In this document: one piece after another, positions 1-64,000 of the stretch
Position numbering within the stretch: position 1 is the first letter of the stretch
Layout: every line of letters begins with the position of its first letter
Source: Giardia intestinalis
Lineage: Eukaryota
NCBI GenBank assembly: GCA_000002435.2
Contig: CM018791.1
Length of the DNA stretch: 64,000 nucleotides
Strand: one strand, 5' to 3'
Translations under genes and position numbers: made by a program
Notes under the pieces: generated by a model
Databases searched by the model: none
What the model was told of the DNA's origin: nothing
Seen by the model: only the letters and a program-made list of their open reading frames with translations

Positions 1-3000
1 GGATCTGCCCATGATACTCGTAGTAATATGCGGCGTAAGCATTGTCGAAAAGATAATAATAAGGTTTCTTTTGATACGCATTGAGCCTCTCTAACTTTGC
101 TGAAGAGACGGTTCGCTCGCTTTCCTCTAACGTCATGTACATCTTGCCCTCTGAGGCATTGAACGTATAACACACCATATTAGACTCACAATCCATATCC
201 TGCTGCAACTGGTCTCTCTTTCGCTCAAGAAGGTCCCTTATATATAATTCAGTTGCTAGCAAGGGGAACACACCTGCTGGGCTTATCTTAGCTGGCTGGC
301 CGGTGCCTGCCAGAGAAGCCATCGGACTTGCTTGCGCAGCAGAAGATCGAAGTAAGTCGTCCATAGAGTTATTGGCTAATTGACTGCGCAAAGATTGACC
401 CTTCAGTGGAGAGGCTTGTGGACGCTTTGGAGTCTTTTGCTGCACAACTGAAGCTGTGCCATCGGCAGGTTGATTGCCATTAGAGCCAGAGATAGCCACA
501 ATGTTATTTCTGGTAATTCCGATAAGAAGGCTCAGGATGTATTCTTGGATTTCCAAGAGAGCCTCAACTATCTGTAGCTTAGACAGCACTCCATCCCGAT
601 CACTGCTGGATCGACTGCTTTGATTTAGGACTCCCCTGATTGTGTCGTCTGGATTAACCCTGGTCTTATCAGCGAGAAGCGACGCACTCAAGGCCGATGT
701 TCCTGCACTGGTGTTGGATGGGCGCTTATAAAAGGACGACGCATTCTCAAACTCTTGCGGGTAATTGATGAAAAACCACGTCACGCATTGTCTAACAACG
801 CTGATAACCTGGACCGGGTATGATGCAATAAAGTTCAGAAACACCTCAGAAGAGAAGTTTATCCGCAAGGTGATTTCCCTCTGGTGCACCGATAGCTTTG
901 AATCGCCAAAGTTTGCGGTTAGGGAGCTGTGCCCAGGCGTTGCTATATTCTTAGTTGATATACTGTGATCATGAAGCGGCAGTCTATCGAAAATTATAGA
1001 GACCATGCTGCGGAGCTCAGGCGCGTGCTGCTGTACAGCAGATCCCATCATTGTCTGTAGGGTATTAGATATGCGGGTATCCAAGGCTGATAGCCATACG
1101 TCAGGAGACCCTCTTATGCGTATGTCCTTCTCGGACGTTGGTTGCATAAGCATGAGTGCTTCACCCTCACGTGACCGTACCCCCTTTAAGTAGAGCGAGC
1201 GAACATCGTGCTCAGTCTTTGTTTCGCAGATAAGAGACGTCACATTCTCAAAGCAGTTCTGAAGAGTACGGGTCAGAAGAGTTGGATCAAAGGGCGCCCC
1301 ATGGGCCGTCTCGTCCTGTGCACTCAGAACTATTAGGAGTTCATTATCAGAAAGGAAAAAGAAGCGCATGAACTGGCGGCGTTTTATATCCAGGTACTTC
1401 AGAATGTTGGCATAGATGGCATCGAGATCGGTTTGCCATCCCATGATACTATGAATTGTATCTTTTGTACACCACACAGCTACCTTTTGAGTCCTTGCCA
1501 CAGAATTCATAAGCGAGAGGTAGTGCTTCACGAGCTTGGTGAAAGTCCGCATATCCTCGGGCAGCTGGCGGACAATCGGGCTTGATGGAGCAAAGATGCG
1601 TAGAACAGCGATGAACTTTCGCTGATACAGATCCCAGATGAGAATTGCATCCTGGCATACAGTGCAGGTATTCTTAATATTGATAAGTTCGCGCATGGCA
1701 GGGTTGTCGCCCAGCCGCATGAATTGAGATTCAAGTGTGTTTAGCTCTGTTTTGACATCATTAAGTACGTTTTCGACAGTGTCGGTCAAGGTGATCAGAT
1801 AGACCTGCTGGCTGAGAGAGGCGTGATCTGTAGAAAGGGTTCCTGTGTAGGGTATAAGTGGCAATGTCAATCCATCCAGTTCTTGCTTCAGCTTGGAAAG
1901 ACTGCTAAGCAAGCTGTACTCGAGCTCAATTGAGCGCATAAAGAGGAGAAAGCTGTTCATGACGCTCGTCTCCAAAATCCCGCGATATACAAGGCGATTA
2001 ATAGAAGCGGTGAAGCGGTCCATTTCTATAAAAAGGCCACCATATCTAATTTCTGCACGCTTCTTGGCTCTTCTTCGGAAATATTCCTCCTTTTCTGCAT
2101 CAGAACCAAAGATCTTATAGCAGACGTTATAGAGCATATCGGTGCTATAAATAGAGGGCCGTTGAAGGATGAAAGAATAATTTGTCATCTGCGAGATCAG
2201 CACTTTAGAATCTGCCACATCCTTTTCGCTTCTGACGTCCCCAAATTGCTCACTAATGACATAGGCCTCTGATTTCGTTATCCAGGCCTTCCGTGCAGCT
2301 AAGTGGGCAAGGTATTTGGCCTGCACTGCCTGTACATGAGTTGCAACTGTGCTAACGCTGAGAGAAAAGTTTCCTGACATCTTTGCCTTGATGTTTTGTT
2401 GTTCAGCCTCTTCCTCTCTGTCTGAAAGGTCCTCGTCATTGTCATCCTCTTCAACGCTAGCGTATAAATTGAGCATAATCTTGTTATGATCAAGCGATTG
2501 TTGAGCTCGTGATCCCGCTGCGCCAGAGCTGCCCCCAATGATGTTGGAGCTCAGCATAATAAGCTCTGCAATGCTATCGGACTCTGATCCGAACAGGACT
2601 CGGTAAACGTTGTGCTGCTCTGGGGAGAGAATCTCAAAGAGTGGTAGCTCCTTGTAGTCCAGTTCTAGCATGAGAAATCTGGATGACATTAGTTTGTATT
2701 CCAAAAGTAAATTGGGTGAGCGTAGATATTCACGGGTGAGCATTTTGAAATGTCGTGGCTGGAATGCAATCGAGGAAATGAACTTGAATTGGGGCAAAAG
2801 AGTCTCGATTCTCTCTAGGAGCTCTATTGTTAGTGTGAGAAGGGAGGGAGGCTGTAGGTAATAATTAATTGCCTCAAGCATCGTTGGTTCAGGCTGATTT
2901 CGCTTAAAGTCATCTATTCCTTCAAACTCGCTAAAATTATATAGTAAGGGTTCTATCCTGTCCTGCTTTTTGTATTGAACGAGGACTGTTTCTGGATCGT

Positions 3001-6000
3001 AATTGTCAAGATTTTGAGCCATAGAGGCGGGTATGACGACTTTGCCCCGGGTCTCAAGGGTTGTCACGTCTGTGATGCTAACGCTAACGCCTGTACTAGT
3101 TGGAAGTTCTGTGGTAAGAGAGATGTCCTCGTCAGCTGCCGAATCAAAGTCAGAATCGTCTGGAAGCTGATCATTATGGTAGCCAAGTATGCCCTTACCT
3201 TGTAGTTCGTATTGGTCACTAATAGTCTTGCCCATCGAGCGTTGGGATTGACGCAGAGAATGTAAAAACTCTCCTGTCTTGACTATCTTTCCGTTTTTAA
3301 GCATCTTTCCTTGAGAATGCAACATTTCATCGAGTAGTGCCCGGTCTGCAACCACCTCTTTGTATATTAGTAGCAGATATTTGAGGACTGTCCTATTAAT
3401 TTCTCCGGCCACAGAAGTCGGTGGCTCCTCGTGATTATCTCCATAGGAACACTCAAGCACGCAGTCAGTAATCACTGTAGGATCAAGCAGATGGGATTCC
3501 AGGAATGGTCTGAAAAGAGCCTCTAATAGTAGTATGTCCTCTTCTGGCGATTCATGAGGGGCATCATTCCTTTGGCTTTCAAAGGCCAGCTCATCGTGAT
3601 GTGCTTTCTGAGCAATGCGATGGGCAGTGATTCGCGCTTTCAGATCCAATTCGCCCAGATTCATGCAAATACTAGTGAACTTAGCTTCATCATAGATTGC
3701 TTGAAACCGTGCTCTTAACCCCGTAAAAACACGCTTAATGGCTCTTACCTTCCGCCCAACAGAAGGATAGTCAACCATGCAAAGAGGCCTCGAAAAGTCG
3801 TTCTTAATGAGGAGGTTCAATCCGTGCATGAAAAGCCAGAAGTCCCGCCTGATCTTACCAATCCGTCTGATTGCCCTAATAACAAACTCAGACTCGACTA
3901 TAGCAGTGGGGGAGAGCTTCCTAGTGACAGTACGGATGTGCTGGGGGACGGGTTCTCCGGGTTGTTCTTCTATCTCTTTTGCCGACTGGAGCACAAGGTC
4001 CAGTGCCTCAGTGGTAAAATCATCCTCCTCAGCTATCTGCTGTATGCTCACGGCAGGCTGATCGAGTGAGCCACTAGGAGATGGGCCATCCTTTTGTGGC
4101 TCCTGGATATTGTCTGCAGGGCATCGGCTGGTAACGCCCTCTCCCTCGTGGAGAGTGTCGGGCTCGCCCAAATAAACATCTCTGTAATAATAGCTTATAA
4201 CAGTCTCCTCCGGCATAAAGAATTCTGTGCTTTCAAACAGGTGGATACACTGATAAAAGTACAGGCTTTCATCATCGATGGTCATAGAGGCCTGAAGCGC
4301 ATTAATAAAGAACTCGTACCTGTGTCTACATACAGCAGAGCCTGTCGAAATGGGAGCCTCGAAAACATCGGGCCCCTCTAGATTGGTTTGATTAAGTAAG
4401 TAGTAAAAGAGTTCAGTTGGTGTCCGTATTGCTCCGATAGAAGAAATGTCTGCGCAACCAGGGTGCTCGTTGAGTGGGTCTTCGAGACTTTGACCATCAT
4501 CATTCTCAGCGGACTGAGAACCGATCACCATTTGATCAACGTCTAGAATTGCTTTGAGGGAGTCATAACAAAGCCTCTGGAGTTTGAAAAATAGAACAAT
4601 GAGGTCGTAACGGAAGACAGAGTAAAGGCGAGTGCGCTTATCTGCAAATCTGGCCAACAAAAGATCAAACATTTGCAGGGATCTATCAAAATCTTTCATT
4701 GCCTCATTGCAATTAGGGTCCTCCTTGAACTTGAAAAACTTCTCAAAGTAGTCCTGTACCCCTTCTACAGCACCTGCATCACTAATGATATTCTTGTAAA
4801 TGGCAAGCTCGCTCATTACTTCACACTTCCTGTACAGCTCATGAAAGAGCCTATGCTCAATTTTGGCCTCCTCAAAGTATTGCAGAACGTCTTTTGTCTG
4901 CAAGAGCTTGTCTTTATCAATCACTTGTGTGGTGATCTCCTCGTTTCTGAGAAAGTCAATATCGCTTAAGGCGGCATTATTGAAGGTCATCGCGGTGAAG
5001 CTTTTATCTGGTATTTTCTTCAGCTCTGCAGTGTAAAAGCCTATCTTGTGGATACAATTCTTGGCAACAATAAGAATCGTCTTGGGAATAGACAACCTAA
5101 CAAACTGTAGGAGCTTTATCATGATTGGCAGAAGCGCAGAAGCAATCGGAGTTGAATCTACCTGGAAGCAAAGGATACATCGCTTGACCCGTAGCTTTGT
5201 CAGAGATAAAACAACGTGTTCAATGGAATCGATGCGAGACCTGAATAAATATGGGTTCAACTCTGTAATCAAACGAAGAAATGCACTTCTAACAAAGTTG
5301 TCAGATTCTGGCAATAAAGGTACAGTTCTGTTGTTTAAATGCTGGAGACCTGCCTGATAGCGAGCTGTTTCATCCATTTCTGGGACTTCGTCAATAGGGG
5401 ATGCAAGACCGTTAGATGGAAATGCGTAATTGGTCATCATCCTAAAATCAAATTCGGAAGCTAGCTGGCATAGAAATGCATAGTCGTTTGCGTACTCTTC
5501 GGCAGCCCGCCGGTGTGTGTATGAAATGCCCGGGTGTTCTTCTGTAAGTAGCTGCAAGCTCTTGTCAGAGGACTCGGACTCCTCAGAGTGCTGATTCAGT
5601 ACTGGTTTGGCAGCGCGTGTTGTAAAGCTGACGGTATGTGACGCAATTGGAACCTTTTGCTGCATAAGCTGTTGAATAAGCCCTTCGTCGCTCAATCGGC
5701 TAATGCAGTCACTCACGCCCACAAGAAGATCCAAGAATCCGACGGCATACTCACGAATCTTATCGCATCCGTGCTCTAGGTGCTGCTTAAGCGCCCTTAT
5801 TCCATTGGTATACTCCCCATACTCACCTAAAATGTCTTTGATTGATATTCCTACCAGCGGGGCGTGAGCTCCACTGTCCGAAAAGAAGGAAGAAAGCTTC
5901 ACGAAGCTCATGGGCCGGATTGACCGGTGAACACATGTAGCATAGTCAGACAACACGTCTCCTATAAAATTGATAAAGTCAGTACGGGACGGGTACATGC

Positions 6001-9000
6001 ACAAGCCTTCCATAGTTAGGATAAGTTGGATATTGAAAATGGGTGCCGGCGGCAGCCTACCATCAAGGATATACAGGGGAACTCCCGTGAACTTCCTGAC
6101 ATTAATAGCGCTCTCGGTGTTTGGAACTAACACAGCTATCTGCGTCAAAAGATGGCTAATGTCCTCATTGCGCTCTTGACGAAGGTCAATGGTTGTGAGG
6201 CTTTGCTCCTTCTCTTGCTGCTTCTTTTGCAGAATGGGGTTTTCTACAGAGCTCTTCTTTGCTAGGGCAGTGGGTCCTAAATCATCATAGATATCTAGTG
6301 AATCCTCTCCTTTACGATTAGCGAGAATGGAACTTTTTATCTTCCCAACAAGTAACGCCGCTATACTCTGGTCTCCTCCTCCTCCATCTATGGAAGTCTC
6401 TTGGAGCTTGACATAGCGAGCTAATCTAATGGAATCAATGAATGGGAAATCATTAGCAGACTCGCTGGCGATACGCGATAAATCGCTGGCGCACGATTTC
6501 ACAAACTGACTCAGAAGCAGGTAGTCGTCTTTTTTCACAGTCGCCTTTGCTTCGTTATCTAGATGATGAAGCACCTCGTGTGAGGCATTCTTTTGCTTAT
6601 CAGCTCCTTGTGCTAAGTATTTTTGGACCTTTGGCGGGTTTATAAGGAGTCTGCGCCCACCATCCTCTTGGAGCAAGTTGAGATCTTCTTGTGTCAACTC
6701 CCGGATGCTCTGGGGCGCCGTTGATTCTTGTTCGCGGGGGATGCATGGCACACCGAAAAATAAATCCATTAGATCGTCATTTGCTTGAAGTAAGAGTTCA
6801 AGCATGAACTTAACCATCATATAATCGACCAGACGAATCATTGCCCGCACTCTAGACATGTTAAATACGGAATAGCTCGATAGCGTAGACAGTATTGCTT
6901 TCGAATTGCGCTTCTGCGCCTTTTTAGAATCGTGACTAACATCAGAACGACCCTTGACAGACGCTGGGCCGACTTGTTGCTGCGCTTTGGCGCTAGAAAC
7001 TCCAGACGAAGAAGCGCTTTCTGATGCACTCTGCTGAATGATACGACCATGGACCTGCTGCTGCACTTGCTTTCCCAGCACTAGAAGGATTTCGGAGATC
7101 GTTGTAATATAGTTGCCCAGAAGAGACTTGACGGCAGTGATCCGGTTGCGCGACTCCACTACGAACTGCTTGAGAGTTATGGTGCTTGGAACATTGGTCA
7201 TAGTTACGTACAAAGCCTCTGCTCTCTTTTTATCCAGGCCCAATCTGGTTAAGTATGTTGGAAGAAATTCAAAGCAGTACTTCTTAAAGGGAACAAAGCG
7301 GAGCTCTAATGAAAACTGGTAGCACAAACTGTGAATTTCCTGGAGCGGGCCCAGGAAGACGTTACTGGCCAAAAGGCTGGAGCGTGTCAGTGCCGAAATG
7401 GACTTATTACGAGCTGTAGTCGCTATGCTGTGCTTCCAGAGGCTCAAGTACTTTCGCTGCCTAAAGGTGGAGAAAAAGTTGTTCCTCCGTAACTCGAGGT
7501 AGTATCTGCGCTCCCTTTCCCAATCAGCGATGCTTAGAAGCTGTGTTGTCTTAGTGGCTGGCTCCTGATAGCATATACCGTTGCAAGAAAGAGTAAAGTA
7601 CCGATCTGGGTTGATTTGGTGATATGCACAGACCAGCAGCTCGTATGGGTTCTGCCATGGATGTGATTGTGCGTAGACCTGTGACACGTCACAAGCAGCC
7701 GCTGGGCAATGTACATTCTCAACGGAGGAGTGACTGCGAGGAGTTTTTCTCCCAGACGGTGTGTCTGATGAGATTTGCCCTCTGGCAAAAGCATCGGCGG
7801 CAGTGTAACCTACTTCAGCATGACTTAAAATCATTTGGCGGACAGAGGGGATATCATATGTAAGATAAATAAATTCGGATTGCATGAGTCCACTTGCAAT
7901 AAGCTCAGGAGAGGCGTTAAGAAAGGCCTCGTACTGAGTCTTAAGGCCCGTGTAGTAGGTTTCTGCATACATCATGAGTTCGTAGGAAGTAGTATAGCTA
8001 AAAGAGCTTCGATCGCCATCCAAATTCTTAAAGTAGTTACGGAGCTCCCTGCAAATATCAAACTTTTGGTTATGAGAGTAACCTTTGGCCAGTTGAAAGG
8101 GGGACTCTGTAAATTTGGTAGAGAAGCTCGACTTTCGTAATCCTCCTGGGGACCCGTGCACGGAATGCCCTGTGGCAGAGTCGGCTATAACTTGCTCGCC
8201 ATTAACATCTTGGCAGATGATACGCTCAATCTCCGCGCGTTCTTTAATACACTTAAAGATTGGAAGTACTGCGTCTATCTCGATAATAGCTTTTGTCAGT
8301 GGGTCAGCAGAGCCATCTGCACACTCCTCTGTTGGAAGGGTAGCAGCTTGCTGTAGCGCATCGTTGCTTGGTGCGTGAATGGGGACAGGAGTTGCTGAGC
8401 TGAGATCCTGTTTAGCCGATTTAGTTGTTTTTCTGAGGGATGCACTGGATGCAGAGCCTGCTCGGCTTTTAATCACCCAATCTGACATAGACCGTGTAAT
8501 TTTCTTAATCCCTTGGGACAGCTTTTCGTCCGGTCCTTCCAAGGCGTCCTGTCCTCGTGATCCGCTATGATCTGCAGTACCTGAAATGCTGCTAGAGTAC
8601 CCCATTTCGCTAGCACTGCGTATCTTGCCAGTAAACTTATATTTCTTGTTTAAGCCTCTAGTGTAGCTACTAAGCGCTGTGCTGGGCCGGACCGCGTCCA
8701 GCGCCATCTTACTGTTCTGCTCATACAGCTTGCAGCCCTGTAGCTGCCCAGGATCGACCACAAACTCTGATTTTCTTCCTGTGCGCTTAAACTCCTCTAT
8801 ACGTCGCTGTAGTGCTAGCTCTGGAGGATTGTCTCCTGATGGACCACTTTGGGCACCTGTGAAGGTCAGTCTATCACCGTATGACGAGTCTGCAGTGCCC
8901 CCGGTGCGTTCACGCCGGATCCTGGAGGTAAGCTGAGTGGTACTAGTCGGCCTTCGAAGGACCCCTGAGCTAAGAGGTGTAACTCTCAACGTATCTTCTA

Positions 9001-9709
9001 ATATCTCACTTTCATCAACGTGACCTGCATTGGTTCCGAGTAATGCAGAAGCAATACTGTCACGACTGACACGTCCATAAATGTCAACTGTGCAAAGTGG
9101 AGAAGACTCTAATGCTTTCTGAGCATCTTGGCGTCGATAGCGCTCTGGAGAAAGCTGGTACTGGGATAAAAACTGCTGCGTGGGCTCAGAGCCAACGTCA
9201 TGAAGGCGAAGAGACTGGCCTGTTGCTGAGGCACCGGGTGGTTGGTTTGTTTCTTGTGCAGCTTTAGTGTACAGCCTTTTAGATGAAACCAAACGGCCTA
9301 CCGGGCCCAGCAAAGCCTGAGGGCCGTTACCTGCCGAGCTATCTCGCTCCTTTCTCTTTGTAATAGCAGTGTCGTAGCAGCGTTCTAAGGGAAGAAGTAG
9401 AGAGCCAGTGGAGACTTGATTGAGACGCTCCCCGAAGACAAGTGGGGGCACGGCTGTGGATCCGACTGGTTTGAGAGGCGGCTGCGCACCCATAGGTGGA
9501 GGTGACGAGTAAAGCTTGGCAGCGGGGTTGGGCGGTGTCTGGGCCGAGCTGGGACGTTGGGCCCGGGACCCTATAATAGCAGTGTTAGGAGTTGTGTTTG
9601 ACGAGATGTGTTGTGTTCGTAAGCTAGTGGTTGGTCTTCCAGTATGTGAAAGAGCTGATTGTGGCCGTGTGGTTCTAGCAGCTCCAGTGACATCATATGT
9701 GTCAACCAT
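1..9709 (-). CDS. Dynein heavy chain, N-terminal tail plus start of the linker (partial; the ORF runs off the left edge of the window)
   Basis: The ATG at 9709-9707 is preceded by an in-frame TAA. Hand translation of the minus strand is open all the way to position 1. The ORF track lists no closed ORF in this frame over 9.7 kb, consistent with a truncated giant ORF. Near coordinates 1100-1400 the translation reads ...DIKRRQFMRFFFLSDNELLIVLSAQDE...PFDPTLLTRTLQNCFENV...VRSLYLKGVRSREGEALMLMQP...DVWLSALDTRISNTLQTMM. This matches the conserved dynein linker block FPRFYFxSxxxLLEILS...PxxVQPHLxKCFEGI...EWLxxVExxMxxSL. The AAA modules would lie beyond the window. Confidence 0.8.
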   Translation of the reverse strand, partial: MVDTYDVTGAARTTRPQSALSHTGRPTTSLRTQHISSNTTPNTAIIGSRAQRPSSAQTPPNPAAKLYSSPPPMGAQPPLKPVGSTAVPPLVFGERLNQVSTGSLLLPLERCYDTAITKRKERDSSAGNGPQALLGPVGRLVSSKRLYTKAAQETNQPPGASATGQSLRLHDVGSEPTQQFLSQYQLSPERYRRQDAQKALESSPLCTVDIYGRVSRDSIASALLGTNAGHVDESEILEDTLRVTPLSSGVLRRPTSTTQLTSRIRRERTGGTADSSYGDRLTFTGAQSGPSGDNPPELALQRRIEEFKRTGRKSEFVVDPGQLQGCKLYEQNSKMALDAVRPSTALSSYTRGLNKKYKFTGKIRSASEMGYSSSISGTADHSGSRGQDALEGPDEKLSQGIKKITRSMSDWVIKSRAGSASSASLRKTTKSAKQDLSSATPVPIHAPSNDALQQAATLPTEECADGSADPLTKAIIEIDAVLPIFKCIKERAEIERIICQDVNGEQVIADSATGHSVHGSPGGLRKSSFSTKFTESPFQLAKGYSHNQKFDICRELRNYFKNLDGDRSSFSYTTSYELMMYAETYYTGLKTQYEAFLNASPELIASGLMQSEFIYLTYDIPSVRQMILSHAEVGYTAADAFARGQISSDTPSGRKTPRSHSSVENVHCPAAACDVSQVYAQSHPWQNPYELLVCAYHQINPDRYFTLSCNGICYQEPATKTTQLLSIADWERERRYYLELRRNNFFSTFRQRKYLSLWKHSIATTARNKSISALTRSSLLASNVFLGPLQEIHSLCYQFSLELRFVPFKKYCFEFLPTYLTRLGLDKKRAEALYVTMTNVPSTITLKQFVVESRNRITAVKSLLGNYITTISEILLVLGKQVQQQVHGRIIQQSASESASSSGVSSAKAQQQVGPASVKGRSDVSHDSKKAQKRNSKAILSTLSSYSVFNMSRVRAMIRLVDYMMVKFMLELLLQANDDLMDLFFGVPCIPREQESTAPQSIRELTQEDLNLLQEDGGRRLLINPPKVQKYLAQGADKQKNASHEVLHHLDNEAKATVKKDDYLLLSQFVKSCASDLSRIASESANDFPFIDSIRLARYVKLQETSIDGGGGDQSIAALLVGKIKSSILANRKGEDSLDIYDDLGPTALAKKSSVENPILQKKQQEKEQSLTTIDLRQERNEDISHLLTQIAVLVPNTESAINVRKFTGVPLYILDGRLPPAPIFNIQLILTMEGLCMYPSRTDFINFIGDVLSDYATCVHRSIRPMSFVKLSSFFSDSGAHAPLVGISIKDILGEYGEYTNGIRALKQHLEHGCDKIREYAVGFLDLLVGVSDCISRLSDEGLIQQLMQQKVPIASHTVSFTTRAAKPVLNQHSEESESSDKSLQLLTEEHPGISYTHRRAAEEYANDYAFLCQLASEFDFRMMTNYAFPSNGLASPIDEVPEMDETARYQAGLQHLNNRTVPLLPESDNFVRSAFLRLITELNPYLFRSRIDSIEHVVLSLTKLRVKRCILCFQVDSTPIASALLPIMIKLLQFVRLSIPKTILIVAKNCIHKIGFYTAELKKIPDKSFTAMTFNNAALSDIDFLRNEEITTQVIDKDKLLQTKDVLQYFEEAKIEHRLFHELYRKCEVMSELAIYKNIISDAGAVEGVQDYFEKFFKFKEDPNCNEAMKDFDRSLQMFDLLLARFADKRTRLYSVFRYDLIVLFFKLQRLCYDSLKAILDVDQMVIGSQSAENDDGQSLEDPLNEHPGCADISSIGAIRTPTELFYYLLNQTNLEGPDVFEAPISTGSAVCRHRYEFFINALQASMTIDDESLYFYQCIHLFESTEFFMPEETVISYYYRDVYLGEPDTLHEGEGVTSRCPADNIQEPQKDGPSPSGSLDQPAVSIQQIAEEDDFTTEALDLVLQSAKEIEEQPGEPVPQHIRTVTRKLSPTAIVESEFVIRAIRRIGKIRRDFWLFMHGLNLLIKNDFSRPLCMVDYPSVGRKVRAIKRVFTGLRARFQAIYDEAKFTSICMNLGELDLKARITAHRIAQKAHHDELAFESQRNDAPHESPEEDILLLEALFRPFLESHLLDPTVITDCVLECSYGDNHEEPPTSVAGEINRTVLKYLLLIYKEVVADRALLDEMLHSQGKMLKNGKIVKTGEFLHSLRQSQRSMGKTISDQYELQGKGILGYHNDQLPDDSDFDSAADEDISLTTELPTSTGVSVSITDVTTLETRGKVVIPASMAQNLDNYDPETVLVQYKKQDRIEPLLYNFSEFEGIDDFKRNQPEPTMLEAINYYLQPPSLLTLTIELLERIETLLPQFKFISSIAFQPRHFKMLTREYLRSPNLLLEYKLMSSRFLMLELDYKELPLFEILSPEQHNVYRVLFGSESDSIAELIMLSSNIIGGSSGAAGSRAQQSLDHNKIMLNLYASVEEDDNDEDLSDREEEAEQQNIKAKMSGNFSLSVSTVATHVQAVQAKYLAHLAARKAWITKSEAYVISEQFGDVRSEKDVADSKVLISQMTNYSFILQRPSIYSTDMLYNVCYKIFGSDAEKEEYFRRRAKKRAEIRYGGLFIEMDRFTASINRLVYRGILETSVMNSFLLFMRSIELEYSLLSSLSKLKQELDGLTLPLIPYTGTLSTDHASLSQQVYLITLTDTVENVLNDVKTELNTLESQFMRLGDNPAMRELINIKNTCTVCQDAILIWDLYQRKFIAVLRIFAPSSPIVRQLPEDMRTFTKLVKHYLSLMNSVARTQKVAVWCTKDTIHSIMGWQTDLDAIYANILKYLDIKRRQFMRFFFLSDNELLIVLSAQDETAHGAPFDPTLLTRTLQNCFENVTSLICETKTEHDVRSLYLKGVRSREGEALMLMQPTSEKDIRIRGSPDVWLSALDTRISNTLQTMMGSAVQQHAPELRSMVSIIFDRLPLHDHSISTKNIATPGHSSLTANFGDSKLSVHQREITLRINFSSEVFLNFIASYPVQVISVVRQCVTWFFINYPQEFENASSFYKRPSNTSAGTSALSASLLADKTRVNPDDTIRGVLNQSSRSSSDRDGVLSKLQIVEALLEIQEYILSLLIGITRNNIVAISGSNGNQPADGTASVVQQKTPKRPQASPLKGQSLRSQLANNSMDDLLRSSAAQASPMASLAGTGQPAKISPAGVFPLLATELYIRDLLERKRDQLQQDMDCESNMVCYTFNASEGKMYMTLEESERTVSSAKLERLNAYQKKPYYYLFDNAYAAYYYEYHGQI

Positions 9710-9890
9710 ATAATCTTATTAAAATGTGAATTATCTTTTTCTTATTGTACTTTTTTCACATTTTGCCATCCTCCCTCCAATGATGTTTGTCGTCTTCTCC
9801 AGCCATATATCTACTTTTTCCAAGATGGGTCAACTCATGATTATTACCAACATATAGTATAATCTAAATCATTTTGCACCGAAAATAGTT
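9710..9890. promoter_or_regulatory. AT-rich divergent intergenic spacer (putative bidirectional promoter) between the dynein HC gene and the 2730-aa ORF
   Basis: A 181-bp AT-rich spacer lies between head-to-head ATGs at 9709 (-) and 9891 (+). A/T-rich sequence directly abuts both ATGs. Confidence 0.4.
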
Positions 9891-12800
9891 ATGCCCCCGA
9901 TCGTCGTTCCACTAGCGATGACATCCTCACAGGGGGACCAACAGGTGTTCTCCCTGAGGACACTACACCGTGTCGCAGAGCATGGCAGCTTTCTAACTTA
10001 TGATTTCAGTGATGACGCTGATTCTGTCATTGCAGGCTTGGAGGCTTCTTGTCCCGACTCTTTTGCCAATCAGACCATACCTACGCTCAGTTCTGACCAA
10101 TGTGACATGTTAAACGATTACTTAGACTTATGTAACACTATCCATGCACAAAGCTCTGTTTTCCACGAGGTTCATAGCGCCTCTGATGACCTCCAATCAA
10201 ACATTGATTATGCTATGTTTCTACTAACAAAGGGTACGGAGACAGCTCCAATCTTACGGACTATTCTACCGAAGCTCCAAGACACCGTGGGGAATTCTGC
10301 CGGCAACTGCTCTGATGTGGAGCCGGCAGAGATCAATGTAAGCTATGATCAGATGCCTCTGTCGGTTCGGAACTATCTTTTTTCACCCTATCTATTTGTC
10401 CACACATCTAAAGTTGCCTTCAAAGTGACTGATAAGAAAATGTCTACATGGTTTGTCACCACAGGCCCGCCCCAACTGGTGCAGGCCACGCTGACTAGTA
10501 TTGTCAGACCAGATGGAGTTACCATCACAAACACAGATGAGCAGTACTTGACATTATTCTCTTCACTCACCGACCTAGATACCGTTATTTACGCCAGCAT
10601 AGATAGCATGTATTCAGAACTTATAGTAGATCTTCCCATGTGTCCCGATTACTTCCTTGTCGCTTACCTACAGCCTATATTTATTCCACACGATAGCGTG
10701 ATAACCGGTGACTCATCTGGAGCTAGCATTACCCCCGTGAACCTTATGGAGACAGGAATCACCTTTCAGCTGAGAAACAACTGGGTTGATATAAATAATT
10801 TCTTAGCTCCTGGCCTCAGCACATGTGCTTTCCCGACAGTCTTGTCAGACGAGGACGCAGCGACACTTGAGTGGGTTGTTACCAAAATGAATCAGATCAA
10901 ATGGAGTTCGACCATATCACAGACACCTAAAACGAAGACTACCTCCGCAACCGTTACAGAAATTTATGAAGAGTATGTGTCTTTAATGAAAGCTGAAAGA
11001 AACGAGGCCTACGCTGCTGAGATGTCTAGACTAGTTATGTCCTACATAGATGGCGTTATAGACTTCAATCCCTTGTTATTTGGTCTCGTTTGCCTTTCCT
11101 TTATCAGCTCGAAACTCATCTATGTGCTTCTAAAGTACATCAATCTAGTTTTTGACCCCCCACTGGGCCTGCTCAGGAGTCTTGGACTTCCGGAGGCGTT
11201 CCCAGTCTTACACAATCTGACTTCAGTAACAGATTGTATCTATGGAATAGACTACGTTTATAGTAATATTATCGACGATAAGGAGCGGCTAGAACAGACT
11301 ACGCGGCCATTAAGTGTCTTAAAGAACAATCGCCCCGGCCACTCCCTTCAGTATAACAAGCATTACAGGACTTATTACAGTTCATTTTTTCTCCCCACAT
11401 ATCAAAACTTCACCAGGACCCAGTCGCTGAGTGTACCTCTATACAACATCTTTGCTCGAGACGTTGTCTCCACGAAGCAGCGCCGCTTTATCCCACTTAA
11501 TGAGCTTTCTCTTATGGAAGGGAAGGCGCCTCATGATATCATATATGTGGATGGAACTAGACCCATTAAGTTTATTAAGGATGGCAACGGAATCCAGCTT
11601 GTTGAGATTAGCATCCGAGACAGGACAGATACAAATATCCCCATTCGAGTGCCACATGACCTTTATCAGAACGTCGTCAATATGGTTGATCGTAGTGCGT
11701 CTACGGAGCAGTGCCGTGCCGAGCTCCAGCGCATAATAGAGGGCCAGTTCAAGCTATCGAAGCAGCTCAACGGGGAAAGAAATTACAACTCCACAAGAGC
11801 TATTACATACCAGAAACGCCAGAAGGCCGCGAAGCAGTCTGCTACAGATGAAGAGGGTCACTCTGACAATTCCCTCAACTCCACCACCTCGCCTACTTGC
11901 TTGACGGCGTCGCTGGACCATGGCAAGATTTCGTCTACTAAAAAAGTCACGCAAGATAGCAGCTTCATTCCTATACTTTGCGAGCCACGAGACACGGCTG
12001 TGCTGCTATCTGGGGCCACCGATATCAGCACAACTATGGTGGGGCCTATCTGCCATGCATGCTTCAATGCCCAGGCAGCGTCTTCTAACATATTGGGCGT
12101 TATTCAAACAATGATTGACGAGAGCATCTTTACCTATCAGGATGTATTGGGGGCAACACCTCCATCCCTGGTACACTTTGATGGCCGGAAGGACACTACC
12201 AACAATCCTGCCCAGACTGAAGTTATATGTGATGACTCCACTGATCCCACTTCTCTGGTCACCAAAACCACTGACGATAAGCTTGAGCTTGTGGTGGACG
12301 ATCAGAAGCTGTATTCATATCGTGATATCGCGATCGTTCGAGCCTCCTGCAACCCGTCAGTCACCGTTACAGACTTGGATTCTTATCGAGACATCTGCAT
12401 TCAGTTTAGCCTCATGATCGAGCGCTCTCGCCTCTGTGTTTACTTTCCTAGCTTTACGTACCATGACTATATAAGCCTCGGACTATACAACAACAAACTT
12501 CACTATCTTCATACCAATTCAGGATTTCACTTAGGATTTCTCCGGTTTCTTTTTGACTCTGCATTTACAACAGAGATAGATAGGTTTTCAGGCAATTCTT
12601 TGGGCACCTCAACCACTCAATCCTCCTCGCACGCCTTTTGTGTAACCGATGATCTTATAAGATTGGTTCAAGCAAGTGACTGTGAGAACTACGCACCTGT
12701 ACTCATTGATTTATTCAATAAGTTTGTCCTTCTAAATACTTATTTTATTTCTCGAAACATATCGTTTATTAATCCAGTCTTCAGTATATTGGATGCTACT

Positions 12801-15800
12801 TGCAGCAGTCAACTTGCGACAGAATCTTCTAACAACGAGCACCAGGACCCCAGCGAGTGTCCTGATCCATTTGCCTCTGATTTTATTGACCCAGCGTCAT
12901 TTATTACTCTGTCTGTTGGAGATACCAGCAGCTCATCTCACCCTATTAACTCTGCTAATTCCTTAGTCCAGCTCTTTAGCCCATTCCAACACCATGGAGA
13001 CTATACCAATCAGTCGGCTCTAGTTTATGCCATACTTACTCTTAGATTTCTGACCACCTTTATGGGAGGGTCTCTCGCTCTTCAAGAAGCTATTCGCCTC
13101 TACACCATCGCGGCCAGCTACTGCATGATTAGCTCCATACCTCCTCTCAAATGCTCAGTCAACCTAGCAGAAGTCAACTCAGATTCAAATGCACTGCTGG
13201 ATGAGACCATGACCTTGTGTGGTTCCAAGTCGTCTATCCTTTTGATTAATGAGCATAATCGTCACCTCGGCTTTTCAGAATCAGCCCAGGCTCTAAGTCT
13301 TGTCGATCATTTTAATGAAGACATACTTCATGGAGGATACAAGGCGACCATAAACAATACATTTACTCCGCTTTCTCCATTTTTGCTCTCCAAGGAGTAC
13401 TGTCCATCAGTTGTTCAAGACTCATATATTCACACAAACCTACGCAGTCTTCAGTATATCAGATGGTTGAGCGGCTCAAACTCTTTCCGGCCGCACACAT
13501 TTGAAGAATCAGACTCTGCGGGATACGACTCTGCCGTGGCTTATATCAAGGACTCTGCAAACATCACTGACCAGGTATCTCAGGCCTTCCTGCTGGAGGG
13601 TTCCATGAGAAGAAAGATAGAATCGTGGCCACACTATGGGGTATCTTATCGAGTCTGTCCAAATTACGACGCAAGCGTCAATGGCACAGCGCTGCCCAGT
13701 GCTAAAATGGTTATTTGGAGTAAGGACGACATCCCCACTGATTACATGTCTTCAAAGCTATTGGCCGATAGCGTATTCAACAGGGGAAAGTACGTCACAA
13801 TTCCATATGGATCTGAGTCCTATGGTTCCGTCAATCCTCACGAACTCGGGGCCGCTGCTAACGAATCCAAACAGTCAGCAAAGGCCTCTAGTGCCGAGCA
13901 TGATAAGAAAAAGGACAGTAAGGCCAAAAATATGGACGCAGATCGAGAGCTTGATTCTCTAGCAGACACCCTTTCTCTTATTAAGCAGATACAATTAAAT
14001 CCAGCCTATCCATGCGACGCATCCGCTTTCACCGCACTTTACACATCTACAGATAGACCCGTTACAATCAAGTATCACTTTATGGCCACAACGGGCCAGG
14101 AAGCCTCCATGCATCATATCGAAGAAGAGCAGATATGCTTTGGCATGCTAAGGGTATACATCAACGCCTTGCTACGGATCCTCATAGAGTGGATTGCGAT
14201 TTATGCGCCTTCCCTTCTGTGCTATTACGATGTGAGTCTGTCCGCCACTGCAGCGTCGGCCCCTCCCGACAACACTCGTTTCTGCCCCTTCGGGTTCAAT
14301 CGGTTTGTAAGCTCTGCGCTTCTCGAAGATGAAGCCGAGTATGCCGCGGGGACTCTACTCAAAAAGGACCTTGTGTCAGAAAGTATTGCATCTAAAGATC
14401 GAGCCAACACTCCCACGATCTTATGCTCTCCTTTTTTGGCAAGCAGCCTCAAGGAAGATCTTTCTGCCGGAAAAGAATGCCCTTGGCAACAGGATAGTCA
14501 ACCTGCTATGTCTTTGGCGCAGTATTTCAGTGAAGCCGATCAAGCCGGCAGTGCAGACGATGTCCAGACGCGTATCGGCCGCAAATCTCTGTATTCAGAC
14601 CAATTTCTGTCTGACCATGCGAGCGTCTTAGCGTCCTATAGGAAGATAGAGAGCGCCATGGCCACAGATAAGATCTTATCGGCAACAGATATTGTGAATA
14701 GCACAGACAGGTCCCTCCGCTTCCTTGCATATCCATACATTGTGTTCCCAGTCAATAACACAACGCATTATTCACGCATTTACTCAAAGGACCGCTTCCA
14801 GGAGAGTGACTGGTCGCAACTTAGTCCACCGCCGCCACGCATACACACAACCCTTCAGTTCTTTATTTGTCAGGTGTACACTGGTTCTGATGTCCTTTTT
14901 AGCTTGTTTACAGAACCACTTATCACAGTCCCCCTACTGGCCAGAACAATGCAAAACTTGCTGAGCCGGGCCATGCTGGCTGAACAGCGGGCATCCTATG
15001 TTTGGCGAACAATTTGCCCAGATTCGCACTTTACAAACTGCGACCAGAGCTATATGTGCATGTCTTCATGGGACAAGAAAGTCTTAACCCCAAAAGCAAT
15101 TCTGCAGGACTTTAAACGGCGCAACAATGACCTTATTCAGGGGCTTGACCCGGAGCTTTGGCCCATCACACTAGACCCCTCCCATATGCACCTAGGGAGA
15201 CTAGTATATCCGAGCTATTACCGTGCTTCAAGCAATCTCGAGGACCAGGCAGCTCTTTTCAATCGCTGGGGATCAGGGATGATAAGCACATTGATATCGT
15301 CCGGTACGCGGAACCTGCAGAACGAGCCTCAATCCACTCTCCTAATTAACTTTATTCCGCGGATCAATCCCTATCGTATTTCTCACGAGTTCTTGCAAAA
15401 GAGCCAGCTAATTGTACCAGGGATTATATCCCCCAGTTATGCTACTGCAGAGTTAGTCCGTTTGTACCGAACATACTTCTTCAGTATGGACGAGGAGTTT
15501 GTAAGATTGGTCCTCTGCAGGTCCAGCATGCTTTTTTCCTGCATCACTACAGGCTTTACCACGAAAACAAATCAGTCCGTATACGATCTGTGCGGATCAA
15601 ATCCTGTCTCGGAAGACATCTACTACTTCGCGACTCTAGGCTATAAGCATCTGCAAAACGCGGTTAATACAAAACAGTACACATATCCAGCGCCAATTTC
15701 CCTGTTGGACATAGAGCAGGTCATCTCTGGAATAGAGCTAACGTACAGTTCCTACGTTAGCAATCAGAAGTACTCAGAGTATCATTACACTGATGAAGAG

Positions 15801-18083
15801 AGAAAGTCCCTACTTGAGAAAATCTCGCTCTTTGAGTTAGACCATAAAGGAATCGTCAAAAAGACAGAAGCCTTGCTCTCTGGAAATGTGTTCTTCCACT
15901 CCTACGATCTAGTGATGAAGTCTTCATTGCAAGACATCAGTTCCTTACGGCGTCATGCTTTTATGCCGTGTGTAACGCCGCGCTCCTACAAATTCTTGCT
16001 AAATCTTTTGATGATTGATACAGATGAAGATTTAGATGAGCCTGGATTCCGTAACACAAACAGTGCAACGCTCATCGGCAGCTTGGGCTCTCTAACTGCA
16101 GATGGCTGTAAAAACGTTCTTCTTTTCGAAATTATTCCTGCAATGCTCCTCAACCACGAGTCTGGGGATTGGGCGCATTCCAGCATTGATCCCGAGAAAC
16201 CTGTCTACAAAATGATATGCTCTGACATCTACATTATCCTGAGGCTTGTGTCTATCATCTGCACCCGTATCGAGTTCTGTTTGCAGATCCTTGAGCGCGT
16301 GCCGAGCGACTGCAGGCAGGTAGGGAAATATGGAACCCGCTCAATGACTCCATTTCCTCTGTCGCAGTACAATGGTCGCTGCGCCGCTGGCACGCTATTC
16401 GGCTATGATGACCTTGATTACTCCACCCCGTGTGGGAACCGTATCTTTTACTCAAGCAATCAGTACTTTCAGCTCTCTGATACCTATAGCCTGTCCAGAT
16501 GCCGATGCGGCGCAATTCGATGCCCTTATTGCGGTGGGCTGGGCTCCAATATGGGCCTTATAAGCGGAAGTTACTTGCCCGGAGGGACTTCTCAATACGT
16601 TGAGTTACAGTCGGGCTCCAGCAACGGAATATTCTCCTCCAAAATTCGTACATCCGGTGCGTGTGCAGAAGATAAGGAGGCGTGCCCTGACACGTATGGT
16701 TTGCCTAGTTGCTTGCATGACAACTACTCAGAAGACGAGTGTCTGTTGAATACGTCCAATAGCAAGACCTATCACTGCTATCCGGTGACACAAACACTCT
16801 TGTACAAACTTCAACCAGCCCTTCCACTTCCCTTCAATCTGTTAGAGACGCTTAGTGTGCTACCTCAGACGACCTCTCTGCCAGACCATAACGGAATGGT
16901 ACAAGATATCTCTGCGCGAGCCTCGGCCGGTTCCAAGCAGACGCGTGGATATAAGGGAACATACCAATCGCACAGATGGGCCAAACAGGATTATTCCGGG
17001 GACTTTATTAATGAGGAGGGTAAAAGCACGAAAGCTGGTGCACAACAGCTCCTTGAAAGGGCCAAGCTTCTCTGTCAGCAGCCTGCCATCTGCGCAGGAG
17101 AAGGCTACCCTGTCGGCAACTATGGTGAACGCCTTGTTGACCTTGTTCATCACCTCCCTCCCTTGGATGCGTATACATTTCGAGCTCTTTCTACTTCGAG
17201 CGAGTACGCTACGAATCGGTTTGTGCAGGAATATCTAAATAGCTCTCTTGGACACGAAAGCGTATGCGTGAGTTCTGCCGAAAAGGACTACAATCCTGAC
17301 ACGGCTATCTCTTCCACAGTCGTGCTGAATGAAGACATGTACACACCACCTGCAACAGACTTGTGCAGTTACTTTCAGGGGCATCGCTACGCTAGGATTC
17401 TAGACTGCGATGAAATCAGCGACCCTGTTCTCACATATTTGTTCGACCCCAATATCTTTTCCCATGTCTATCTGTACCAGCCTCCTCCCGACTTCGACAG
17501 TTTACCAGCTGATGAGGTATTCAAGGAGCTAAGGGATAGGCAATTTCAAAAGTATCATCGCGACAGTCTATGGCCACTTGAACAACATATCTTACCTTCA
17601 CACATCCAAAAGAGGCCAGGGACTCTCCCCACTAGCGCCGACTTTCGGGGGGAGCTTCTCTTTCTACTGCGTCTTATGCAAATGCATGTCCACCAGACCA
17701 AGGAGGGCGTTCTGTCGTCAGAGTTTACTCCATACATGTACGGGTTGCTTGGGCTTTATGCCTACCCTCTTCTCAACCTTCGGAGGCCGATAACGACACT
17801 CTTGCGACGCTTGGAGTCTTTTTGCGCCCGCATAGGCACGACAAGCATGAACATCAACTATCTCTCGCTGTACCGCCCCTCGAAGACTAACATTCAATCT
17901 CCGCGTTCCACAATTCTCTTTCTCTTTCTTGTCTTCGCAACGCGTTTGCCCTCCCCTTATGGAAACCTCCTTCCGCTTTCCTTGCCCTCAACAGCATCGC
18001 CCTCGGACGAGCTCATGATCATCGTCGAGAACACCGGAGGACTGGCCCGGTTCTCCGGTATCACCAACACCGACAGTAAATAA
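9891..18083 (+). CDS. Very large hypothetical protein (2730 aa), no recognisable domain
   Basis: A single uninterrupted ORF starts at an ATG with AT-rich upstream sequence (aaaatagttATG). It has one strong hydrophobic segment (LLFGLVCLSFISSKLIYVLLKYINLVF, about aa 395-420). It has a Cys cluster CRCGAIRCPYCGG near aa 2200. Internal ORFs on other frames are short. Confidence 0.75.
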   Translation: MPPIVVPLAMTSSQGDQQVFSLRTLHRVAEHGSFLTYDFSDDADSVIAGLEASCPDSFANQTIPTLSSDQCDMLNDYLDLCNTIHAQSSVFHEVHSASDDLQSNIDYAMFLLTKGTETAPILRTILPKLQDTVGNSAGNCSDVEPAEINVSYDQMPLSVRNYLFSPYLFVHTSKVAFKVTDKKMSTWFVTTGPPQLVQATLTSIVRPDGVTITNTDEQYLTLFSSLTDLDTVIYASIDSMYSELIVDLPMCPDYFLVAYLQPIFIPHDSVITGDSSGASITPVNLMETGITFQLRNNWVDINNFLAPGLSTCAFPTVLSDEDAATLEWVVTKMNQIKWSSTISQTPKTKTTSATVTEIYEEYVSLMKAERNEAYAAEMSRLVMSYIDGVIDFNPLLFGLVCLSFISSKLIYVLLKYINLVFDPPLGLLRSLGLPEAFPVLHNLTSVTDCIYGIDYVYSNIIDDKERLEQTTRPLSVLKNNRPGHSLQYNKHYRTYYSSFFLPTYQNFTRTQSLSVPLYNIFARDVVSTKQRRFIPLNELSLMEGKAPHDIIYVDGTRPIKFIKDGNGIQLVEISIRDRTDTNIPIRVPHDLYQNVVNMVDRSASTEQCRAELQRIIEGQFKLSKQLNGERNYNSTRAITYQKRQKAAKQSATDEEGHSDNSLNSTTSPTCLTASLDHGKISSTKKVTQDSSFIPILCEPRDTAVLLSGATDISTTMVGPICHACFNAQAASSNILGVIQTMIDESIFTYQDVLGATPPSLVHFDGRKDTTNNPAQTEVICDDSTDPTSLVTKTTDDKLELVVDDQKLYSYRDIAIVRASCNPSVTVTDLDSYRDICIQFSLMIERSRLCVYFPSFTYHDYISLGLYNNKLHYLHTNSGFHLGFLRFLFDSAFTTEIDRFSGNSLGTSTTQSSSHAFCVTDDLIRLVQASDCENYAPVLIDLFNKFVLLNTYFISRNISFINPVFSILDATCSSQLATESSNNEHQDPSECPDPFASDFIDPASFITLSVGDTSSSSHPINSANSLVQLFSPFQHHGDYTNQSALVYAILTLRFLTTFMGGSLALQEAIRLYTIAASYCMISSIPPLKCSVNLAEVNSDSNALLDETMTLCGSKSSILLINEHNRHLGFSESAQALSLVDHFNEDILHGGYKATINNTFTPLSPFLLSKEYCPSVVQDSYIHTNLRSLQYIRWLSGSNSFRPHTFEESDSAGYDSAVAYIKDSANITDQVSQAFLLEGSMRRKIESWPHYGVSYRVCPNYDASVNGTALPSAKMVIWSKDDIPTDYMSSKLLADSVFNRGKYVTIPYGSESYGSVNPHELGAAANESKQSAKASSAEHDKKKDSKAKNMDADRELDSLADTLSLIKQIQLNPAYPCDASAFTALYTSTDRPVTIKYHFMATTGQEASMHHIEEEQICFGMLRVYINALLRILIEWIAIYAPSLLCYYDVSLSATAASAPPDNTRFCPFGFNRFVSSALLEDEAEYAAGTLLKKDLVSESIASKDRANTPTILCSPFLASSLKEDLSAGKECPWQQDSQPAMSLAQYFSEADQAGSADDVQTRIGRKSLYSDQFLSDHASVLASYRKIESAMATDKILSATDIVNSTDRSLRFLAYPYIVFPVNNTTHYSRIYSKDRFQESDWSQLSPPPPRIHTTLQFFICQVYTGSDVLFSLFTEPLITVPLLARTMQNLLSRAMLAEQRASYVWRTICPDSHFTNCDQSYMCMSSWDKKVLTPKAILQDFKRRNNDLIQGLDPELWPITLDPSHMHLGRLVYPSYYRASSNLEDQAALFNRWGSGMISTLISSGTRNLQNEPQSTLLINFIPRINPYRISHEFLQKSQLIVPGIISPSYATAELVRLYRTYFFSMDEEFVRLVLCRSSMLFSCITTGFTTKTNQSVYDLCGSNPVSEDIYYFATLGYKHLQNAVNTKQYTYPAPISLLDIEQVISGIELTYSSYVSNQKYSEYHYTDEERKSLLEKISLFELDHKGIVKKTEALLSGNVFFHSYDLVMKSSLQDISSLRRHAFMPCVTPRSYKFLLNLLMIDTDEDLDEPGFRNTNSATLIGSLGSLTADGCKNVLLFEIIPAMLLNHESGDWAHSSIDPEKPVYKMICSDIYIILRLVSIICTRIEFCLQILERVPSDCRQVGKYGTRSMTPFPLSQYNGRCAAGTLFGYDDLDYSTPCGNRIFYSSNQYFQLSDTYSLSRCRCGAIRCPYCGGLGSNMGLISGSYLPGGTSQYVELQSGSSNGIFSSKIRTSGACAEDKEACPDTYGLPSCLHDNYSEDECLLNTSNSKTYHCYPVTQTLLYKLQPALPLPFNLLETLSVLPQTTSLPDHNGMVQDISARASAGSKQTRGYKGTYQSHRWAKQDYSGDFINEEGKSTKAGAQQLLERAKLLCQQPAICAGEGYPVGNYGERLVDLVHHLPPLDAYTFRALSTSSEYATNRFVQEYLNSSLGHESVCVSSAEKDYNPDTAISSTVVLNEDMYTPPATDLCSYFQGHRYARILDCDEISDPVLTYLFDPNIFSHVYLYQPPPDFDSLPADEVFKELRDRQFQKYHRDSLWPLEQHILPSHIQKRPGTLPTSADFRGELLFLLRLMQMHVHQTKEGVLSSEFTPYMYGLLGLYAYPLLNLRRPITTLLRRLESFCARIGTTSMNINYLSLYRPSKTNIQSPRSTILFLFLVFATRLPSPYGNLLPLSLPSTASPSDELMIIVENTGGLARFSGITNTDSK

Positions 18084-18103
18084 CGCACACAAAACGTTCA
18101 CTA

Positions 18104-19705
18104 CTACAGTTGACTCGTGAACCCACTGATTCCAGACTGAACAGAGAGGCTGTCACCATCCGAGAGGCGGATAGCTTTGCCACGCTTTGGCTTGCTGCCA
18201 CCGCCGCCGCCGAAACAATTGCCTCCATTCTTCTTGTGGCAGAGGAACCACCAGCAGAGGAATCCGGCAACAGCTCCAATGATCAGTAGTGGCACTATAA
18301 CAGAGGTTGCCACCAGGCCGGACTTGAGAGTACAGGTCGCGCCGTTTCCTGTGTAGCTACCACCACATTGACAGGAGTAATTGCCCGACGCGGTGTTAAG
18401 CACACAGTCCCCTCTTCCGCTGCAGACGACCCCCTTTTGAACACATCCAAGTGGATAGCAATTCCCGTCCTGTGCCCGGATGGACCCGAAGTGGCACCTG
18501 CACTTCCAGAGTCCGTCCACGCCATAGCGGCAATCCCCTCTGTTGTTGCAAACGGTCTTAATGCGTCCATCGCCTGTAATCACACATTTATTATGCGTCT
18601 CATCATTAGGTACACAGGCTCCATCTATGTTCATGGAGTTCCTATTGCATGAGCAACCCCACTCACCATATTCATTTTCTACGCAGACTCCAGCGCCATT
18701 ACAAACATAGACACCTGTGAGACACTCATCGGGAACACAGACGACACCTGCGTCACCTGGTCCTGCCGGGCGCTCGCTGTATGGATAATTGCAGGACTCA
18801 CAAAGCGGTCCTGAATATGCGCCTGGGCACGCACACATACCAGCTTCCTCCCCTTCAGAGATGCAAGTACCATTGTTCATACACTCACCGCCATTGGTAC
18901 ATAGAGGGGAGGAGCAGTCTTCTCCTGTGTAACCATCATTACAAAGGCACCTATACCCCAACATCCCAATACACTGGCCATTGCCGCTGCATAAACTGTC
19001 CTCAGTTCCTCCCCAATATCCACAATTAGCTATTCCACAATCTGATCCCGCGAAAGAAAGATGCGGGCATGTGCATATTCCAGTATCCGTATTACATGTT
19101 CCTCCATTAGCACAGTCTCTGTTACCAGCACATATAAAGGAGTCGCATGCCTCCCCACTAAACCCTGGCCGGCATCTGCAGCCAAAAATTTGCCCCAGCC
19201 TAGGCGGCGTTCCCGGGAGCACAGTACATTCTCCTCCACCAAAGCACAAGTATGGATTGTTCCTAGTTATATTTTCACGCCCGCACGTGTCGTAGTAGCA
19301 ATCGCGTCCGCTATAGCCATGGAAGCAATTGCAATGACCACGATAGGTGTGATCGTCGTCAAGAATACACTGGCCTCTGCCGTGACACACTGAGTCAGAC
19401 TTGCATGTGAAGGCCTCACAGAACGGGCCCGAAAATCCAGATCTACAAGAGCATTCAAACAGGCCATGGCCCGTCTCCACACACTCACCGCCCATGCTGC
19501 AGTACACGAGATGAGTACTGAAACGCGTCTGTATTAATTCAGCGTGACACAAGTTCTTGCCCTCACAATTGTCACCCAAAACTCCATCAAAACAGACACA
19601 TTTGCCCCACAGACATCTACCCAATTGGTTGCAATCCTCATCTGTAGTGCACGTGCTCAGAAATATATCTACAAGGCCACATAGCAAAAGCAGCTGGGAA
19701 AGCAT
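18104..19705 (-). CDS. Cysteine-rich EGF-like type-I membrane protein (high-cysteine membrane protein / VSP-like), 533 aa
   Basis: N-terminal signal peptide MLSQLLLLCGLVDIFLSTC. About 13% Cys with repeated CxCxxG(F/Y)xGxxC EGF-like modules (CRCRPGFSGEAC, CSCRSGFSGPFC, CNCFHGYSGRDC). Single C-terminal TM segment LVATSVIVPLLIIGAVAGFLCWWFLC, then a short tail containing KRGKA. Confidence 0.8.
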   Translation of the reverse strand: MLSQLLLLCGLVDIFLSTCTTDEDCNQLGRCLWGKCVCFDGVLGDNCEGKNLCHAELIQTRFSTHLVYCSMGGECVETGHGLFECSCRSGFSGPFCEAFTCKSDSVCHGRGQCILDDDHTYRGHCNCFHGYSGRDCYYDTCGRENITRNNPYLCFGGGECTVLPGTPPRLGQIFGCRCRPGFSGEACDSFICAGNRDCANGGTCNTDTGICTCPHLSFAGSDCGIANCGYWGGTEDSLCSGNGQCIGMLGYRCLCNDGYTGEDCSSPLCTNGGECMNNGTCISEGEEAGMCACPGAYSGPLCESCNYPYSERPAGPGDAGVVCVPDECLTGVYVCNGAGVCVENEYGEWGCSCNRNSMNIDGACVPNDETHNKCVITGDGRIKTVCNNRGDCRYGVDGLWKCRCHFGSIRAQDGNCYPLGCVQKGVVCSGRGDCVLNTASGNYSCQCGGSYTGNGATCTLKSGLVATSVIVPLLIIGAVAGFLCWWFLCHKKNGGNCFGGGGGSKPKRGKAIRLSDGDSLSVQSGISGFTSQL

Positions 19706-20048
19706 TATTTAAACCCTGGGCATAATTTTTTAGCCGGTGAAGGAGTTTGACCGAAAACACGGATTCACTCTGTTTTTGAGTTTAAACTACCTGTGAAGCG
19801 CCCGTCCATATGACCGTGAGTGCTTCATTGGGCATATTAGAATGAATACGTGAATATATGATATTCTGTGACTTGCCTGCAGAGTTATCTCAAGACCATT
19901 ACACGTATCATGTCACCAACTGTAACGGCAGCGCTTAGTACGTTGACCAGTAAACCGGTTTCCTTATAGTCTCTGCGCAGCACTGCTACTGGGTGACAAA
20001 ACTGCAACTCAGAATCATCTTTTGGGGAGGAGGGGCGCACTTGACGCG

Positions 20049-20696
20049 TTACTTTCCCAGTTGCCCTCGGGGAGGAACTCGTGTCATGGGCCATGGTCGC
20101 GTCTCCTTAGCAAAGCCCTTGCGAATGACTGCCGTGTGTTTACCCACGTGCACGTTGTGGGGCATGAAATGGATTAGATCTTCTTCACGGCGTCGCCTAA
20201 AGCTGCGGTTGGAGTGCAGAGCTGACCCGTAAAACTTCTTACGGATGTCGTCCTGCATTCTGTGCGTCTCCTGATGGAGTAACTCACCTGCCGTGGTAGA
20301 AGGGACGCTTTGACCATCCGAGACGCTCGATAGTCCTTCTTTTGCAGTGCTGCCTTGGTATGGCTTCCTCATAGCTAACTTTTCTGTCGATATATCTGGC
20401 TCAATAGGGTAGACAAGCGGGTCGAAGCGGCTCAGTTCATCGTTTAAAGGAATAACTGCGGTGGGAACAGGGGAGCTGATATCAGCTGATGCTATGGGCT
20501 CAGGAAGGGGTGGCTCCCCAAGCTTGTATACTTGTTCTAAGAGTTCGTTAGTCGTCGCGGATTCGCCGCTCAAAATTACCTCTAGACCCTTGGCTGATCT
20601 GTCTTTTGCTGCACTAAGTTCGTCTTGCAACCGGCGGACTTTTTCCCTATTAACCTCCCTGTGGATATGCCACGATTTATGAGTGTTCACCGACAT
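20049..20696 (-). CDS. Hypothetical protein, 215 aa
   Basis: ATG-initiated ORF with AT-rich upstream sequence (gaaaatttagttcgcgATG). Mixed-charge, non-low-complexity composition. No recognisable domain. Confidence 0.45.
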   Translation of the reverse strand: MSVNTHKSWHIHREVNREKVRRLQDELSAAKDRSAKGLEVILSGESATTNELLEQVYKLGEPPLPEPIASADISSPVPTAVIPLNDELSRFDPLVYPIEPDISTEKLAMRKPYQGSTAKEGLSSVSDGQSVPSTTAGELLHQETHRMQDDIRKKFYGSALHSNRSFRRRREEDLIHFMPHNVHVGKHTAVIRKGFAKETRPWPMTRVPPRGQLGK

Positions 20697-21018
20697 CGCG
20701 AACTAAATTTTCGGCAACGCTTGAAAAAGAAGAGAGGACTTCAGAACAATAATTCACTTGGATGCAATAAAGTAGAATCCTTGAGAATGGCTCTCTATCC
20801 CGCACTCGTTGCTGCCGCGTATTATTTTGAAGTATCCGTTTTCTCCCCACTCTTCTCCCCAAGAGTTACGAGCAATCCAGTAGTCCATATGAGTCTCATC
20901 TCTCGTTTCATCATCTCTAGAGGTATCTGTTCTATAGCCAAGAAGCTCAACTCCATGCGTTTCGGTTTAAGTGATAGGAGGGTTTTACAGATAGCGTCCA
21001 TAAGTACACACGGATATC

Positions 21019-23100
21019 TCATAAATGTGGGGGAGCCTTCATGTACGCAAAGTTAATTGTGCGGTTTTCTTCATCTGGGTCTTGGTGCTCTGGAAAGTCC
21101 GCCTCAGGCATTAGACCACTTTCAAGAGGTGCAGCGGGCAATGAGCTGGGTATTGAAACTTGCTGCAATGATGCTTTATTGTCTACTCCAGTAGCTTGTA
21201 GGGCTTTATATCTGCGCCCCAGTTCCAATAAAGCAGCCTTGAGCTTAGCGTTTTCTTCTTTGGTAGCTTTCGTATCGATCAACCACTCCGTCTCCATTTT
21301 TCGTAGGTCAACCAAGTCAAGCATTGTCTGCACAAAGTCCACTCCACGATCACAGTGTTCGCAAGGAAGTATCCTTACATCCGTGTTGTTAACACTCCGA
21401 AGAATGTCCCCATTTTCACTGGGTACAACCTTGACACCGCTGTACGTGGCTTTGTAATTTGAAAACTCAGTCTCCAAACTTAGAATCTGATTCTTTAGCT
21501 CGTCAATCTCCCTAGCGTGTGCTTCATCTAAAAAGTTTACCTGTGAAGAAGCGTCCACAGTTATCAGAGCCGAGAAGAGGGATTCGGCACTCTTGCCAAA
21601 CTCCCTCATGGCCTTTTCGCTGTTATGTTGGTGTATTTCCTTTTGCAGCCGTGCAATCTCTGCTTCTTTCTTGGTTAGCTCCTCGGCTAGCCCTTTTTCA
21701 TTGCTAACATATTCCTTGAGCTTCTCCGAAAGTCCCATGAGTTCTGCCTTTATATAATTTGCCTCAGATTCTGCTGCACCGGCCCGCCGACGCGCTTCAT
21801 TCAAAGCCTCTTCTAGTTCATGAATCCTGTCATTCAACTGTGCATTCTCTTGATCCTGTTTGTTCACGTCTTCCACAGCCTTCTGCATGGCCCCTCGAAT
21901 ATCACTCATTTCTACTAGATGCTTTTCTTCTTGTTTCTTTCCGGCAGCTATCAGAGAATCAAGTTCTTCCTGCAATGATGTAATCGTAGCATTAAGGGAT
22001 TGAACAAGGGTGTCCAAATCGGCTCGTTCCTTAATCATGCTCGTTGCGGCTTGATTCATATCCTGTATCCGAGTCTCGAGGGCGTGAATTCTTGCGACTT
22101 TCTGTTCAAGGTCCCTCTCTAGCTGCTCCGCTTTACACCTACCAGCAGCAATCTGCTCCTGCAGTTCGGCAGTAGCCTCTTTGTGTGTCATCTCAGTGTC
22201 CTTGACTAGCTGTTCAAGCCGTGCCATTTCTGTGAGGAGATTTTCAACTGAAATGCCTGCATATGGATCATTCAATACGTCCGTAACTATAGCGCATGAC
22301 TTGGTGAATATGCTTGGGGGGATGGCTGCCTCGATAGATGCATCAATCCCACGTCCAAGAGTGGCGGCAGCATGCTCCTGAGTCACAAGAACCTGTGCGT
22401 CAGTGACCAACTTAGTCTGTATTCGACTTTTGTAAAGAGGGTTTTCGCCTCTGGGCGGATATTCATAAGCCCGTGGCTCTGGCATATCTATATGGTTCAG
22501 CTCAGTCGAGTTAGGAGCGGATTTGATACTTTGCGGACTAATAAGATGTTCGTGAAGGGTCTCAGCTCTTCGCCGCGCCGCAAGCTTTTCTTCTTGGGAC
22601 AAGGGATGTGCATCCTTCACATCGTCAGCAGACATCTCCTTTCCTCGCTTGATTGCTGGACGTCTATCTTGTGGTGTGAACCCACGTCCTGGCATTGTAG
22701 ACTGCTTCAAAGATGGCTCCAGTTGAAGCTTCCTGGCACTCTTGTCTAAAGAACGCGCAGATGTAGATGCAGCTAAGGATCCTGGACCCATCGTAGCTGC
22801 AGTTTTGCTTGGAACTTGGCGAGTGGTACTAGAGGCAGGTCGATCTATGCCTACACGCGGCCTTATACCGGCTATACTAGTTCCTCGAAACACTGATCTG
22901 TCTGCCCGGTCAGCATTTGACACTGACCGTGTCAGCCCGGCGATAGGTATCCTAGAGGTGGCTCGAAGACCTGAGCGATTAACACTAGAAGTTGACATTG
23001 CAGACGACGGAGGATTAGACGCAGCAGCAGATCCAGATGCCTGCTTCGATTCAGTGTATCGTCTGTAGTCTAGCCCAACCTTCGTCTGCTGAGTGGCCAT
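21019..23100 (-). CDS. Coiled-coil protein (Ser-rich N-terminus, long heptad-type coiled coil), about 693 aa
   Basis: The ORF-track start at 23136 is a TTG. The first ATG is at 23100 (MATQQTK...) with the AT-rich initiator ttttatattaatATG. There are long E/L/K/Q-rich stretches (LEQLVKDTEMTHKEATAELQEQIAAGRCKAEQLERDLEQKVARIHALETRIQDM...). Confidence 0.7.
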   Translation of the reverse strand: MATQQTKVGLDYRRYTESKQASGSAAASNPPSSAMSTSSVNRSGLRATSRIPIAGLTRSVSNADRADRSVFRGTSIAGIRPRVGIDRPASSTTRQVPSKTAATMGPGSLAASTSARSLDKSARKLQLEPSLKQSTMPGRGFTPQDRRPAIKRGKEMSADDVKDAHPLSQEEKLAARRRAETLHEHLISPQSIKSAPNSTELNHIDMPEPRAYEYPPRGENPLYKSRIQTKLVTDAQVLVTQEHAAATLGRGIDASIEAAIPPSIFTKSCAIVTDVLNDPYAGISVENLLTEMARLEQLVKDTEMTHKEATAELQEQIAAGRCKAEQLERDLEQKVARIHALETRIQDMNQAATSMIKERADLDTLVQSLNATITSLQEELDSLIAAGKKQEEKHLVEMSDIRGAMQKAVEDVNKQDQENAQLNDRIHELEEALNEARRRAGAAESEANYIKAELMGLSEKLKEYVSNEKGLAEELTKKEAEIARLQKEIHQHNSEKAMREFGKSAESLFSALITVDASSQVNFLDEAHAREIDELKNQILSLETEFSNYKATYSGVKVVPSENGDILRSVNNTDVRILPCEHCDRGVDFVQTMLDLVDLRKMETEWLIDTKATKEENAKLKAALLELGRRYKALQATGVDNKASLQQVSIPSSLPAAPLESGLMPEADFPEHQDPDEENRTINFAYMKAPPHL

Positions 23101-23147
23101 ATTAATATAAAAGGTAAAATTTAACGAACTGGGCAAAAGTGAAATAA
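23101..23147. promoter_or_regulatory. 47-bp AT-rich bidirectional intergenic spacer
   Basis: attaatataaaaggtaaaatttaacgaactgggcaaaagtgaaataa lies between divergent ATGs at 23100 (-) and 23148 (+). Confidence 0.4.
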
Positions 23148-23975
23148 ATGCAGCCGGAGCACTCCATCAGAATCAATCCTCTCACCAACAACATACTCTT
23201 TAATGCCCGAATATCAAAGGTCCCAGATAAGAAAATCAACTTACTTATCAATCCAGACGGCTTGCATCTGGACAGCCTAGAACATAACCGAGCCTACCTA
23301 CTCGATATTAAGTACCCTAAGAACGCTATCGTCGATGACACGCGAGCACGTGTTTCGTACAATGGAACTAATCTTAGCGTACGCGTGCCTGTCCTCAAAT
23401 ATGACGGAATGGAGGAGGACGAGACAAAAGGATACCGGGGACTAGTTCGAAGAGTACTCTTGGAGGAGAGTGATAGCTCGCACCGGACAGACCACGCGAG
23501 CCAGCTGATAGTGGGAGACGACGATGAGACTTCGGAGGAAGGAGGTCTCAAAGAGCCTCGTAAGACGGTTTCATCCGTGCGTGCGAGAGACAAGATCCTT
23601 GCGAAGAACACACCAGTCTCAGAACCATATGTTGCTAGAATTCCCCTGAAGCACCGGCCATCCACAAAAAGGCCGGACCTGCATCCTGTTATCGCCTTCC
23701 AGAAGCAGGAGAAGTATGTTACAAGCCAGGACGAGCTCCTCCGACTCGCTCGTAAGGTTGCACATGTTGAAGAAGCAAAGTACTCAGCCAGATTGGAGAA
23801 GAAGAAGAAGGACGAGGCCATGCTCACTCAACACATGGAGGCCAGAGAGCAGCGAAAGGCGATGAAGAAGTCAAAATCACGGCTCGTCGTCGAGCGTGCC
23901 AAGGCTCGGTTGGCCATGGGAGATAAGAAAACAAAGAGCGGGAAGCGGGCGCTTCAGCGTCAGTCAAAGGTCTGA
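23148..23975 (+). CDS. Hypothetical protein with Lys/Arg-rich C-terminal tail, 275 aa
   Basis: ATG with A-rich upstream sequence (gtgaaataaATG). C-terminus is KKKKDEAMLTQHMEAREQRKAMKKSKSRLVVERAKARLAMGDKKTKSGKRALQRQSKV (nucleolar/ribosome-biogenesis-like basic tail). TGTAAAT lies about 40 nt after the stop. Confidence 0.55.
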   Translation: MQPEHSIRINPLTNNILFNARISKVPDKKINLLINPDGLHLDSLEHNRAYLLDIKYPKNAIVDDTRARVSYNGTNLSVRVPVLKYDGMEEDETKGYRGLVRRVLLEESDSSHRTDHASQLIVGDDDETSEEGGLKEPRKTVSSVRARDKILAKNTPVSEPYVARIPLKHRPSTKRPDLHPVIAFQKQEKYVTSQDELLRLARKVAHVEEAKYSARLEKKKKDEAMLTQHMEAREQRKAMKKSKSRLVVERAKARLAMGDKKTKSGKRALQRQSKV

Positions 23976-24038
23976 AGCAGAGACAATCGTTGATATGTGT
24001 TGCTGCATGCTGCTTGTAAATTTACACATAGAGCTACA

Positions 24039-24647
24039 CTACTGACTCTGCTTTTTGTTGCTTCTGTCCTTCCCAGACTTTGATTTCTTGACTTCCGGTT
24101 CATGCGGTGCATCTGCTTTGGAGGAGGAGCCTGTCTTTGTCTTCTTTGAAGATTGGCTGGCAAGTGGCAGAACCTCTCTCGGTTGAGGTGCCTCCTGAAG
24201 GATCTCATCGTCACTGTGATCTAATGTTACTGGGATATCCAGCTCGATGCTGTCCCCGAGCTGTCGGACAAAGTTACTATCCATGTGGGGAAAATCAACG
24301 ACATAGCTATCTTCCTCGCTAGAGCTAAGCTCCTCGCCGCTATACAGTAGAGGCTTGTTTTGGACCAAGCACGCGGCCTGCTTACGAACCTCTGATAAAT
24401 ACATCGTTACCTCCTTCTTAGGGAGGCCATGCTTGTCACAAAAATAAGACACGGCTAGCTTTATGTTGTTGTAAAGCCCGAGGAAAAAGAGTTCCATCTT
24501 CTGCCCTTCTGTAAGTCCTAACGGGTTTGGAAGCGCATTTATAGCTTGCAAATCTGTACTTGTCTTCTCTTCCAGGGTTGCAAGACACTTGAGGACCGCC
24601 TCATAATGGTCCTTGAGCGCCGCAATATTGATTATGGAGGATGACAT
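24039..24647 (-). CDS. Hypothetical protein, 202 aa, acidic/Ser-rich C-terminal half
   Basis: ATG at 24647-24645 with AT-rich upstream sequence (taaattaatttacta on the other strand). Globular-looking N-terminal 110 aa followed by a Ser/Lys-rich tail. Confidence 0.55.
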   Translation of the reverse strand: MSSSIINIAALKDHYEAVLKCLATLEEKTSTDLQAINALPNPLGLTEGQKMELFFLGLYNNIKLAVSYFCDKHGLPKKEVTMYLSEVRKQAACLVQNKPLLYSGEELSSSEEDSYVVDFPHMDSNFVRQLGDSIELDIPVTLDHSDDEILQEAPQPREVLPLASQSSKKTKTGSSSKADAPHEPEVKKSKSGKDRSNKKQSQ

Positions 24648-24683
24648 TAAATTAATTTACTAACCCGACAATCAACGGCTTGG
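24648..24683. promoter_or_regulatory. 36-bp bidirectional intergenic spacer between divergent genes
   Basis: Only 36 bp (taaattaatttactaacccgacaatcaacggcttgg) separate the ATGs at 24647 (-) and 24684 (+). Confidence 0.4.
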
Positions 24684-25091
24684 ATGGTCAAGAAAGGTAG
24701 AGAATGCGTCACAAAGCCAACCATGCATCCAGAAAGATCTGAGCTAAAGCCGCGTAAGGCTGTGTTACGCCCCAATAGGGAGAAGGAAAGTGCCTTGGAA
24801 GCAAGAAAGGAGCAGACGCCGTGCGACAAAGATGATGAGCAGATCAATGAATTAGAAGATAAACAGAAGATACGCGCATTTCTCAAGGAGCGCAAAGCTC
24901 GTTTAATAGAAAGGCAAGAGAAGAAGTTGGAAGACCCTGCAGCAACCCTACCCGAGGACCTCCCCATCGTAAAGCATAGGTCTCGCACCAAAGAGGGTTA
25001 CTACATATATACGCCGGATGAGCTGAAGATGGGGCTTCCTGGCAGTGGAATGACAGATAAGTGCCCCTTTGATTGCGATTGCTGCTTTTAA
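24684..25091 (+). CDS. Small K/E-rich hypothetical protein (135 aa) ending in a Cys cluster ...KCPFDCDCCF
   Basis: ATG-initiated. Charged, low-hydrophobicity composition typical of a real coding frame. The antisense ORF 24647..24991 is Ser/Leu-rich (typical mirror of a K/E-rich gene) and is rejected. The C-terminal CDCCF could be a palmitoylation site. Confidence 0.5.
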   Translation: MVKKGRECVTKPTMHPERSELKPRKAVLRPNREKESALEARKEQTPCDKDDEQINELEDKQKIRAFLKERKARLIERQEKKLEDPAATLPEDLPIVKHRSRTKEGYYIYTPDELKMGLPGSGMTDKCPFDCDCCF

Positions 25092-25136
25092 AGTTAATTA
25101 CTCTGCAATCAGTATAGTCTCAGTTGATTGGTAAAG

Positions 25137-25556
25137 TTAGTAAATTTTGTTATATCCAGCGTTGAGTAAGCGGTCTACCTCGCTACTGGCAAGCCCTATG
25201 GTTCTATGAAAAATACTAGGATTGCTCTCGAGTGCGTGCCTATAGGCTTGCTGGTACTTGGAGAGCGAAACAGCGCCGATAAGTTCAGAGCTGTGTCGTG
25301 CTATAGGGGTCGTACTGCTCATCTTCTGTAAATCCTTGTATTGACCAACATTACTACGCACTGCACTCTGGTTTGGTGGTTGTGTTGTCCCTATTCTCTG
25401 CATATATGTGGCAAAGGACATAGGTTTAGTCAACTCAGGGAGCTTCTCCCAGGATGGAGGGGTGTAGCGTCGAATACACTCCTGAACGTTTTGCTCGCGT
25501 CTCTCGCTTATAGCCTTCTTGTTGGGATAGTAGATCTCTGCTGGTCTCGGGAACAT
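25137..25556 (-). CDS. Hypothetical protein, about 139 aa
   Basis: The ORF-track start (25595) is a TTG. The first in-frame ATG is at 25556 (MFPRPAEIYY...). No domain recognised. Confidence 0.4.
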   Translation of the reverse strand: MFPRPAEIYYPNKKAISERREQNVQECIRRYTPPSWEKLPELTKPMSFATYMQRIGTTQPPNQSAVRSNVGQYKDLQKMSSTTPIARHSSELIGAVSLSKYQQAYRHALESNPSIFHRTIGLASSEVDRLLNAGYNKIY

Positions 25557-25635
25557 GGATAGGGAGAAATCTGGGTTTTTTAAAAGTCGAGACAAAGCGT
25601 AGAGTTTGAAGGTAATTTGCTCTAGTTATATATAC

Positions 25636-26526
25636 ATGGGAACACTTCACTTGCAAGATCTCTATATAGATGACGAGGACCGGACGTATTTCATTCCAAT
25701 CTCACGATCGACGTCTACCGGCAATACCCATAGAATTGCATCTTCTTATGACCGCTGTACGACTCCAGTAAGGTCGTCGTCTCTTTCAAAAAGCCACCAA
25801 GCAGAGGAGCCTGTGGAAGAGCCTCCTCGGCGACCGGCACTGATTCCTTCTCCTGGAACTATAAGAAAGTACAACACTTGGAGAACCGCAACAGAACCTG
25901 GGCCGTATGCTGTAGAAGCATTGCAGCAACATGCTCACAGTCAACTCGCTTCCAGCGTGGACAGGACCCAAGCTAAAATCAGACGTGTCTCTACTTCTTA
26001 TGGCCCCGGTGACCAACATACTAATCAGATTTACTCAGGAATGCATTCACACCAACATGCAATGCAGACAACATCAGCTACAAGCTCTGGAATTCATGCA
26101 GCAGGTCAGTTATCATATCATTCTGGTTACCATCAATTGACGTCTTCCGTCCCCATGCCTTCATGCACGCTTCGAGCAAAATCACCCAGTGACGGACTTT
26201 GCAGAAGCAAAAGCCGTGGCACAGAGTATTCTAGTAAGGCCCGTGAACGGTATGACGCGTCATCCACCACTCTTCCATCTCTTACCAACCAAGTAGCAGA
26301 TCTTTCACGAAGAAAGCGAGCACCAGACTCCTTGTTTTCAGAGCCCCGGCTGGCTCTGCCAAATGCCAACACATACGCACGGGCAGGTATGCCTCAAGCC
26401 TCTATAGCAGACCCCCACTTTGCAGGCTGGAGACCCAAGAGTCTACGGGGGCCCTCCACACCATCGCCCATGCAAAGCAAACAGCAAGGTCTTGCATCCC
26501 TCCCAGTACTTTCGAAAGTGCACTAG
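25636..26526 (+). CDS. Low-complexity Ser/Thr/His/Gln-rich hypothetical protein, about 296 aa
   Basis: The ORF-track start (25606) is a TTG. The first ATG is at 25636 with AT-rich upstream sequence (ctagttatatatacATG). Predicted disordered protein. Confidence 0.4.
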   Translation: MGTLHLQDLYIDDEDRTYFIPISRSTSTGNTHRIASSYDRCTTPVRSSSLSKSHQAEEPVEEPPRRPALIPSPGTIRKYNTWRTATEPGPYAVEALQQHAHSQLASSVDRTQAKIRRVSTSYGPGDQHTNQIYSGMHSHQHAMQTTSATSSGIHAAGQLSYHSGYHQLTSSVPMPSCTLRAKSPSDGLCRSKSRGTEYSSKARERYDASSTTLPSLTNQVADLSRRKRAPDSLFSEPRLALPNANTYARAGMPQASIADPHFAGWRPKSLRGPSTPSPMQSKQQGLASLPVLSKVH

Positions 26527-26556
26527 TAAATTATCCTGGGTTCCAATTTAAATACT

Positions 26557-28242
26557 ATGGACGACGTATGGGCGTGTAAGGCCGTTCCTCAGGCTTTTTT
26601 GGACAACTTAAAGAAGCTTGGATATACAGACCTCCTTCCTATCCAGCGGAGAGTCCTGGAGATATGGTTCAACGGAGCTATCCCCGAGAAGGCCGACGAA
26701 ATCCGACGGATTATTTGCAGCTCAATGGCTAACAATATGTTCATTGCAAGTGCAACTGGATCTGGAAAGACACTCTCTGCCATCCTGCCCCTTGCTCTTG
26801 AGGCCTTTGCAGGATTAGACTTTGTAGCACTATTTGTGGTCCCAACAACCCACCTTCTTACTCAAATCTATCATTTACTTCTCAATCTCTTTCATGATGT
26901 GCCATCTGTGCGAATATTCCGAGCAATGGATTGTCTCGGCGCAACCCTTTACGAAGACCCCGCCCTTCTTCGACTAGATCCAGACATAGTAGCTGCTCTA
27001 AAGGAGCACCATGAGGTACTGGAAAGTACTGATACTAATACTTCCATGTTCATAGATGACCATCTGGTAAAACGATTTCTAGACTCCATCACGAAACAAC
27101 TCGCTACAACGCTTCCCGACTTCAGAAATATCATTGAGTATGGAGAGGATAGGACATCGTACATCATCTGCGGTACCCCCGGGATCGTCTCTGCTCTTCT
27201 TACGGCAGTCAAGCCGGCCTCGGGCACAGGCATCGCCTCCCGTGGAGTAACCTCGTTCCTGAAGCTTCGGCACGTGGTGATAGACGAGGCAGACCACATC
27301 CTTCTCAACGACAACACGTCCTTCCTGGCGCTCATAAGGGAGTTCTTCGCTCAACGGAACTCCACGGCCGTCTTCCGCGTGCCTCTCTTCTTCGCCCAGC
27401 GACACCGCCTTGGGCTCCCGACGGACAGGTTTGTCTTCCTCTCTGCGACCATGAAGTACCGGGCAAGTCTGCTCGAGAACATGGGCCTCCACGGCGGGTG
27501 CATGGTGGACTTCGACGAGGGCCACGCGCGCCTTGCCCTCTCGCCCAACGTCGAACACTTCGTCGTCCAGCTCAAGCGGACCTACTCCGAGATAGACATC
27601 GCATACCTGGTCTTCAGGTTCCTCTGCAGCCCCGCCGGGTCCATCACCAACTCGAGGACCACCCTCCTGCCCTGCATCGTCTTCGTCAACTCCAGGCACA
27701 CCGCGCAGCGCATCGCCCACCTGCTGTTCCTGATGATGATCAAGGTTTACAAGGAGCTCCGGTACAGGATAACGCTGGTGGCCCAGGGGCACGTCTTCCG
27801 GAGGCCGAACTTCGAGTCTGTTCCAGCCATCTCCAACGAGTCCCTCGAGGAACACCCTGCAACTATCGTCCTGGCAACTGATAACTTCGCCCGTGGGCTC
27901 GACCTTCCTGCGGTTCGCTCGGTGGTCAACTTCGAGCTTCCAGAGTCGCTGGCCACCCTCACCCACCGCGTGGGAAGGTGCGCGCGCGGCCTGAACAGCG
28001 GGGTCGCCATCTCAGTGCAGCGGAGCGAGGTCGAGTACAAGTTCGACACGCTGGTCAACTTCGATCCGAGCCGGGTCGTCTCCATAGACGAGGAGAGCCT
28101 CTGCGACTACCGGAGCACAGAGGGGCCGCGGCTGTCCGACTTCTCCATCGGGGACAGCGACGTGCTGGAGATCTCACGGAGGTTCAGCGAGAACATGGAC
28201 GTCTACCTGACCACCCTCTACGACGAGGAGTTCGGGCGCTAG
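26557..28242 (+). CDS. DEAD-box ATP-dependent RNA helicase, 561 aa
   Basis: Motifs I-III: Q-like LLPIQRRVL; motif I ASATGSGKTLS; motif II VVIDEADHIL (DEAD); motif III FLSATM (SAT). Motifs V-VI: LATDNFARGLDLP; HRVGRCARG. AT-rich initiator ccaatttaaatactATG. Confidence 0.8.
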   Translation: MDDVWACKAVPQAFLDNLKKLGYTDLLPIQRRVLEIWFNGAIPEKADEIRRIICSSMANNMFIASATGSGKTLSAILPLALEAFAGLDFVALFVVPTTHLLTQIYHLLLNLFHDVPSVRIFRAMDCLGATLYEDPALLRLDPDIVAALKEHHEVLESTDTNTSMFIDDHLVKRFLDSITKQLATTLPDFRNIIEYGEDRTSYIICGTPGIVSALLTAVKPASGTGIASRGVTSFLKLRHVVIDEADHILLNDNTSFLALIREFFAQRNSTAVFRVPLFFAQRHRLGLPTDRFVFLSATMKYRASLLENMGLHGGCMVDFDEGHARLALSPNVEHFVVQLKRTYSEIDIAYLVFRFLCSPAGSITNSRTTLLPCIVFVNSRHTAQRIAHLLFLMMIKVYKELRYRITLVAQGHVFRRPNFESVPAISNESLEEHPATIVLATDNFARGLDLPAVRSVVNFELPESLATLTHRVGRCARGLNSGVAISVQRSEVEYKFDTLVNFDPSRVVSIDEESLCDYRSTEGPRLSDFSIGDSDVLEISRRFSENMDVYLTTLYDEEFGR

Positions 28243-31200
28243 GCGCTACACGCCCTTGTGCGGAAGGTTCAGGTTGAGGGGGCTGTGGAAGATGTACTCC
28301 GGCGCGCAGAAGTAGTACTGCATGCAGTACCGGCCGAGGAAGAAGATGACGATGGCCAGGGCCCCCACCAGGACGTAGTTCCACGCGCTGACCTCGAGGG
28401 CCTCGCACATCGTGCCCCCGTGCGCGTCGACCGTGTCCAGCCCGTTCACGCACCGCTTGACCTTGCTGCTGAACGGGGAGGCGCGGACGGCGTCTGCGAT
28501 GGCGACCTTCTGGGCCTCGTCGGGCGCGGAGAGGAAGAGCGGGTGGACGCCGTCGCGGTCGGGCCCGTAGAAGCGGGGCATCGTGTACTCGACGGTCAAC
28601 TCGTGGCAGAGCGAGTTGGAGCCGCGGCCGATGTAGTAGTAGCCCGAGACGCCCCAGCCGGTCCCCCACGAGTTGCGCAGGATCCAGACGGGCCGGCCCT
28701 TGTGGGCCCCGTAGCCGACGAGCATGACCTGGTGGTTCGTGGTCGCGCGCACGCACTTGACGTCGGGGAAGACGCCGCCCTTGTAGAGGTTGAACGTCAG
28801 CGCAGAGGCGACGACGGACTCGTAGTCCTTGTCGATCGACGTGTCGACGCCGGACTCTGTGTGCATGGCCGCCGCGACCCCGACCCCGCGGGCCAGGACG
28901 TTCATGACGTTCCGCTCCCACTCGGCGAACTTCCCCTTGTCCATCTCCCCGACTATGGGTCCCGAGGCCGGCACGCCCTCGTTCCGCAGGATCTGGTAGA
29001 CGCCGAACTTCTTGGGGGTGCCTGAGCCACCATTGACATCATACTCGTATTCATCGCTACCTGCAGCCCCAGAATTAGAAGAGCTGCCCTTCTTCTTCAT
29101 CGGCATGGAGACGAAGGCAGGGTTGAAGTCTCCTATGTTGGTGCCCTGACACTTAGTACCATCGTCTGGGGCGGCCTTCTCGGGCGTCGCGTACTCCCTG
29201 TAGATGCACTCGGACTCCTTCGCGAGCTTGCTCAGCTTGTTGACGAAGTCTGCGATGGCGCGGAAGTAGTTCCCGCCGTTGCAGTAGTTCCCGCCGATGA
29301 GGTTGTCGAGGAGGAACTGGACGGAGAGGCGCAGGGTGGACGCGCTGTAGGACTTCCAGTTCTCGGGGATGTCGGTATACTCTTTCTCAGTACGATTTTG
29401 AACAGTTATCATTGTAGCGCAGTCAGTACTCTTCTGACTGTCATCCTGACTCGCAGGGGCCGAGCAGTTGCAGAAGTAGTTCGACGGAAAGGGCTGGGGA
29501 TCGAGGTACTTCCCCCTCGTGTAGAGGTCTGCGTCGACGAGCATCAGGTTCTCGAGGACCTCGATGGTCGTGAACTCGTAGCAGGAGCCGCACAGGCCCT
29601 GGTCCTTCGCGCGGGTCACGAGGCCCACCTCGCGGAGGTCGACGGAGTGGGGGAGCGTCCGCTGCCTGTCTTTGACGTTCATGTCCCGCACGTCGACGAG
29701 GAAGAAGCTGTCCTGCTTCTTGTTCTTGTCGTCAGCGTTGGCACTCTGTGAATTAGCTTGAGTGTCTCCCTTCAGGTCCGGCCCCAGTTCGTATGCATCG
29801 ACGTTGCAACCCTCATACTTATTGGTTTTATTAGTCCATTTGCACGCATCTGCAGCTGCGCCCCACTCGCCACCCCCCAGTGACCGGGGCGGGAGGAGGC
29901 CGGCGCGCGGGTGGCGGTCCATCCGGGACGTGATCCCGAAGGTGACGTGCTCGTGGCCCTCCCGGCGGAGCCTGCGGAGGTGCTCGAGGTGCATGCAGAA
30001 GTTCCGCTCCGCCTCCAGCCGGTCCCCGGGCGTGTCGTAGGCCTTCCCGTAGAGGCCGACGAAGCGCTCGAAGGCATGCTCGCACGCCATGTGGATGCTG
30101 AACGGGTCCCGCTCGGCCGACGCCGCGCAGAGGAAAGACAAGGTAAGCAGCAACATCCGGTCCTTTTTTGGGCCGCGGGTAGGTTAGCCGTGTGCGGGAC
30201 TTGCACACCCTACCGGGCGGGCGTCCTGTGACACCTGGCCGCAGACAGGAAGAGGAGCCCGAAGAAGACGGCCGTGCTCGCCGTCACCCCCGCCACGGCC
30301 CCGATGTTCCTCACACGACAGTCACACATATCCCCGTGGTAGCCCTCGGCACAGACACAGGCGTCCTTGTAGCACTCCCCGTGCCCTGTGCACACACTCC
30401 CAGCCAGACGGGTGTTCAGGCACTTCTTGCTGGCGCACAGCTGGCCATGGGGGACCGCGTCCTCGTCGCACTGGCACGCAAGGGCGGCTGGAGCGTCCCC
30501 GACAATCCTCCCCGAACCCCCACAGACCAGTCGCGTCTTGTTGGCGTATAGCTTCACCAGATTGTGGGGCGCACAGGCCCCATCGACGGCCGTCATGCCC
30601 TTGTCGCAGAGGTCGCAGTGCCTTCCAACGTAGCCCGGGTTGCACTGACAGGTCCATGCACCCGTAGCGTTCTGTACACACGTCCCGCCCCTCGCCTTGG
30701 GCGTCCAGTTGCAGGCAGCCCCGTTCTTCACGCACTGGGCGTGCACGCACGTGCTGTTCAGCATCACGAAGTCGTCCTCACACTTGCACAAGTACTCTCC
30801 ATCACTGTACAGGCATTCTCCGTGCGGGCACACAAGACCCGTGTCCGAAACACACCCCGCCGGGGCGCACCCGTGGTCCGGAATGTGCTTGAATGGCGGC
30901 ACACACAGACACTGGTGCCTCGCCGTGGAGTGGTCCAGTCGGCAGAGCAGAGAGCTCGTCAGGTTTGCCACGAAGCCGTCGGCGAAGATCGTGCTATTGT
31001 TGTTTCTGATGCTCTTATCAAGCATGTGGGGGTATCCGCAGAGCCGCTCTCCAACGACGCACTCGGTCGGGTAGCACAGCCCTTCCAGAGGAGAGTAGTC
31101 CTGGGGACAGGTGCCGTTGGAGGGGTGTACGTTGACCACGCGCAGCGCAGCCTCTGGCGCTGTGTGCTGCTGGCCCTGCGTCTCCTTCTTCTGATCCGCT

Positions 31201-31400
31201 CTAGCTGCGGCGTTCTGGGAGTCAGACGAGCCCGCGGGTTCGTGGTGGAGCATCCGTCCAGGCAGGTGCTTGCGGGTTGTCTTGGCTGTTGGCGTCGGCT
31301 GCTGATGTTGCGCGTCAGTGGGAAGGCTGCTGCCCTCGAGAGAAGCGGCACTCTCGCACGCAGACCCGGAGAACCCTGCATTACAGATGCAGCCATCTCT
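27300..31400. other. GC-rich compositional island (GC and GC3 far above the flanks)
   Basis: By eye the sequence switches abruptly to G/C-ending codons near 27.3 kb (inside the helicase ORF). It returns to about 48% GC near 31.4 kb (inside the large HCMP ORF). Many spurious long ORFs appear on all frames in this interval, which is the usual symptom of stop-codon depletion in GC-rich DNA. Confidence 0.6.
28246..30156 (-). CDS. Papain-family (C1) cysteine protease, cathepsin-like, enlarged (636 aa)
   Basis: Signal peptide MLLLTLSFLCAASA. ERFNIN-like pro-region fragment (EAERNFCMHLEHLRRL). Catalytic Gln/Cys block VDLREVGLVTRAKDQGLCGSCYEF. His block NHQVMLVGYG. Asn block ILRNSWGTGWGVSGYYYIGRG. 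About 290 aa lie between the catalytic Cys and His versus about 135 in canonical enzymes. Confidence 0.85.
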   Translation of the reverse strand: MLLLTLSFLCAASAERDPFSIHMACEHAFERFVGLYGKAYDTPGDRLEAERNFCMHLEHLRRLRREGHEHVTFGITSRMDRHPRAGLLPPRSLGGGEWGAAADACKWTNKTNKYEGCNVDAYELGPDLKGDTQANSQSANADDKNKKQDSFFLVDVRDMNVKDRQRTLPHSVDLREVGLVTRAKDQGLCGSCYEFTTIEVLENLMLVDADLYTRGKYLDPQPFPSNYFCNCSAPASQDDSQKSTDCATMITVQNRTEKEYTDIPENWKSYSASTLRLSVQFLLDNLIGGNYCNGGNYFRAIADFVNKLSKLAKESECIYREYATPEKAAPDDGTKCQGTNIGDFNPAFVSMPMKKKGSSSNSGAAGSDEYEYDVNGGSGTPKKFGVYQILRNEGVPASGPIVGEMDKGKFAEWERNVMNVLARGVGVAAAMHTESGVDTSIDKDYESVVASALTFNLYKGGVFPDVKCVRATTNHQVMLVGYGAHKGRPVWILRNSWGTGWGVSGYYYIGRGSNSLCHELTVEYTMPRFYGPDRDGVHPLFLSAPDEAQKVAIADAVRASPFSSKVKRCVNGLDTVDAHGGTMCEALEVSAWNYVLVGALAIVIFFLGRYCMQYYFCAPEYIFHSPLNLNLPHKGV

Positions 31401-34334
31401 GTGACAAACTCCGTGACCACTGCATGCTAAGGCACTGCCTTCTGCAAAGCAAGAATCTGGTTGGCAGGTCCTTTCTGGGGTCGCTCCATGATGGACGCAG
31501 ACGCACTGCCACTTCCCAAGGATTTTTGTGCATACTCCCGCGCCATTGCATTCTGCTGTGCTGTTATCATGTCTGATTGTCAAGCAGTGTTCGGGAGTGC
31601 AGTGCCCGTCGTCTGTGGCTACCGACCCGTGGACACAGGTTGAGCAGAGAGCCCCCGTGTAGAGCTCCTTGCATGCGCATTGAAATTTATGTACCACATT
31701 ATCAGATTGAGAAAGGAAATGTATATGTGCCTCTGTACTGTAAATTGGATAGCTGGTTCTATTAGTCAATGCTACACAGTCTCCGTGGCCAGAGCACTCG
31801 GTAAGTTCCCCAAGCTTGTTCTTTGCAACACATAACCTAGGGACACATCTCTCCTCTATCTTCCTGAAGTCCTGTTTGCAGTGGCAGGAGTGCACCTTGT
31901 TGATTTCACGGCACTCGCCGTAGGGACAGTAGACTCCAGAGACGTTGCATGCCTTGGGAACACAGCCGTAAAGCTTCTCCTGGTTCATGGTTGGAAGGAA
32001 GACATACCCAGGATCACAGACACACTTGAACTCGTTCTGAATCTTGGAGCAAGTACCGTGACCTCCACAAATGGCCGGGGAAGGGAGGCTCGAGATGCAG
32101 GCGTTAGGAACACAGGCGCCAGCCACAAAAGTCTCACCAGGCAAGCACACTATAGAGATTGTTTCGCAGTACTCTCCCTTGACATTTGGGTCACACACAC
32201 ATATGCCTTTAGAGTTGCAGTACCCAGCATTAGAGCAAATCTTGGTAGGATCCACCGGGTTTACGCAGCTCTGCATTGTGCACGTGTTACCGACAACTAT
32301 CGAGGCGGGATTACAAAGGCAGACATACTCATAATTGTCTGCACCCTCCTCGACAAGGTGATAAGAGCATTGTCCATGTCCACCACAGACAAGAAGGCTA
32401 GGATTGTGGGAGGACGCAGGCATAAGGCACTCAGGTGGATAACAACGATCATCAATTAACATAGCCTGCGATGAACAATGCTCACAGTGAGTTCCTGTAT
32501 AAGCAGGCTCACAAGCGCAGCCATAGACCATGGTATTCCCAGAGATGCCCTTCTTAATACATTTTCCTGCATTCCTGTTGCAAATGGAATTCCCAAAAGT
32601 TACACAAGAAGCGCTAACACAAATTATACCTTCGTGCTCTTCCACCTGAAGGCCAATGAACCCAGGGTCGCATTGACAAAAGGGCTTGGCACCTGCAGTA
32701 ATACATTTTCCGTTTTCACAAACAGCATTAGTGATAGGATCAATACATGCTGGATGGACACACCCATGTCCGAGCACGAACTGAAAGTCACCTCGGCAGA
32801 GACATTTATAGACAGGAAGGCCAGATGTTTCATTGTAAACCAATGTGTCTACACAGTCCCCCAACCCGTTGCAGATACTACCATCGGTGACACAAGCTTC
32901 GGGTATACAGCTTCCTTGGACATCAAGAGTCCCAAAAGGGCATGATATTAGATTGAGCTCGCACGAAAAACCTCCATACCCAACATCGCAAACACATGTA
33001 CCTCCCTTGCAGTATCCATGGTTGTTACAGATTACATTTGGAGTTGAAGCGTTGAAGCAAAAGGTAGAATAGCAACGATTTTTGTAAGGAATGGCTCCTG
33101 GACTGCAGTGACACTTGTAATCTAGATAGCTGTTGCTCTTTAGGCTGGATGAGGCTTCACACACTCCAAACCCATCACAGACTAAAAGAGAGGAATTGTA
33201 ATTATCCGGTATCTCTCGAAAGCGAACAATTTGTTGCGCTACATTACTCACAGCATATGACAAACAGTTCACGGAAATGCACCTCCCTTGGCTGTCCTCT
33301 TCTGCCTGCACAAATACAAATCCTGAGTTACAGCTACTGCATTTTATACCACCAAAATTATTGTTACATAGACAGGTATCATTTATGCACAGTCCTCTAT
33401 TGTGGCAAATGACCAGTCCTTCGTCTGAAATGGAGCTAACACACGATTGGCTTATGCACGTGCCATCAGAAGCTTGTACATATCCAGGGGAACATACACA
33501 CTCATAATTCTTGGCTGCCTCTAAGAGAACACAGTTTCCATGTGGGCAAACAGCTCCGTCCTTAATGCATTCCATTGGGACACAAAGGTCTGAGCCAACG
33601 GTCTCAAAGCCCTTGTTGCATAGACACTTTGGCTTCTTTCCGTCAACGCAGCGCCCATTTGACCCACACACAAGCCCGCGGGACAGGCACTCATCTGGAA
33701 AGCAGTCAGATCCTATACGAGTATAACCTTCATCACAGAAAACTAGTGGCTTTTCTAAAGTGCACAATGCGCCATTATGGCCTTTGTAACAAACACACTT
33801 CATGTTTAAACAGACGCCATTGCCACCACAGATTTCACCGGTTTGTGAAATGCAGGATTGATGGATGCAGACACTGCCCATGTGTAGGTATCCTGGCTTG
33901 GTGCAATTACAACTGTAATGCCCGTTGTCCAGAAGAATTGGGTGGCCTCCTCCGCCACAAACTTGAGAAAGGCTAATGTCTGTCGGATGCTTTATAGTAC
34001 ATAAGATAGGAACACACACATTATCAAGTAACATAGCTGTTTTAGGGTTGCAGGATTCACAATGCTCGCCAAGATGGAGCAAGTCACAGACACAACCCAT
34101 CCTGCCATTATCTTTATTGACGCAAGCACCACCGTTATTACAAATGCCTACCTCTGTTTTACAAGCTAGATCGTAGCAGAGACCCGGGCCAGGGCTATAG
34201 AAACCATCGTAACAGGTACAACCCAGCCTGATGCCATCCTGCTCTTCACAAACGCCATGGTTGCTACATACAACTCCATCGCTAGTGCATGGATCATTTG
34301 AGAGGAATGCAGATAATAAAGTCAACGCCAGCAT
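30210..34334 (-). CDS. Large cysteine-rich EGF-like type-I membrane protein (HCMP-like), 1374 aa
   Basis: Signal peptide MLALTLLSAFLSNDPC. Dozens of CxxC / CxCxxGYxGxxC EGF-like modules. Single C-terminal TM segment AVAGVTASTAVFFGLLFLSAA followed by an 8-aa tail RCHRTPAR. AT-rich initiator upstream of the ATG at 34334. Confidence 0.85.
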   Translation of the reverse strand: MLALTLLSAFLSNDPCTSDGVVCSNHGVCEEQDGIRLGCTCYDGFYSPGPGLCYDLACKTEVGICNNGGACVNKDNGRMGCVCDLLHLGEHCESCNPKTAMLLDNVCVPILCTIKHPTDISLSQVCGGGGHPILLDNGHYSCNCTKPGYLHMGSVCIHQSCISQTGEICGGNGVCLNMKCVCYKGHNGALCTLEKPLVFCDEGYTRIGSDCFPDECLSRGLVCGSNGRCVDGKKPKCLCNKGFETVGSDLCVPMECIKDGAVCPHGNCVLLEAAKNYECVCSPGYVQASDGTCISQSCVSSISDEGLVICHNRGLCINDTCLCNNNFGGIKCSSCNSGFVFVQAEEDSQGRCISVNCLSYAVSNVAQQIVRFREIPDNYNSSLLVCDGFGVCEASSSLKSNSYLDYKCHCSPGAIPYKNRCYSTFCFNASTPNVICNNHGYCKGGTCVCDVGYGGFSCELNLISCPFGTLDVQGSCIPEACVTDGSICNGLGDCVDTLVYNETSGLPVYKCLCRGDFQFVLGHGCVHPACIDPITNAVCENGKCITAGAKPFCQCDPGFIGLQVEEHEGIICVSASCVTFGNSICNRNAGKCIKKGISGNTMVYGCACEPAYTGTHCEHCSSQAMLIDDRCYPPECLMPASSHNPSLLVCGGHGQCSYHLVEEGADNYEYVCLCNPASIVVGNTCTMQSCVNPVDPTKICSNAGYCNSKGICVCDPNVKGEYCETISIVCLPGETFVAGACVPNACISSLPSPAICGGHGTCSKIQNEFKCVCDPGYVFLPTMNQEKLYGCVPKACNVSGVYCPYGECREINKVHSCHCKQDFRKIEERCVPRLCVAKNKLGELTECSGHGDCVALTNRTSYPIYSTEAHIHFLSQSDNVVHKFQCACKELYTGALCSTCVHGSVATDDGHCTPEHCLTIRHDNSTAECNGAGVCTKILGKWQCVCVHHGATPERTCQPDSCFAEGSALACSGHGVCHRDGCICNAGFSGSACESAASLEGSSLPTDAQHQQPTPTAKTTRKHLPGRMLHHEPAGSSDSQNAAARADQKKETQGQQHTAPEAALRVVNVHPSNGTCPQDYSPLEGLCYPTECVVGERLCGYPHMLDKSIRNNNSTIFADGFVANLTSSLLCRLDHSTARHQCLCVPPFKHIPDHGCAPAGCVSDTGLVCPHGECLYSDGEYLCKCEDDFVMLNSTCVHAQCVKNGAACNWTPKARGGTCVQNATGAWTCQCNPGYVGRHCDLCDKGMTAVDGACAPHNLVKLYANKTRLVCGGSGRIVGDAPAALACQCDEDAVPHGQLCASKKCLNTRLAGSVCTGHGECYKDACVCAEGYHGDMCDCRVRNIGAVAGVTASTAVFFGLLFLSAARCHRTPAR

Positions 34335-34492
34335 GAGTGCTAATACTGATTTGCCAAGTTATCTCGTATTTTATTTTTAAGCAGTGTGGGGTATAGCTAG
34401 ATCGGTATCTTGGCAGAAGCCTTGTTCCATTTACTTGATTGACCTACACGAAGAAGTGGTCAACGCTTAGTCATTGTAAAACGAAAAATAAA

Positions 34493-36139
34493 ATGGCAGA
34501 CACTAAGAAAGCTCGTCAAGAGGACGACTGCATGGACGAGGATGTCAGCCATCCATACTACGCCGCATACAAGAACGAAATACAGGCTGAGCTCGATGAG
34601 ATAGCAACTATGCGGCAGGAGGATGGGAGTGAGTTGCCAAATAAGCGTGTGAAGAAGCTCATCAAGACCATACATGCGAAATACAAGAAGCTCTACACAG
34701 CCACAAAGCAAGAAGAAAGGTCTGCCGATCAGCAGCGTCAGACAGAAGCACACCTTGCTGAGCTTCCCGAGCGCATGGAGCCGTACACGGGTCTGGCAAA
34801 GCGTTTAAGAGTTAGGGACTTTCCTTATTACAAGGCAGTTGACAAGCCTGTTGTTGTGTGTGGTTGGTGCCACCGTGTGCGCGTCTCTTCTCCCAAACTT
34901 GCTTTCGTGGTACTTAGAGACGGGACCGGATACTGTCAACTGGTTCTTAACGAGGCCTGCATGGGTACTCGTAGGACTCAGACACTTCTGCGCACAGAGG
35001 CCGCTGTCAAAGCTGTAGGAATTCTTGTCGCTGATACGCGCGCACAAGGCGGCTACGAAATTCAGTGTCTCTACTTTGACATTATTGGTCCGTCATCTGG
35101 AGAGTTTGAAACGCGGATCACCCCAGAGTCTGGTCCCGATGCTCGTGCCAGAGAGCGCCATCTCATTCACCGAGGCGAACATGGGTCTGCAATTTTGAAA
35201 GCAAGGGGCCGGATTCTAAGGGCCTTCCGCAACCACTTCTACTTCAAAGGCTGGACAGAGGTTACTCCACCAACAATAGTCAACACCGAATGCGAAGGAG
35301 GCTCTAGTCTGTTCAAAGTGGACTTTTATGGAGAAGACGCATACCTTACCCAGTCCTCACAGCTTTATCTGGAGAGCGTCATTTCTGCCCTTGGGGATGT
35401 CTATTGCATCTTGCCTTCATTCAGAGCAGAGAAATCGAACACAAGGAGACACCTTTCCGAATTTACACATCTTGAAACAGAGCACCCGTTCATTACGTTT
35501 TCGGAGCTCTTGGGGATAATTGAGGATTTCGTGATCTCTGTTGTCACTGAGCTGAAAAATGACAAGCAATTCTATCCCCTTGTCCAGTTCCTTAATGGTG
35601 ACAACTTTGACAAGATTGCCTCAAGCTTGAAGAAACCCTTTAAACGTATGAGGCACAGTGAAGGAATAGACTGGCTGAATGATCACGGAATTACCAAGGA
35701 GGACGGTACAGCATTCACTTATGATGACGACATTCCAGAAGCCCAGGAGAGGAAAATGATCGATGCCATAGGAGAACCGGTTTTCCTTACACACTTTCCA
35801 GCACATCTGAAGTCCTTTTACATGGCACGCTGCAGTGATGATCCCTCTTCCCCAGACTACCTTCTCACGGAAAGTGTCGACTTACTCGTTCCCACTGTTG
35901 GCGAAATTGTCGGGGGGAGTATGCGTAAGTGGACGTACGAAGACACATACAAGGCCTGTGTTGATGCAGGGCTCCCCATTAAGCGCTACTACTGGTATCT
36001 TGATTCACGCAAATTCGGTGGCTGTCCTCACGGCGGAATGGGCCTGGGTCTGGAAAGGTTCATTTGCTGGTTACTAGGAATCTATACTGTTAGGGACACA
36101 GTTCTTTACCCTCGTGCGCCGGGTCTCATTGAGCCGTGA
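34493..36139 (+). CDS. Asparaginyl-tRNA synthetase (class IIb), eukaryote-type with N-terminal extension
   Basis: The ORF-track start 34439 is a TTG. The first ATG is at 34493, directly after gtaaaacgaaaaataaa. Class II motif 2 FRAEKSNTRRHLSEFTHLETE (AsnRS-type, compare FRAENSRTRRHLAEYTHVEAE). Motif 3 GGCPHGGMGLGLERFICWLLG. TGTAAAC lies 7 nt after the stop. Confidence 0.88.
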   Translation: MADTKKARQEDDCMDEDVSHPYYAAYKNEIQAELDEIATMRQEDGSELPNKRVKKLIKTIHAKYKKLYTATKQEERSADQQRQTEAHLAELPERMEPYTGLAKRLRVRDFPYYKAVDKPVVVCGWCHRVRVSSPKLAFVVLRDGTGYCQLVLNEACMGTRRTQTLLRTEAAVKAVGILVADTRAQGGYEIQCLYFDIIGPSSGEFETRITPESGPDARARERHLIHRGEHGSAILKARGRILRAFRNHFYFKGWTEVTPPTIVNTECEGGSSLFKVDFYGEDAYLTQSSQLYLESVISALGDVYCILPSFRAEKSNTRRHLSEFTHLETEHPFITFSELLGIIEDFVISVVTELKNDKQFYPLVQFLNGDNFDKIASSLKKPFKRMRHSEGIDWLNDHGITKEDGTAFTYDDDIPEAQERKMIDAIGEPVFLTHFPAHLKSFYMARCSDDPSSPDYLLTESVDLLVPTVGEIVGGSMRKWTYEDTYKACVDAGLPIKRYYWYLDSRKFGGCPHGGMGLGLERFICWLLGIYTVRDTVLYPRAPGLIEP

Positions 36140-36145
36140 AGCTTG

Positions 36146-36152
36146 TGTAAAC
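36146..36152 (+). promoter_or_regulatory. Putative polyadenylation signal (TGTAAAC) downstream of AsnRS
   Basis: Resembles the diplomonad AGTRAAY-type 3' end signal and lies 7 nt after the stop codon. Similar TGTAAAT/TGTAAAC/AGTGAAC motifs follow the stops at 23975, 38676 and 40992. Confidence 0.3.
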
Positions 36153-36209
36153 CAGATTGTTTCTACAGCTGTTAGCTGTTGATTCGCAGCCGTGAATGCC
36201 TGTATTAAA

Positions 36210-37850
36210 ATGCTGTCGCTGTATGCTAAGTTCCTTAATACGACGGAGTACATTCCCCCTTTGTCACAGTTTGCTGCAATCTTTGTATTTGGGAGCCTTA
36301 TTCTCATGGAGGCCTTAAACTTGGTGAAGCTCCGCTTGGTGTCTAGGTCTTCACGTGCGCAGGTTGTGCATAAAGCTGCCAACTTGATAAAAGCAAGTTC
36401 TCACGTGGTGTATGACAACTATCCAGAGATTGAGCTAAGTGCAGCGAAGTTAACAGGCCTTCACCCAGTGCCGTACAAAGCTACTGCAAAAGATGGTGAC
36501 CTGGCAGGCGTAATTCATGACAGCAGTGGCAAGTTCGGGATCACCATGAAAGACTTCCAAGCACTGTACTTTATCTCCTCCTACAGTCGCATTCGGGGAT
36601 GCTTTCACAGAGAGTGTGTGGGCCTTCCTGGGGCCGCCGTTAGTTTGAGGGAAGACGATGGAAGCGTATCTGAGTGCATCAATCTGGGAAGCTACAATTA
36701 TCTCAACTTCAGCCAAACAACCTATAAGATTGAAAGCATCAGAGAAACAATGCAAACATATGGCATCAGCTGGTGTTACAAAGGGGCCCTAGCGACTTCT
36801 GCGCTACAAGTGTGCCTAGAACAACATCTGAGTGAGTTCTTGGGTACGGACGCGTGCATTGTCCATTCAATGGGGTTCGACACCAATGCAATGGCGATCC
36901 CGTGTATCTGTCGAAGCACAAATGAAGGCGGGACAGTACTGATTTGTGACTCATTAAACCACGCTTCACTTGTTTCTGGCGCTAATCTGGCCAAGCGAAC
37001 TGTCGGTGCTACAGTAGAAGTGTTCACACACAATGATTTTGAAGAGCTGCGTGTGCTCTTAGATAAGTACCAGGGGCGGGACGTGGTGGTTATTGTAGAG
37101 GGCCTCTATTCCATGGATGGAGATATCCTCGAACTTCCACGGTTCTTAGAGTTACGAAAATGTTATGCATTTCGACTCTTTGTTGACGAAGCTCATTCAA
37201 TTGGCTGTCTTGGGCCCACCGGAAGAGGGGTCAGTGATTACTATAACATGCACGGCAGTATAGACATCCAAATGGGAACGTTTACTAAGTCGTTTGCAGC
37301 CGTGGGAGGATATATAGCGGGTCCAGTAGGGCTGATAGATAAAATTCGTCGCGAGGTTATACACTACAATGCCTGTGCACTGATTCCACCGTATTGCGCA
37401 ATCCAAATCCAGAATGCCCTAGCTGAGCTATTACAGGATAGAGCGCGACTTCTTCAGTTGAGGAAGAATAGCATTATGTTTCGAAGTGGGTTGAAGGAGA
37501 TTGGATACATTGTTTACGGCACATATGACTCCCCCGTTATCCCCGTTCTACTATACAACCCTGTAAAGTTAAAGCCTGTGGCCGATGAGCTTCGTCGTCG
37601 TGGAATAGCAATTGTAGTTGTGGGATATCCAGCCGTGCCTCTTGTATCGAGTCGCATACGCTTCTGCATTTCATCAGGACACACGGAGGAGCAGCTAAGG
37701 CAGGTCTTATGCCACATGAAGCAGATTGCTCACCTGTACTGCTTAAGACATGGTCATCAGAAAGGGAAAAACCAACTGATAGAGATGTGCAAGGGAATCT
37801 TGAGCCCACCAATACATCCTCTAGCCGAGACTGAAAGGGAGAAGACGTAG
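36210..37850 (+). CDS. Serine palmitoyltransferase, LCB2-type (alpha-oxoamine synthase family, PLP-dependent)
   Basis: The ORF-track start 36192 is a GTG. The first in-frame ATG is at 36210 after tattaaaATG. The PLP-lysine block GTFTKSFAAVGGYIAG matches the LCB2 signature GTFTKSFG(A/S)xGGYI. Overall AONS-fold length. Confidence 0.85.
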   Translation: MLSLYAKFLNTTEYIPPLSQFAAIFVFGSLILMEALNLVKLRLVSRSSRAQVVHKAANLIKASSHVVYDNYPEIELSAAKLTGLHPVPYKATAKDGDLAGVIHDSSGKFGITMKDFQALYFISSYSRIRGCFHRECVGLPGAAVSLREDDGSVSECINLGSYNYLNFSQTTYKIESIRETMQTYGISWCYKGALATSALQVCLEQHLSEFLGTDACIVHSMGFDTNAMAIPCICRSTNEGGTVLICDSLNHASLVSGANLAKRTVGATVEVFTHNDFEELRVLLDKYQGRDVVVIVEGLYSMDGDILELPRFLELRKCYAFRLFVDEAHSIGCLGPTGRGVSDYYNMHGSIDIQMGTFTKSFAAVGGYIAGPVGLIDKIRREVIHYNACALIPPYCAIQIQNALAELLQDRARLLQLRKNSIMFRSGLKEIGYIVYGTYDSPVIPVLLYNPVKLKPVADELRRRGIAIVVVGYPAVPLVSSRIRFCISSGHTEEQLRQVLCHMKQIAHLYCLRHGHQKGKNQLIEMCKGILSPPIHPLAETEREKT

Positions 37851-37887
37851 CTCAAGACACTTCTTTTGCAGCTTAAAATGAAATTAG

Positions 37888-38676
37888 ATGAGCTACACTG
37901 TCCACATTGTTCAAGAATTCAATCCAGAGACGCTTCCCGATCTTCCACACATTGGCAAATCTGCAGTAGTTTGCTTAGGAGGTTCTTTTGACAGGATTCA
38001 TAGAGGCCACCTGCTACTCTTGGCTGTCGCTGTAGCTTGTGTAGAGAAGGGCGGAACAATTCTGGTCGGAATCGTAGACGGCCCTCTACTGACTCGGAAG
38101 CTCTATGGCAACATGGTTAGGGATTACGAGCATAGACGACGGGACGTCCACCAAATTCTTAATGGTTTTATTTCTTTACGCGAGGATCTCTTAGATAAAG
38201 TAGATGACGAAATAGACAAAAGTGACGCGAATATAGAGTGTCCAGAGTACGAGAGTGAGTCTAGCAGGGGTGGTAGCATAACTGCCAGAACTCCTCGGGC
38301 CATGTACACCGCTGGATCTAATACTCCGATAAGGCCTGGAAGCAGCTATCTACCATATGCAACAACATATTGCAGCACAATGAGCCGAACTATCCCTAAG
38401 GGGTTTCAATCCAACGTTAACTTGAAGCTCTTGCGGATCACCGACCCTTATGGGCCATCCATAACGAGTGCACTGGATAACGGAATCCTTGTCGTTTCAA
38501 CAGAAACTATTTTGGGTGGCCACATGGTTAACGTAGAACGTTTACAACGAGGCTTTAAGCCTGTGGCGCTTGCTGTCGTACCTTTGCTCCGAGATAGAGA
38601 TGGAGAGAAGGTTAGTTCCACAAAAATCCGAGAAGAGGAAAGCATGTCTGATTCATTTGCTGACCGCGCAAGCTGA
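37888..38676 (+). CDS. Phosphopantetheine adenylyltransferase (eukaryotic COASY/CAB4-type nucleotidyltransferase), 262 aa
   Basis: VCLGGSFDRIHRGHLLLL matches VLLGGTFDRLHNAHKVLL. ...ITDPYGPSITS... matches LLDPYGPAGSD. ILVVSTETILGGHMVNVERLQRG matches [21 protein letters not shown]. C-terminal KVSSTKIR matches KVSSSSFR. A low-complexity insert of about 70 aa sits in the middle. Confidence 0.75.
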   Translation: MSYTVHIVQEFNPETLPDLPHIGKSAVVCLGGSFDRIHRGHLLLLAVAVACVEKGGTILVGIVDGPLLTRKLYGNMVRDYEHRRRDVHQILNGFISLREDLLDKVDDEIDKSDANIECPEYESESSRGGSITARTPRAMYTAGSNTPIRPGSSYLPYATTYCSTMSRTIPKGFQSNVNLKLLRITDPYGPSITSALDNGILVVSTETILGGHMVNVERLQRGFKPVALAVVPLLRDRDGEKVSSTKIREEESMSDSFADRAS

Positions 38677-38793
38677 AGCGGCTCGAACAAGTCAATAAAG
38701 TTCATATTACGTCACGTGGCCTAGCTCAGTACCTGTAAACACAAATGAATTTGAAATGAATTCAGCTTACTCACATTATCGCAAAAAAAGGTG

Positions 38794-40992
38794 ATGTCTC
38801 AGATAGACAAGCTCATTCCGATTGTCAACTCCTTGCAGGATGTCTTCAGTGCCATAGGGCAGGACAAGACGAATATCGACCTGCCGCAGATCACCGTCGT
38901 CGGCTCCCAATCTGCGGGAAAGTCATCGGTTTTGGAGGCTGTCTGTGGGCGCGACGTTCTCCCCAGGTCTGCCGGCATTTGCACGCGGCGCCCCCTGATC
39001 CTCCAGCTGATTCCGACAAAGCCCGGTCAATTTGTCAAGGACGAGAAGGGCAAGACATACGAGGAGTGGGGCGAGTTTTTACACACAAAGGACAAAAAGT
39101 TTGTCCACTACCAAGAGATTTGCAAGGAGATCGTCGCAGAGACCGATAGGGTCACGGGCGGGACACTCAACGTCTCCCCCCTCCCGATCCGCTTGAAGCT
39201 TTTCTCCCCTACCGTCGTTCCCCTCACGCTCGTCGATCTCCCCGGTCTCGTTAAGAACGCTTTGCCGGGCCAGCCAGCGGACATCGACGTTCAGATCAAG
39301 AAGTGCGTTTACGAGTATATCCAGAAGCCGAACGCCGTCATTCTTGCTGTCTCTGCTGCAAACGCCGATCTCGCAACTTCTGACGCACTGCAGGCTGCGA
39401 TTAACTGCGATCCCAAGGGTGACCGCTCCGTCGGCGTTCTCACAAAGATCGACATCGTCGACAAGGGAACAGAGGCAACGGTGGTGTCGATTCTCCGGAA
39501 CGAGGTGCACTACTTCAAGTTGGGCTGGATCGCTGTCATGAACAGGTCCCAGAAGGACATCGACGCTCAGAAGACGATTGCGAAGCACCTGCACGACGAG
39601 GAGGAGTTCTTCCGCACTCACGATTACTATAAGCCTCTGGCTGCACAGAGCGGAGCCAAGTACCTGGCGAGACGGCTCAACCAGGTCCTCATCAACCACA
39701 TTCAGATTGTCCTGCCAGACCTTAAAATGAAGGTCCACCTCCAGCTTGACAAGTATTCCAGGGAGCTGGCATCCTATGGACAGCACCTTGAGGGTCGCGC
39801 AGAGATGGAGCGTGCTCTCCTTGGGCTCATATCCTCCTACGAGAAGGAGTACAAGGCCATCCTCGATGGTTCATCTGCCGGTGCGTCTAAGAACGAGCTA
39901 TATGGTGGTGCCCGTATCTCCTACATATTCCAAAGCGTCCTCCCCAAGATGTTTGACACAATCAGTATCCAGGAGATCCTCAACGGCGAGGATGTCCGCA
40001 CACTCATCAGAAACTCCTCTGGTACCAGGTCGAGCCTCTTCCTTTCTGAGAGCGCCTTTGAATTGCTTGTGCAGAAAGTTGTTCGCAGGCTCGAGGGCCC
40101 GTGTAAGCACTGTCTCCAGCTGGTCAAGGCTGAGCTCATATCCATTGCCAAGTCCATCCCAACACCGGAGATGAAGAAGTATCGCAGGCTCTGCAACGAG
40201 TTGGTCAACACGTGCATCAAGCTTATTAACGATCTTACAATGCCGACTGGGAAGTTCCTCCAGGACCTCATCCACTCCGAGCTGTGCTACATTAACACCC
40301 TGCACCCCGATTTTGTCGCTTCCCAGGAGTTTAAGGGACACATTGACGGCCAGAGGAATATGGCAAATCTAGACGTCTCGAATCAGGGCTTTGGCGAGAG
40401 TAACTTCGGTGGTCCGGGCGGCCCCGGCATGGGCGGCTTTCCCCCTGGTGGACCTGGCGGTCCAGGTGGTCCCGGGGGACCTGGGGGGCCTCCGGGTGGT
40501 CCTGGAATGAACCGCGGCCCTGGAGGACCTCCAGGCGCACCAGGAGGCCCCGGTGGGCCCATGAATCGTGGCCCCGGCGGTCCTGGGGGACCAGGTGGCC
40601 CAGGAGGACCCGGCCCTCAACAGTTCAACGAGTCTGTGCCGGAGAAGATCAAAGCTCAGGGTCCCCTGTCGGAGGCTGAGAAGCTTGGTGTTGACCTCAT
40701 CCCGCGTCTGATGAGCGCATACTATCGAGTTATTCGCAAAAAGATAGAGGATTCTGTTCCGAAGGCGTGCATTGCCTTTCTTGTTAAGGCCTCGATGAAC
40801 CAGCTTCAGGAGGTTTTGGTCAGAAACCTTTACTCCGGAGATAAGATCGAGGACCTTTTGTGCGAAGATCCCTCCATTAAGGAGAAGCGTGTCGCATGCA
40901 GAGAGCTCGTCGATGTTATGCAACGCGCAAGCAATATTCTCGATAAGATAGGTAACATCCGCAACGTCGAGGACCTTGCCAAGAAGGACTAA
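38794..40992 (+). CDS. Dynamin-related GTPase, about 732 aa, with Gly/Pro-repeat insert before the GED
   Basis: The ORF-track start 38791 is a GTG. The ATG is at 38794. DLIPIVNSLQDVFSAIG...LPQITVVGSQSAGKSSVLEAVCGRDVLPRSAGICTRRPLILQL is a near-identical dynamin N-terminus with G1 P-loop. LTLVDLPGL (G3). VLTKIDIVDKG (G4 TKxD). C-terminal GED-like helix. Confidence 0.9.
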   Translation: MSQIDKLIPIVNSLQDVFSAIGQDKTNIDLPQITVVGSQSAGKSSVLEAVCGRDVLPRSAGICTRRPLILQLIPTKPGQFVKDEKGKTYEEWGEFLHTKDKKFVHYQEICKEIVAETDRVTGGTLNVSPLPIRLKLFSPTVVPLTLVDLPGLVKNALPGQPADIDVQIKKCVYEYIQKPNAVILAVSAANADLATSDALQAAINCDPKGDRSVGVLTKIDIVDKGTEATVVSILRNEVHYFKLGWIAVMNRSQKDIDAQKTIAKHLHDEEEFFRTHDYYKPLAAQSGAKYLARRLNQVLINHIQIVLPDLKMKVHLQLDKYSRELASYGQHLEGRAEMERALLGLISSYEKEYKAILDGSSAGASKNELYGGARISYIFQSVLPKMFDTISIQEILNGEDVRTLIRNSSGTRSSLFLSESAFELLVQKVVRRLEGPCKHCLQLVKAELISIAKSIPTPEMKKYRRLCNELVNTCIKLINDLTMPTGKFLQDLIHSELCYINTLHPDFVASQEFKGHIDGQRNMANLDVSNQGFGESNFGGPGGPGMGGFPPGGPGGPGGPGGPGGPPGGPGMNRGPGGPPGAPGGPGGPMNRGPGGPGGPGGPGGPGPQQFNESVPEKIKAQGPLSEAEKLGVDLIPRLMSAYYRVIRKKIEDSVPKACIAFLVKASMNQLQEVLVRNLYSGDKIEDLLCEDPSIKEKRVACRELVDVMQRASNILDKIGNIRNVEDLAKKD
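40411..40617 (+). repeat. In-frame Gly/Pro-rich repeat (GGPGGPG...) encoding the dynamin insert
   Basis: About 69 codons made of (GGN CCN)n units with synonymous third-position variation. Encodes GGPGGPGMGGFPPGGPGGPGGPGGPGGPPGGPGMNRGPGGPPGAPGGPGGPMNRGPGGPGGPGGPGGPGP. Confidence 0.6.
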
Positions 40993-41032
40993 TTCGTCGT
41001 TTGTTGTGGAGTCTGTCAGGGACCGTCTCTGA

Positions 41033-41266
41033 CTAGATAAGTGAACCACTGGCTGCCTTCTTCTCCCGCTCTAGTGCTGCAGCAATGCGAGCTGTCATGC
41101 GCTGTTGCCAGAGGTCGAGGTCCGAGTGTCGAGGCTGAGGGGGTGGAGGTGGGGGCAGGAGACCTGGAGGTGATTGCTGTTCAGAGTGAGGGGTAACAGT
41201 GCTCTCGGGTGTACCCACCTCGGCATAAGAGAGGCGCTTGAATCTCAACTTGGGCCGCGGCTCCAT
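41033..41266 (-). CDS. Small proline-rich hypothetical protein (77 aa)
   Basis: ATG at 41266 sits in a classic AT-rich initiator (cattttaaaATG on the minus strand). Contains LLPPPPPPQP. Short, so low confidence. Confidence 0.3.
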   Translation of the reverse strand: MEPRPKLRFKRLSYAEVGTPESTVTPHSEQQSPPGLLPPPPPPQPRHSDLDLWQQRMTARIAAALEREKKAASGSLI

Positions 41267-41442
41267 TTTAAAATGAATACTGAAGCAATAGAAAGGCCAG
41301 GCAGCTCAGAGGTAACCATGGGGTGTCTTCTAGAGCTTCAGTACCATACCAGCATGTATGTGAAGGACCGAGGTTGTCATTATACTCCCTCAAAAAATGC
41401 CAAAATAGAAGCCAAAATAGAAATCAACTAAAACTGGATTAC

Positions 41443-41841
41443 ATGAATAGCCTGCAACAAGGGGCATCACCTAAAACGCCGTACACGAATATGTTTGCAC
41501 GAAGCTTCCTGGCACACATGCGCCAGGAAAGCCACATTTCAGAGCATCATCTACCTGGCTCTATGACACAGATGATTTACAGCAGCGAGTTTTCAGCAAG
41601 CACAAATCTTCATACAATACCATTGGAGACCAATCCCGATCAGGGTTATCCGAGAGATGTGAACTTCACTACTGATGAGTCGACGGACCAAGTGGCGTTC
41701 GCACGAATGAAAGAATTGCAGATTCTAGAAAGCATATATCTCTGTGGAAGCTCAGAGAGCAAACGCAAAAGCAAGTCGAAGGATAGGAAGAGTGGGACGA
41801 TGGTTGAAATAATCTTTGCATCTCCAACCTCTGGTGTTTAA
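41443..41841 (+). CDS. Hypothetical protein, about 132 aa (start uncertain)
   Basis: The ORF-track start 41323 is a GTG. The first in-frame ATG is at 41443. An alternative short + frame ORF begins at the ATG at 41273, only 6 bp from the minus-strand ATG at 41266. C-terminal KRKSKSKDRK basic patch. Confidence 0.3.
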   Translation: MNSLQQGASPKTPYTNMFARSFLAHMRQESHISEHHLPGSMTQMIYSSEFSASTNLHTIPLETNPDQGYPRDVNFTTDESTDQVAFARMKELQILESIYLCGSSESKRKSKSKDRKSGTMVEIIFASPTSGV

Positions 41842-41952
41842 TGTTTGTACTATCCTTGTTCACTCAATCTGATGAACAATCAGCTATATTTTTAAGTAAT
41901 TCTAAGACTACAGCTTCGAAAGCTTCGTAAGTTCGCTGGAACAAAAAAGATA

Positions 41953-43629
41953 ATGGTTGAACTCTTTCCCATACTAAACTTGGGTGTATACTATGTCATC
42001 ATTTGTCTATTCGTAGGTCACACTATCTATTACCCACTGCACGGGCCGCACGGGGGTCCTGATAGTCTTATGGATTCCTTCGCCACCCCTCAGAGAGTGT
42101 TGTCGCACTTTCTGCGTGCCTTCTGGATACCACCCCACTACCATTATGTAGTCTACTCTGTGCTTAACTTTGGCCTTCTGATGGCGATACATAAGTATAC
42201 AGTTGGTCTGACCACAGCCAAGAGGAACATTTTTTTATTAACTTTGATAGCCAATCCATTCAACGTGATTGCTAGTACAGACACGGACCTATCTGCCATA
42301 AGTGCCAATCTTTTGGTTCTTAGTATTCTCCAAGTGGTGGGGCCCTTTGTCGTTTACAACCAGGAGAGTCTTCCGTCTCATGAAGTTGCAGTACTCCAGC
42401 GGGTGACTGGCTATCAAGTTTATCTCCTTGCAGCGATTTTACAACCGGGGCTACTCTATCTCGCTCCTTTCTATTTGCTTGTCTCTAGGACTCAGCAACT
42501 GCGCTATCGATCATTGTCTACAGACGAAAACACCGATGCCAAACCAAAAGCTTCTCAGCGTCCTTTCGGATATCTTGCAGCGCTGGGCACTGTGCTGTCC
42601 TTCTTAGTGTATGGCTTTGCGTACTATCGCAAGAAAACAGGCCAACTCAGACCGCTATGCAATTCCTTATGGGAAAGCAACGCTATCAAGGCGGAATACT
42701 CCACTTGGTACAGCTACTTCAGCAAGCTACGGGATCTGGTCTTGACATACACTAATGGCAGCCTGAATTTGGACTGGCTTCTTATTGCACTTGTTGCATC
42801 CCTGGCTTGCTATTACTCTTCCATTCGACTCTACACAAAATCAGTTGGCATGACTGGGAAGCCGTCGGCTCAGAACACTTATTATCTCAGCGTGGCTCTG
42901 CAGACGCTGCTTCTCGCCCATGCTCTTTCTAATCTGAAGGTATCTGTAGCTGCTGTCTACTCTGTGCTAGCATTATTCTGTGTGTCTATTAACGACTTTT
43001 TCCTCCTAATCATGTCTACCTTGGGGTTTCTCGGGGACGCCTTCTTCTTTTCTTCGACGCGATTGCTTAAGCAGTATGCACATGTCACACACTTCGACTC
43101 TCTGTTGCAGGAATACTCTACTATAAGTCGGGCTCTGTCAAATAGTGCTAGGACCGATATCACTGATATGTCGTCCAGTGTTCCGCAGAATATTTCTGAT
43201 CAGTGGGCATATGACGGCCAAACTTCTGCAGATGACATCTCCCGCATGTCAGTCATCTCACTGCAGCTTAAGGGCATCCGTGGGGAGGTTTCAATGTATC
43301 ACGTAATGATCCTCGCTGTTATTTTCGCAGTGTTTATCACAGATATCTCTGGGGTGCGTCTCCTTTCGAAGAGGAAGCACGGGGTCGTGTCCAAGAAGTC
43401 GTCTGTTAGTGTTATTCTATTTGGTTCCCTCTATTTGGCCCTTGCCATTGCAGGAACTGTTCTCATTCACCTCAATGTCCTATTTGACATTAGGGGTCTC
43501 AAAATTGCTCTATTTGTCATGCAGCTTGTTGCCGAGCCGTTTCGAATAGGCTTTCTTCTCGTCCTAGCACTGGGGAGTCTCATGAAGTGCACGAAGTATC
43601 TTCTTGTCCAGACCGCAGATGCGCAATAG
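41953..43629 (+). CDS. Polytopic membrane protein, hypothetical (558 aa, at least 10 hydrophobic segments)
   Basis: ATG after ggaacaaaaaagataATG. Repeated 20-25 aa hydrophobic stretches throughout (for example LFPILNLGVYYVIICLFVGHTIYY, LLAAILQPGLLYLAPFYLLV, VMILAVIFAVFITDISGV). No family-level motif recognised. Confidence 0.65.
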   Translation: MVELFPILNLGVYYVIICLFVGHTIYYPLHGPHGGPDSLMDSFATPQRVLSHFLRAFWIPPHYHYVVYSVLNFGLLMAIHKYTVGLTTAKRNIFLLTLIANPFNVIASTDTDLSAISANLLVLSILQVVGPFVVYNQESLPSHEVAVLQRVTGYQVYLLAAILQPGLLYLAPFYLLVSRTQQLRYRSLSTDENTDAKPKASQRPFGYLAALGTVLSFLVYGFAYYRKKTGQLRPLCNSLWESNAIKAEYSTWYSYFSKLRDLVLTYTNGSLNLDWLLIALVASLACYYSSIRLYTKSVGMTGKPSAQNTYYLSVALQTLLLAHALSNLKVSVAAVYSVLALFCVSINDFFLLIMSTLGFLGDAFFFSSTRLLKQYAHVTHFDSLLQEYSTISRALSNSARTDITDMSSSVPQNISDQWAYDGQTSADDISRMSVISLQLKGIRGEVSMYHVMILAVIFAVFITDISGVRLLSKRKHGVVSKKSSVSVILFGSLYLALAIAGTVLIHLNVLFDIRGLKIALFVMQLVAEPFRIGFLLVLALGSLMKCTKYLLVQTADAQ

Positions 43630-43768
43630 GTTTACGGTATAACAAAATAAATTACCATCTGCGTTTTTCTTATCCCTCTGCTTGTTTCTATTGAGTTCTG
43701 TTGAACCTTTTGTCATGAAGCTTGTTGGTTGTAATTTCAAAATAGTTTATTAAAGACGGCTTAAGCTG

Positions 43769-46700
43769 ATGGGCTGTTGCTGTTGTCGTCCCATCGAGGG
43801 CGAAGAGGAGGACATCACCCTTCGCTTCCGCGGCCTGGCCGTTAATTATGGGGGCAGAAAATTCTTGCCAAATGTCATTAAAACGCGCACATATAATTGG
43901 ATTAGCTTTCCGTTTATAGTTCTTCTCCTTCAGTTTAAACCGTTTTTTAGTCAGTTCTTCACTGCTGTAGCCCTGCTGCAGATATTCCGGGCCCTGAAAG
44001 TGGGCCTGGCCTTCACATACTACCTTCCACTCATATTTATTTTCCTCGTTAGCATCGGGAGGGAATTATACACCGAGCTGGGTTGCTACAAGAGAGATAA
44101 GATAGCTAACTCCATGCTCTATCAGATTCTTTCTGACAGCGGAATTAGAACTGTCCGCTCAGACGAGTTACAAGTTGGAGACATTATCTACTTGGCACCA
44201 GGGCAGAATATTCCCGCAGATATTTTGATACTGCACGGCACTGAGCCTCTGTACTTGAAAACAACCAACTTGGACGGAGAGACGGACTATAAGTCTCGTA
44301 CTGCGTGCTTTGATACTACAGACATCTATAGTACCGACTACAAGGACATACTTCGGAAGAAGTTGGACTCGCACATATTGCAGTATGAACCGCCAAGCTC
44401 CCAACTCTACAAGTTCAACGGGAAGTTTGTTCTGTTATCGGCACCTCAAGATGTCTCTATGTCACCCGTCATGCCCATTTCACTAGCAAATACTGCGTGG
44501 ATGAATTGTACTCTTGCGAAGGGGTCAGTGACGGGGCTTGTCATCTACACCGGAAAGCAAGTCCGGATTATGCTGGGCCGAAAGAAACCCAAGAGCAAGA
44601 GTGGGAAGTTAGATGTGGATATCAACTTGTATGTCAAGGGCCTCTTCGTGCTTTGCATCTTCTTGGCCTTTGTGTTGACTATGGCAGGGTCTGTTTATTC
44701 TCTAGTAACGTTCATACGGTGGATAATCATTCTTAACGCTATCATTCCTCTCGCTATGAAGGTGTCTCTCGAGTACGGCAAGTTTACTATGGCGGGGACT
44801 ATCAGCTACGACCCCGAAATACCAGGTGTCAGGGTACAAAACAGTAATCTAGTAGAAGAGCTGGGGCTTATTAACCATATATTTAGTGACAAAACAGGCA
44901 CGTTGACAAAGAACGATATGTGGCTTCACGAGGTCGTTGGGAGTAATAAGAACGTAACGGATGGATGTGAAACTATGCTTCACGCTCTTATGACATGCCA
45001 CAATGTTGAGCTGGTCACTGAGAGATGTCGGAGCATTAAAGTAACAGCAAAGAATGGCATCGTACAGCATAGCGATCAGGACTCTGAGGAAGATCAAGCA
45101 AAGCAGCTTGTGCCTCAAAAGACGAACACTCGCATAGTGCTAGAAGAGGAAAAAGTGATCGAGGGATTTGGTGAAGCTGTTTCGCTGTGCTTCACTAAGC
45201 ACACCACTAATGAATACCTGCTTCTTAACAATTATATAGGAGCATCCCCTGATGAAGTGGCTATCATCAGAGGAATGCATGCTAGAGGACACATTTTAAA
45301 AGAAAAAATGCACAATCGCATCCAGTATAGTTCTGGCACTGAGGACTATGAGTTTGAGCTTATTCATGTGTTTCCATTTACCTCGGAAACAAGGCGCATG
45401 TCGGTCATTGTTAGGGATAGAGAAACTCAAGTTGTCTACCTCTTTGTCAAAGGCGCTGATACTGCCATAGAGGTTATTTCTAAACCGTGCGATTGGATGC
45501 GCAACGTTGTTGATCAGCTTGCGACCACCGGGCGACGTACTCTAGTGTATGCATATAGGATTCTTTCTGCGGATGACTTAGATGCCTTTCAGCGTGCATG
45601 GATGAGTGCCGCGGAGGACATCAATTCGAGACAGGATAAGCTAGATCAAGCAGAGGAGGACCTTTTAGTTAATTTAGACGTTTTGTGTGTAACGGGGATA
45701 GAAGATCAACTCCAAGACAACGTGAAGGACACTATTCAGTCTCTGAAGAGGGCAGGAATTAAGTTCTGGATGTTAACGGGTGATAAGATCATAACGTCCC
45801 TGAGCATTGCTCAAGCATGCAGTATTCTTCCTAATGATGTGATCAGCAAGCATACAGACTTTTGCAGTCGTGTATCTGAGATAGGAAATAGTACTTCCCG
45901 GTGCGTAGAGCTTGACGCGCAAACTGGGGATGTACAGCACAGCCTTCATATTGTGGGCGAAAATACATCTAGTTCAGCTATGCAGTTGGCAAGCGTGGCC
46001 TCAAACCCGATCACTATGTCTCCCCTAGACCCTGTACTCATCACCACAACATGCGCGCAAGAACGGAGCCACAGCTGTTCGTCCCCTAAAAGTGGTCTGC
46101 GGTCTCCACTGCACCATAGGACTAATAGGGCATTATTAAGACATCCACTTAAGAAAAGTGGATTACGGAATAAGAAGCTTGCAAATATCAAAGAGTCAGC
46201 ATATGTGCGTAAGTCCCAGGGAGTGTTTTTCCTCACAGAAGAGCTTTCGTTGGATCGCTTGCTTCAAACACTTCACGATGTGCTGGCAGTCGTGGAGACT
46301 CAGAAGAACATAGCAATCATCATTGACGGGGGTGCTATAGATGCTCTTTTAGGCACCTATCCAACTAACTACTTCTACCGCTACCGGATACACCCTATTA
46401 CTGGATCCCTCCTGCCGCTGCCACTCATACTAAAGGCCTGGCGATACTTTGTGCGCTTCCTCTATGTCTACTTCACTGGAAAAGCGAAGTCTGGAAAGGG
46501 GAGTTTGGGGCCAGATGCCAAGATACGGGAGCTCTTCGCCGAAGTTACTTGCCGTGCCGAAACGGTGATCTGCTGCCGCTGCACCCCGGGACAGAAAGCC
46601 TTGGTGTCAGAAATAATAACGACTTATAGTGGGAAGCAGTCGCTAGGCATTGGGGATGGTGCCAATGATGTTCCCCTAATCCAGCTCTGCGCTGTAGGAG

Positions 46701-47623
46701 TCGGTATAGCAGGAAAGGAGGGGACACAAGCAGCAAACTCGGCAGACTTCGTCATCAATGAGTTTCAAGGACTGAAAAAGCTTCTCCTGTGGCACGGGAG
46801 AAATAGTTACATAGGGAGTGCACAAATGTGTCAGTTCATCATGCAGCGAGGCATAACGCAAACGCTCCTTCAAATATGGTTCAGTATGCTTTATTATTTC
46901 GTAACTCTAGTAATATACACAGGCGTCTTATTGCTGGGATTTGCCACATTCTTTACAATGCTTCCTCCGTTCAACTATTATATTAACGAGGACATAGATT
47001 ATAAGCTCGTTATGCAGTATCCAGAGGTCTATAGATATACGTCGTCTGGAAGACTGATTTCCTTCAAGACCTTCTGCCTCTGGCTCCTTGCGTCCATCGT
47101 GATTTCGTTTATGATCTTTGTATCTTTGGTCTGTGTTCTTCCGTGGGATGTGATATATACCGAGTTTGTTCTGGTGTCCTTCGCCGCTCTTCTCATTAAC
47201 CAGCTCCTTCTAATCTCCTTCACGTCTCATCGGTGGTCTGTCCTTCTCGTAATTACACTGGTGGGTAGTTACGCCTCATTCTACATCGTGCAAACAATAT
47301 ATCCTGACATATTTCCCCTTTCCTTTCTCTACTCCTTTTCTTTTACTTGGAGTTCGCTGTATATCGCCTTCAGTGCAGCTCTACCAATCTACATTGGCTC
47401 TCTTCTGGTAAAACACTTAAGTGTACCTCCTGTGATCAAAAAGCTTAGGAAGTTAAGAGCTCCCGCTGACTGTGCGTGTTGTGCTAAAAAGAGCAATTGT
47501 GCATGCACCAAGTCCCCAATCCACTACTACAGTTCCACGGGCACATACTACTTTAATTTGACAGATAAGGCTGCGAACGTACTCACATGTCGATACTGCT
47601 CTACGTGCCCTCGTAAGTGCTAG
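43769..47623 (+). CDS. P4-type ATPase (phospholipid flippase), 1284 aa
   Basis: P-type signatures: DKTGTLT (phosphorylation site, in FSDKTGTLTKND), TGDK, GDGANDV. P4-type N-terminal features: NLDGETDYKSRTA (compare NLDGETNLK) and the LYVSxE-like TM4 region. N-terminus MGCCCCRPIEGEEED. Cys-rich C-terminal tail. AT-rich initiator upstream. Confidence 0.9.
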   Translation: MGCCCCRPIEGEEEDITLRFRGLAVNYGGRKFLPNVIKTRTYNWISFPFIVLLLQFKPFFSQFFTAVALLQIFRALKVGLAFTYYLPLIFIFLVSIGRELYTELGCYKRDKIANSMLYQILSDSGIRTVRSDELQVGDIIYLAPGQNIPADILILHGTEPLYLKTTNLDGETDYKSRTACFDTTDIYSTDYKDILRKKLDSHILQYEPPSSQLYKFNGKFVLLSAPQDVSMSPVMPISLANTAWMNCTLAKGSVTGLVIYTGKQVRIMLGRKKPKSKSGKLDVDINLYVKGLFVLCIFLAFVLTMAGSVYSLVTFIRWIIILNAIIPLAMKVSLEYGKFTMAGTISYDPEIPGVRVQNSNLVEELGLINHIFSDKTGTLTKNDMWLHEVVGSNKNVTDGCETMLHALMTCHNVELVTERCRSIKVTAKNGIVQHSDQDSEEDQAKQLVPQKTNTRIVLEEEKVIEGFGEAVSLCFTKHTTNEYLLLNNYIGASPDEVAIIRGMHARGHILKEKMHNRIQYSSGTEDYEFELIHVFPFTSETRRMSVIVRDRETQVVYLFVKGADTAIEVISKPCDWMRNVVDQLATTGRRTLVYAYRILSADDLDAFQRAWMSAAEDINSRQDKLDQAEEDLLVNLDVLCVTGIEDQLQDNVKDTIQSLKRAGIKFWMLTGDKIITSLSIAQACSILPNDVISKHTDFCSRVSEIGNSTSRCVELDAQTGDVQHSLHIVGENTSSSAMQLASVASNPITMSPLDPVLITTTCAQERSHSCSSPKSGLRSPLHHRTNRALLRHPLKKSGLRNKKLANIKESAYVRKSQGVFFLTEELSLDRLLQTLHDVLAVVETQKNIAIIIDGGAIDALLGTYPTNYFYRYRIHPITGSLLPLPLILKAWRYFVRFLYVYFTGKAKSGKGSLGPDAKIRELFAEVTCRAETVICCRCTPGQKALVSEIITTYSGKQSLGIGDGANDVPLIQLCAVGVGIAGKEGTQAANSADFVINEFQGLKKLLLWHGRNSYIGSAQMCQFIMQRGITQTLLQIWFSMLYYFVTLVIYTGVLLLGFATFFTMLPPFNYYINEDIDYKLVMQYPEVYRYTSSGRLISFKTFCLWLLASIVISFMIFVSLVCVLPWDVIYTEFVLVSFAALLINQLLLISFTSHRWSVLLVITLVGSYASFYIVQTIYPDIFPLSFLYSFSFTWSSLYIAFSAALPIYIGSLLVKHLSVPPVIKKLRKLRAPADCACCAKKSNCACTKSPIHYYSSTGTYYFNLTDKAANVLTCRYCSTCPRKC

Positions 47624-48202
47624 TCGTTAGCTGTTTCAAAGCTGCACGCTCACTCGTTAGCCCATCGGTTGCAGTATCAAATATTTTATTTATGCCTTGC
47701 AATCATGTGCCGTTTTTTCGCACTTTTATTTGTATTAAGATATCTCTTCTTATGCTAATTAGTTAGTTAGTTTTACAGACGATTTGTTCTACATCCTTAT
47801 GACGTCTTCAAGCATATACCAGCGCTCTTATGCTCTTGTCCTTTCATCGTGAAGTAGAGCGCTGCTAGTTCATCCAATAGTTTCTCTTTGGTGTGCTATT
47901 TGGCGAAAAACAGGGCACCGCTTGTGTTGTGTTTTTGCATGAGACTTTATCTTAGTGATACCATCGGAATTGCGTCTAAAACACGAGGTGACCCTTGCGT
48001 AGTCCTTTACAGTTCGGACTTTGTGTTAAATGATCTTCTGCACTTCGTCCTCAGAGGTCTGGACAGCTTTTCACAAAAGAACCATTGGCTCGTTAGCGAG
48101 TTTATTATTGTAAACTTACTCGTGTTTTACTAGGCTTTGAACTCTATCATCGTAGATTGGTAGATTTGTATGAGTTCATAGAAAAATTAGAAAAACAAAA
48201 TT
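47624..48202. other. Unusually long (about 580 bp) AT-rich intergenic region containing a (TTAG)3 microrepeat
   Basis: The longest gene-free spacer inside the gene-dense part of the window. AT-rich with runs such as ttagttagttagtt (about 47757-47770). Only an 81-aa ORF that is probably spurious. Confidence 0.5.
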
Positions 48203-48787
48203 ATGGCTAACAAGTCCGAAGAAGCGGAGCTCAGTTACACCGAGATTGCCTCTCGCATAGGAAAACTGTTCAAAGAGGAGAACAAGCCTATCACAATTGA
48301 CGCAATGTATGAGCAGCTGGGGGCTCCACTTAACATTCTCTCATATGTGTTGGAGCGGTTAAAAAGAGCAAAGCTCGTCGCTGAAGAGGTAGTCAACAAC
48401 GTGTGTTTCGTTTATCCTCTAGCACCACTCTTCGGTAGCAGATCATTCCACAGCAAGGCCAAGCTAGTTGACCTACAGCTTAGAGTAGCCCAACAACGTC
48501 GGAAGAGCGCTACTGCGGAGCAGCTGAATCACTTGGAGCAGCTGCGCCGAACATCTCTAAATAAGGGAAAGGCAGAATCGAGCTCCCGCGAAGAACTAGA
48601 TAGGGAAGCAGAGACTCTCTTAGAAAATATCTCAGATATTGCGAAGACAATATCAGCGGAGGTGGGCACAACGACAGACAATGTACTGAAGGGCTTAGGA
48701 ATTCATGAGCTAAACCTTTACGAACTAGGGGTGCTGAAGATGCCTGCAGAAACAACTGAAAAGGAGTGTTCTCCAAATACAATGTGA
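48203..48787 (+). CDS. Hypothetical protein, 194 aa (possible winged-helix N-terminal domain plus coiled-coil)
   Basis: Strong A-rich initiator gaaaaattagaaaaacaaaattATG. The N-terminal 90 aa have a helix-turn-helix-like pattern. C-terminal Q/E/R-rich helix. No confident family assignment. Confidence 0.55.
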   Translation: MANKSEEAELSYTEIASRIGKLFKEENKPITIDAMYEQLGAPLNILSYVLERLKRAKLVAEEVVNNVCFVYPLAPLFGSRSFHSKAKLVDLQLRVAQQRRKSATAEQLNHLEQLRRTSLNKGKAESSSREELDREAETLLENISDIAKTISAEVGTTTDNVLKGLGIHELNLYELGVLKMPAETTEKECSPNTM

Positions 48788-48834
48788 TCTTAAGCAAGAC
48801 TTGGCCTTAGACATCTCAATCGCATGAAAATCTA

Positions 48835-51800
48835 TTACAAGTACTTCTTTTTAGAGTCAGCAAATGCAGAAAGCTTGATAGACGGTTTCAGAGCTTGAAG
48901 TTTTGCAAAAAGGGTCAACACATTGTCGCAAAGCATCCTTATGGACACTTTGCATTCTTTAACGTCATTAATGGTATACACTGGATTGTAGACGTTGGCA
49001 GAACGCTTTCCATGACACTTTCCGATCTCTGAATCTATTCGCTCGCATGTCTGGTGAAGAAATTCAAGTGTATCAGAGAGCCAAGTCTTTGTGATGCCGT
49101 CTACATCCGAAATGATGAACTTATAATGCTCAGAGATGATGATTGGCATAGAAATGAAGAAGTCCGTCGTATTCAGAACAAACCCGAAACACTCAGAAGT
49201 AGGAGATCCGTCTACGACAACGTTGTTGATATAGTATTGGATGATAGGCACATACCATGGATGGACATTCCTAAACGCCTCGTGCGTAGCAGACTTGTTG
49301 TACACATTGTAGGTGTCCTCATCTATATCATATTCCACTTTAACTTTCAACTTAAGATTGACAAACTTGGGCTCTGCTGATAGCTTTGATAGTGATTGAT
49401 ATAGTATGGAATTAACTGGGTCCCTTGACATAGTAGGGCACGTGCGGGCTTTGAACTGCTCCTTGAAAGTCTTGCTGTCTACTTGTATCTTACCATAGAA
49501 GAAACTGACGGTAGGAGGGGGAAGAGCTAGAAGAGCGATGACAAAATCGGTAGCAACATACTCCCTTCGCTGGGGTGTCATAGTGTTGTCTCGGTGCTGT
49601 AAAAGGTAGGCTCGTGCTCTTTCATCTTCCTCACGCTGAGACATTGGGGTGGGAGTGATGCCTCTGGTAGGAGAGGTAGCTGGGTGCAAGTTTGACGCAG
49701 CAAGCTCACCACCCCGTATGTTGCATGACCCTGTGCTACTTCGAGGCTCCACGTTTGATCGAGCACGACGGCGTGCACTTCTTGCAGGGGATCCATTACG
49801 GCCTGTGGCGTTGAGTCTGCTGAAATTGAAACACGGACTAGCAATCTTAGTGGGGCTTCTTCCGTTGCGGCTAAGTGATTTGTAACGTGATCCTAATAGA
49901 CCTAGGTTATCAAAGCTATTTATATGTCTCGATGTTCCCACTATCGGTGTAGAAGGCGGCGAAGGAGATCTGGCTCGTGGCATGTTTTTATGAGTATCCG
50001 AGGTATTAACCCGTAAAAGCCCCATACGTGCTCGCGTCCCTTCTGCGCTAATATCGTAGAGAGGAGTTGTTCCCAAAACAGTTGTCATCTTAAGTGCTCT
50101 GTTAGGGGTACTTTCAAGCTTTCCTGAGTTGGCAATGATTGCCTGCTTAGACATGCTGGCATTGACAAGAAGGTCTGCGGATGGTACCACACTATGATTA
50201 CAAGTCTGAGAGGATGCCAATCCACCGACAGGGTCAACAAGAGATTGATAGAGAATTGATGATCCTGTCACTGGCTGTGATTGTGACTGCGAATGGGAGA
50301 CTGTATTCCGCTTTATAGTTTGCTCCACCTTTGCTTTATTCTCAGCCCTCTGGTAACTATAATAGGAGGTTTCCAATAGCTTTGATGACTCTGTTATCTT
50401 GTACTTATCTTCTATTCTTTGAGTAGGTCGTTCGGGATAACACGCAATAGAACTATTATGAGCGTCATTGTTTGAAAATGATTGTGTCGATGATGGCCTT
50501 TCTGCATCCCTACCAGGTTGCTTTGACCTCTTTGAACTAACACCTGTATTGCTGAGAAGTAGTCCTACATAAGAGACAGTAGATACACAGTGAGCAGAAG
50601 CTCCATTTTTAAGCTTGTTATACTCCTTGAACAGTGTTACGGTTGAGATGTTCTTAGCCTTCAGTAGCAAGTAGAGATTGCGTCTGTCAACAAGCGTTTC
50701 TCGTGGTCTAGGGAGAGGAAGCCCAATAGCCCCAGACTCTGTCCTGGCCTCCACTTCTCGAACAGAATTAAACATGATCTCATCTGTCAATACATTATCA
50801 ATGATCCCGGCTCTGGCAGCGTTCGGAGTTAAGAGCATGGGATTAGAAGGTGAGAGAAGACCTGCACTGAGGTCAACACGCCTGTGCCGGTTACTGTGGT
50901 GAAGAGTGTTTGTTAGTGAGTCGCCATCGGAACAAGCACTCAATGCTAGAGATTTGTTGAACCTCAAGGCAGCTATAGAGTTGGCATCTGCCGTCTGCAA
51001 AGCTCGTAATATATCTCGATTGTCTGGTATCATGCTTTCTACGGGTAGCTGGTGGGAAAGAGAATCAATATAATGCACTTTACTCCCACCAGTCAGTGCC
51101 TGTGTTGTATAGACCTCTGCCCCAAAGACTGCGCTGGAGGCGTTCATAATCGCCCCTTTTATCCAGTCGGGCTGATCCTCGGCGAACTGGCTGGGGGGCG
51201 TGATGCGTTTGATAGTCGTCACAACGGTTTCATCCAGAATGCAGGCTCGGCACTGTTTGAAGCTGTAAGAAAGTATCTTCCCTTCTGGAATCTTCGCGCT
51301 CTCCTGAGCAGAGAGCTTTGGGAAAATCCACTCTCCTGTCTGCTCTGGGAAATTGGGAGCCTCGCGAACCCACGTGTAGAAGAGCAGGTCGCAGGGATGA
51401 GAGGTCGACTCTTCCTTGGTTTCTATGTTAAGATACGTATAATCATCTCGCTGTTGCCATGTTGGGGGAAGGGGAGTGCAAAGGGCCACAAGAGCAATCC
51501 AAACATAAGAAGACGCTGGATCTAAATCTAAAAAGGCGCACATATTGAGGACATCTATGCATACATTTGGGGGCCTTTGCGTGAAGTAGAATGTAGGGTC
51601 TGTTGAATTAATTCCGGAAAGCTGGTCACGGAGCCTTCGTGTAAAGGCCAAATAAAACGCATCTACTGGGTGCACCCACGTGCTCTTAGTCGACGGGGGC
51701 TTCCAATAATATGGTCTGTTATTCTTCTTCAATGAAACCCCCTCCTCCCAGGCAAGAGGGAGAGGAGCAGCAATAGCCTCGTCCACTATCCACAACAGGC

Positions 51801-51900
51801 CTGCATCAGATGTGGAGAATCCAAAAAACTTGGTGTACTGGCTTATAATTGGATCTGTGAAGTACTTGGAGAGACGTGGGTCAAAGGAGTCCGGCGGCAT
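48835..51900 (-). CDS. WW-domain-containing protein with Ser-rich central region, 1021 aa
   Basis: N-terminal LPLAWEEGVSLKKNNRPYYWKPPSTKSTWVHP fits the WW consensus LPxGWE...GRxYYxNHxTxxTxWxxP. A second degenerate copy is LPPTWQQRDDYTYLNIETKEESTSHP. The central third is Ser/Thr/Asn-rich low complexity. Confidence 0.7.
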   Translation of the reverse strand: MPPDSFDPRLSKYFTDPIISQYTKFFGFSTSDAGLLWIVDEAIAAPLPLAWEEGVSLKKNNRPYYWKPPSTKSTWVHPVDAFYLAFTRRLRDQLSGINSTDPTFYFTQRPPNVCIDVLNMCAFLDLDPASSYVWIALVALCTPLPPTWQQRDDYTYLNIETKEESTSHPCDLLFYTWVREAPNFPEQTGEWIFPKLSAQESAKIPEGKILSYSFKQCRACILDETVVTTIKRITPPSQFAEDQPDWIKGAIMNASSAVFGAEVYTTQALTGGSKVHYIDSLSHQLPVESMIPDNRDILRALQTADANSIAALRFNKSLALSACSDGDSLTNTLHHSNRHRRVDLSAGLLSPSNPMLLTPNAARAGIIDNVLTDEIMFNSVREVEARTESGAIGLPLPRPRETLVDRRNLYLLLKAKNISTVTLFKEYNKLKNGASAHCVSTVSYVGLLLSNTGVSSKRSKQPGRDAERPSSTQSFSNNDAHNSSIACYPERPTQRIEDKYKITESSKLLETSYYSYQRAENKAKVEQTIKRNTVSHSQSQSQPVTGSSILYQSLVDPVGGLASSQTCNHSVVPSADLLVNASMSKQAIIANSGKLESTPNRALKMTTVLGTTPLYDISAEGTRARMGLLRVNTSDTHKNMPRARSPSPPSTPIVGTSRHINSFDNLGLLGSRYKSLSRNGRSPTKIASPCFNFSRLNATGRNGSPARSARRRARSNVEPRSSTGSCNIRGGELAASNLHPATSPTRGITPTPMSQREEDERARAYLLQHRDNTMTPQRREYVATDFVIALLALPPPTVSFFYGKIQVDSKTFKEQFKARTCPTMSRDPVNSILYQSLSKLSAEPKFVNLKLKVKVEYDIDEDTYNVYNKSATHEAFRNVHPWYVPIIQYYINNVVVDGSPTSECFGFVLNTTDFFISMPIIISEHYKFIISDVDGITKTWLSDTLEFLHQTCERIDSEIGKCHGKRSANVYNPVYTINDVKECKVSIRMLCDNVLTLFAKLQALKPSIKLSAFADSKKKYL

Positions 51901-52005
51901 CAGATCAGGAGACCGTCAAATTTAGAGGTTCTTCATTTGACATACAAATTGTAATGGCATTTATGCATGCACATTATGTAATCTAAAGCGGAACTTTGGC
52001 TTTGG

Positions 52006-52281
52006 ATGATAGACGCGGCTGCATGGCTTGGGATGGAGCTCTGCGTTCATACAAAAAAGGGGGATGTGCTGACTGGAACCCTCTTGGCGATGGAGCAAAA
52101 TGGATCGATGATCCTTTTTCATGTCAGTCAGCAGGTCAACACACATGGAAATGCAGACTTGGAGGAAATACTCCCAATAAAGCGCCCATCTATTTATATC
52201 AACAGATCAGATATCGAGCGAATCCTTGCGCCAGCTCTTCCCGGAGAGGTGTCCCGTTCAAATGAAAATGTTATAATGTAA
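52006..52281 (+). CDS. Sm-like (LSm-fold) small protein, 91 aa
   Basis: GDVLTGTLLAMEQNGSMILFHV fits the Sm1 pattern (G-x-L-x-G-x-L-x-x-x-D/E-x-x-x-N-x-x-L). IYINRSDIERIL fits Sm2 (h-h-h-R-G-x-x-I). Start could alternatively be the second Met (52033). Confidence 0.45.
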   Translation: MIDAAAWLGMELCVHTKKGDVLTGTLLAMEQNGSMILFHVSQQVNTHGNADLEEILPIKRPSIYINRSDIERILAPALPGEVSRSNENVIM

Positions 52282-52355
52282 CCCTGCATTTATATTATAC
52301 CCGAACCTTTAAGACCACCAAAATTAAAGCTGTCTTCGGAGCACGCAACTGGCTG

Positions 52356-53444
52356 ATGCTCAACATAGGCGGTGTTTTCACATGCTTGTCGGCGGATGCA
52401 GGCAATGAGTTTCTCGCTGCGGGTAGATCAAATGGATACAGTGTGTTTTCTCTCAATCCTCTTCAGGAGATTTGTCGTAGGACGTTGCCAAGTGAAAATG
52501 GTGTACGTCTCTTAGCTATTGCACCCAGCCTTCCGATAATCGCTATGGTAGGAGGGAGCTCAAAGGTATTAAGTGCACAGCTGAAGTCTGCTTGTAACTC
52601 TGCGGAATCCGTTAAGATCCGTGGCATGGAGCACGCAGACACTCCAGAGCTTATGGCCCCTAACGAGGTCTTCATCCTTAACGATTCGTCTGGTGAGATG
52701 TTAAACCGACTCAAATACGGTTCTTGTGTGTCGAATATATCCATTCATAAGAGTTTTCTTTTTGTGCAAGCTGGAACAAAGCTTTTTATCCATCGACTAT
52801 CATCTCTGGAGTTGATCCATACACTGACACTTGCATGCACCAGGCTCGAATCCAGTGGAGCCTCTGCTGTGAGTGTGGCAGTTCCTTCAGACGACTGCAT
52901 TATTATTGCCACCCCCAGCTCTGTCGTTGGATCGGTGGACATTTATAGGTTGACACAAGAAGAAAATGCATCGGAGTTTAAGCGTAAGACGGTGACCATT
53001 AGTGCGCATAAGACGGAAGTGGCCTGCTTCGCCCTGTCTCCAGATGGGATCTATTTGGCGTCTGTTTCTAGTCACGGAACAAAGATACGCCTCTACCGGA
53101 CGATAAACGGAGCTGAAGCAGGGTCTTTGCGACGCGGCATTAGCTCTGCGGTGGTGGTCTCCTTGGCCTTTGACGCCAGCTCGACGCGCTTGGCGTCATC
53201 TTCCTGCAATGGGACTGTTCACGTGTTTGATGTTGTAGCGTGCAGGGGTCCATCAGATGACAAGCACAAGGAGGTCCGTTCGTTTAATACATACAGATTT
53301 GCTGAGAAAGCCTTAAAAGAGAGGGCAGGACTTATCATGACATCGTCTTCCTTCTGGGTTTTGTTAGAAAGCGGGGAGATTCATAATGTAGGCTTTTCCT
53401 CTACTGCTAACTGTATACTGCAAAGCGTTTGGAGTCTTAAGTGA
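52356..53444 (+). CDS. WD-repeat beta-propeller of the PROPPIN (WIPI/Atg18) family, 362 aa
   Basis: Block-by-block match to Atg18/WIPI along the whole length, including the diagnostic phosphoinositide-binding motif in context: ...GSLRRGISSAVVVSLAFDASSTRLASSSCNGTVHVFDV (compare ExRRG...I.SLAFS.D...LA.SS..GTVHIF.L). Upstream propeller blades: LSADAGNEFLAAGRSNGYSVF, IIAMVGG. Confidence 0.8.
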   Translation: MLNIGGVFTCLSADAGNEFLAAGRSNGYSVFSLNPLQEICRRTLPSENGVRLLAIAPSLPIIAMVGGSSKVLSAQLKSACNSAESVKIRGMEHADTPELMAPNEVFILNDSSGEMLNRLKYGSCVSNISIHKSFLFVQAGTKLFIHRLSSLELIHTLTLACTRLESSGASAVSVAVPSDDCIIIATPSSVVGSVDIYRLTQEENASEFKRKTVTISAHKTEVACFALSPDGIYLASVSSHGTKIRLYRTINGAEAGSLRRGISSAVVVSLAFDASSTRLASSSCNGTVHVFDVVACRGPSDDKHKEVRSFNTYRFAEKALKERAGLIMTSSSFWVLLESGEIHNVGFSSTANCILQSVWSLK

Positions 53445-53472
53445 ATCTTTATAGGGTCATCTTCTGCTCCTT

Positions 53473-55740
53473 ATGGAGCTGCTTTTGTTTCTATCAATGC
53501 CACCGTGGGTGCTGTTTCTATACACAATTGCCATATACGTGTACACAGGAGCCTTTTATCCGTTGTCAGTAAGGCTTCTAATGCTATTACTATCACAGTT
53601 GCTGGGGCTTCACCTCGAAACTATGCGTCCACTGGCACCTACGCTCAACGACAGTGTACTCTCCTTTTACAGCGGATTTTTATATGTCTGTGCATACGCT
53701 TCTTTGTGGACATGTCTTTATGATCAAGCCTCAACCTACTTTTACTACAACGCCATTATAAGCTATTTTCTTCTAGGCCCAGATAGATTTATTAACCAAG
53801 TAGCCCGGGGTGTTATCTATCCAGATCTCTCTACAGAGGAGTCGTCAAAAGAATTGAATGCAATCCCTAACACTAACAGATTGCAACAGAAGTATACCAT
53901 TTTGCACTTTGTAGAGTTTTTTCTATCTTGGCTGATACTTTATCTCTTTGGCCACGAGGCCAAATTTTTTATCTTCACTGCATACTGCCTATTGGTTAGC
54001 GCCTCAATGCTCGTGTTTGATGGCTTAGAGACCGAAAGGTCTGTCTGTGCAATCTCGCTTCCTGTTACGCTTGTGCAGGCGAAAGAGCTACCGATGTATA
54101 CCTTCTTTCCATGTGCATTAGTGCTTCTTTATGGCATCGTCAGACAATATTCAGCTTCTGAGGATCCTACTACTCATTCTGCATACCTATTCGATGACGC
54201 TCTTGGGCGTGTTCCTGATCTCTGTAAGGAAATGCTTTCGTTGACAAAGAAGCAAGAAAAAAATGATGTTGTGTTAAAGCTGATGAACGTTTGTGCAGCC
54301 CTTCTGTATAGTACCAGTACAGAGCAGCTTATGGCTTGGGCAGCAAATATACTATCCATCGAATTAAACTGCCCCCTAATGCTGATTAACGATAATGCAG
54401 TCCATGTGGGTAGACTCACTATTAAGCAAGCCGATGTAGACGCCATATGCAGACACATACGCAATGACAGTCGCGCAACGAAGCCCTATAAGATGGTTGC
54501 TCAGTCATCAGTGGACCATACGTGCCGTATGTACAATCATTTGCGGTTGGGGAAGTTTTATGCATACATTGGAGGCCGCTCTACAATAGTAGCCTTCATT
54601 CAGCCTGAAAGACTCCATGATTTTATGGAGATAGCATCTCGTGTTGAATCCTATCTTCAGCACTGTCGAACCTTCTTCGCAGATTGCAGTAAGGCAGCCA
54701 ACACTATCCTGAATGGGTATTTACAACTGGCGGAAATGGAGGCTTCGTGGCGGAGTCTGCTTGATACATCAAGGCGGCCCTTCTATACGTTTTGGACCAT
54801 GTACCGCGACAGAATACTATCTTTACGTGGAGACTCAACTAATAAAAAGTCTTTGACCCGTGAACTGTTGCTTTGGTCAACGTACTTGTGCATCGTTTCC
54901 GACATGTTTCGTCTAGAGCCAGTGGGTGGAACACATTACGAGTTCCAACGAAAAAGAGAGGCTCCTCTTGCCCTCTACCTATTGGAAATATATGGTAGCC
55001 GCATATTAAATGCAGACTGTCAAATTGTGGCCAGCAAGAGGGTGCAGCAAAGATTTGGCCTTTTCCAGTTCTTCACAAGTAACGGCATAAATGATCAGGC
55101 TGTGCTAGCCGATATGCTGCGGATGGACATGGCCATCTATCATGCTATTATGGCATATATCTCAAGCTCCTTTGTACTTCAACCTTTTCACGATTCCTTT
55201 AGGTGTAAGATTGCCCGTGGATCACTCTTCCGGAAGCTTGAGCTCTCCGATCTTCTTGCGTACTATCGGAACAATAACTTCACTAATGGAAAAACGCGCA
55301 AGGTGGAGAGCTGTTCGGAACTCGTAAGTTACATCGATGAGCTAACAAATGAAATAATCCTAATCAGCAGCCAGTGCATCCTTAACTTTTGTGCGTGGTT
55401 CAGTGTAACAATTGATCTTCCCATCAGTAAGCTACACGTGCTGGACATCGTCGACGGTACAACGAAGGCAGAATCCTCTCAACAGAGACGGAGTATTATG
55501 CATAGCTTACAATATCGCAGTAAAGAGCAAACAGGAGCAGCCTCTTCACATTCTTTATTCACGGATACGTGCAGTAGTCCGGGAACCTATGGAATGGTCC
55601 TTCTAGACAATAAAAACATCTCTGCCCGTGCATTCCTCAGTGCAATCCACATATTGAATCTTATAGTTTGCTTTCACGATGTCTCTGAGTGCTGCATCTA
55701 TATACCTGACTATGCTGCTGGACAAACCAGCATCCTCTGA
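53473..55740 (+). CDS. Hypothetical membrane protein, 755 aa (N-terminal polytopic region plus large soluble C-terminal part)
   Basis: ATG-initiated. The first about 230 aa contain at least 6 hydrophobic helices (LLLFLSMPPWVLFLYTIAIYVY, LLMLLLSQLLGL, FLLSWLILYLFG, LLVSASMLVF, FFPCALVLLYGIV). The remainder is soluble-looking with no recognised motif. Confidence 0.65.
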   Translation: MELLLFLSMPPWVLFLYTIAIYVYTGAFYPLSVRLLMLLLSQLLGLHLETMRPLAPTLNDSVLSFYSGFLYVCAYASLWTCLYDQASTYFYYNAIISYFLLGPDRFINQVARGVIYPDLSTEESSKELNAIPNTNRLQQKYTILHFVEFFLSWLILYLFGHEAKFFIFTAYCLLVSASMLVFDGLETERSVCAISLPVTLVQAKELPMYTFFPCALVLLYGIVRQYSASEDPTTHSAYLFDDALGRVPDLCKEMLSLTKKQEKNDVVLKLMNVCAALLYSTSTEQLMAWAANILSIELNCPLMLINDNAVHVGRLTIKQADVDAICRHIRNDSRATKPYKMVAQSSVDHTCRMYNHLRLGKFYAYIGGRSTIVAFIQPERLHDFMEIASRVESYLQHCRTFFADCSKAANTILNGYLQLAEMEASWRSLLDTSRRPFYTFWTMYRDRILSLRGDSTNKKSLTRELLLWSTYLCIVSDMFRLEPVGGTHYEFQRKREAPLALYLLEIYGSRILNADCQIVASKRVQQRFGLFQFFTSNGINDQAVLADMLRMDMAIYHAIMAYISSSFVLQPFHDSFRCKIARGSLFRKLELSDLLAYYRNNNFTNGKTRKVESCSELVSYIDELTNEIILISSQCILNFCAWFSVTIDLPISKLHVLDIVDGTTKAESSQQRRSIMHSLQYRSKEQTGAASSHSLFTDTCSSPGTYGMVLLDNKNISARAFLSAIHILNLIVCFHDVSECCIYIPDYAAGQTSIL

Positions 55741-58700
55741 TGAAGAGTGTGGACACGCGAGAAGTTGATTTAGTAGGGTTTGCTTAAGCAAGTAAAGTAG
55801 ATTATCTTAGCAACGTTTAAGTTTACTCTGTTTCATCAAGGTTGGTTTGCCAACTGCTGTCCAAGCAAGTCCCACACGGGCCGCTCCGCTCTGGGCAAAG
55901 CCCGGAATCAGACTCTGAAAGCTGGATTCCATCCATCTCCGGCGGGAGAAGAAGATGTTGTGTTCCTTCCCCCGGTGGCCATCGCTTGCTTCCACGGTGC
56001 CTTCCAGGACGTCCCATCCTCTGGCCCGTCGGGGTCAACTACCGTCTGGCACTAGTGGGCACCTACTATCTCAGGACCTTGCATTAGTTGCGGTGACCTG
56101 ACCTTGGGAGTAGTCTAGCCTCCACAGAATCCAGGGTTCTGGTACTCCATGACAAAGATGGGATACGCTATGACTTCGGGTGTCTACCTCGTTCCTTGGG
56201 GTGCCTCTTCGTCTCCTCGTGGATTATACCATCAGTCTCGAGTATGATTGGAGGGTCTGCTCCCCGTGCGCCTCTATCTTGGAGTTGTGGTACGCGTTTG
56301 TGGATGCCACGGACAGCTCCCATGTGTTGTGTCGGGGGAGAAGTATGGCCCTCTGCTCATGGATCACAGTGCACTCTTGCAGGTGCTCCGTCACCCAGCA
56401 CGAGACCGTGTCGGCGCATCATTCTATGCAGTGCGTCTGGCTCGGCTGACGTGTGGGCTGGTCCATCTGCACAGCACACTTGGGGTGATGCTTCGGTCTG
56501 TCGAGGCGTCAGTCCAGGGCCACCTCTCCGAGGGGCGTCATCCGAAGCACCAAGAGCGATCAGGACCGGTTCACCGTCAGGTCGTCTCGCTTAGTGTCCG
56601 CCTACTCGAGGGTGTCAGGCACTGCCAGCTGTTGTAGCAGACGCCCGGCAGGTGGCCCAGGCCGCCACCGCTCTTCGGTGCGGTCATGTGTTCAATTTGC
56701 CTCCGTCAGCCAAGCACCCCAAGGGCCTCATCTCTTGTCAAGGGATTCATATGAATCACGTGTGGGTCCATCTCGACAAGCGTGGCGAGTGATCGGCGCC
56801 ATTGCCAGCTTCAAACGCTCATCTGCACTCGCTATCGCCTTGAGGGAAGAAGCATTCTCCTTTGTCACCAAAATGGGACAACATCTGAACCTCGATTCCC
56901 TGACTTCAGATGATGAACAAGCAGGGAAGTTCTTTGCATGGCACTTGCATGAGGGATTTGCTCGGACAGCAGTTACAGCGTCTGGCTGCATGTTTCTCTT
57001 ACAAGCCTGGTAATTGACTAGGCTTGCTTTACAGTCGCGGAGACACTGCTGCGTCTCTCTGAGTCTTTTAGAGAGACGATCCAGTTTAGTGTAGAAGAGC
57101 GAACGCGACCCAGTCCCGTTCCTACCTGCTGCTCTACGGTCTGCTGCCGCTACTTGTTGTTCTCATTTCCCCTGCTATTGATAGTCGCAATACTCTATGA
57201 AGCAATCGCTTACATCCATCCGCAACCCTAGGCGTTACGGCTTGGAAGGCCATGTCACCGTATAAGCTCTATGGAGGGCATTTACTAGCCATGGCAGATG
57301 GAGGTCGCTGCTTCTGGAGGCCCTGGTGCATGTCGGGTCAGAAGACGCTGACTCCACTGGCTGCAGGAGCCCCCACTTACTGTGACAGCTTGAACTAGCA
57401 CCACTTCGAGGACAGAGGATATCTACAGCCCGAGAGGACACTCCTGCAGAGAACAGATTCAGGCATAGTCGCCAACAGATCCTTGATCCGGATAGATGAG
57501 AGCAGATACCCAATTAGTAAGGCTTTGACTAAGCTACGCAGAATCGCATCCTTCAACACCAGACTCTGACACACGAAGTCTAAGGCAGACCATAGGTACA
57601 TAGCAGACGGGTAGAAACCTGCTTCGTAGTGTGTGGAGGCTTTGATGAGGCAATCGCGGGCTTAATGAAGGCCGGGACCGGTAGCTCTAACAGACAGTTC
57701 CCCAGCTTTGGAATACTTGCGATCACCATAGAGTCAATACAGTGAGTTATCTGCAGTAACAAACTTGTGGGGATAAGAGCAGAGTTCCACCAAACTAGTT
57801 AGACACTAATGGATCCTAGCGCGAACTCGCAGTATAGGGACTTGCAGAAGGCACCGCGTTCTACTCATCTGAGTAAGACGGCCAAATGAGTGGACCCATA
57901 GTGCAAAGACCACGAGGCCAAGGGCTCCTCCATAGCCTCAGAAGCTAACATCACAAGAGTCACACTGGCTGCGGAGTGCTTTCTGATCCACTGAGGCTTA
58001 GCGGCATGGCTTCAGTTCCTAGTACGGCCAGACAGGCTTGAGACACGAGATACTCTGTCTGCTGCAAAGCACACCTTCTGGCAGCGACTCTGGTCTATCG
58101 AGTAACTCTCGCATAGAGGAGGCAGATGGCTCTGAAGCGTCACTGCTCGCCTGATAGCTCTGAGTCATGGCAGAGGAAGCTGTTTATGAGAATGCACCCC
58201 TAGTGTGTAGATCCACATTTTCGTGCGACGTGAGAAGACGCTCCTGGATTGATCTGTCATGCCTCTGTCTGCTCTAGCAAAAAGTAACCCAGCGTATGCA
58301 CTAGTGATCTATGTCGCCATGGCATCTGTAGCTAACTAGCCAACGAGACAATCACTAGAGGAACCCTCGCACACTTATGAGCGGAGGTGCAGCCTGAGAG
58401 CAATCCTCTGGCCGCTAAGTGATGGAAGAGCAGACATAGCGTTGCTCCGTACAATCACACTCTCTCACCTTAGTAGCTATGTGGGCAGCCCCGGTCTCGT
58501 GAAGTCTGTGGATAAGCTGCTTCACCCCATAAAGCATCCAGAATTACTACAGGTGACACCTGCAAAATCTTACTGCGGGAGGCCATGCTCCGCTAGAGAC
58601 GTGGCTCTGGAAACACATTAGCTGATGGGAGCTCCCCTCTGGCGTTCTTAGCGGCGGTGTCTGTCTACAATAGCTCTTACACCCACTGCCTGTATATGGC

Positions 58701-61700
58701 CCAACTGTGCCGTATTAGACCCCTGTCTCCACTGAACGGCTGATTCAAGGGCGATTGCCGTTACCAAGATGATACCTTACATTGACTTCTAAGAGCTGTC
58801 TTTGCATATATTACGCTGCTTAGTACTGCGCTCAAACGAAGCTTGCTATTGCTCCGCATCTATTGTGGATTGGAAGAGCAGTTAGCACTCTCAGTGGTCC
58901 ATGTGGTAATCGGAAGCCAGGGAAGTCTAAGTTGAGTGAGAAGCTTGAGAAGCGAGTAGCAGCCCTTATACTCCTCTGCCGGGTGATACAGAGAACTGGC
59001 TCGTTCCTTAGCGTCGATAGTTCTTCAGAATGCACGTTTCTTTGTTTGAGACCTGCATGCTTCGGATTGTCCTCTGTTGCCAGCAGAGCAGCCACCGCCC
59101 TGTGTGTCTCCTTCAGGCACATGCCCATCTATGACGGCGCCTCCTGCCTCTTCTCTGGAGAGGCATAACCGTCCCAATCCAGACACCTTGCTCTCAGCAC
59201 GCATCTCGTATCCAGCAGAAGCCAGGGGCTCATCAACCATATTCCATGAGCATCAGCGCTGTGCCGCTATGTTACTTCCTGTTCTTCTTGAGGGGAGTGC
59301 TCTGACCATCCCAGTGTCTCTATGATAGAAGAGCTGTGGATCCAGAGATGATTGTTGCTTTCTGGCCCTCTCTTCTGTTCAGTAGACTGCGAGAGCGCCC
59401 TTCAGGAGTCGGTCCCCCAACCTTCTGTTCTCTCGGGGAAGTGGTCCTTGGATAGTGCCACTTGGATGATTCTCGAAGCCTCACTGCACGGGTGCTGCTT
59501 TACAAACACTCCTGGCTGAAGCTGGACCCGAATCCTCCTAGAGTTACCTGCTGGCCCAGTCCTTGATTGCTATCAGCAGAGGTCTCAACCTTCCAAGGAC
59601 ATCTCGGGGACAATACGTTTGGCCCACGTCAGCGCCACTTCCTGGCAGGGGCATGCAGAAGATCTGCTCCCTCTTGTAGATCCATCATTGGTATCGAGAG
59701 CACTGCGCCTGCTATCCTCGCTGGAAGTGTCGGTAGACTGTGCCCCGTATCTATCCCATTGAAGAGTTGGAGGTCCGCCAGGGACAGCGAAGAGGATTTC
59801 ATCAAAACTCTGATAGTAGATTTGCCATCATGGCAGCCATAACGTAAATAAGGCCACCAGCTGTCTGATCCCTGCAACTTCCGGGGTGAGACGCCAGGAG
59901 GCGTGGCTGGTTCAGACTAGTGAGGGCTACTCTTGTCATAGCAGGCTCAGAAAGTAGGGAGCAGATGACGTACCTGATGTCCCTCAACGTACGCATGCAG
60001 CCTGGAAACCGTGCTCAAAGCACCGAGGCCTGCAGGGGAGTGGCATCCGAACAGGCCCGACAGTTATGACTGCTTCTGAGGACAAGTCAGCGTGACTAAA
60101 CGAGAACATGAGAACTCACAGAGACCCTCACAGTTTTGATGTCTGGGAGAACGCGGGGGCTGACCACTCCAAGGTTGTCCATCTCATGAGCTGGTTTCCG
60201 ATAGCAGGCATAACAAGGAAGTGTCCTCCAGTCATACACAATTTCATGCCAGCTCATCTCAGGGTAAAGCATCCTTGTCTGGCTTGCCAGTCCATCCATG
60301 ACGGCAGCAGATGTGTCAGCATTCCATATCATCGGCCACTTTGCTGCTGCACAGTCAGAGTACTGCTCGTGGCATTGCTTGCTGATGCTCTGCATAAGGC
60401 CATGTTCCCGTGGCAGTGACAGGTGAGTCTCTTCGTATCTGTAGTTCATCACAGGTACGGCTTCTCTTGGGTCTTCCACTTCTACGTCTGTCTGGTATCT
60501 CACCTCAATGCGAGTGGCCAGCTGCTGTTATTAGATCTTGCAGTATAACTATTACGCATGTGTGTGTCCATCAAGACTACCATATGAGGCTATACACATC
60601 TGGAGTTCTGTTTAGCAGTTATCAGACTCGATATCAAGATGGCACGGGGACAACACTCCCATTGGTCGCCGGGGACATGAATCATCATACAAGCCGCATA
60701 GTGCACCAGAGGCAGCACGACGGTGGAGGGCATGCCTGGAGGTAGATGGCGCCTACAGCAAGTGGCATGCTGTCGTTGTCAGTACAACGGGCATAGTGGC
60801 TACTGGACCCACACTTTAGCAACCTCAGTCGAAGCAGCTGCACATTGAAGGAACAAGTTATAAGTCTCGCCCGCACTGTTGGGTGGTGCTCTGCCTTGAT
60901 GCTAACTCAGCGGACCAGCCCTCACATCGGTGACGGGGAGCAGGACACCGCGCTGGTCACGTGATAAGATGCCTTCACACAATATTCTAACTATTCTAAG
61001 TCACGTTGGAAAGTGGCTAGCCCTTTTGTACTCCTCCTCTCTGAACGGGACTGGAGACACTTAAGGCCCCTTTTAAAGTCTCAGTATCATGGAACCACTG
61101 CCAGGCAACAAACCTTGTACTGTATAGCATGAGAGTCTTTAGGACATATAAAAAGCTGTGCGACCATAGCAACACGTCTTCGTTCACAGGTGCTAGCGGA
61201 ATCGATGGGCACTAGTGAAGCATATTAGCGGGTAGACGACATACTGATTCAGGCACTCTGCGTGCGGTCATGCCCCACAGCTCTCGTAATGGGCCACGGG
61301 CGGCTTGAGGACCGGTGCTCTATGACGGCGCGAGTGTGGAGTGGTGTGCCCAGAGCATCGCCGGACCGATAGCTTCAGCGCGGCATCCAACACGGTACAG
61401 CAGGGAGTTCAAGCCAGCTGAGCATTGGACCAGGCCCTGGATGGGAATTGAGGGTTCCTGTGCACGACTGGGCTACTCTCTAGATGGGACAGGGTGCACA
61501 GTGAGCTGGGTGGGTGCGATGCTGTAAGGTATCCATAGTCGTGTCGATGCATCTGGTAAGTCCACACTGCCGGACAAGCCAAGAAGACCTGAGGGGTAAT
61601 GGTGCCGTCTTGTTATCGCTATGCAGTACTTTAGGGCACGTAGCTAAAGATGTATCCCCTGATGGCTGGGAAAAGGGCAGAGCTAAATGAATAGTGACTA

Positions 61701-64000
61701 TGCCCATCATGAGCAGCTCCAGATGCTACCCAATCACTCCCTGGAAGCGCATATATCTCAGATAGGTGACACTACATTCAGAGTAGAAGAGGAAGTTGTG
61801 CACTGTCTGACCTGCCATTCAGGACCATGTGCGGATAAAAGGTAGCCCAGCGACTGACGCTCTGCATCACCTCCTCGTCCGCGACTTAAGCAACCAGAAG
61901 TCAGCCTCGATATGCAGGACAGGGGCTGCGAGGAGTAAACTCACCACGGGCCCGATTGTCTGACACCAAAAAATCCGGGACGACGACGGCAGCCGCTGTC
62001 TCCCTAGGAGGATGTATTATGCACGGTATCGACCTTGGTCCCCTAGACGGATTGTTTGGGGCACTCTGCACTAGCCCTGACTTCTGAGGCATTACAGCCT
62101 GTGAATAGCACAAAGTGAGGCAAAAAGATATATAGATGGTGTGTCGCTTTTATGGAGAGGTACTCCAACTTTTAGATGCGCACAGCTGCACCGGGATAGG
62201 CAGTTCACCTGGCTTACATTGGTGGCCTGCCCGCCGCCACATTTGTTGCGACAAGAAGCTGCACTTGTCCAATAGATTGAACAAGCATTACAGCGGCTTC
62301 TCTGATGATCCATGCATAGCCATGTGCCGTCCTAGTAGGTAGCATAGATACCATAATATCTAACCCATCTGTTGCTAGCAAGGAATAGCAGTTAATCGCA
62401 CTAGATACCCTTTTAGGCAGGCATACAGTTTCTGTACTTGCACTTCCACCAGTTGTAATGACAAATGTACATTCAGAAAGGTGTTATGGAACGCTCTGCT
62501 GCCTTTCAAGGTGAGACCTAGACCTACATATAAAGCTAAAGGCAGAACTCTACACATCAATTGTTATGATATTAGTGTGGTGACCGGTTTGGACTAAGGC
62601 ACGCTCCTCACCTATCTATGTGCTTGTTTGCATGCTCGCTGCTAGCGTTGGACAGGACTGCGAGAGGGTCTGCCTCGGGCTGCACCCTCTTTATAACACT
62701 TACCCCTTGATGACACACCTTAACAAAGGAGGATGTCGGCTAAGTGCGTAGAAGGCTGCCCGTGCATGGCGATTCCTGGAGAACCGGTTCATACAGAGAA
62801 GGTAGGGGTGACCAGCGGACCAGTTGGGCAAGGCTGGTGCTAGAGAGGCCAGCTACCGGTCTGGATTGCAATAGGGACACCTGTAGTATCTTTCTGCCCT
62901 TCGAGTGTGGAAAGATCGTGAGGCCCGCTGACAAGCTGGACGCTGCTTTTTGATTTTATGCATTTGTAGCAGCATAATATCTATTGGGGTCCACTTCGCT
63001 TGAAACCGAGGAAGCTTAAGTTCTCTCCGTATACAGGCAAGGATCATTTGTAGAGGTATACTGCGCAGGCTGGTATCAGTCGGCGTGGTTGCTGTCCGCA
63101 GATGTCTCACCTACGTCTTCTCATGGCAGATGATCATCAACAACACTTTTCGGCCACGTGGTGTTCTACAGTGTACCTTCACCTTCGACCAAAGGTTGGC
63201 ACACGCATTATGTAGTTTAGATTGCTCATCACCCAGGGTGGTATAGTCAGCTCCTGTCCCTTGCTTGTCCATCTCGTGCAACCATTTATTGATGGCCTTT
63301 CTAGATCAACAGGTGCCTCCATCGGTCCCACAAAGGAATGTGTCATGCAGGCGGCCACTACAGGTTAGGGTCTTCCTACCAAGGAAAAGGGTCAATCGGT
63401 TTACTGCGTGGGGATCCTCTGTGCGTCTCATATAGGCCTGACAGCCCTTGTGCCCCAGTATCTCCTCGCAAGCCGCTGTTTGGAGTCCACATGCATATGA
63501 TTAGCACCACGCATTTGGTTTCAACAAACTATTTAGGGCGTTAGACCCTTTGCACTGCACACTGAGTATGCTCAGCGTGGGAGGTACACAATCAGCATTG
63601 GTCTTCTCGGCTTATTGTATGTATAATATTACTGTTGCTTCGTATTCAACTAGTGGTCCAGCTCATGACCTTGAGCGCAGATGATGGCCCGTCAACGGGT
63701 ATTAGCGGCGATCGTGGCACGTACTTCCACTAGGGCACGGCCTCCTGGGTAGGGGCATAAGTGGACTTCTGTTATTCTGCGGGTTTGCTGCTCCCTCGGA
63801 TAGCAAAGATTGGAGTAGCCCAGACTAGCATTGATCATCTCCGAGTCTCCATCTGTCCTCGTTGTCTGAGGTAGGCTTGATTTCATAAACTGGAAGGCAC
63901 TGCACTGTACTCTGGATCTGCGAAATTCAATTAGGCAGGGCTGCTATCTCGGTGACTGCACTGATGTAGCCTCACACCCCGTAGGACCTACAGGGAGCAT
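55741..64000. other. 8.2-kb ORF-poor block (no ORF over 140 aa on either strand), putatively non-coding or decayed
   Basis: Upstream of this block, coding occupies at least 85% of the sequence. Here stop codons occur at roughly random-expectation density in all six frames, with about 50% GC. There are no tandem repeats, no rRNA signature motifs and no telomeric TAGGG arrays. A GC-richer sub-block at about 56.2-57.0 kb gives overlapping 130-aa ORFs in all three + frames. This is stop depletion, not a convincing protein. Confidence 0.5.

What the first reader, a model, noticed from the sequence alone, without database searches (positions are those of the whole stretch)
1..9709. Dynein heavy chain with about 2.8 kaa of ORF upstream of the linker motif
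The conserved linker block (FxRFxFLSxxELLxxLS...) that normally sits about 1,300-1,550 residues from the N-terminus of dynein heavy chains is here about 2,780 codons downstream of the first ATG (9709), in one continuous frame with no stop. Either this dynein carries an N-terminal tail roughly twice canonical length (extra cargo/adaptor-binding region or fusion with an upstream gene), or the real start is an internal Met and the upstream about 1,300 codons are an unusually long stop-free leader. Both would be notable. Diplomonad DHC genes are also known to be awkwardly split or fragmented in annotations, so this locus deserves manual curation.
Basis: partly seen in the sequence, partly recalled or inferred. 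Interest (0 to 1): 0.5.

Follow-up and report, generated by a model that had tools for sequence, protein, structure and literature searches.

The report
Giant Giardia dynein with doubled tail
This is the front 44% of an already annotated, roughly 7,450-residue Giardia dynein motor gene whose tail really is about twice the normal length, is translated from the first ATG, and is conserved in related parasites, so it is real and unusual but not a new discovery.

Summary
On the minus strand, ATG 9709 opens a stop-free frame of 3,236 codons to the window edge. The linker motif FMRFFFLSDNELLIVLS sits at residue 2780, and Pfam DHC_N2 covers 2596-2889. The "long untranslated leader" alternative is refuted. 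Codon usage is in frame in every 200-codon block, and the chance of a stop-free run this long is about 1e-55. The whole region is colinear with giant orthologues in Giardia muris (6,840 aa) and Spironucleus salmonicida (5,504 aa), starting from their own first Met. A shared KLYSSPPP motif lies upstream of the next Met. Public assemblies call the gene at 7,377 aa (7,449 from Met1, about 836 kDa). [quoted passage not shown] Residues 675-985 are homologous to the N-terminal tail domain of DNAH6/DNAH14-type single-headed inner-arm dyneins only. About 670 residues precede that block, most of the first 550 with disorder-like composition. About 1,600 conserved, probably helical residues lie between it and the linker, against about 650-800 in canonical relatives, and they match nothing outside diplomonads. 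The orthologues' motors are very divergent ("orphan"). Most likely this is a lineage-specifically expanded inner-arm-type axonemal dynein. The function of the extra tail is unknown. Interest is moderate.

The parts
2..9709 (-). 5' part (residues 1-3236 of about 7,449) of the giant dynein heavy chain gene; it continues beyond the left edge of the window
   Evidence: Stop-free frame. In-frame codon usage in all 17 blocks of 200 codons. The public gene call gives 7,377 aa from Met73, with DHC_N2, AAA_6, MT and AAA_9. Colinear with G. muris residues 35-2989.
9707..9709 (-). True start codon (Met1)
   Evidence: TAA lies two codons upstream. The sequence immediately 5' is AT-rich, attttaataagattatATG. 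The N-termini of all three orthologues align from their own Met1. The reported 834.7 kDa fits 7,449 aa (836 kDa) better than 7,377 aa (828 kDa).
9710..9890 (.). 181-bp intergenic region shared with the divergently transcribed 2,730-aa neighbour; presumed bidirectional promoter region (inferred)
   Evidence: ORF map and sequence. No experimental transcription start site is available.
8060..9709 (-). N-terminal extension, residues 1-550: S/T/P/Q-rich, mostly disorder-like composition with short conserved islands
   Evidence: Composition scan. 48-631 aligns with G. muris 35-560 at E 9e-94, and 23-128 and 405-502 align with Spironucleus. No Pfam or PDB match.
9494..9517 (-). Conserved KLYSSPPP motif (residues 65-72), immediately upstream of Met73
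   Evidence: Identical LYSSPPP in G. muris (residue 53) and S. salmonicida (residue 54). Coordinates verified. It shows that the Met73 start used by the automatic gene call is too short.
6755..7687 (-). DNAH6/DNAH14-type N-terminal tail domain (residues 675-985; core 686-825 = window 7235-7654)
   Evidence: phmmer against PDB: DNAH6 216-356 at E 2.6e-8, 8glv_Fm 182-295 at E 1.4e-8. The three-species profile gives 8glv_Fm at E 8.5e-19, continuing weakly to chain residue 438. hhalign against DNAH14 63-193 gives probability 98.9%. Among the human axonemal chains of 8j07, only DNAH6 matches this block, while all match the linker.
1925..6754 (-). Mid-tail, residues 986-2595: about 1,600 residues, conserved within diplomonads, ordered composition, probably helical, with no demonstrable homologue outside diplomonads
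   Evidence: 40-60% identity to G. muris in most 50-residue blocks, the same as the linker. An exhaustive HMMER search with residues 1251-2450 finds only G. muris, S. salmonicida and three fragments. The profile against PDB finds nothing beyond the tail block. The profile-profile score against the canonical mid-tail is no better than reversed or shuffled controls. No repeats.
3920..4159 (-). Insert specific to this species, residues about 1851-1930, acidic and proline-rich, absent from both orthologues
   Evidence: Three-way alignment: 100% and 92% gaps in G. muris and S. salmonicida for block 1851-1900. Disorder-like composition.
1043..1924 (-). Linker (Pfam DHC_N2), residues 2596-2889, including the motif FMRFFFLSDNELLIVLS at window 1322-1372
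   Evidence: PF08393 at E 2.8e-34. Matches to more than 55 solved dynein chains. Coordinates verified.
260..742 (-). S/A-rich insertion between linker and AAA1 (residues about 2990-3150); the linker-to-AAA1 spacing is about 200 residues longer than canonical
   Evidence: Composition. Low identity and gaps relative to the orthologues. The end of the linker match to the pre-AAA1 match spans 315 residues here against 113 in an outer-arm beta chain.
2..46 (-). Pre-AAA1 segment DNAYAAYYYEYHGQI at the window edge; the AAA1 Walker A GNAGTGK follows 31 residues later, outside the window
   Evidence: Locus L001 extends the window by 110 bases, and its translation ends ...LIGNAGTGK. G. muris has YSYEYHG...GASGTGKT...LDEFNR.

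Best explanation
Window 2-9709 (minus strand) is the first 3,236 codons of one intron-less Giardia gene for a giant, highly divergent ("orphan") dynein heavy chain. [quoted passage not shown] Translation starts at ATG 9709.

The tail really is about 2,600 residues long and has four parts:
1. An N-terminal extension of about 670 residues. Most of the first 550 have disorder-like composition, with short conserved motifs (RPQS, KLYSSPPP, GGLxLPxE).
2. A domain at residues 675-985 that is homologous to the N-terminal tail domain of DNAH6/DNAH14-type single-headed inner-arm dyneins. In those dyneins this part of the tail anchors the heavy chain on the doublet microtubule together with actin and a light chain.
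3. A diplomonad-specific, conserved, probably alpha-helical mid-tail of about 1,600 residues. Canonical relatives have about 650-800 residues in this position.
4. The normal linker, followed by AAA1.

Shown here: the reading frame, the start codon, the domain order, conservation in G. muris and S. salmonicida, and the class-specific tail homology. Inferred: the protein is a monomeric inner-arm-type axonemal motor that docks through the conserved tail domain. Also inferred: the extra mid-tail and N-terminal extension lengthen or re-route the tail and provide lineage-specific binding surfaces. The expansion was already present in the common ancestor of Giardia and Spironucleus and has grown further in Giardia (5,504 -> 6,840 -> about 7,449 aa).
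For: - Frame and chance odds.
- Start codon: conserved sequence upstream of Met73 in three species, AT-rich context, and mass fit.
- Full length and motor domains: public gene call of 7,377 aa with DHC_N2, AAA_6, MT and AAA_9; AAA1 Walker A just beyond the window edge.
- Orthologues: G. muris TNJ28261.1 (6,840 aa, E 7e-227) and S. salmonicida EST41750.1 (5,504 aa, E 5e-34), found with the mid-tail alone. They are colinear over the whole 3,273 residues.
- Equal constraint on the extra tail and the linker: 40-60% against 46-62% identity.
- Class-specific tail domain. Internal control: every human axonemal heavy chain in 8j07 matches the linker, but only DNAH6 matches the tail block.
- Independent assemblies: three contigs identical to the window, and the contig is seen in 10 samples.
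- Protein detected by mass spectrometry in the actin and 14-3-3 interactomes (PMC5597967) and in a cell fraction (PMC3044749). An actin association is what inner-arm dyneins are expected to show (PMC8552679).
- Orphan diplomonad dyneins are described by Kollmar 2016 (PMC5100056).
Against: - The motor of the orthologues scores only 250-306 bits against canonical heavy chains of any class, and no class stands out. Inner-arm membership therefore rests on about 300 residues of tail.
- In G. muris only AAA1 keeps a consensus Walker A. In S. salmonicida the AAA1 Walker B reads EDINE instead of DEFNR. Normal motor activity is therefore not assured.
- The identification with GL50803_42285 rests on the shared product name of the G. 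muris orthologue and on the mass fit, not on a sequence comparison.
- No localisation data were found.
- The mid-tail could not be modelled (pLDDT 32-34) and could not be aligned to canonical tails above control level. "Helical extension of the tail" is therefore only a tendency seen in low-confidence models.
- Kollmar states that one diplomonad orphan has a tail that cannot be aligned to any class, and argues for axonemal location only for the others. If this gene is that one, the axonemal inference is weaker.
Confidence: 0.7

Rival explanations
1. The real start is an internal Met near the canonical tail length, and the upstream 1,300 or more codons are a stop-free 5' leader.
For: An automatic gene caller did choose a later Met, but only Met73. 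The first 200 codons have the weakest codon-usage signal.
Against: Codon usage is in frame in every block. The odds of staying stop-free by chance are 1e-29 for 1,300 codons and 1e-55 for 2,450. There is amino-acid conservation from residue about 20 onwards with G. muris and S. salmonicida, including a dynein tail domain at 675-985. The intergenic gap before ATG 9709 is only 181 bp, with AT-rich context.
Confidence: 0.01
2. The long N-terminus arose by fusion of a dynein gene with an unrelated upstream gene, so the extra residues are a foreign cargo or adaptor module.
For: Residues 1-670 and 986-2595 have no detectable homologue outside diplomonads, so a foreign origin cannot be excluded by homology.
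Against: The largest extra stretch lies between two dynein-homologous segments (the tail domain at 675-985 and the linker at 2596), which is not what an N-terminal fusion gives. No Pfam domain, no free-standing homologue, no repeats, and no similarity to the neighbouring gene. The same architecture is found in three species. A Chlamydomonas DNAH14-like chain (P0001, 4,905 aa) also carries about 570 more residues than DNAH14 before the same tail block (tail block at 647 against 77), so N-terminal extensions occur within this class.
Confidence: 0.07
3. The protein is a dynein-derived giant that is no longer an axonemal inner-arm motor. It would have been co-opted for a cytoplasmic or structural role, for instance compensating for the reported absence of cytoplasmic dynein 1 in Giardia, or acting on cytoplasmic axonemes, the ventral disc or the median body.
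For: The motor is extremely divergent and unclassifiable. Nucleotide-binding motifs are degenerate outside AAA1. Kollmar reports no DHC1 in Giardia and one diplomonad orphan whose tail fits no class. The protein was recovered in actin and 14-3-3 pull-downs and in a mitosome-enriched fraction rather than from purified flagella.
Against: The only class-specific signal is an inner-arm tail domain. S. salmonicida has both a DHC1 and this orphan, so the orphan did not arise as a replacement for DHC1. Actin association is expected of inner-arm dyneins. Single-peptide hits in organelle fractions are weak evidence.
Confidence: 0.2
4. Assembly or annotation artefact: two genes were joined by a collapsed or mis-assembled region or by a sequencing error that removed a stop codon.
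For: None found. It is considered only because giant ORFs are sometimes artefacts.
Against: Three contigs from different sequencing runs are identical to the window over the region, and the contig recurs in 10 samples. Orthologues of 6,840 and 5,504 aa in two other genomes are colinear throughout.
Confidence: 0.01

Closest known systems
Giardia muris TNJ28261.1 'Ciliary dynein heavy chain 11' (6,840 aa) and Spironucleus salmonicida EST41750.1 'Dynein heavy chain' (5,504 aa)
   Same: Orthologues, colinear from the first residues through the linker to AAA1. They share the KLYSSPPP motif, the tail domain, the mid-tail and the linker.
   Different: They are shorter by about 600 and about 1,950 residues. 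The window protein carries additional inserts, for example residues 1851-1930 and several low-identity patches.
DNAH6 / DNAH14-type single-headed inner-arm dynein heavy chains (Wickstead & Gull IAD-5; Kollmar class DHC9; Chlamydomonas dynein g type), as in PDB 8j07, 9fqr, 9d2f, 8glv
   Same: Homologous N-terminal tail domain (query 675-985 matching chain residues about 150-440). Homologous linker. No Pfam DHC_N1 match in DNAH14 (P0005) or in the DNAH14-like Chlamydomonas chain P0001 either.
   Different: Those chains are 4,100-4,400 aa, with the linker motif near residue 1,165-1,190. Here the motif is at 2780 in a protein of about 7,449 aa. The mid-tail is not alignable, and the motor does not group with any class by score.
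'Orphan' dynein heavy chains of Kollmar 2016 (PMC5100056), including Giardia and Spironucleus orphans, and the divergent Giardia sequences flagged by Wickstead & Gull 2007 (PMC2239267)
   Same: A divergent motor that fits none of the standard classes. Tail-based reasoning is used to infer an axonemal position. One diplomonad orphan is said not to align along its whole tail.
   Different: The papers as held here give no length, no domain map, and no description of the doubled tail. Which of their orphans corresponds to this gene could not be established, because the supplements are not held.
Cytoplasmic dynein 1 heavy chain (DYNC1H1)
   Same: Linker homology only (E 3.5e-6 to 5.6e-6, query 2688-2892).
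   Different: No DHC_N1 dimerisation or intermediate-chain-binding region. The tail block does not match it. Kollmar reports that Giardia has no DHC1.

Membership tests
Dynein heavy chain superfamily | Linker domain (Pfam DHC_N2, PF08393) N-terminal to the AAA ring | tested here: met
   E 2.8e-34, residues 2596-2889. More than 55 solved dynein chains match the same stretch.
Dynein heavy chain superfamily | AAA1 with Walker A directly after the linker | tested here: met
   GNAGTGK at about residue 3267, 31 residues beyond the window edge in L001. AAA_6 appears in the public gene call. G. muris has GASGTGKT and LDEFNR.
Dynein heavy chain superfamily | Six AAA modules with a stalk and microtubule-binding domain | tested here: inconclusive
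   This part lies outside the window. The precomputed Pfam list for the 7,377-aa product has AAA_6, AAA_5 (faint), MT and AAA_9, but not AAA_7, AAA_8 or the C-terminal domains. DNAH14 aligns with the G. muris AAA1, AAA2 and 4613-5048 regions only.
Dynein heavy chain superfamily | Pfam DHC_N1 (PF08385) tail region | tested here: not met
   No match even at E<=10. This is not disqualifying, because four of the seven canonical hits, including DNAH14, also lack it.
DNAH6/DNAH14-type single-headed inner-arm dynein (IAD-5 / Kollmar class 9) | Class-specific N-terminal tail domain | tested here: met
   DNAH6 at E 2.6e-8, 8glv_Fm at E 8.5e-19 with the three-species profile, and DNAH14 by hhalign at 98.9% probability. 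No other human axonemal or cytoplasmic chain matches this block.
DNAH6/DNAH14-type single-headed inner-arm dynein (IAD-5 / Kollmar class 9) | Motor domain groups with the class | tested here: inconclusive
   Only crude score ranking was possible. For G. muris: DNAH14 306 bits, an unclassified heavy chain 301, outer-arm beta 274. No phylogeny was run, and Kollmar lists the diplomonad sequences as orphans.
DNAH6/DNAH14-type single-headed inner-arm dynein (IAD-5 / Kollmar class 9) | Tail of about 1,000 residues alignable along its length; total length about 4,000-4,400 aa | tested here: not met
   The tail is about 2,600 aa and the total about 7,449 aa. The mid-tail comparison is no better than reversed or shuffled controls.
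DNAH6/DNAH14-type single-headed inner-arm dynein (IAD-5 / Kollmar class 9) | Binds actin plus centrin or p28 and sits at an inner-arm site of the 96-nm repeat | not testable with these tools
   Indirect evidence only. GL50803_42285 is listed among proteins shared by the actin and 14-3-3 interactomes (PMC5597967). No localisation or tomography data were found.
Cytoplasmic dynein 1 | DHC_N1 dimerisation and intermediate-chain-binding tail; motor groups with DHC1 | tested here: not met
   No DHC_N1. There is only a weak linker match to DYNC1H1. Kollmar reports no DHC1 in Giardia.

The most novel reading that the evidence does not exclude
The roughly 1,600-residue conserved mid-tail and the N-terminal extension (about 670 residues, largely disorder-like) may form a diplomonad-specific module. 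This module would re-target an inner-arm-derived motor to a non-canonical site or partner. Candidates are the long cytoplasmic stretches of Giardia axonemes, or disc- or actin-associated structures. The result would be a new functional kind of dynein rather than a bloated inner-arm isoform.
Probability: 0.15. Interest if true: 0.7.

Novelty: new variant of a known kind. Interest (0 to 1): 0.35.

Why it matters
Dynein tails determine where the motor docks and which partners it carries. A tail with twice the canonical length, conserved across diplomonads and attached to an unclassifiable motor, is a natural experiment in how far the dynein architecture can be stretched.

For Giardia biology, this is one of the largest proteins in the cell. 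It is a plausible contributor to the functional differences among the eight flagella, or to actin-linked cytoskeletal functions.

For genome annotation, the practical points are these:
- The gene is one uninterrupted ORF.
- The correct start is ATG 9709, not Met73 as in an automatic call.
- The product name "Ciliary dynein heavy chain 11", which suggests an outer-arm DNAH11 type, is not supported by the tail homology. That homology is of the DNAH6/14 inner-arm type.

The gene and its size are already public, so this is a curation and characterisation point rather than a discovery.

Tried and rejected
1. The word-indexed protein search with the whole fragment and with residues 560-1300 returned no orthologue and only seven weak linker hits. 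That index evidently does not surface the diplomonad proteins. The exhaustive search was what found them.
2. dN/dS across isolates was impossible, because the three public contigs are identical to the window.
3. AlphaFold2 on residues 551-1400 and 1401-2450 with three-sequence alignments gave mean pLDDT of 33.7 and 32.4. The models are unusable, so no fold search was run. Only the mostly helical tendency is mentioned.
4. The profile-profile alignment first suggested ten small colinear blocks spreading the canonical DNAH14 tail along the whole Giardia tail. A control rejected this: the true mid-tail score of 21.1 compares with 21.6 for the reversed template and 15.9-25.1 for block shuffles. I therefore do not claim that the extra residues are distributed inserts.
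5. No internal or tandem repeats, and no similarity to the neighbouring 2,730-aa gene, so there is no sign of duplication or fusion with the neighbour.
6. No mode-1 14-3-3 motif occurs in the tail of any of the three species. The motif mentioned in PMC5597967 must lie in the motor.
7. The Rfam and tRNA scans of the window were empty.
8. The Kollmar 2016 supplements are not held, and GL50803_37985 is not mentioned in any searchable paper. The correspondence to named orphans therefore could not be fixed.
Full report
**Observation.** On the minus strand, an ATG at window 9707-9709 is preceded by TAA two codons upstream. It opens a reading frame that runs without a stop for 3,236 codons to window position 2. 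The other two minus frames carry 149 and 244 stops over the same span. The motif FMRFFFLSDNELLIVLS is at residues 2780-2796 (window 1322-1372). Pfam places DHC_N2 at 2596-2889 (E 2.8e-34) and finds nothing else upstream, even at E<=10. In solved dyneins the same motif lies near residue 1165-1190 in single-headed inner-arm chains and near 1590 in cytoplasmic dynein 1. The excess is therefore 1,200-1,600 residues.

**Is the upstream part coding?** Yes.
- A codon-usage log-likelihood model was trained only on the other long ORFs of the window. It favours frame 0 in all seventeen 200-codon blocks and is weakest in the first block.
- From base composition, the chance of 2,450 stop-free codons is about 1e-55, and of 1,300 codons about 1e-29.
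- An exhaustive HMMER search with residues 1251-2450 alone, the least explained part, found two full-length relatives. One is 6,840 aa (43% identity, E 7e-227) and the other 5,504 aa (30% identity, E 5e-34). They are Giardia muris TNJ28261.1, "Ciliary dynein heavy chain 11", and Spironucleus salmonicida EST41750.1, "Dynein heavy chain".
- The whole 3,273-residue N-terminal part is colinear with G. muris residues 35-2989, and in eight blocks with S. salmonicida.
- Identity to G. muris is 40-60% in most 50-residue blocks of the tail, the same as in the linker at 46-62%. The extra tail is therefore under comparable constraint.

**Start codon.** A public automatic gene call starts at Met73 (window 9493). 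However, the three orthologues align from their own first Met. They share RPQS, an identical LYSSPPP motif (residues 66-72, window 9494-9514, immediately upstream of Met73) and GGLxLPxE. ATG 9709 has an AT-rich 5' context only 181 bp from the divergent neighbour, whereas Met73 lies in GC-rich coding-like sequence. ATG 9709 is the start.

**Whole gene and identity.**
- The contig recurs in 10 public samples, and three fetched contigs are identical to the window.
- The called product is 7,377 aa, or 7,449 from Met1, with DHC_N2, AAA_6, MT and AAA_9.
- One contig extends 110 bases past the window and reaches the AAA1 Walker A, GNAGTGK, at about residue 3267.
- The literature gives GL50803_42285 a mass of 834.7 kDa and lists it among proteins shared by the actin and 14-3-3 interactomes (PMC5597967). 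A proteome table names it "Ciliary dynein heavy chain 11" (PMC3044749), the same name as the G. muris orthologue.
- At the fragment's mean residue mass, 7,449 aa gives 836 kDa and 7,377 aa gives 828 kDa.
- The identification is therefore very probable, but it rests on name and mass, not on a sequence comparison.
- The rest of the window fits a Giardia genome: compact, intron-less, with EGF-type cysteine-rich proteins and a papain-family protease.

**Anatomy of the tail.**
- Residues 1-550 are S/T/P/Q-rich with mostly disorder-like composition and short conserved islands.
- Residues 675-985 (core 686-825) are homologous to the N-terminal tail domain of a narrow group of single-headed inner-arm dyneins. 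These are DNAH6 from three mammalian axoneme structures, three Chlamydomonas chains of 8glv, and three protist chains.
- A three-species profile raises the best match to E 8.5e-19, with a weak colinear continuation (its own E about 7) to chain residue 438. hhalign against DNAH14 gives 98.9% probability.
- There is a useful internal control. Every human axonemal heavy chain of 8j07 matches the linker, but only DNAH6 matches this block. Among the seven canonical hits, only DNAH14 and a 4,905-aa Chlamydomonas chain have it.
- Between this domain and the linker lie about 1,600 residues, against about 650-800 in DNAH6/14. Their composition is ordered, with a few short disorder-like patches and no repeats.
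- One stretch of about 80 residues (1851-1930) is specific to this species.
- Another roughly 200 extra residues sit between the linker and AAA1.

**What the mid-tail is remains open.** It has no Pfam match, no PDB match even with the profile, and no relative outside diplomonads in 1.84 billion representatives. AlphaFold2 with three-sequence alignments failed, with pLDDT of 32-34, so only a helical tendency can be noted. A low-stringency profile-profile path suggested small colinear blocks with DNAH14. My control showed that the true comparison (score 21.1) is no better than the reversed template (21.6) or block-shuffled templates (up to 25.1), so I withdraw that reading. This agrees with Kollmar's remark that one orphan diplomonad dynein has a tail that cannot be aligned to any class (PMC5100056).

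**Motor (outside the window, from the orthologues).** The orthologues score only 250-306 bits (G. muris) and 121-177 bits (S. salmonicida) against canonical heavy chains of any class, and none stands out. In G. muris only AAA1 keeps a consensus Walker A. The S. salmonicida AAA1 Walker B region reads EDINE. This is the "orphan" pattern described by Kollmar 2016 and flagged as unstable placement by Wickstead & Gull 2007.

**Most likely explanation.** This is a lineage-specifically expanded dynein heavy chain that derives, at least in its tail, from the DNAH6/14 inner-arm type. It is translated from ATG 9709, and its tail is really about 2,600 residues long. The conserved tail domain probably docks it on the doublet with actin and a light chain, as in inner-arm dyneins. 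This is an inference, consistent with the actin interactome. The extra mid-tail and N-terminal extension probably lengthen the tail and add lineage-specific contacts, which is also an inference. The expansion predates the Giardia-Spironucleus split and grew further in Giardia (5,504, 6,840, about 7,449 aa).

**Rivals.**
- A stop-free leader is refuted.
- An assembly artefact is refuted.
- Fusion with an unrelated gene is unlikely, because the largest extra stretch is flanked by dynein segments.
- Co-option to a non-axonemal role is not excluded (about 0.2). However, S. salmonicida has both a DHC1 and this orphan, so the orphan did not arise to replace DHC1.

**Novelty and interest.** The gene, its size and its orphan status are already public. 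The domain map given here, as far as the searchable literature shows, is not described:
- the start at Met1;
- the conserved KLYSSPPP N-terminal motif;
- the DNAH6/14-type tail domain at 675-985;
- the conserved diplomonad-specific mid-tail of about 1,600 residues.

The map also shows that the product name, which suggests an outer-arm DNAH11 type, is misleading. I rate this a new variant of a known kind with moderate interest (0.35).

Noticed in passing
window 9491-9709 (minus strand): The automatic gene call on the public Logan contigs starts the dynein at Met73 (window 9493). That cuts off 72 residues, including the KLYSSPPP motif conserved in three species. The call is too short at the 5' end.
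   Followed up: yes
window 9891-18083 (+): The divergently transcribed neighbour is a 2,730-aa ORF with no Pfam family at all and no similarity to the dynein. It shares a 181-bp intergenic region with the dynein start. It is a large uncharacterised protein.
   Followed up: partly
window 18104-19705 (-) and 30210-34334 (-): Two cysteine-rich proteins with EGF_2 and Teneurin-type EGF repeats (533 and 1,374 aa), typical of Giardia high-cysteine membrane proteins. The second lies in a GC-rich stretch: GC is 0.60-0.63 at 28-32 kb against about 0.46-0.50 elsewhere.
   Followed up: no
window 28246-30156 (-): A papain-family cysteine protease (Peptidase_C1) in an unusually long 636-aa ORF. The protease domain is near the C-terminus, so it has a long N-terminal extension. 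The region also shows overlapping antisense ORFs (27079-27966, 28184-28921, 28258-29025), which are probably a by-product of the high GC content.
   Followed up: no
window 26557-28242 (+), 43769-47623 (+), 52356-53444 (+): Ordinary housekeeping genes: a DEAD-box helicase, a P4-type phospholipid flippase ATPase, and a PROPPIN/WD40 protein. Several other long ORFs have no Pfam match (21019-23136, 41953-43629, 48835-51900, 53473-55740).
   Followed up: no
P0001 residues 1-40 compared with window 9494-9709: The 4,905-aa Chlamydomonas schloesseri heavy chain shares the DNAH14-type tail block. It also has a long N-terminal extension, and its N-terminus reads PQSRPEASLLYSSGSWRPP. That loosely recalls the diplomonad RPQS...KLYSSPPP, but the match is not significant (domain E about 1).
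   Followed up: partly
orthologues P0008 (G. muris) and P0011 (S. salmonicida), outside the window: The nucleotide-binding motifs look degenerate. In G. muris only AAA1 matches GxxGxGK[ST], and the AAA2-like site reads GQQHSFKT. In S. salmonicida AAA1 has SPSGQGKT, and its Walker B region reads FEDINEL instead of DEFNR. The G. muris C-terminus carries a long S/T/R-rich low-complexity insert.
   Followed up: partly
window 3920-4159 (minus strand): An acidic and proline-rich insert of about 80 residues (residues 1851-1930) is absent from both orthologues. It is a recent, species-specific addition inside the conserved mid-tail.
   Followed up: partly

Follow-up and report, generated by a model that had tools for sequence, protein, structure and literature searches.

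Enrichment in GC through biased gene conversion has been described for the mammalian histone, Hsp70, DDX19A/B, TUBG1/2, and BMP8A/B genes, and an elevated GC content of converted tracts is a recognised signature of the process (PMC2720389, citing Galtier 2003 and Marais 2003). GC-rich rDNA has been ascribed to GC-biased conversion among repeats, according to the passage on Giardia rRNA in PMC10123126 that cites Escobar et al. 2011, and the rDNA of Giardia forms tandem arrays located mostly at chromosome ends (PMC7000408). The duplicated share of the genome of isolate WB is 6.9% (PMC7000408). In the same isolate, Franzen et al. 2009 (PMC2723961) described high-GC islands, seen in 5-kb windows and tied to VSP genes, and suggested that they are relevant to VSP regulation. 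GC-biased conversion is a known kind of process, and the GC-rich island described here, from a 64-kb stretch of Giardia intestinalis DNA analysed as a whole (the window), is probably a further instance of it; our literature search found no report of biased gene conversion in Giardia protein-coding genes, or of this locus. The island probably reflects GC-biased interlocus gene conversion in a duplicated segment, and is bounded by the edges of paralogy.

The GC content of the window averaged 0.49 and reached 0.58–0.66 over positions 27001–31500 (0.585–0.660 in 1-kb windows), with flanks of 0.44–0.51. In blocks of 50 codons, the mean GC3 was 0.85 inside the island (n = 25) and 0.50 outside it (SD 0.09, n = 248). 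Intragenic GC3 steps were tested as change points, with 500 codon permutations for each. In the DEAD-box helicase ORF (Table 1), a change point was located at 27208, where GC3 rose from 0.46 to 0.87 (z = 10.3, p = 0.002), and in the ORF of a high-cysteine membrane protein (HCMP; 30210–34334, minus strand) it was located at 31376, with GC3 values of 0.45 and 0.78 on its two sides (z = 11.1, p = 0.002). The cysteine protease ORF lying between these two genes had an overall GC3 of 0.88. No comparable step was found in any other gene of the window, the next highest z being 4.3, in the dynamin gene. GC1 and GC2 were almost flat across the island, and for this reason the protein-domain structure of the helicase was set aside as a cause of the GC3 step. 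The first-pass annotation had placed a GC-rich island at 27.3–31.4 kb, beginning inside the helicase ORF, spanning the protease gene, and ending inside the HCMP ORF. The island is real: the computed edges lie within 100 bp of those coordinates, the GC3 profile contains a significant step at each border, and the parts of the three ORFs said to be affected were correctly identified.

Table 1. Coordinates, in the 64-kb window, of the GC-rich island, its edges, and the associated genes
Feature	Position	Strand	Basis
GC-rich island, the part of the locus with paralogous copies elsewhere in the genome	27110..31376		Composition and homology edges
DEAD-box/DBP6-like RNA helicase, 561 aa, WB KAE8302841	26557..28242	+	Pfam DEAD and Helicase_C, homologues
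Paralogy edge ("type II junction")	27110..27112		Other copies diverge leftward of this point
45-bp in-frame segment between TTCTTCGC direct repeats	27343..27387	+	Absent from type II copies
Membrane-anchored papain-family (cathepsin K/L/S-like) cysteine protease, predicted, 636 aa	28246..30156	-	Pfam Peptidase_C1, PDB matches
Hypervariable patch 1, protease codons 101-150, GC3 0.48-0.68	29707..29856	-	Paralogue comparison
Hypervariable patch 2, protease codons 226-275, GC3 0.64-0.68	29332..29481	-	Paralogue comparison
Hypervariable patch 3, protease codons 326-375, GC3 0.52-0.68	29032..29181	-	Paralogue comparison
3' 389 codons of the 1374-aa high-cysteine membrane protein group 2 gene (KAE8302843), GC3 0.78	30210..31376	-	Change point, homology
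5' 986 codons of the HCMP gene, GC3 0.45 (equilibrium GC3 0.39-0.42), normal composition; internal control	31377..34334	-	Change point

The proteins encoded in the window match WB C6 proteins exactly, and the protease at the core of the repeat is KAE8302842 (= XP_001704953 = AAK92150). It is predicted to be a C1A cysteine protease from its Peptidase_C1 domain (PF00112, 111 bits against a cut-off of 20.7) and its catalytic Cys/His/Asn motifs, CGSCY, NHQV, and NSWG being read in the translation; comparison with the PDB matched cathepsins K, S, and L and cruzain (E 1e-16 to 1e-22). The protein cluster to which it belongs holds four distinct proteins each in WB, DH, and P15, the other three WB copies being KAE8303775, KAE8303844, and KAE8305602/3, and a literature search on the protease accessions found nothing. 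No second copy of the island was detected within the 64-kb window by BLASTN or TBLASTN, and the sole in-window match to it was a Peptidase_C1 relic at 20808–20966 (43% identical).

Copies of the segment were read as DNA from P15 (two), DH (three), and one metagenome, and homology to the window extended over 27110–31115, almost exactly the island; these repeat edges were inferred from the DH, P15, and metagenome contigs. All of the other copies read (three DH, one P15, and one metagenome) carried a truncated helicase 3' end, a truncated HCMP 3' end, or both. Helicase C-terminal fragments adjoined the protease gene in two DH copies, an HCMP 3' fragment lay beside one DH protease copy, and a helicase fragment in WB has an accession consecutive with that of the protease copy KAE8305602. 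The truncated helicase and HCMP fragments at these other loci were as GC-rich as the corresponding sequence in the window.

On the helicase side, codons 1–217 were single copy with a GC3 of 0.46, and codons 218–561 lay within the repeat with a GC3 of 0.87. The homology of the other copies ended at 27110/27111 in three cases (L005, L004, and L008) and at 27858 in one (L010), the former being within 100 bp of the GC3 change point at 27208, and leftward of 27110–27112 one alternative sequence was common to DH contig AHGT01000004, P15 contig ACVC01000133, and the metagenome contig. In the other copies, four helicase-side junctions were read (DH type II, P15 type II, metagenome, and DH copy 4), and at each of them GC fell from 0.59–0.63 to 0.45–0.50 within 600 bp. 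The 45-bp segment at 27343–27387 was deleted in both type II copies, from DH and P15, indicating that the type II copy is older than the split between assemblages A and E. On the opposite side, the full-length HCMP gene was single copy and the repeat took in only its 3' end; no paralogous copy of its 5' 986 codons was detected in the loci read. HCMP 3' pieces accompanied the DH proteases as far as 30769 at one locus (L009), with remnants to 31115 at another (L010), so that the change point at 31376 lies ~260 bp past the farthest paralogous remnant found. This edge was less clean than that on the helicase side because the HCMP-side flanks of the other copies, which adjoin VSP genes, are themselves fairly GC-rich (0.56–0.61).

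Both the helicase and HCMP genes had orthologues in a G. muris-like contig and in all G. intestinalis contigs. The G. muris-like contig showed matching gene order without the protease, and a uniform GC of 0.46–0.50 over the helicase and HCMP genes, indicating that the ancestor had no island. The absence of the protease at this syntenic position would suit a GC-rich gene gained by horizontal transfer, or a chimeric assembly of unrelated sequence, as would the finding that the sole protease homologue detected outside G. intestinalis was a Hexamita cathepsin L, 25% identical, and the fact that the DH and P15 contigs join the two halves of the island to different flanks. A caution applies to the last point, since short-read assemblies may link repeat flanks differently from the long-read reference. 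Like horizontally acquired genomic islands, the GC-rich tract contrasts sharply in composition with its surroundings. Unlike them, it has borders that cut ancestral genes, with the GC-rich zone running ~1 kb into each of the two; orthologous sequence is present in all assemblages, no mobility genes were found at the locus, and the composition differs at silent sites only. Further, the WB gene order matches that of G. muris apart from the protease, and both borders were spanned by independent contigs: the left by P15 contig 97, DH contig 63, and assemblage B contigs (L001, L009, L002, and L007), and the right by DH, P15, GS, and one further contig (L004, L005, L002, and L006). Transfer and chimerism are thus largely refuted and retain very little probability. 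The first-pass argument against simple horizontal acquisition gains support from the location of the borders inside two ORFs with orthologues, and its suggestion of a chimeric join found no support at either border, as each was spanned by contigs from independent assemblies.

In assemblage B, helicase homology began at residue 30, beside a VSP gene, and the sequence was GC-rich up to this break; the HCMP 3' end was not GC-rich. The borders of the island therefore vary between assemblages in step with structural breakpoints. Giardia is a tetraploid, binucleate protist in which, to our knowledge, meiosis has never been observed, and a second alternative is an allelic hotspot, that is, GC-biased conversion among the four homologous chromosome copies or between the two nuclei, with the duplications arising as a by-product of breakage. 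The position 27110 is indeed a rearrangement junction in both A2 and E, a nearby site (~26644) breaks in B, and the flanks are linked differently in DH/P15 than in WB. However, a hotspot alone leaves unexplained why the composition and paralogy edges coincide in each copy, and why the GC of truncated copies at other loci is just as high. WB also has very low allelic heterozygosity, which would leave few allelic mismatches on which such a process could act. We regard the hotspot as improbable.

The copies evolve in concert, by mosaic exchange of short tracts rather than by a single crossover. The WB protease paralogues were 95–98% identical at the protein level, and the same-position pair WB_a/DH_I was 91.8% identical; the two P15 copies were 99–100% identical in most 200-bp windows, compared with 93–96% between assemblages A and E. 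Grouping by lineage was supported by 121 sites, and grouping by locus type by only 4 substitutions and the one shared 45-bp deletion. More than 20 times along its length, the WB_a copy changed from matching DH_I to matching DH_II or back. The duplication is older than the lineage split, yet paralogues of one lineage are closer to each other than positional orthologues from different lineages are. The locus resembles mammalian converted duplicates in this greater similarity of its paralogues and also in its mosaic genes, with converted and divergent parts and with GC3 raised in the converted part only. It differs from the mammalian pairs in that the Giardia unit is a dispersed four-copy segment with truncated pieces of neighbouring genes, and because the unit carries these pieces, the composition changes partway along genes whose remaining parts are single copy.

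Within the protease gene, GC3 was 0.96–1.00 where the paralogues are homogenised and 0.48–0.68 in the hypervariable patches (rho -0.79 to -0.85), a correlation that codon selection, acting more strongly at conserved residues, could also produce. The cassette types of the hypervariable patches were common to assemblages A and E. The earlier description of the island as coinciding with rapidly evolving families accordingly needs to be restated for the protease: its four copies evolve in concert, with a few hypervariable patches set in a scaffold that is conserved, and it is therefore no generically fast-evolving gene.

The rDNA is tandem and non-protein-coding, whereas the protease segment exists as four dispersed copies that encode protein, and third-position data permit a direct test of substitution bias. 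With changes polarised by parsimony against a distant outgroup (assemblage B), which may inflate A/T-to-G/C counts in GC-rich sequence, third positions of the island core showed 0.21–0.28 A/T-to-G/C and 0.044–0.051 G/C-to-A/T changes per site, with an equilibrium GC3 of 0.83–0.85 on both the A and E lineages. The corresponding values for the single-copy flank were 0.20 and 0.28–0.31, with an equilibrium GC3 of 0.39–0.42. The bias in the core thus lies mainly in fewer G/C-to-A/T changes, for which codon selection could be an alternative source, and it was seen at third positions alone, since counts over all codon positions of the core gave no A/T-to-G/C excess. For the 3' part of the HCMP gene, third-position rates on the A lineage were 0.61 (A/T-to-G/C, three times the flank rate) and 0.11 (G/C-to-A/T). 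Among derived alleles, those with G/C occurred in more copies than those with A/T (means 2.78 vs. 2.10, p = 0.0016).

Codon-usage selection, as an explanation of the whole island, would involve a highly expressed protease with G/C-ending optimal codons, and effects on the ends of the neighbouring genes through overlapping transcripts. In 1999, Lafay and Sharp reportedly found that optimal codons in Giardia end in G or C and that GC3 varies widely with expression, and GC3 in the protease does peak at conserved residues. Nevertheless, the GC3 steps fall inside two other ORFs, and the truncated helicase and HCMP fragments elsewhere, probably non-functional, are just as rich in GC. At four-fold sites in the island, both G3 (0.33–0.44) and C3 (0.32–0.54) were raised, G3 as much as C3, unlike in dynamin, the one gene used as a standard for the codon bias expected from selection, where C3 alone was raised. 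The extent of the island also differs among assemblages in step with breakpoints, and codon-usage selection is, in our view, very unlikely to account for it.

A further alternative retains conversion as the carrier of GC rather than the cause of the bias: dispersed copies in VSP and retroelement regions would overwrite the window copy by unbiased conversion, with regional mutation bias or chromatin state as a possible source of their GC. The DH copies neighbour VSP genes and the remnant of a reverse transcriptase and have the GC-rich flanks noted above, and VSP regions of WB have been reported as high-GC islands (PMC2723961; bioRxiv 10.1101/2022.03.07.483299). On the helicase side, however, the flanks of the dispersed copies have a GC of 0.45–0.50, with a drop at the junction, so the copies are GC-rich relative to their own surroundings. 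The wider spread of derived G/C alleles among copies and the high equilibrium GC3 on both lineages also speak against this alternative, which we consider unlikely. The island does resemble those of Franzen et al. 2009 in its rise in GC over several kilobases, in regions of variable multigene families, and in the breaks of synteny between assemblages. It differs from the VSP islands, which are non-syntenic, in that it lies in a syntenic housekeeping neighbourhood without VSP genes, and its edges, which are resolved to positions within ORFs, are tied to paralogy and to biased substitution.

Taken together, these data point to gene conversion as the most likely driver of the raised GC of the island. 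The first-pass annotation had proposed a regional process, either GC-biased conversion or paralogous recombination, and this proposal is borne out: paralogous tracts exist, they exchange sequence, and substitution at third positions inside the island is strongly biased towards G/C. We propose that a segment of ~4 kb was duplicated to dispersed sites and that the island is its ancestral ("master") copy. In the G. intestinalis lineage, a cathepsin-like membrane protease gene lies between the helicase and HCMP genes; this gene and the 3' ends of both neighbours would have been copied to other chromosomes, giving about four copies per genome. Non-allelic gene conversion would continue to swap short tracts, homogenising the copies within each lineage. 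Mismatch repair favouring G/C would let A/T-to-G/C changes spread among the copies and remove G/C-to-A/T changes, and silent sites would thereby become ~85–100% G/C. Because conversion requires homology, the enrichment would end where paralogy ends, which is in the middle of the ORF in both neighbouring genes.

The question of whether Giardia recombines, and if so where and how often, is an old one. A wider reading, which we offer only tentatively, is that Giardia has active GC-biased conversion and that local GC3 records non-allelic or mitotic recombination. If this is true, the high-GC islands of Giardia noted in 2009 would have a mechanistic explanation and, those of the VSP regions included, would be traces left by recombination and not regulatory features. 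The analysis also draws attention to the membrane protease and its four copies, with variable patches that may be exposed to the host; the protease cassette would then be a second surface family diversified by conversion alongside the VSPs, with a constant scaffold and patches shuffled among four copies. Applied genome-wide to the duplicated 6.9% of WB, the GC content of silent sites would, in turn, provide a cheap, sequence-only marker of gene conversion in Giardia.

We computed the GC content of the stretch in 1-kb windows and found that it rose from 0.45-0.51 to 0.585-0.660 over 27.0-31.5 kb and then dropped back, with the shift located at third codon positions. The first-pass annotation had placed G/C-rich third positions at about 27.3-31.4 kb, starting within the helicase ORF after a normal 5' third, covering the whole protease gene and ending within the gene for a high-cysteine membrane protein (HCMP), and the computed profile confirmed this description throughout. 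In the helicase, GC3 was 0.34-0.62 over codons 1-200 and 0.72-1.00 thereafter, increasing inward from the edge (0.72, 0.84, 0.88, 0.98). It was 0.88 in the protease, 0.30-0.68 in approximately the first 1000 codons of HCMP and 0.70-0.92 in its last ~375. A permutation change-point test located a step at 27208 in the helicase (0.46 to 0.87, z=10.3, p=0.002) and another at 31376 in HCMP (0.45 to 0.78, z=11.1, p=0.002), while no similar step was detected in any other gene of the window. In 50-codon blocks, mean GC3 was 0.85 within the island versus 0.50 (SD 0.09) outside. These data demonstrate that the island exists and has strong statistical support. A 2730-aa gene and a 533-aa EGF-repeat gene, where their 3' ends converge, also showed a slight increase in GC3, to 0.62-0.65 (p=0.014 each), which resembles in much fainter form what is seen where the helicase and protease converge.

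Features of the window
Feature	Position	Strand	Protein	Remarks
Single open frame	2-9715	-		at least 3238 codons, running past the left end of the window
Convergent 3' ends	17601-18559			mild GC3 rise
Papain-family relic	20808-20966	-		43% identical to protease residues 472-514
Superfamily II helicase	26557-28242	+	KAE8302841	exact protein match; Pfam DEAD and Helicase_C
Cysteine protease	28246-30156	-	KAE8302842 = XP_001704953 = AAK92150	exact match; Pfam Peptidase_C1
Hypervariable patch	29032-29181			protease codons 326-375
Hypervariable patch	29332-29481			protease codons 226-275
Hypervariable patch	29707-29856			protease codons 101-150
HCMP group 2	30210-34334	-	KAE8302843	exact match; Pfam EGF-like repeats
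Dynamin	38794-40992	+		Dynamin_N, Dynamin_M and GED domains
Region without long frames	55741-64000			GC 0.51-0.57
Retroelement-adjoining similarity	61306-64000			71% similar to DH L009:3242-5951

The three island proteins matched Giardia intestinalis WB C6 proteins exactly, on a 1.97-Mb contig. The protease matched the structures of cathepsins K, S and L and of cruzain, and its translation, as read from the sequence, has a signal-like N-terminus and a hydrophobic C-terminal stretch. The closest relative retrieved outside G. intestinalis in the protein search was a 25%-identical Hexamita cathepsin L, and the family as it now exists may be restricted to G. intestinalis. The short relic on the left flank may be the remnant of an older papain-family gene; in the matching region of isolate DH, a 44-aa ORF (L009:19269-19403) gives a hit to Peptidase_C1.

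Paralogous tracts lie elsewhere in the genome: clustering at ≥90% identity gave four distinct protease proteins each in WB, DH and P15, and a WB helicase fragment (KAE8305603, 263 aa) has an accession number adjacent to that of a protease copy (KAE8305602). The helicase clusters contain C-terminal fragments, two of which adjoin protease copies in DH. Repeat edges were read from DH, P15 and metagenome contigs, and WB was read at the window copy. In L005 (DH AHGT01000004) and L004 (P15 ACVC01000133), homology extends from the right flank leftward to 27110, beyond which both diverge from the window, sharing ~350 bp with each other; this type II junction is also present in an A-like metagenome contig (L008). 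The fourth DH copy (L010) is homologous over 27858-30395, and remnants of homology extend to 31115. The DH type I locus (L009), with a full-length helicase, is homologous leftward of 30769; a 193-aa HCMP 3' fragment adjoins its protease, and to the right of the locus lie the remnant of a reverse transcriptase and a VSP gene. The combined matches cover 27110-31115, nearly equal to the GC island, the right change point lying ~260 bp past the outermost paralogous remnant found. In the other copies, every helicase-side junction that was read showed a drop in GC over 600 bp, from 0.59-0.63 to 0.45-0.50, and the HCMP-side flanks, beside VSP genes, had a GC of 0.56-0.61. In the window, the rightmost 8.3 kb holds no open frame of at least 150 aa, unusual in such a compact genome; it contains no tandem repeats, its short ORFs lack Pfam hits, and its distal part resembles DH sequence adjoining the reverse-transcriptase remnant. 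This region may be a degenerate retroelement or pseudogene array.

Besides the window we compared orthologous contigs of P15 (assemblage E; L001, L004), DH (A2; L005, L009, L010) and GS (B; L002), B-like (L007) and A-like (L008) metagenome contigs, and the more distant L006 (76% identical) and G. muris-like L003 (Logan SRR30592944). Island extent differed among assemblages, and the island was absent from L003. There, an orthologue of the window's 296-aa gene is followed by helicase (42% identical to the window's), HCMP (1118 aa, equal in length to the G. muris protein), an aminoacyl-tRNA synthetase and an aminotransferase, with no protease between helicase and HCMP and with GC flat at 0.46-0.50 over both genes. 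The WB arrangement is therefore ancestral except for the protease, and the ancestor lacked the island. In assemblage B, helicase homology starts at residue 30, adjoining a VSP gene; GC of the helicase 5' third is 0.59-0.66 in B versus 0.45-0.48 in A and E, whereas the HCMP 3' end is near normal in B and rich in A. The borders thus move with structure between assemblages, and the island is therefore dynamic rather than a fixed acquisition. The GS helicase frame shifts twice (L002:11061 and 11371-11402) and that of L007 is intact over residues 30-551; the shifts could be 454 homopolymer errors or mark a pseudogene.

Flank linkage was compared between L001, L004, L005, L009 and window 27110-30769. 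WB joins left flank, full helicase, protease, full HCMP and right flank in one locus. In DH and P15 the right flank and full HCMP are linked to a truncated helicase; the left flank and full helicase are linked in DH to a truncated HCMP, retroelement remnant and VSP gene, and in P15 run to the contig end. This difference reflects either reciprocal non-allelic recombination within the repeat or one 454 mis-join made twice. P15 has one junction type in contig 97 and the other in contig 133; in most 200-bp windows its two copies show 99-100% identity, versus 93-96% between WB and P15. DH and P15 share the type II junction as well as an in-frame deletion of 45 bp (27343-27387), and the duplication therefore predates the A/E split. 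Nevertheless, 121 sites group by lineage against only 4 substitutions and the 45-bp deletion by locus type. Protein identity is 95-98% among WB protease paralogues but only 91.8% between WB_a (window copy) and DH_I (type I locus), which occupy the same position. WB_a alternates in more than 20 runs between DH_I-like and DH_II-like (type II) states, a mosaic that points to repeated short conversion tracts rather than a single crossover. Taken together, the copies evolve in concert.

Third-position changes were assigned to lineages by parsimony with assemblage B as outgroup.

Third-position changes per site and equilibrium GC3
Region and lineage	A/T to G/C	G/C to A/T	Equilibrium GC3
Island core, A and E	0.21-0.28	0.044-0.051	0.83-0.85 (observed ~0.88)
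HCMP 3' part, A	0.61	0.11	0.84
HCMP 3' part, E	0.30	0.19	0.61
Single-copy HCMP 5' flank	0.20	0.28-0.31	0.39-0.42

The HCMP 3' part is the stretch most diverged between A and E, with a GC of 0.61-0.67 in WB and DH, 0.54-0.60 in P15 and 0.48-0.56 in GS, a pattern consistent with an episode of biased fixation in the recent history of the A lineage. In a set of four copies from assemblage A, derived G/C alleles occurred in a mean of 2.78 copies versus 2.10 for derived A/T (one-sided Mann-Whitney p=0.0016). Within the protease, GC3 was 0.96-1.00 where paralogues are identical, whereas three hypervariable stretches had values of 0.48-0.68 (rho -0.79 to -0.85), a pattern that could in part reflect selection for codon accuracy. 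At four-fold sites of the island, G (0.33-0.44 vs 0.18) and C (0.32-0.54 vs 0.25) were both raised. In contrast, dynamin, the window's other GC3-rich gene (0.68 overall; 0.72 in the first three-quarters, 0.55 at the 3' end), was raised in C alone, as expected of codon selection. These results indicate that the substitution process is GC-biased.

The scaffold of the protease family is nearly invariant, interrupted by three to four hypervariable patches. Cassette types (e.g., KWTNKTNKYEGC-like versus TRDSKSNKYTNC-like) recur among paralogues of both assemblages A and E, and the same patches vary in five B-like variants from metagenomes, suggesting diversifying selection on exposed loops, reshuffled via conversion.

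These comparisons are most simply explained by non-allelic gene conversion with a GC bias, acting among the four dispersed copies and bounded by paralogy. Since conversion needs flanking homology, its effect would be limited to the paralogous extent; the helicase GC3 gradient is consistent with this, as is the fact that the copy types are less alike near the edge. If WB has very low allelic heterozygosity, few mismatches would arise at single-copy loci, whereas paralogues would be a steady source of them for biased repair, and the local nature of the effect would follow. Raised GC is an accepted signature of converted tracts (PMC2720389), high-GC islands at WB variable regions were described in 2009 (PMC2723961), and the duplicated share of the WB genome is 6.9% (PMC7000408). 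The literature searched yielded no study of biased gene conversion in protein-coding genes of Giardia. The island would thus be one more instance of a known process, in an organism in which that literature had not yet documented it.

Follow-up and report, generated by a model that had tools for sequence, protein, structure and literature searches.

In the compact Giardia genome, where the mean intergenic distance is 477 bp (PMC7000408), regions of low coding density have been remarked on in two genome papers. There are 20–30 of them per chromosome and they coincide with high allelic heterozygosity and a high density of SNPs between AI and AII (Ankarklev et al. 2015, PMC4570179), and allelic variation is also raised in gene-poor regions (Xu et al. 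2020, PMC7000408). The stretch considered here, the block, is positions 55741–64000 of a 64,000-nucleotide window of Giardia intestinalis WB and lies directly 3′ of the gene GL50803_0016956. Its resemblance to those regions is that coding is far below average over several kb, that AI-AII divergence is strongly above that of the neighbouring genes, and that short-read assemblies fragment there. Though far from typical when set against the mean intergenic distance, it has others like it, and is a further instance of the feature noted in the two papers rather than something extraordinary in itself. There are also differences. The described regions are usually by VSP or HCMP genes, whereas neither kind is visible in the window or in the 0.7–1.2 kb beyond it that can be followed in homologues. 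Conversely, the two papers say nothing, for their regions, of a repeat with inverted termini, of a neutral rate or of synteny kept from one assemblage to another. The parts of the block, and the gene that bounds it, are these.

53473–55740, + strand: GL50803_0016956, which encodes a 755-aa hypothetical protein and, as the gene preceding the block, bounds it on the left; the exact protein is in NCBI/UniRef (Giardia intestinalis WB)
55741–55817, + strand: short 3′ flank of GL50803_0016956, probable 3′ UTR, ahead of the repeat; 92% identical to AII contigs
55818–56985, no strand assigned: decayed copy, about 1.2 kb, of a Giardia repeat, GC-rich (57%) and dispersed, with imperfect terminal inverted repeats; ends approximate, to about 30 bp
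55852–55876, + strand: best-preserved core (25 nt) of the left terminal inverted repeat, 88% complementary to 56950–56974
56950–56974, − strand: best-preserved core of the right terminal inverted repeat, pairing with 55852–55876
56986–61999, no strand assigned: non-coding DNA, apparently single-copy, with a neutral rate and moderate divergence of WB (AI) from AII-like sequence; colinear with P15
62000–64000, no strand assigned: continuation of the desert, where by identity and informative sites WB is no closer to the AII-like contigs than to assemblage E; exits the window

The initial annotation had described 8.26 kb free of long open reading frames (ORFs), with ORF statistics like those of neutral DNA and with dense coding to its left, and on all three counts it was right. 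The longest start-to-stop ORF in 55741–64000 has 139 aa (56594–57013), and the longest stop-free stretch in six frames has 174 codons, compared with 158 ± 27 in shuffled sequences. There are 110–117 stops per frame where base composition leads to an expectation of 118, and the period-3 Fourier signal is 0.16, as against 5–59 for the window's 17 genes. Coding is dense in the rest of the window; the ORF listing is empty in 1–9.7 kb because the left end of the window cuts through an ORF of more than 3238 aa. Past 64000 homologous contigs stay ORF-free, one (L011) for 705 bp and that of P15 (L007) for about 1.2 kb, and the true size of the block is therefore at least about 9–10 kb. Neither ORF lists nor gene calls bring up anything substantial in any of the three lineages.

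Is anything encoded there? Six-frame stop-masked translations of the block contain no Pfam domain at E ≤ 1, with no signal for VSP, reverse transcriptase, endonuclease, kinase, ankyrin or transposase in any frame. No tRNA was found in it, and no Rfam family was matched at either the gathering threshold or a permissive E ≤ 1. Neither the 139-aa ORF, by exact look-up, nor P0052 was on record. Exhaustive HMMER searches with the eight longest open stretches brought up nothing but repeat-derived ORFs and ORFs of the orthologous block, and neither these searches nor Pfam gave the residual similarity to a functional protein by which a pseudogene may be known. Four ORF translations, from 58.8–59.2 and 60.1–60.7 kb, matched only WB itself and orthologous variants at 86–94%, with no related Giardia protein among 1.84 billion representatives; as far as these four translations tell, the remaining 7 kb or more to the right of the repeat is apparently single-copy. 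Searches for tandem and internal repeats in the block yielded nothing except the pair of inverted termini, and no 16-mer of the block recurs elsewhere in the window. In the block AA/TT dinucleotides and homopolymers of at least 5 are depleted (10 observed, about 25 expected), which is odd for junk DNA and counts against considering it unconstrained.

That a join, or foreign or chimeric DNA, had been introduced in assembly was one of the initial suggestions, and it has some superficial appeal: every short-read contig with the flanking gene ends 38–600 bp past the stop codon, and GC content steps from 46% to 52–57% at the boundary. However, the P15 (assemblage E) contig ACVC01000133.1 is colinear and continuous from the flanking gene through the whole homologous block. 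Three ENA metagenome contigs that are assemblage-A-like, and probably AII, are also colinear with it, and in three samples 56986–61999 is spanned by single metagenome contigs with 100% identity between them. The DHA2 contig runs across the gene/block junction, covering 55741–56339 only, and a WB-type read set provides a 991-bp contig that is 100% identical to 59582–60572. The contig breaks lie within the dispersed repeat or next to it, and at an adjoining structural difference, which may be their cause; short-read assemblies of this locus probably break at the repeat. Colinear homologues in independently assembled genomes and metagenomes refute the suggestion, and the likelihood of a join, contamination or horizontally acquired DNA in the WB assembly is practically nil. 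The same breaks are at most an indirect hint of within-isolate heterozygosity, though the repeat may cause them instead. JGI metagenome contigs, scanned twice for the right flank with AII and WB 36–38-mers, gave no match. The homologous block is 6.9 kb in WB and 7.5 kb in P15, and small indels between lineages are frequent in it. Of the other initial thought, that this might prove to be an intergenic region conserved in related genomes, what stands is the position, as synteny, and not the sequence.

Of the 42 matches in the exhaustive HMMER searches, 38 fall in 55939–57219, in each of the + frames and also on the − strand. The named matches are 'hypothetical proteins' at eight other DHA2 loci and GL50803_0027657, which is on another WB chromosome. 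The repeat involved is present at a minimum of nine DHA2 loci, all annotated as 'hypothetical proteins', and at two or more WB loci on different chromosomes. Two other copies, in L015 and L016, sit between unrelated genes, and relative to both the window copy has an internal deletion; its DNA identity is 75% to the L016 copy over 895 nt and 73–78% to the L015 copy. The 3′ flank at 55741–55817 is unrelated to the sequence beside repeat copies at other loci, and aligns with P15 within the 86% flank match. Copies were also compared by multiple alignment. The left termini of the window and L015 copies and their reverse-complemented right termini can all be aligned with one another across about 130 nt, and the left end of the L016 copy can be aligned to them. 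The terminal inverted repeats of the L015 copy are of 109 nt at 75% (E = 3e-14), and 56950–56974 in the window has an inverted match at the left end of the L016 copy, over 28 nt at 86%. The copy in the window predates the split of assemblages A and E. Ascribing the 56.2–57.0 kb segment to the frameshifted remnant of a gene is unsupported; the same DNA recurs at many loci.

By its architecture only, 55818–56985 looks like a non-autonomous element of DNA-transposon type. In its size, about 1.2–1.4 kb, and its imperfect inverted termini of about 100–130 nt it is akin to MITE-like elements or deleted elements of Tc1/mariner size, and in occurring at many unlinked intergenic sites without an intact ORF it is akin to non-autonomous DNA transposons with terminal inverted repeats generally. 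It differs from these in that no transposase-bearing master copy is to be seen, that neither the window copy nor any of eight ORFs of the family contains a transposase by Pfam, and that no target-site duplication is visible at its approximate ends, where divergence of about 25–30% would erase a short one. In the searchable literature no report of DNA transposons in Giardia was found. The Giardia non-LTR retrotransposons GilM, GilT and the dead GilD (Arkhipova & Morrison 2001, as cited in PMC7000408) were the initial suspects and are likewise dead repetitive DNA in this organism, but the repeat has no remnant of a reverse transcriptase or endonuclease (Pfam, six frames), its termini are inverted and not LINE-like, and its approximately 1.2 kb is to be compared with 5.5 kb for GilM (PMC7000408). 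A graveyard of decayed genes or retroelements had been offered as one explanation of the block; what survives of it is that the left 1.2 kb is a dead repetitive element with inverted termini, while there is no trace of reverse transcriptase and in the other 7 kb no remnant of gene or element was detected.

How fast does the block change? Identity between WB and P15 is 0.69 in the block; the four-fold sites of five flanking genes, 1477 in number, give 0.714. For 56986–61999 it is 0.64–0.75 per 250 bp, and the divergence K is 0.36–0.42, as against 0.36 at the flank four-fold sites. Ordinary short spacers in the flanks have 0.78–0.91 identity, and the GL50803_0016956 region has 86–91% nucleotide identity to P15. 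Only two runs of at least 14 nt are identical three ways in 7 kb, and no conserved island was seen in the WB–P15 or three-way comparisons. As divergence of the block equals that of four-fold sites in its flanks, the block evolves neutrally, without conserved islands: it drifts at the neutral rate.

The comparison of WB with AII-like contig L010 gives another picture. In 56986–61999 K is 0.10–0.19, compared with 0.030 at the flank four-fold sites, and in 62000–64000, where identity is 0.67–0.73, it is 0.44 and 0.37. Across the block it is thus 0.10–0.44, or 3–15 times the neutral flank value, for a contig whose AII identity we infer. Among informative sites at 62–63 kb, 197 favour ((AII,P15),WB), against 94 and 116, and at 62–64 kb WB is outside the AII-like contigs and P15. 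A uniformly raised local mutation rate was considered as the cause of the AI-AII excess and rejected: a 3–15-fold rate would have reduced A-E identity to about 40% or lower, and 69% is seen.

What then is the block? We judge it probable, without regarding the matter as settled, that this stretch of Giardia intestinalis chromosome is real, old and free of selective constraint, one of the known low-coding, highly polymorphic regions. It would comprise some 77 bp of GL50803_0016956 3′ flank, one dead copy of the approximately 1.2-kb repeat, and 7 kb or more of apparently single-copy DNA in which no protein, tRNA or recognisable structured RNA seems to be encoded. Sequence-dependent function would be absent, and its persistence would be due to small-scale deletion being too slow to remove it. 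If there is no purifying selection in the block and inter-lineage homogenisation, as appears, does not reach there, its haplotypes would consequently be much older than those of the flanking genes, and older haplotypes would in turn show as local discordance of trees and a very high AI-AII divergence. The sequence of the 7-kb part no longer reveals where it came from; long-dead genes or elements are one possible source. It is against this explanation that in a genome which is 81.5% coding at least 9 kb of seemingly useless DNA has outlasted the separation of A and E with little change in length; selection on length or position could account for such retention.

Greater specificity about the 7-kb part is possible if it is the graveyard of a dead VSP/HCMP gene array, or of a non-LTR retrotransposon of GilD/GilM/GilT type, decayed past easy recognition. 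Gene-poor regions of WB tend to surround VSPs, and 208 pseudo-VSPs are in arrays, with reverse-transcriptase remnants between VSP pairs (PMC7000408). Having been non-coding since before the A/E split, the block has had a long time for decay, and there is a slight excess of CXXC in its P15 homologue (23 vs 15.6 ± 3.5) and in its AII homologue (21 vs 11.8 ± 3.5). WB itself, though, when tested for a decayed VSP by CXXC density, CRGKA and GGCY, has neither that excess nor a CRGKA remnant. With the absence from window and adjoining homologous sequence of any VSP, the lack of Pfam signal in any frame and the failure of the four translations to find a Giardia relative, we consider such a graveyard unlikely. 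A locus for a long non-coding RNA or a small-RNA cluster, functioning independently of conservation of primary sequence, is another reading, and nothing directly supportive of it was found; the neutral rate and lack of conserved islands argue against a sequence-dependent RNA, and the frequent small indels and absence of Rfam families even at E ≤ 1 are also unfavourable, making it very improbable.

Small regional centromeres in Candida albicans and C. dubliniensis, and in Toxoplasma gondii, have a unique, gene-free core of several kb whose position is conserved among close relatives while its sequence is not. The gene-free block has with respect to P15 also kept its syntenic position while diverging, behaviour that is not specific to centromeres. 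The block might, more generally, be a chromosomal element defined by position and epigenetically, whether small regional centromere, replication origin or heterochromatin domain. It is gene-free, without detected paralogue, at least 9 kb long and A/E-syntenic, with length roughly kept and sequence not; there is a degenerate mobile element inside it, A-tracts are depleted, and its haplotypes are older than those of the flanks, as suppressed exchange would lead one to expect. According to PMC12669663 the centromeres of Giardia have yet to be identified, hence there is no contradiction, and a search of the literature for Giardia centromere DNA and for the gene IDs returned nothing specific. Unlike the Candida and Toxoplasma cases, however, Giardia has many gene-poor regions of this sort, and with 20–30 low-coding, high-variation regions per chromosome (PMC4570179) the prior for any one is a few percent. 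In addition, the WB-P15 rate is neutral and not faster, there is no tandem or inverted repeat architecture, and instead of AT-richness the block has 52% GC, compared with 46–49% in its flanks. A positional element of some kind is very improbable, and somewhat more so is its narrower form, in which the block is, or is part of, the regional centromere of the chromosome, with a unique gene-free core specified epigenetically, position kept, sequence drifting, and suppressed exchange preserving pre-A/E haplotypes.

For annotation, the consequence is that a family of Giardia 'hypothetical proteins' are spurious ORFs from a dispersed non-coding repeat, called in its different frames because GC-richness leaves three frames open; among them are GL50803_0027657, DHA2_153228, 152793, 152313, 152867, 151171, 150640, 151684 and 152905, and a 253-aa call in P15. 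For population genetics, the block, read as an ancient unconstrained stretch, would be a clean internal neutral yardstick. Non-coding deserts may keep haplotypes 3–15 times older than those of adjacent genes, in one segment with WB as outgroup to AII plus assemblage E, and such haplotypes matter to the question, debated for assemblage A, of asexuality, recombination and gene conversion. In chromosome biology, blocks of this type would be natural candidates to inspect once CenH3 is mapped. Transitions dominate the substitutions in the block at about 8:1, to be set beside the 'about 80%' given for transitions in PMC4570179.

Is the right end of the window, 55741-64000 (the block), really without genes? 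The initial annotation, which had found no long ORF after the stop at 55740, is borne out as written. The longest start-to-stop ORF in the block is 139 aa, stops number 110-117 per frame where base composition predicts 118, and, over all frames, stop-free runs reach at most 174 codons (shuffles, 158 +/- 27), so that both stop density and open-stretch lengths are random-like. The period-3 Fourier signal is 0.16 in the block versus 5-59 in the window's 17 genes. Stop-masked translations of all six frames gave no Pfam family at E <= 1, and the block has no tRNA and no Rfam match, whether at gathering score or at E <= 1; it also lacks tandem repeats, and its only internal repeat is one inverted pair. 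The best-supported reading, and one that we consider reasonably probable, is that the block is an old and inert gene desert with a dead repeat copy in it, and that it belongs with Giardia regions of an already known class.

The repeat copy takes the place of what had been suggested to be the frameshifted remnant of a gene in the GC-rich left part (56.2-57.0 kb). The block's eight longest open stretches, joined, were compared exhaustively (HMMER) with 1.84 billion representative proteins, which gave 42 matches in total. Four of these, at 86-100% identity, come from the ORFs at 60.1-60.7 kb, either as WB's own sequence or as orthologous variants. The remaining 38 fall without exception in 55939-57219, using each of the three + frames as well as the - strand, and the proteins concerned are Arg/Ser/Pro/Cys-rich readings of one DNA in differing frames, with no Pfam domain in them. 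The named ones are 'hypothetical proteins' from separate contigs of the assemblage AII isolate DHA2 (DHA2_153228, 152793, 152313, 152867/152866, 151171, 150640, 151684 and 152905) and, on another WB chromosome, GL50803_0027657; at least nine DHA2 loci have the repeat. As homologous DNA is read in different frames at many loci, a broken gene is not supported. Gene models derived from the repeat are annotated 'hypothetical protein' in varying frames (e.g., GL50803_0027657, DHA2_152313 and a 253-aa call in the assemblage E isolate P15), and are very probably spurious.

The gene bordering the block and the repeat copies compared
53473-55740, + strand: GL50803_0016956, 755 aa, identical to the Giardia intestinalis WB (AI) protein
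55818-56985: repeat copy in the window, GC-rich, with inverted termini
~9785-11155 of L015 (DHA2): repeat copy, the sole occupant of a 1.8-kb gap that separates a DEAD-box helicase gene from a PIG-U-like gene
~5870-7200 of L016 (metagenome contig): repeat copy adjoining the gene for a 2073-aa RING protein
~12350-13450 of L007 (P15): repeat copy

The copies are ~1.2-1.4 kb long with inverted termini of ~100-130 nt, and their DNA identity to each other is 72-82%. In the L015 copy the inverted termini are 109 nt (75%, E = 3e-14) and pair in the predicted minimum-energy fold, while the window copy retains a 25-nt inverted core at 88% (55852-55876 with 56950-56974). The right end of the window copy resembles the left end of that in L016, in inverted orientation; in the window and L015 copies the left termini can be aligned with the right termini, once these are reverse-complemented, for ~130 nt, the L016 left terminus aligns with them too, and upstream of ~55818 the sequences flanking the copies are unrelated. 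To judge from this architecture, the repeat is a non-autonomous element with terminal inverted repeats. As neither a target-site duplication at the approximate ends of the copies nor, with Pfam on the window copy and family ORFs, a transposase was found, it is from dispersion only that we infer its mobility. No description of such a Giardia element was found in the searchable literature. The window and P15 copies have in common an internal deletion relative to those in L015 and L016, and so the insertion is older than the A/E split.

Could the block be an assembly join, or a foreign or chimeric insert, as had also been considered? Contigs of other isolates, located via exact-protein look-ups, exclude this. 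In P15 (ACVC01000133.1, L007) no credible gene occurs for at least 10 kb downstream of the orthologue, and this DNA is colinear with the entire block at an identity of 0.62-0.75 per 250 bp. Three AII-like ENA metagenome contigs from different samples (L010, L011 and L012), mutually 100% identical, are colinear with 57093-64000, and L011 extends 705 bp past the window end. A DHA2 contig spans the gene-block junction as far as 56339, and 59582-60572 is matched at 100% identity by a Logan contig assembled from WB-type reads. With colinear homologues in so many independent contigs, an assembly artefact is not tenable.

Every short-read or metagenome contig with the GL50803_0016956 orthologue (L001, L003-L006, L008 and L009) ends 38-600 bp past the stop codon (window 55741-56340), in WB-like samples, in AII samples and in two samples whose orthologues have ~76-77% protein identity. 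From the right, the AII-like L010 and L012 both terminate at ~57093. Their terminal 46 nt (7133-7178 and 3437-3482, respectively; window ~57047-57093) are GC-rich with no WB or P15 homology, a sign that the AII-like lineage has a structural difference, or a further repeat, immediately to the right of the element. The unassembled interval is the position of the repeat and this adjacent difference, which together probably explain the contig breaks with no need to invoke misassembly.

At the stop codon WB-P15 identity drops sharply, from 0.84-0.92 to ~0.69; in ordinary short intergenic spacers of the flank it is 0.78-0.91. At 1477 four-fold degenerate sites of five flanking genes, identity is 0.714 and K = 0.36. 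As K in the block is 0.36-0.42, the block evolves at the neutral rate. Over 7 kb, WB, the AII-like contig and P15 share just two identical runs of at least 14 nt, so no conserved element is concealed there; that a sequence-dependent RNA comes from the block is highly unlikely. From the lack of ORFs in all three lineages we infer that the non-coding state goes back to their common ancestor. A positional function, most interestingly that of a centromere, would fit the block's syntenic, apparently single-copy and sequence-free character, and Giardia centromeres are unidentified (PMC12669663), but similar regions in Giardia are so numerous that the probability is low.

In the 7 kb to the right of the repeat no features were found, and composition is near-uniform at 52% GC. 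That it is a graveyard specifically of VSPs or retroelements is doubtful and without positive evidence: the WB 7 kb has no VSP-like cysteine pattern, and the CXXC excess in the P15 and AII homologues is only 2-2.6 SD. The origin of this DNA is beyond recovery. CpG observed/expected is ~0.6 in all three lineages, with TpG/CpA excess (57000-64000; L007, L010), AA/TT is depleted in 57000-64000 relative to shuffles, and homopolymer runs of at least 5 are under-represented (10 versus ~25 expected). Among polarised WB/AII differences transitions outnumber transversions ~8:1, and CpG transitions occur at 1.7 times the non-CpG rate. Context-dependent mutation and cytosine methylation are candidate causes of these biases.

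How old is the variation in such a desert? K(WB-DHA2) at the four-fold sites of the flank is 0.030. For WB versus the AII-like contigs, so labelled from distances rather than a linked marker gene, K is 0.10-0.19 over 57-62 kb, and 0.44 and 0.37 over 62-64 kb, the latter on a par with the A-E distance (L010/L011 and L007 being the sequences compared). DHA2 identity to WB is 92%, down to 71-82%, within 600 bp past the stop codon. Were the mutation rate simply raised throughout, the A-E comparison would be saturated, which it is not, and so the block must hold haplotypes that long predate those of the genes beside it, via ancient polymorphism or introgression. Informative sites at 62-63 kb favour ((AII,P15),WB) by 197 to 94 and 116, and K(AII-P15) there is 0.27, under the flank neutral value, which points to a WB haplotype at 62-64 kb that predates the A/E split, or to introgression. 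The raised AI-AII divergence is consistent with published Giardia low-coding regions, 20-30 per chromosome, with which dense SNP and heterozygosity peaks coincide (PMC4570179), and with the greater allelic variation of gene-poor regions (PMC7000408).

Left of the block, the window is densely coding, with genes for a dynamin, a P4-type ATPase and a WD40/PROPPIN protein among the neighbours of GL50803_0016956, which is carried on a 1,973,847-bp record. The diplomonad origin guessed in the initial annotation is correct. Two very large divergent ORFs occupy 1-18083, one of >3238 codons on the - strand and one of 2730 aa on the + strand, with a spacer of ~175 bp; the former exits the window's left end, hence an apparent 1-9.7 kb gap in the ORF list. 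The coding stretch 27000-31500 has a GC of 0.59-0.66 versus 0.45-0.50 elsewhere in the window, which presumably accounts for its abundant long antisense or overlapping ORFs (e.g., 27079-27966, 28184-28921 and 28258-29025). The dynamin ORF (38791-40992) is listed with a GTG start and its exact product is absent from the protein collection searched; its true start is probably a downstream ATG.
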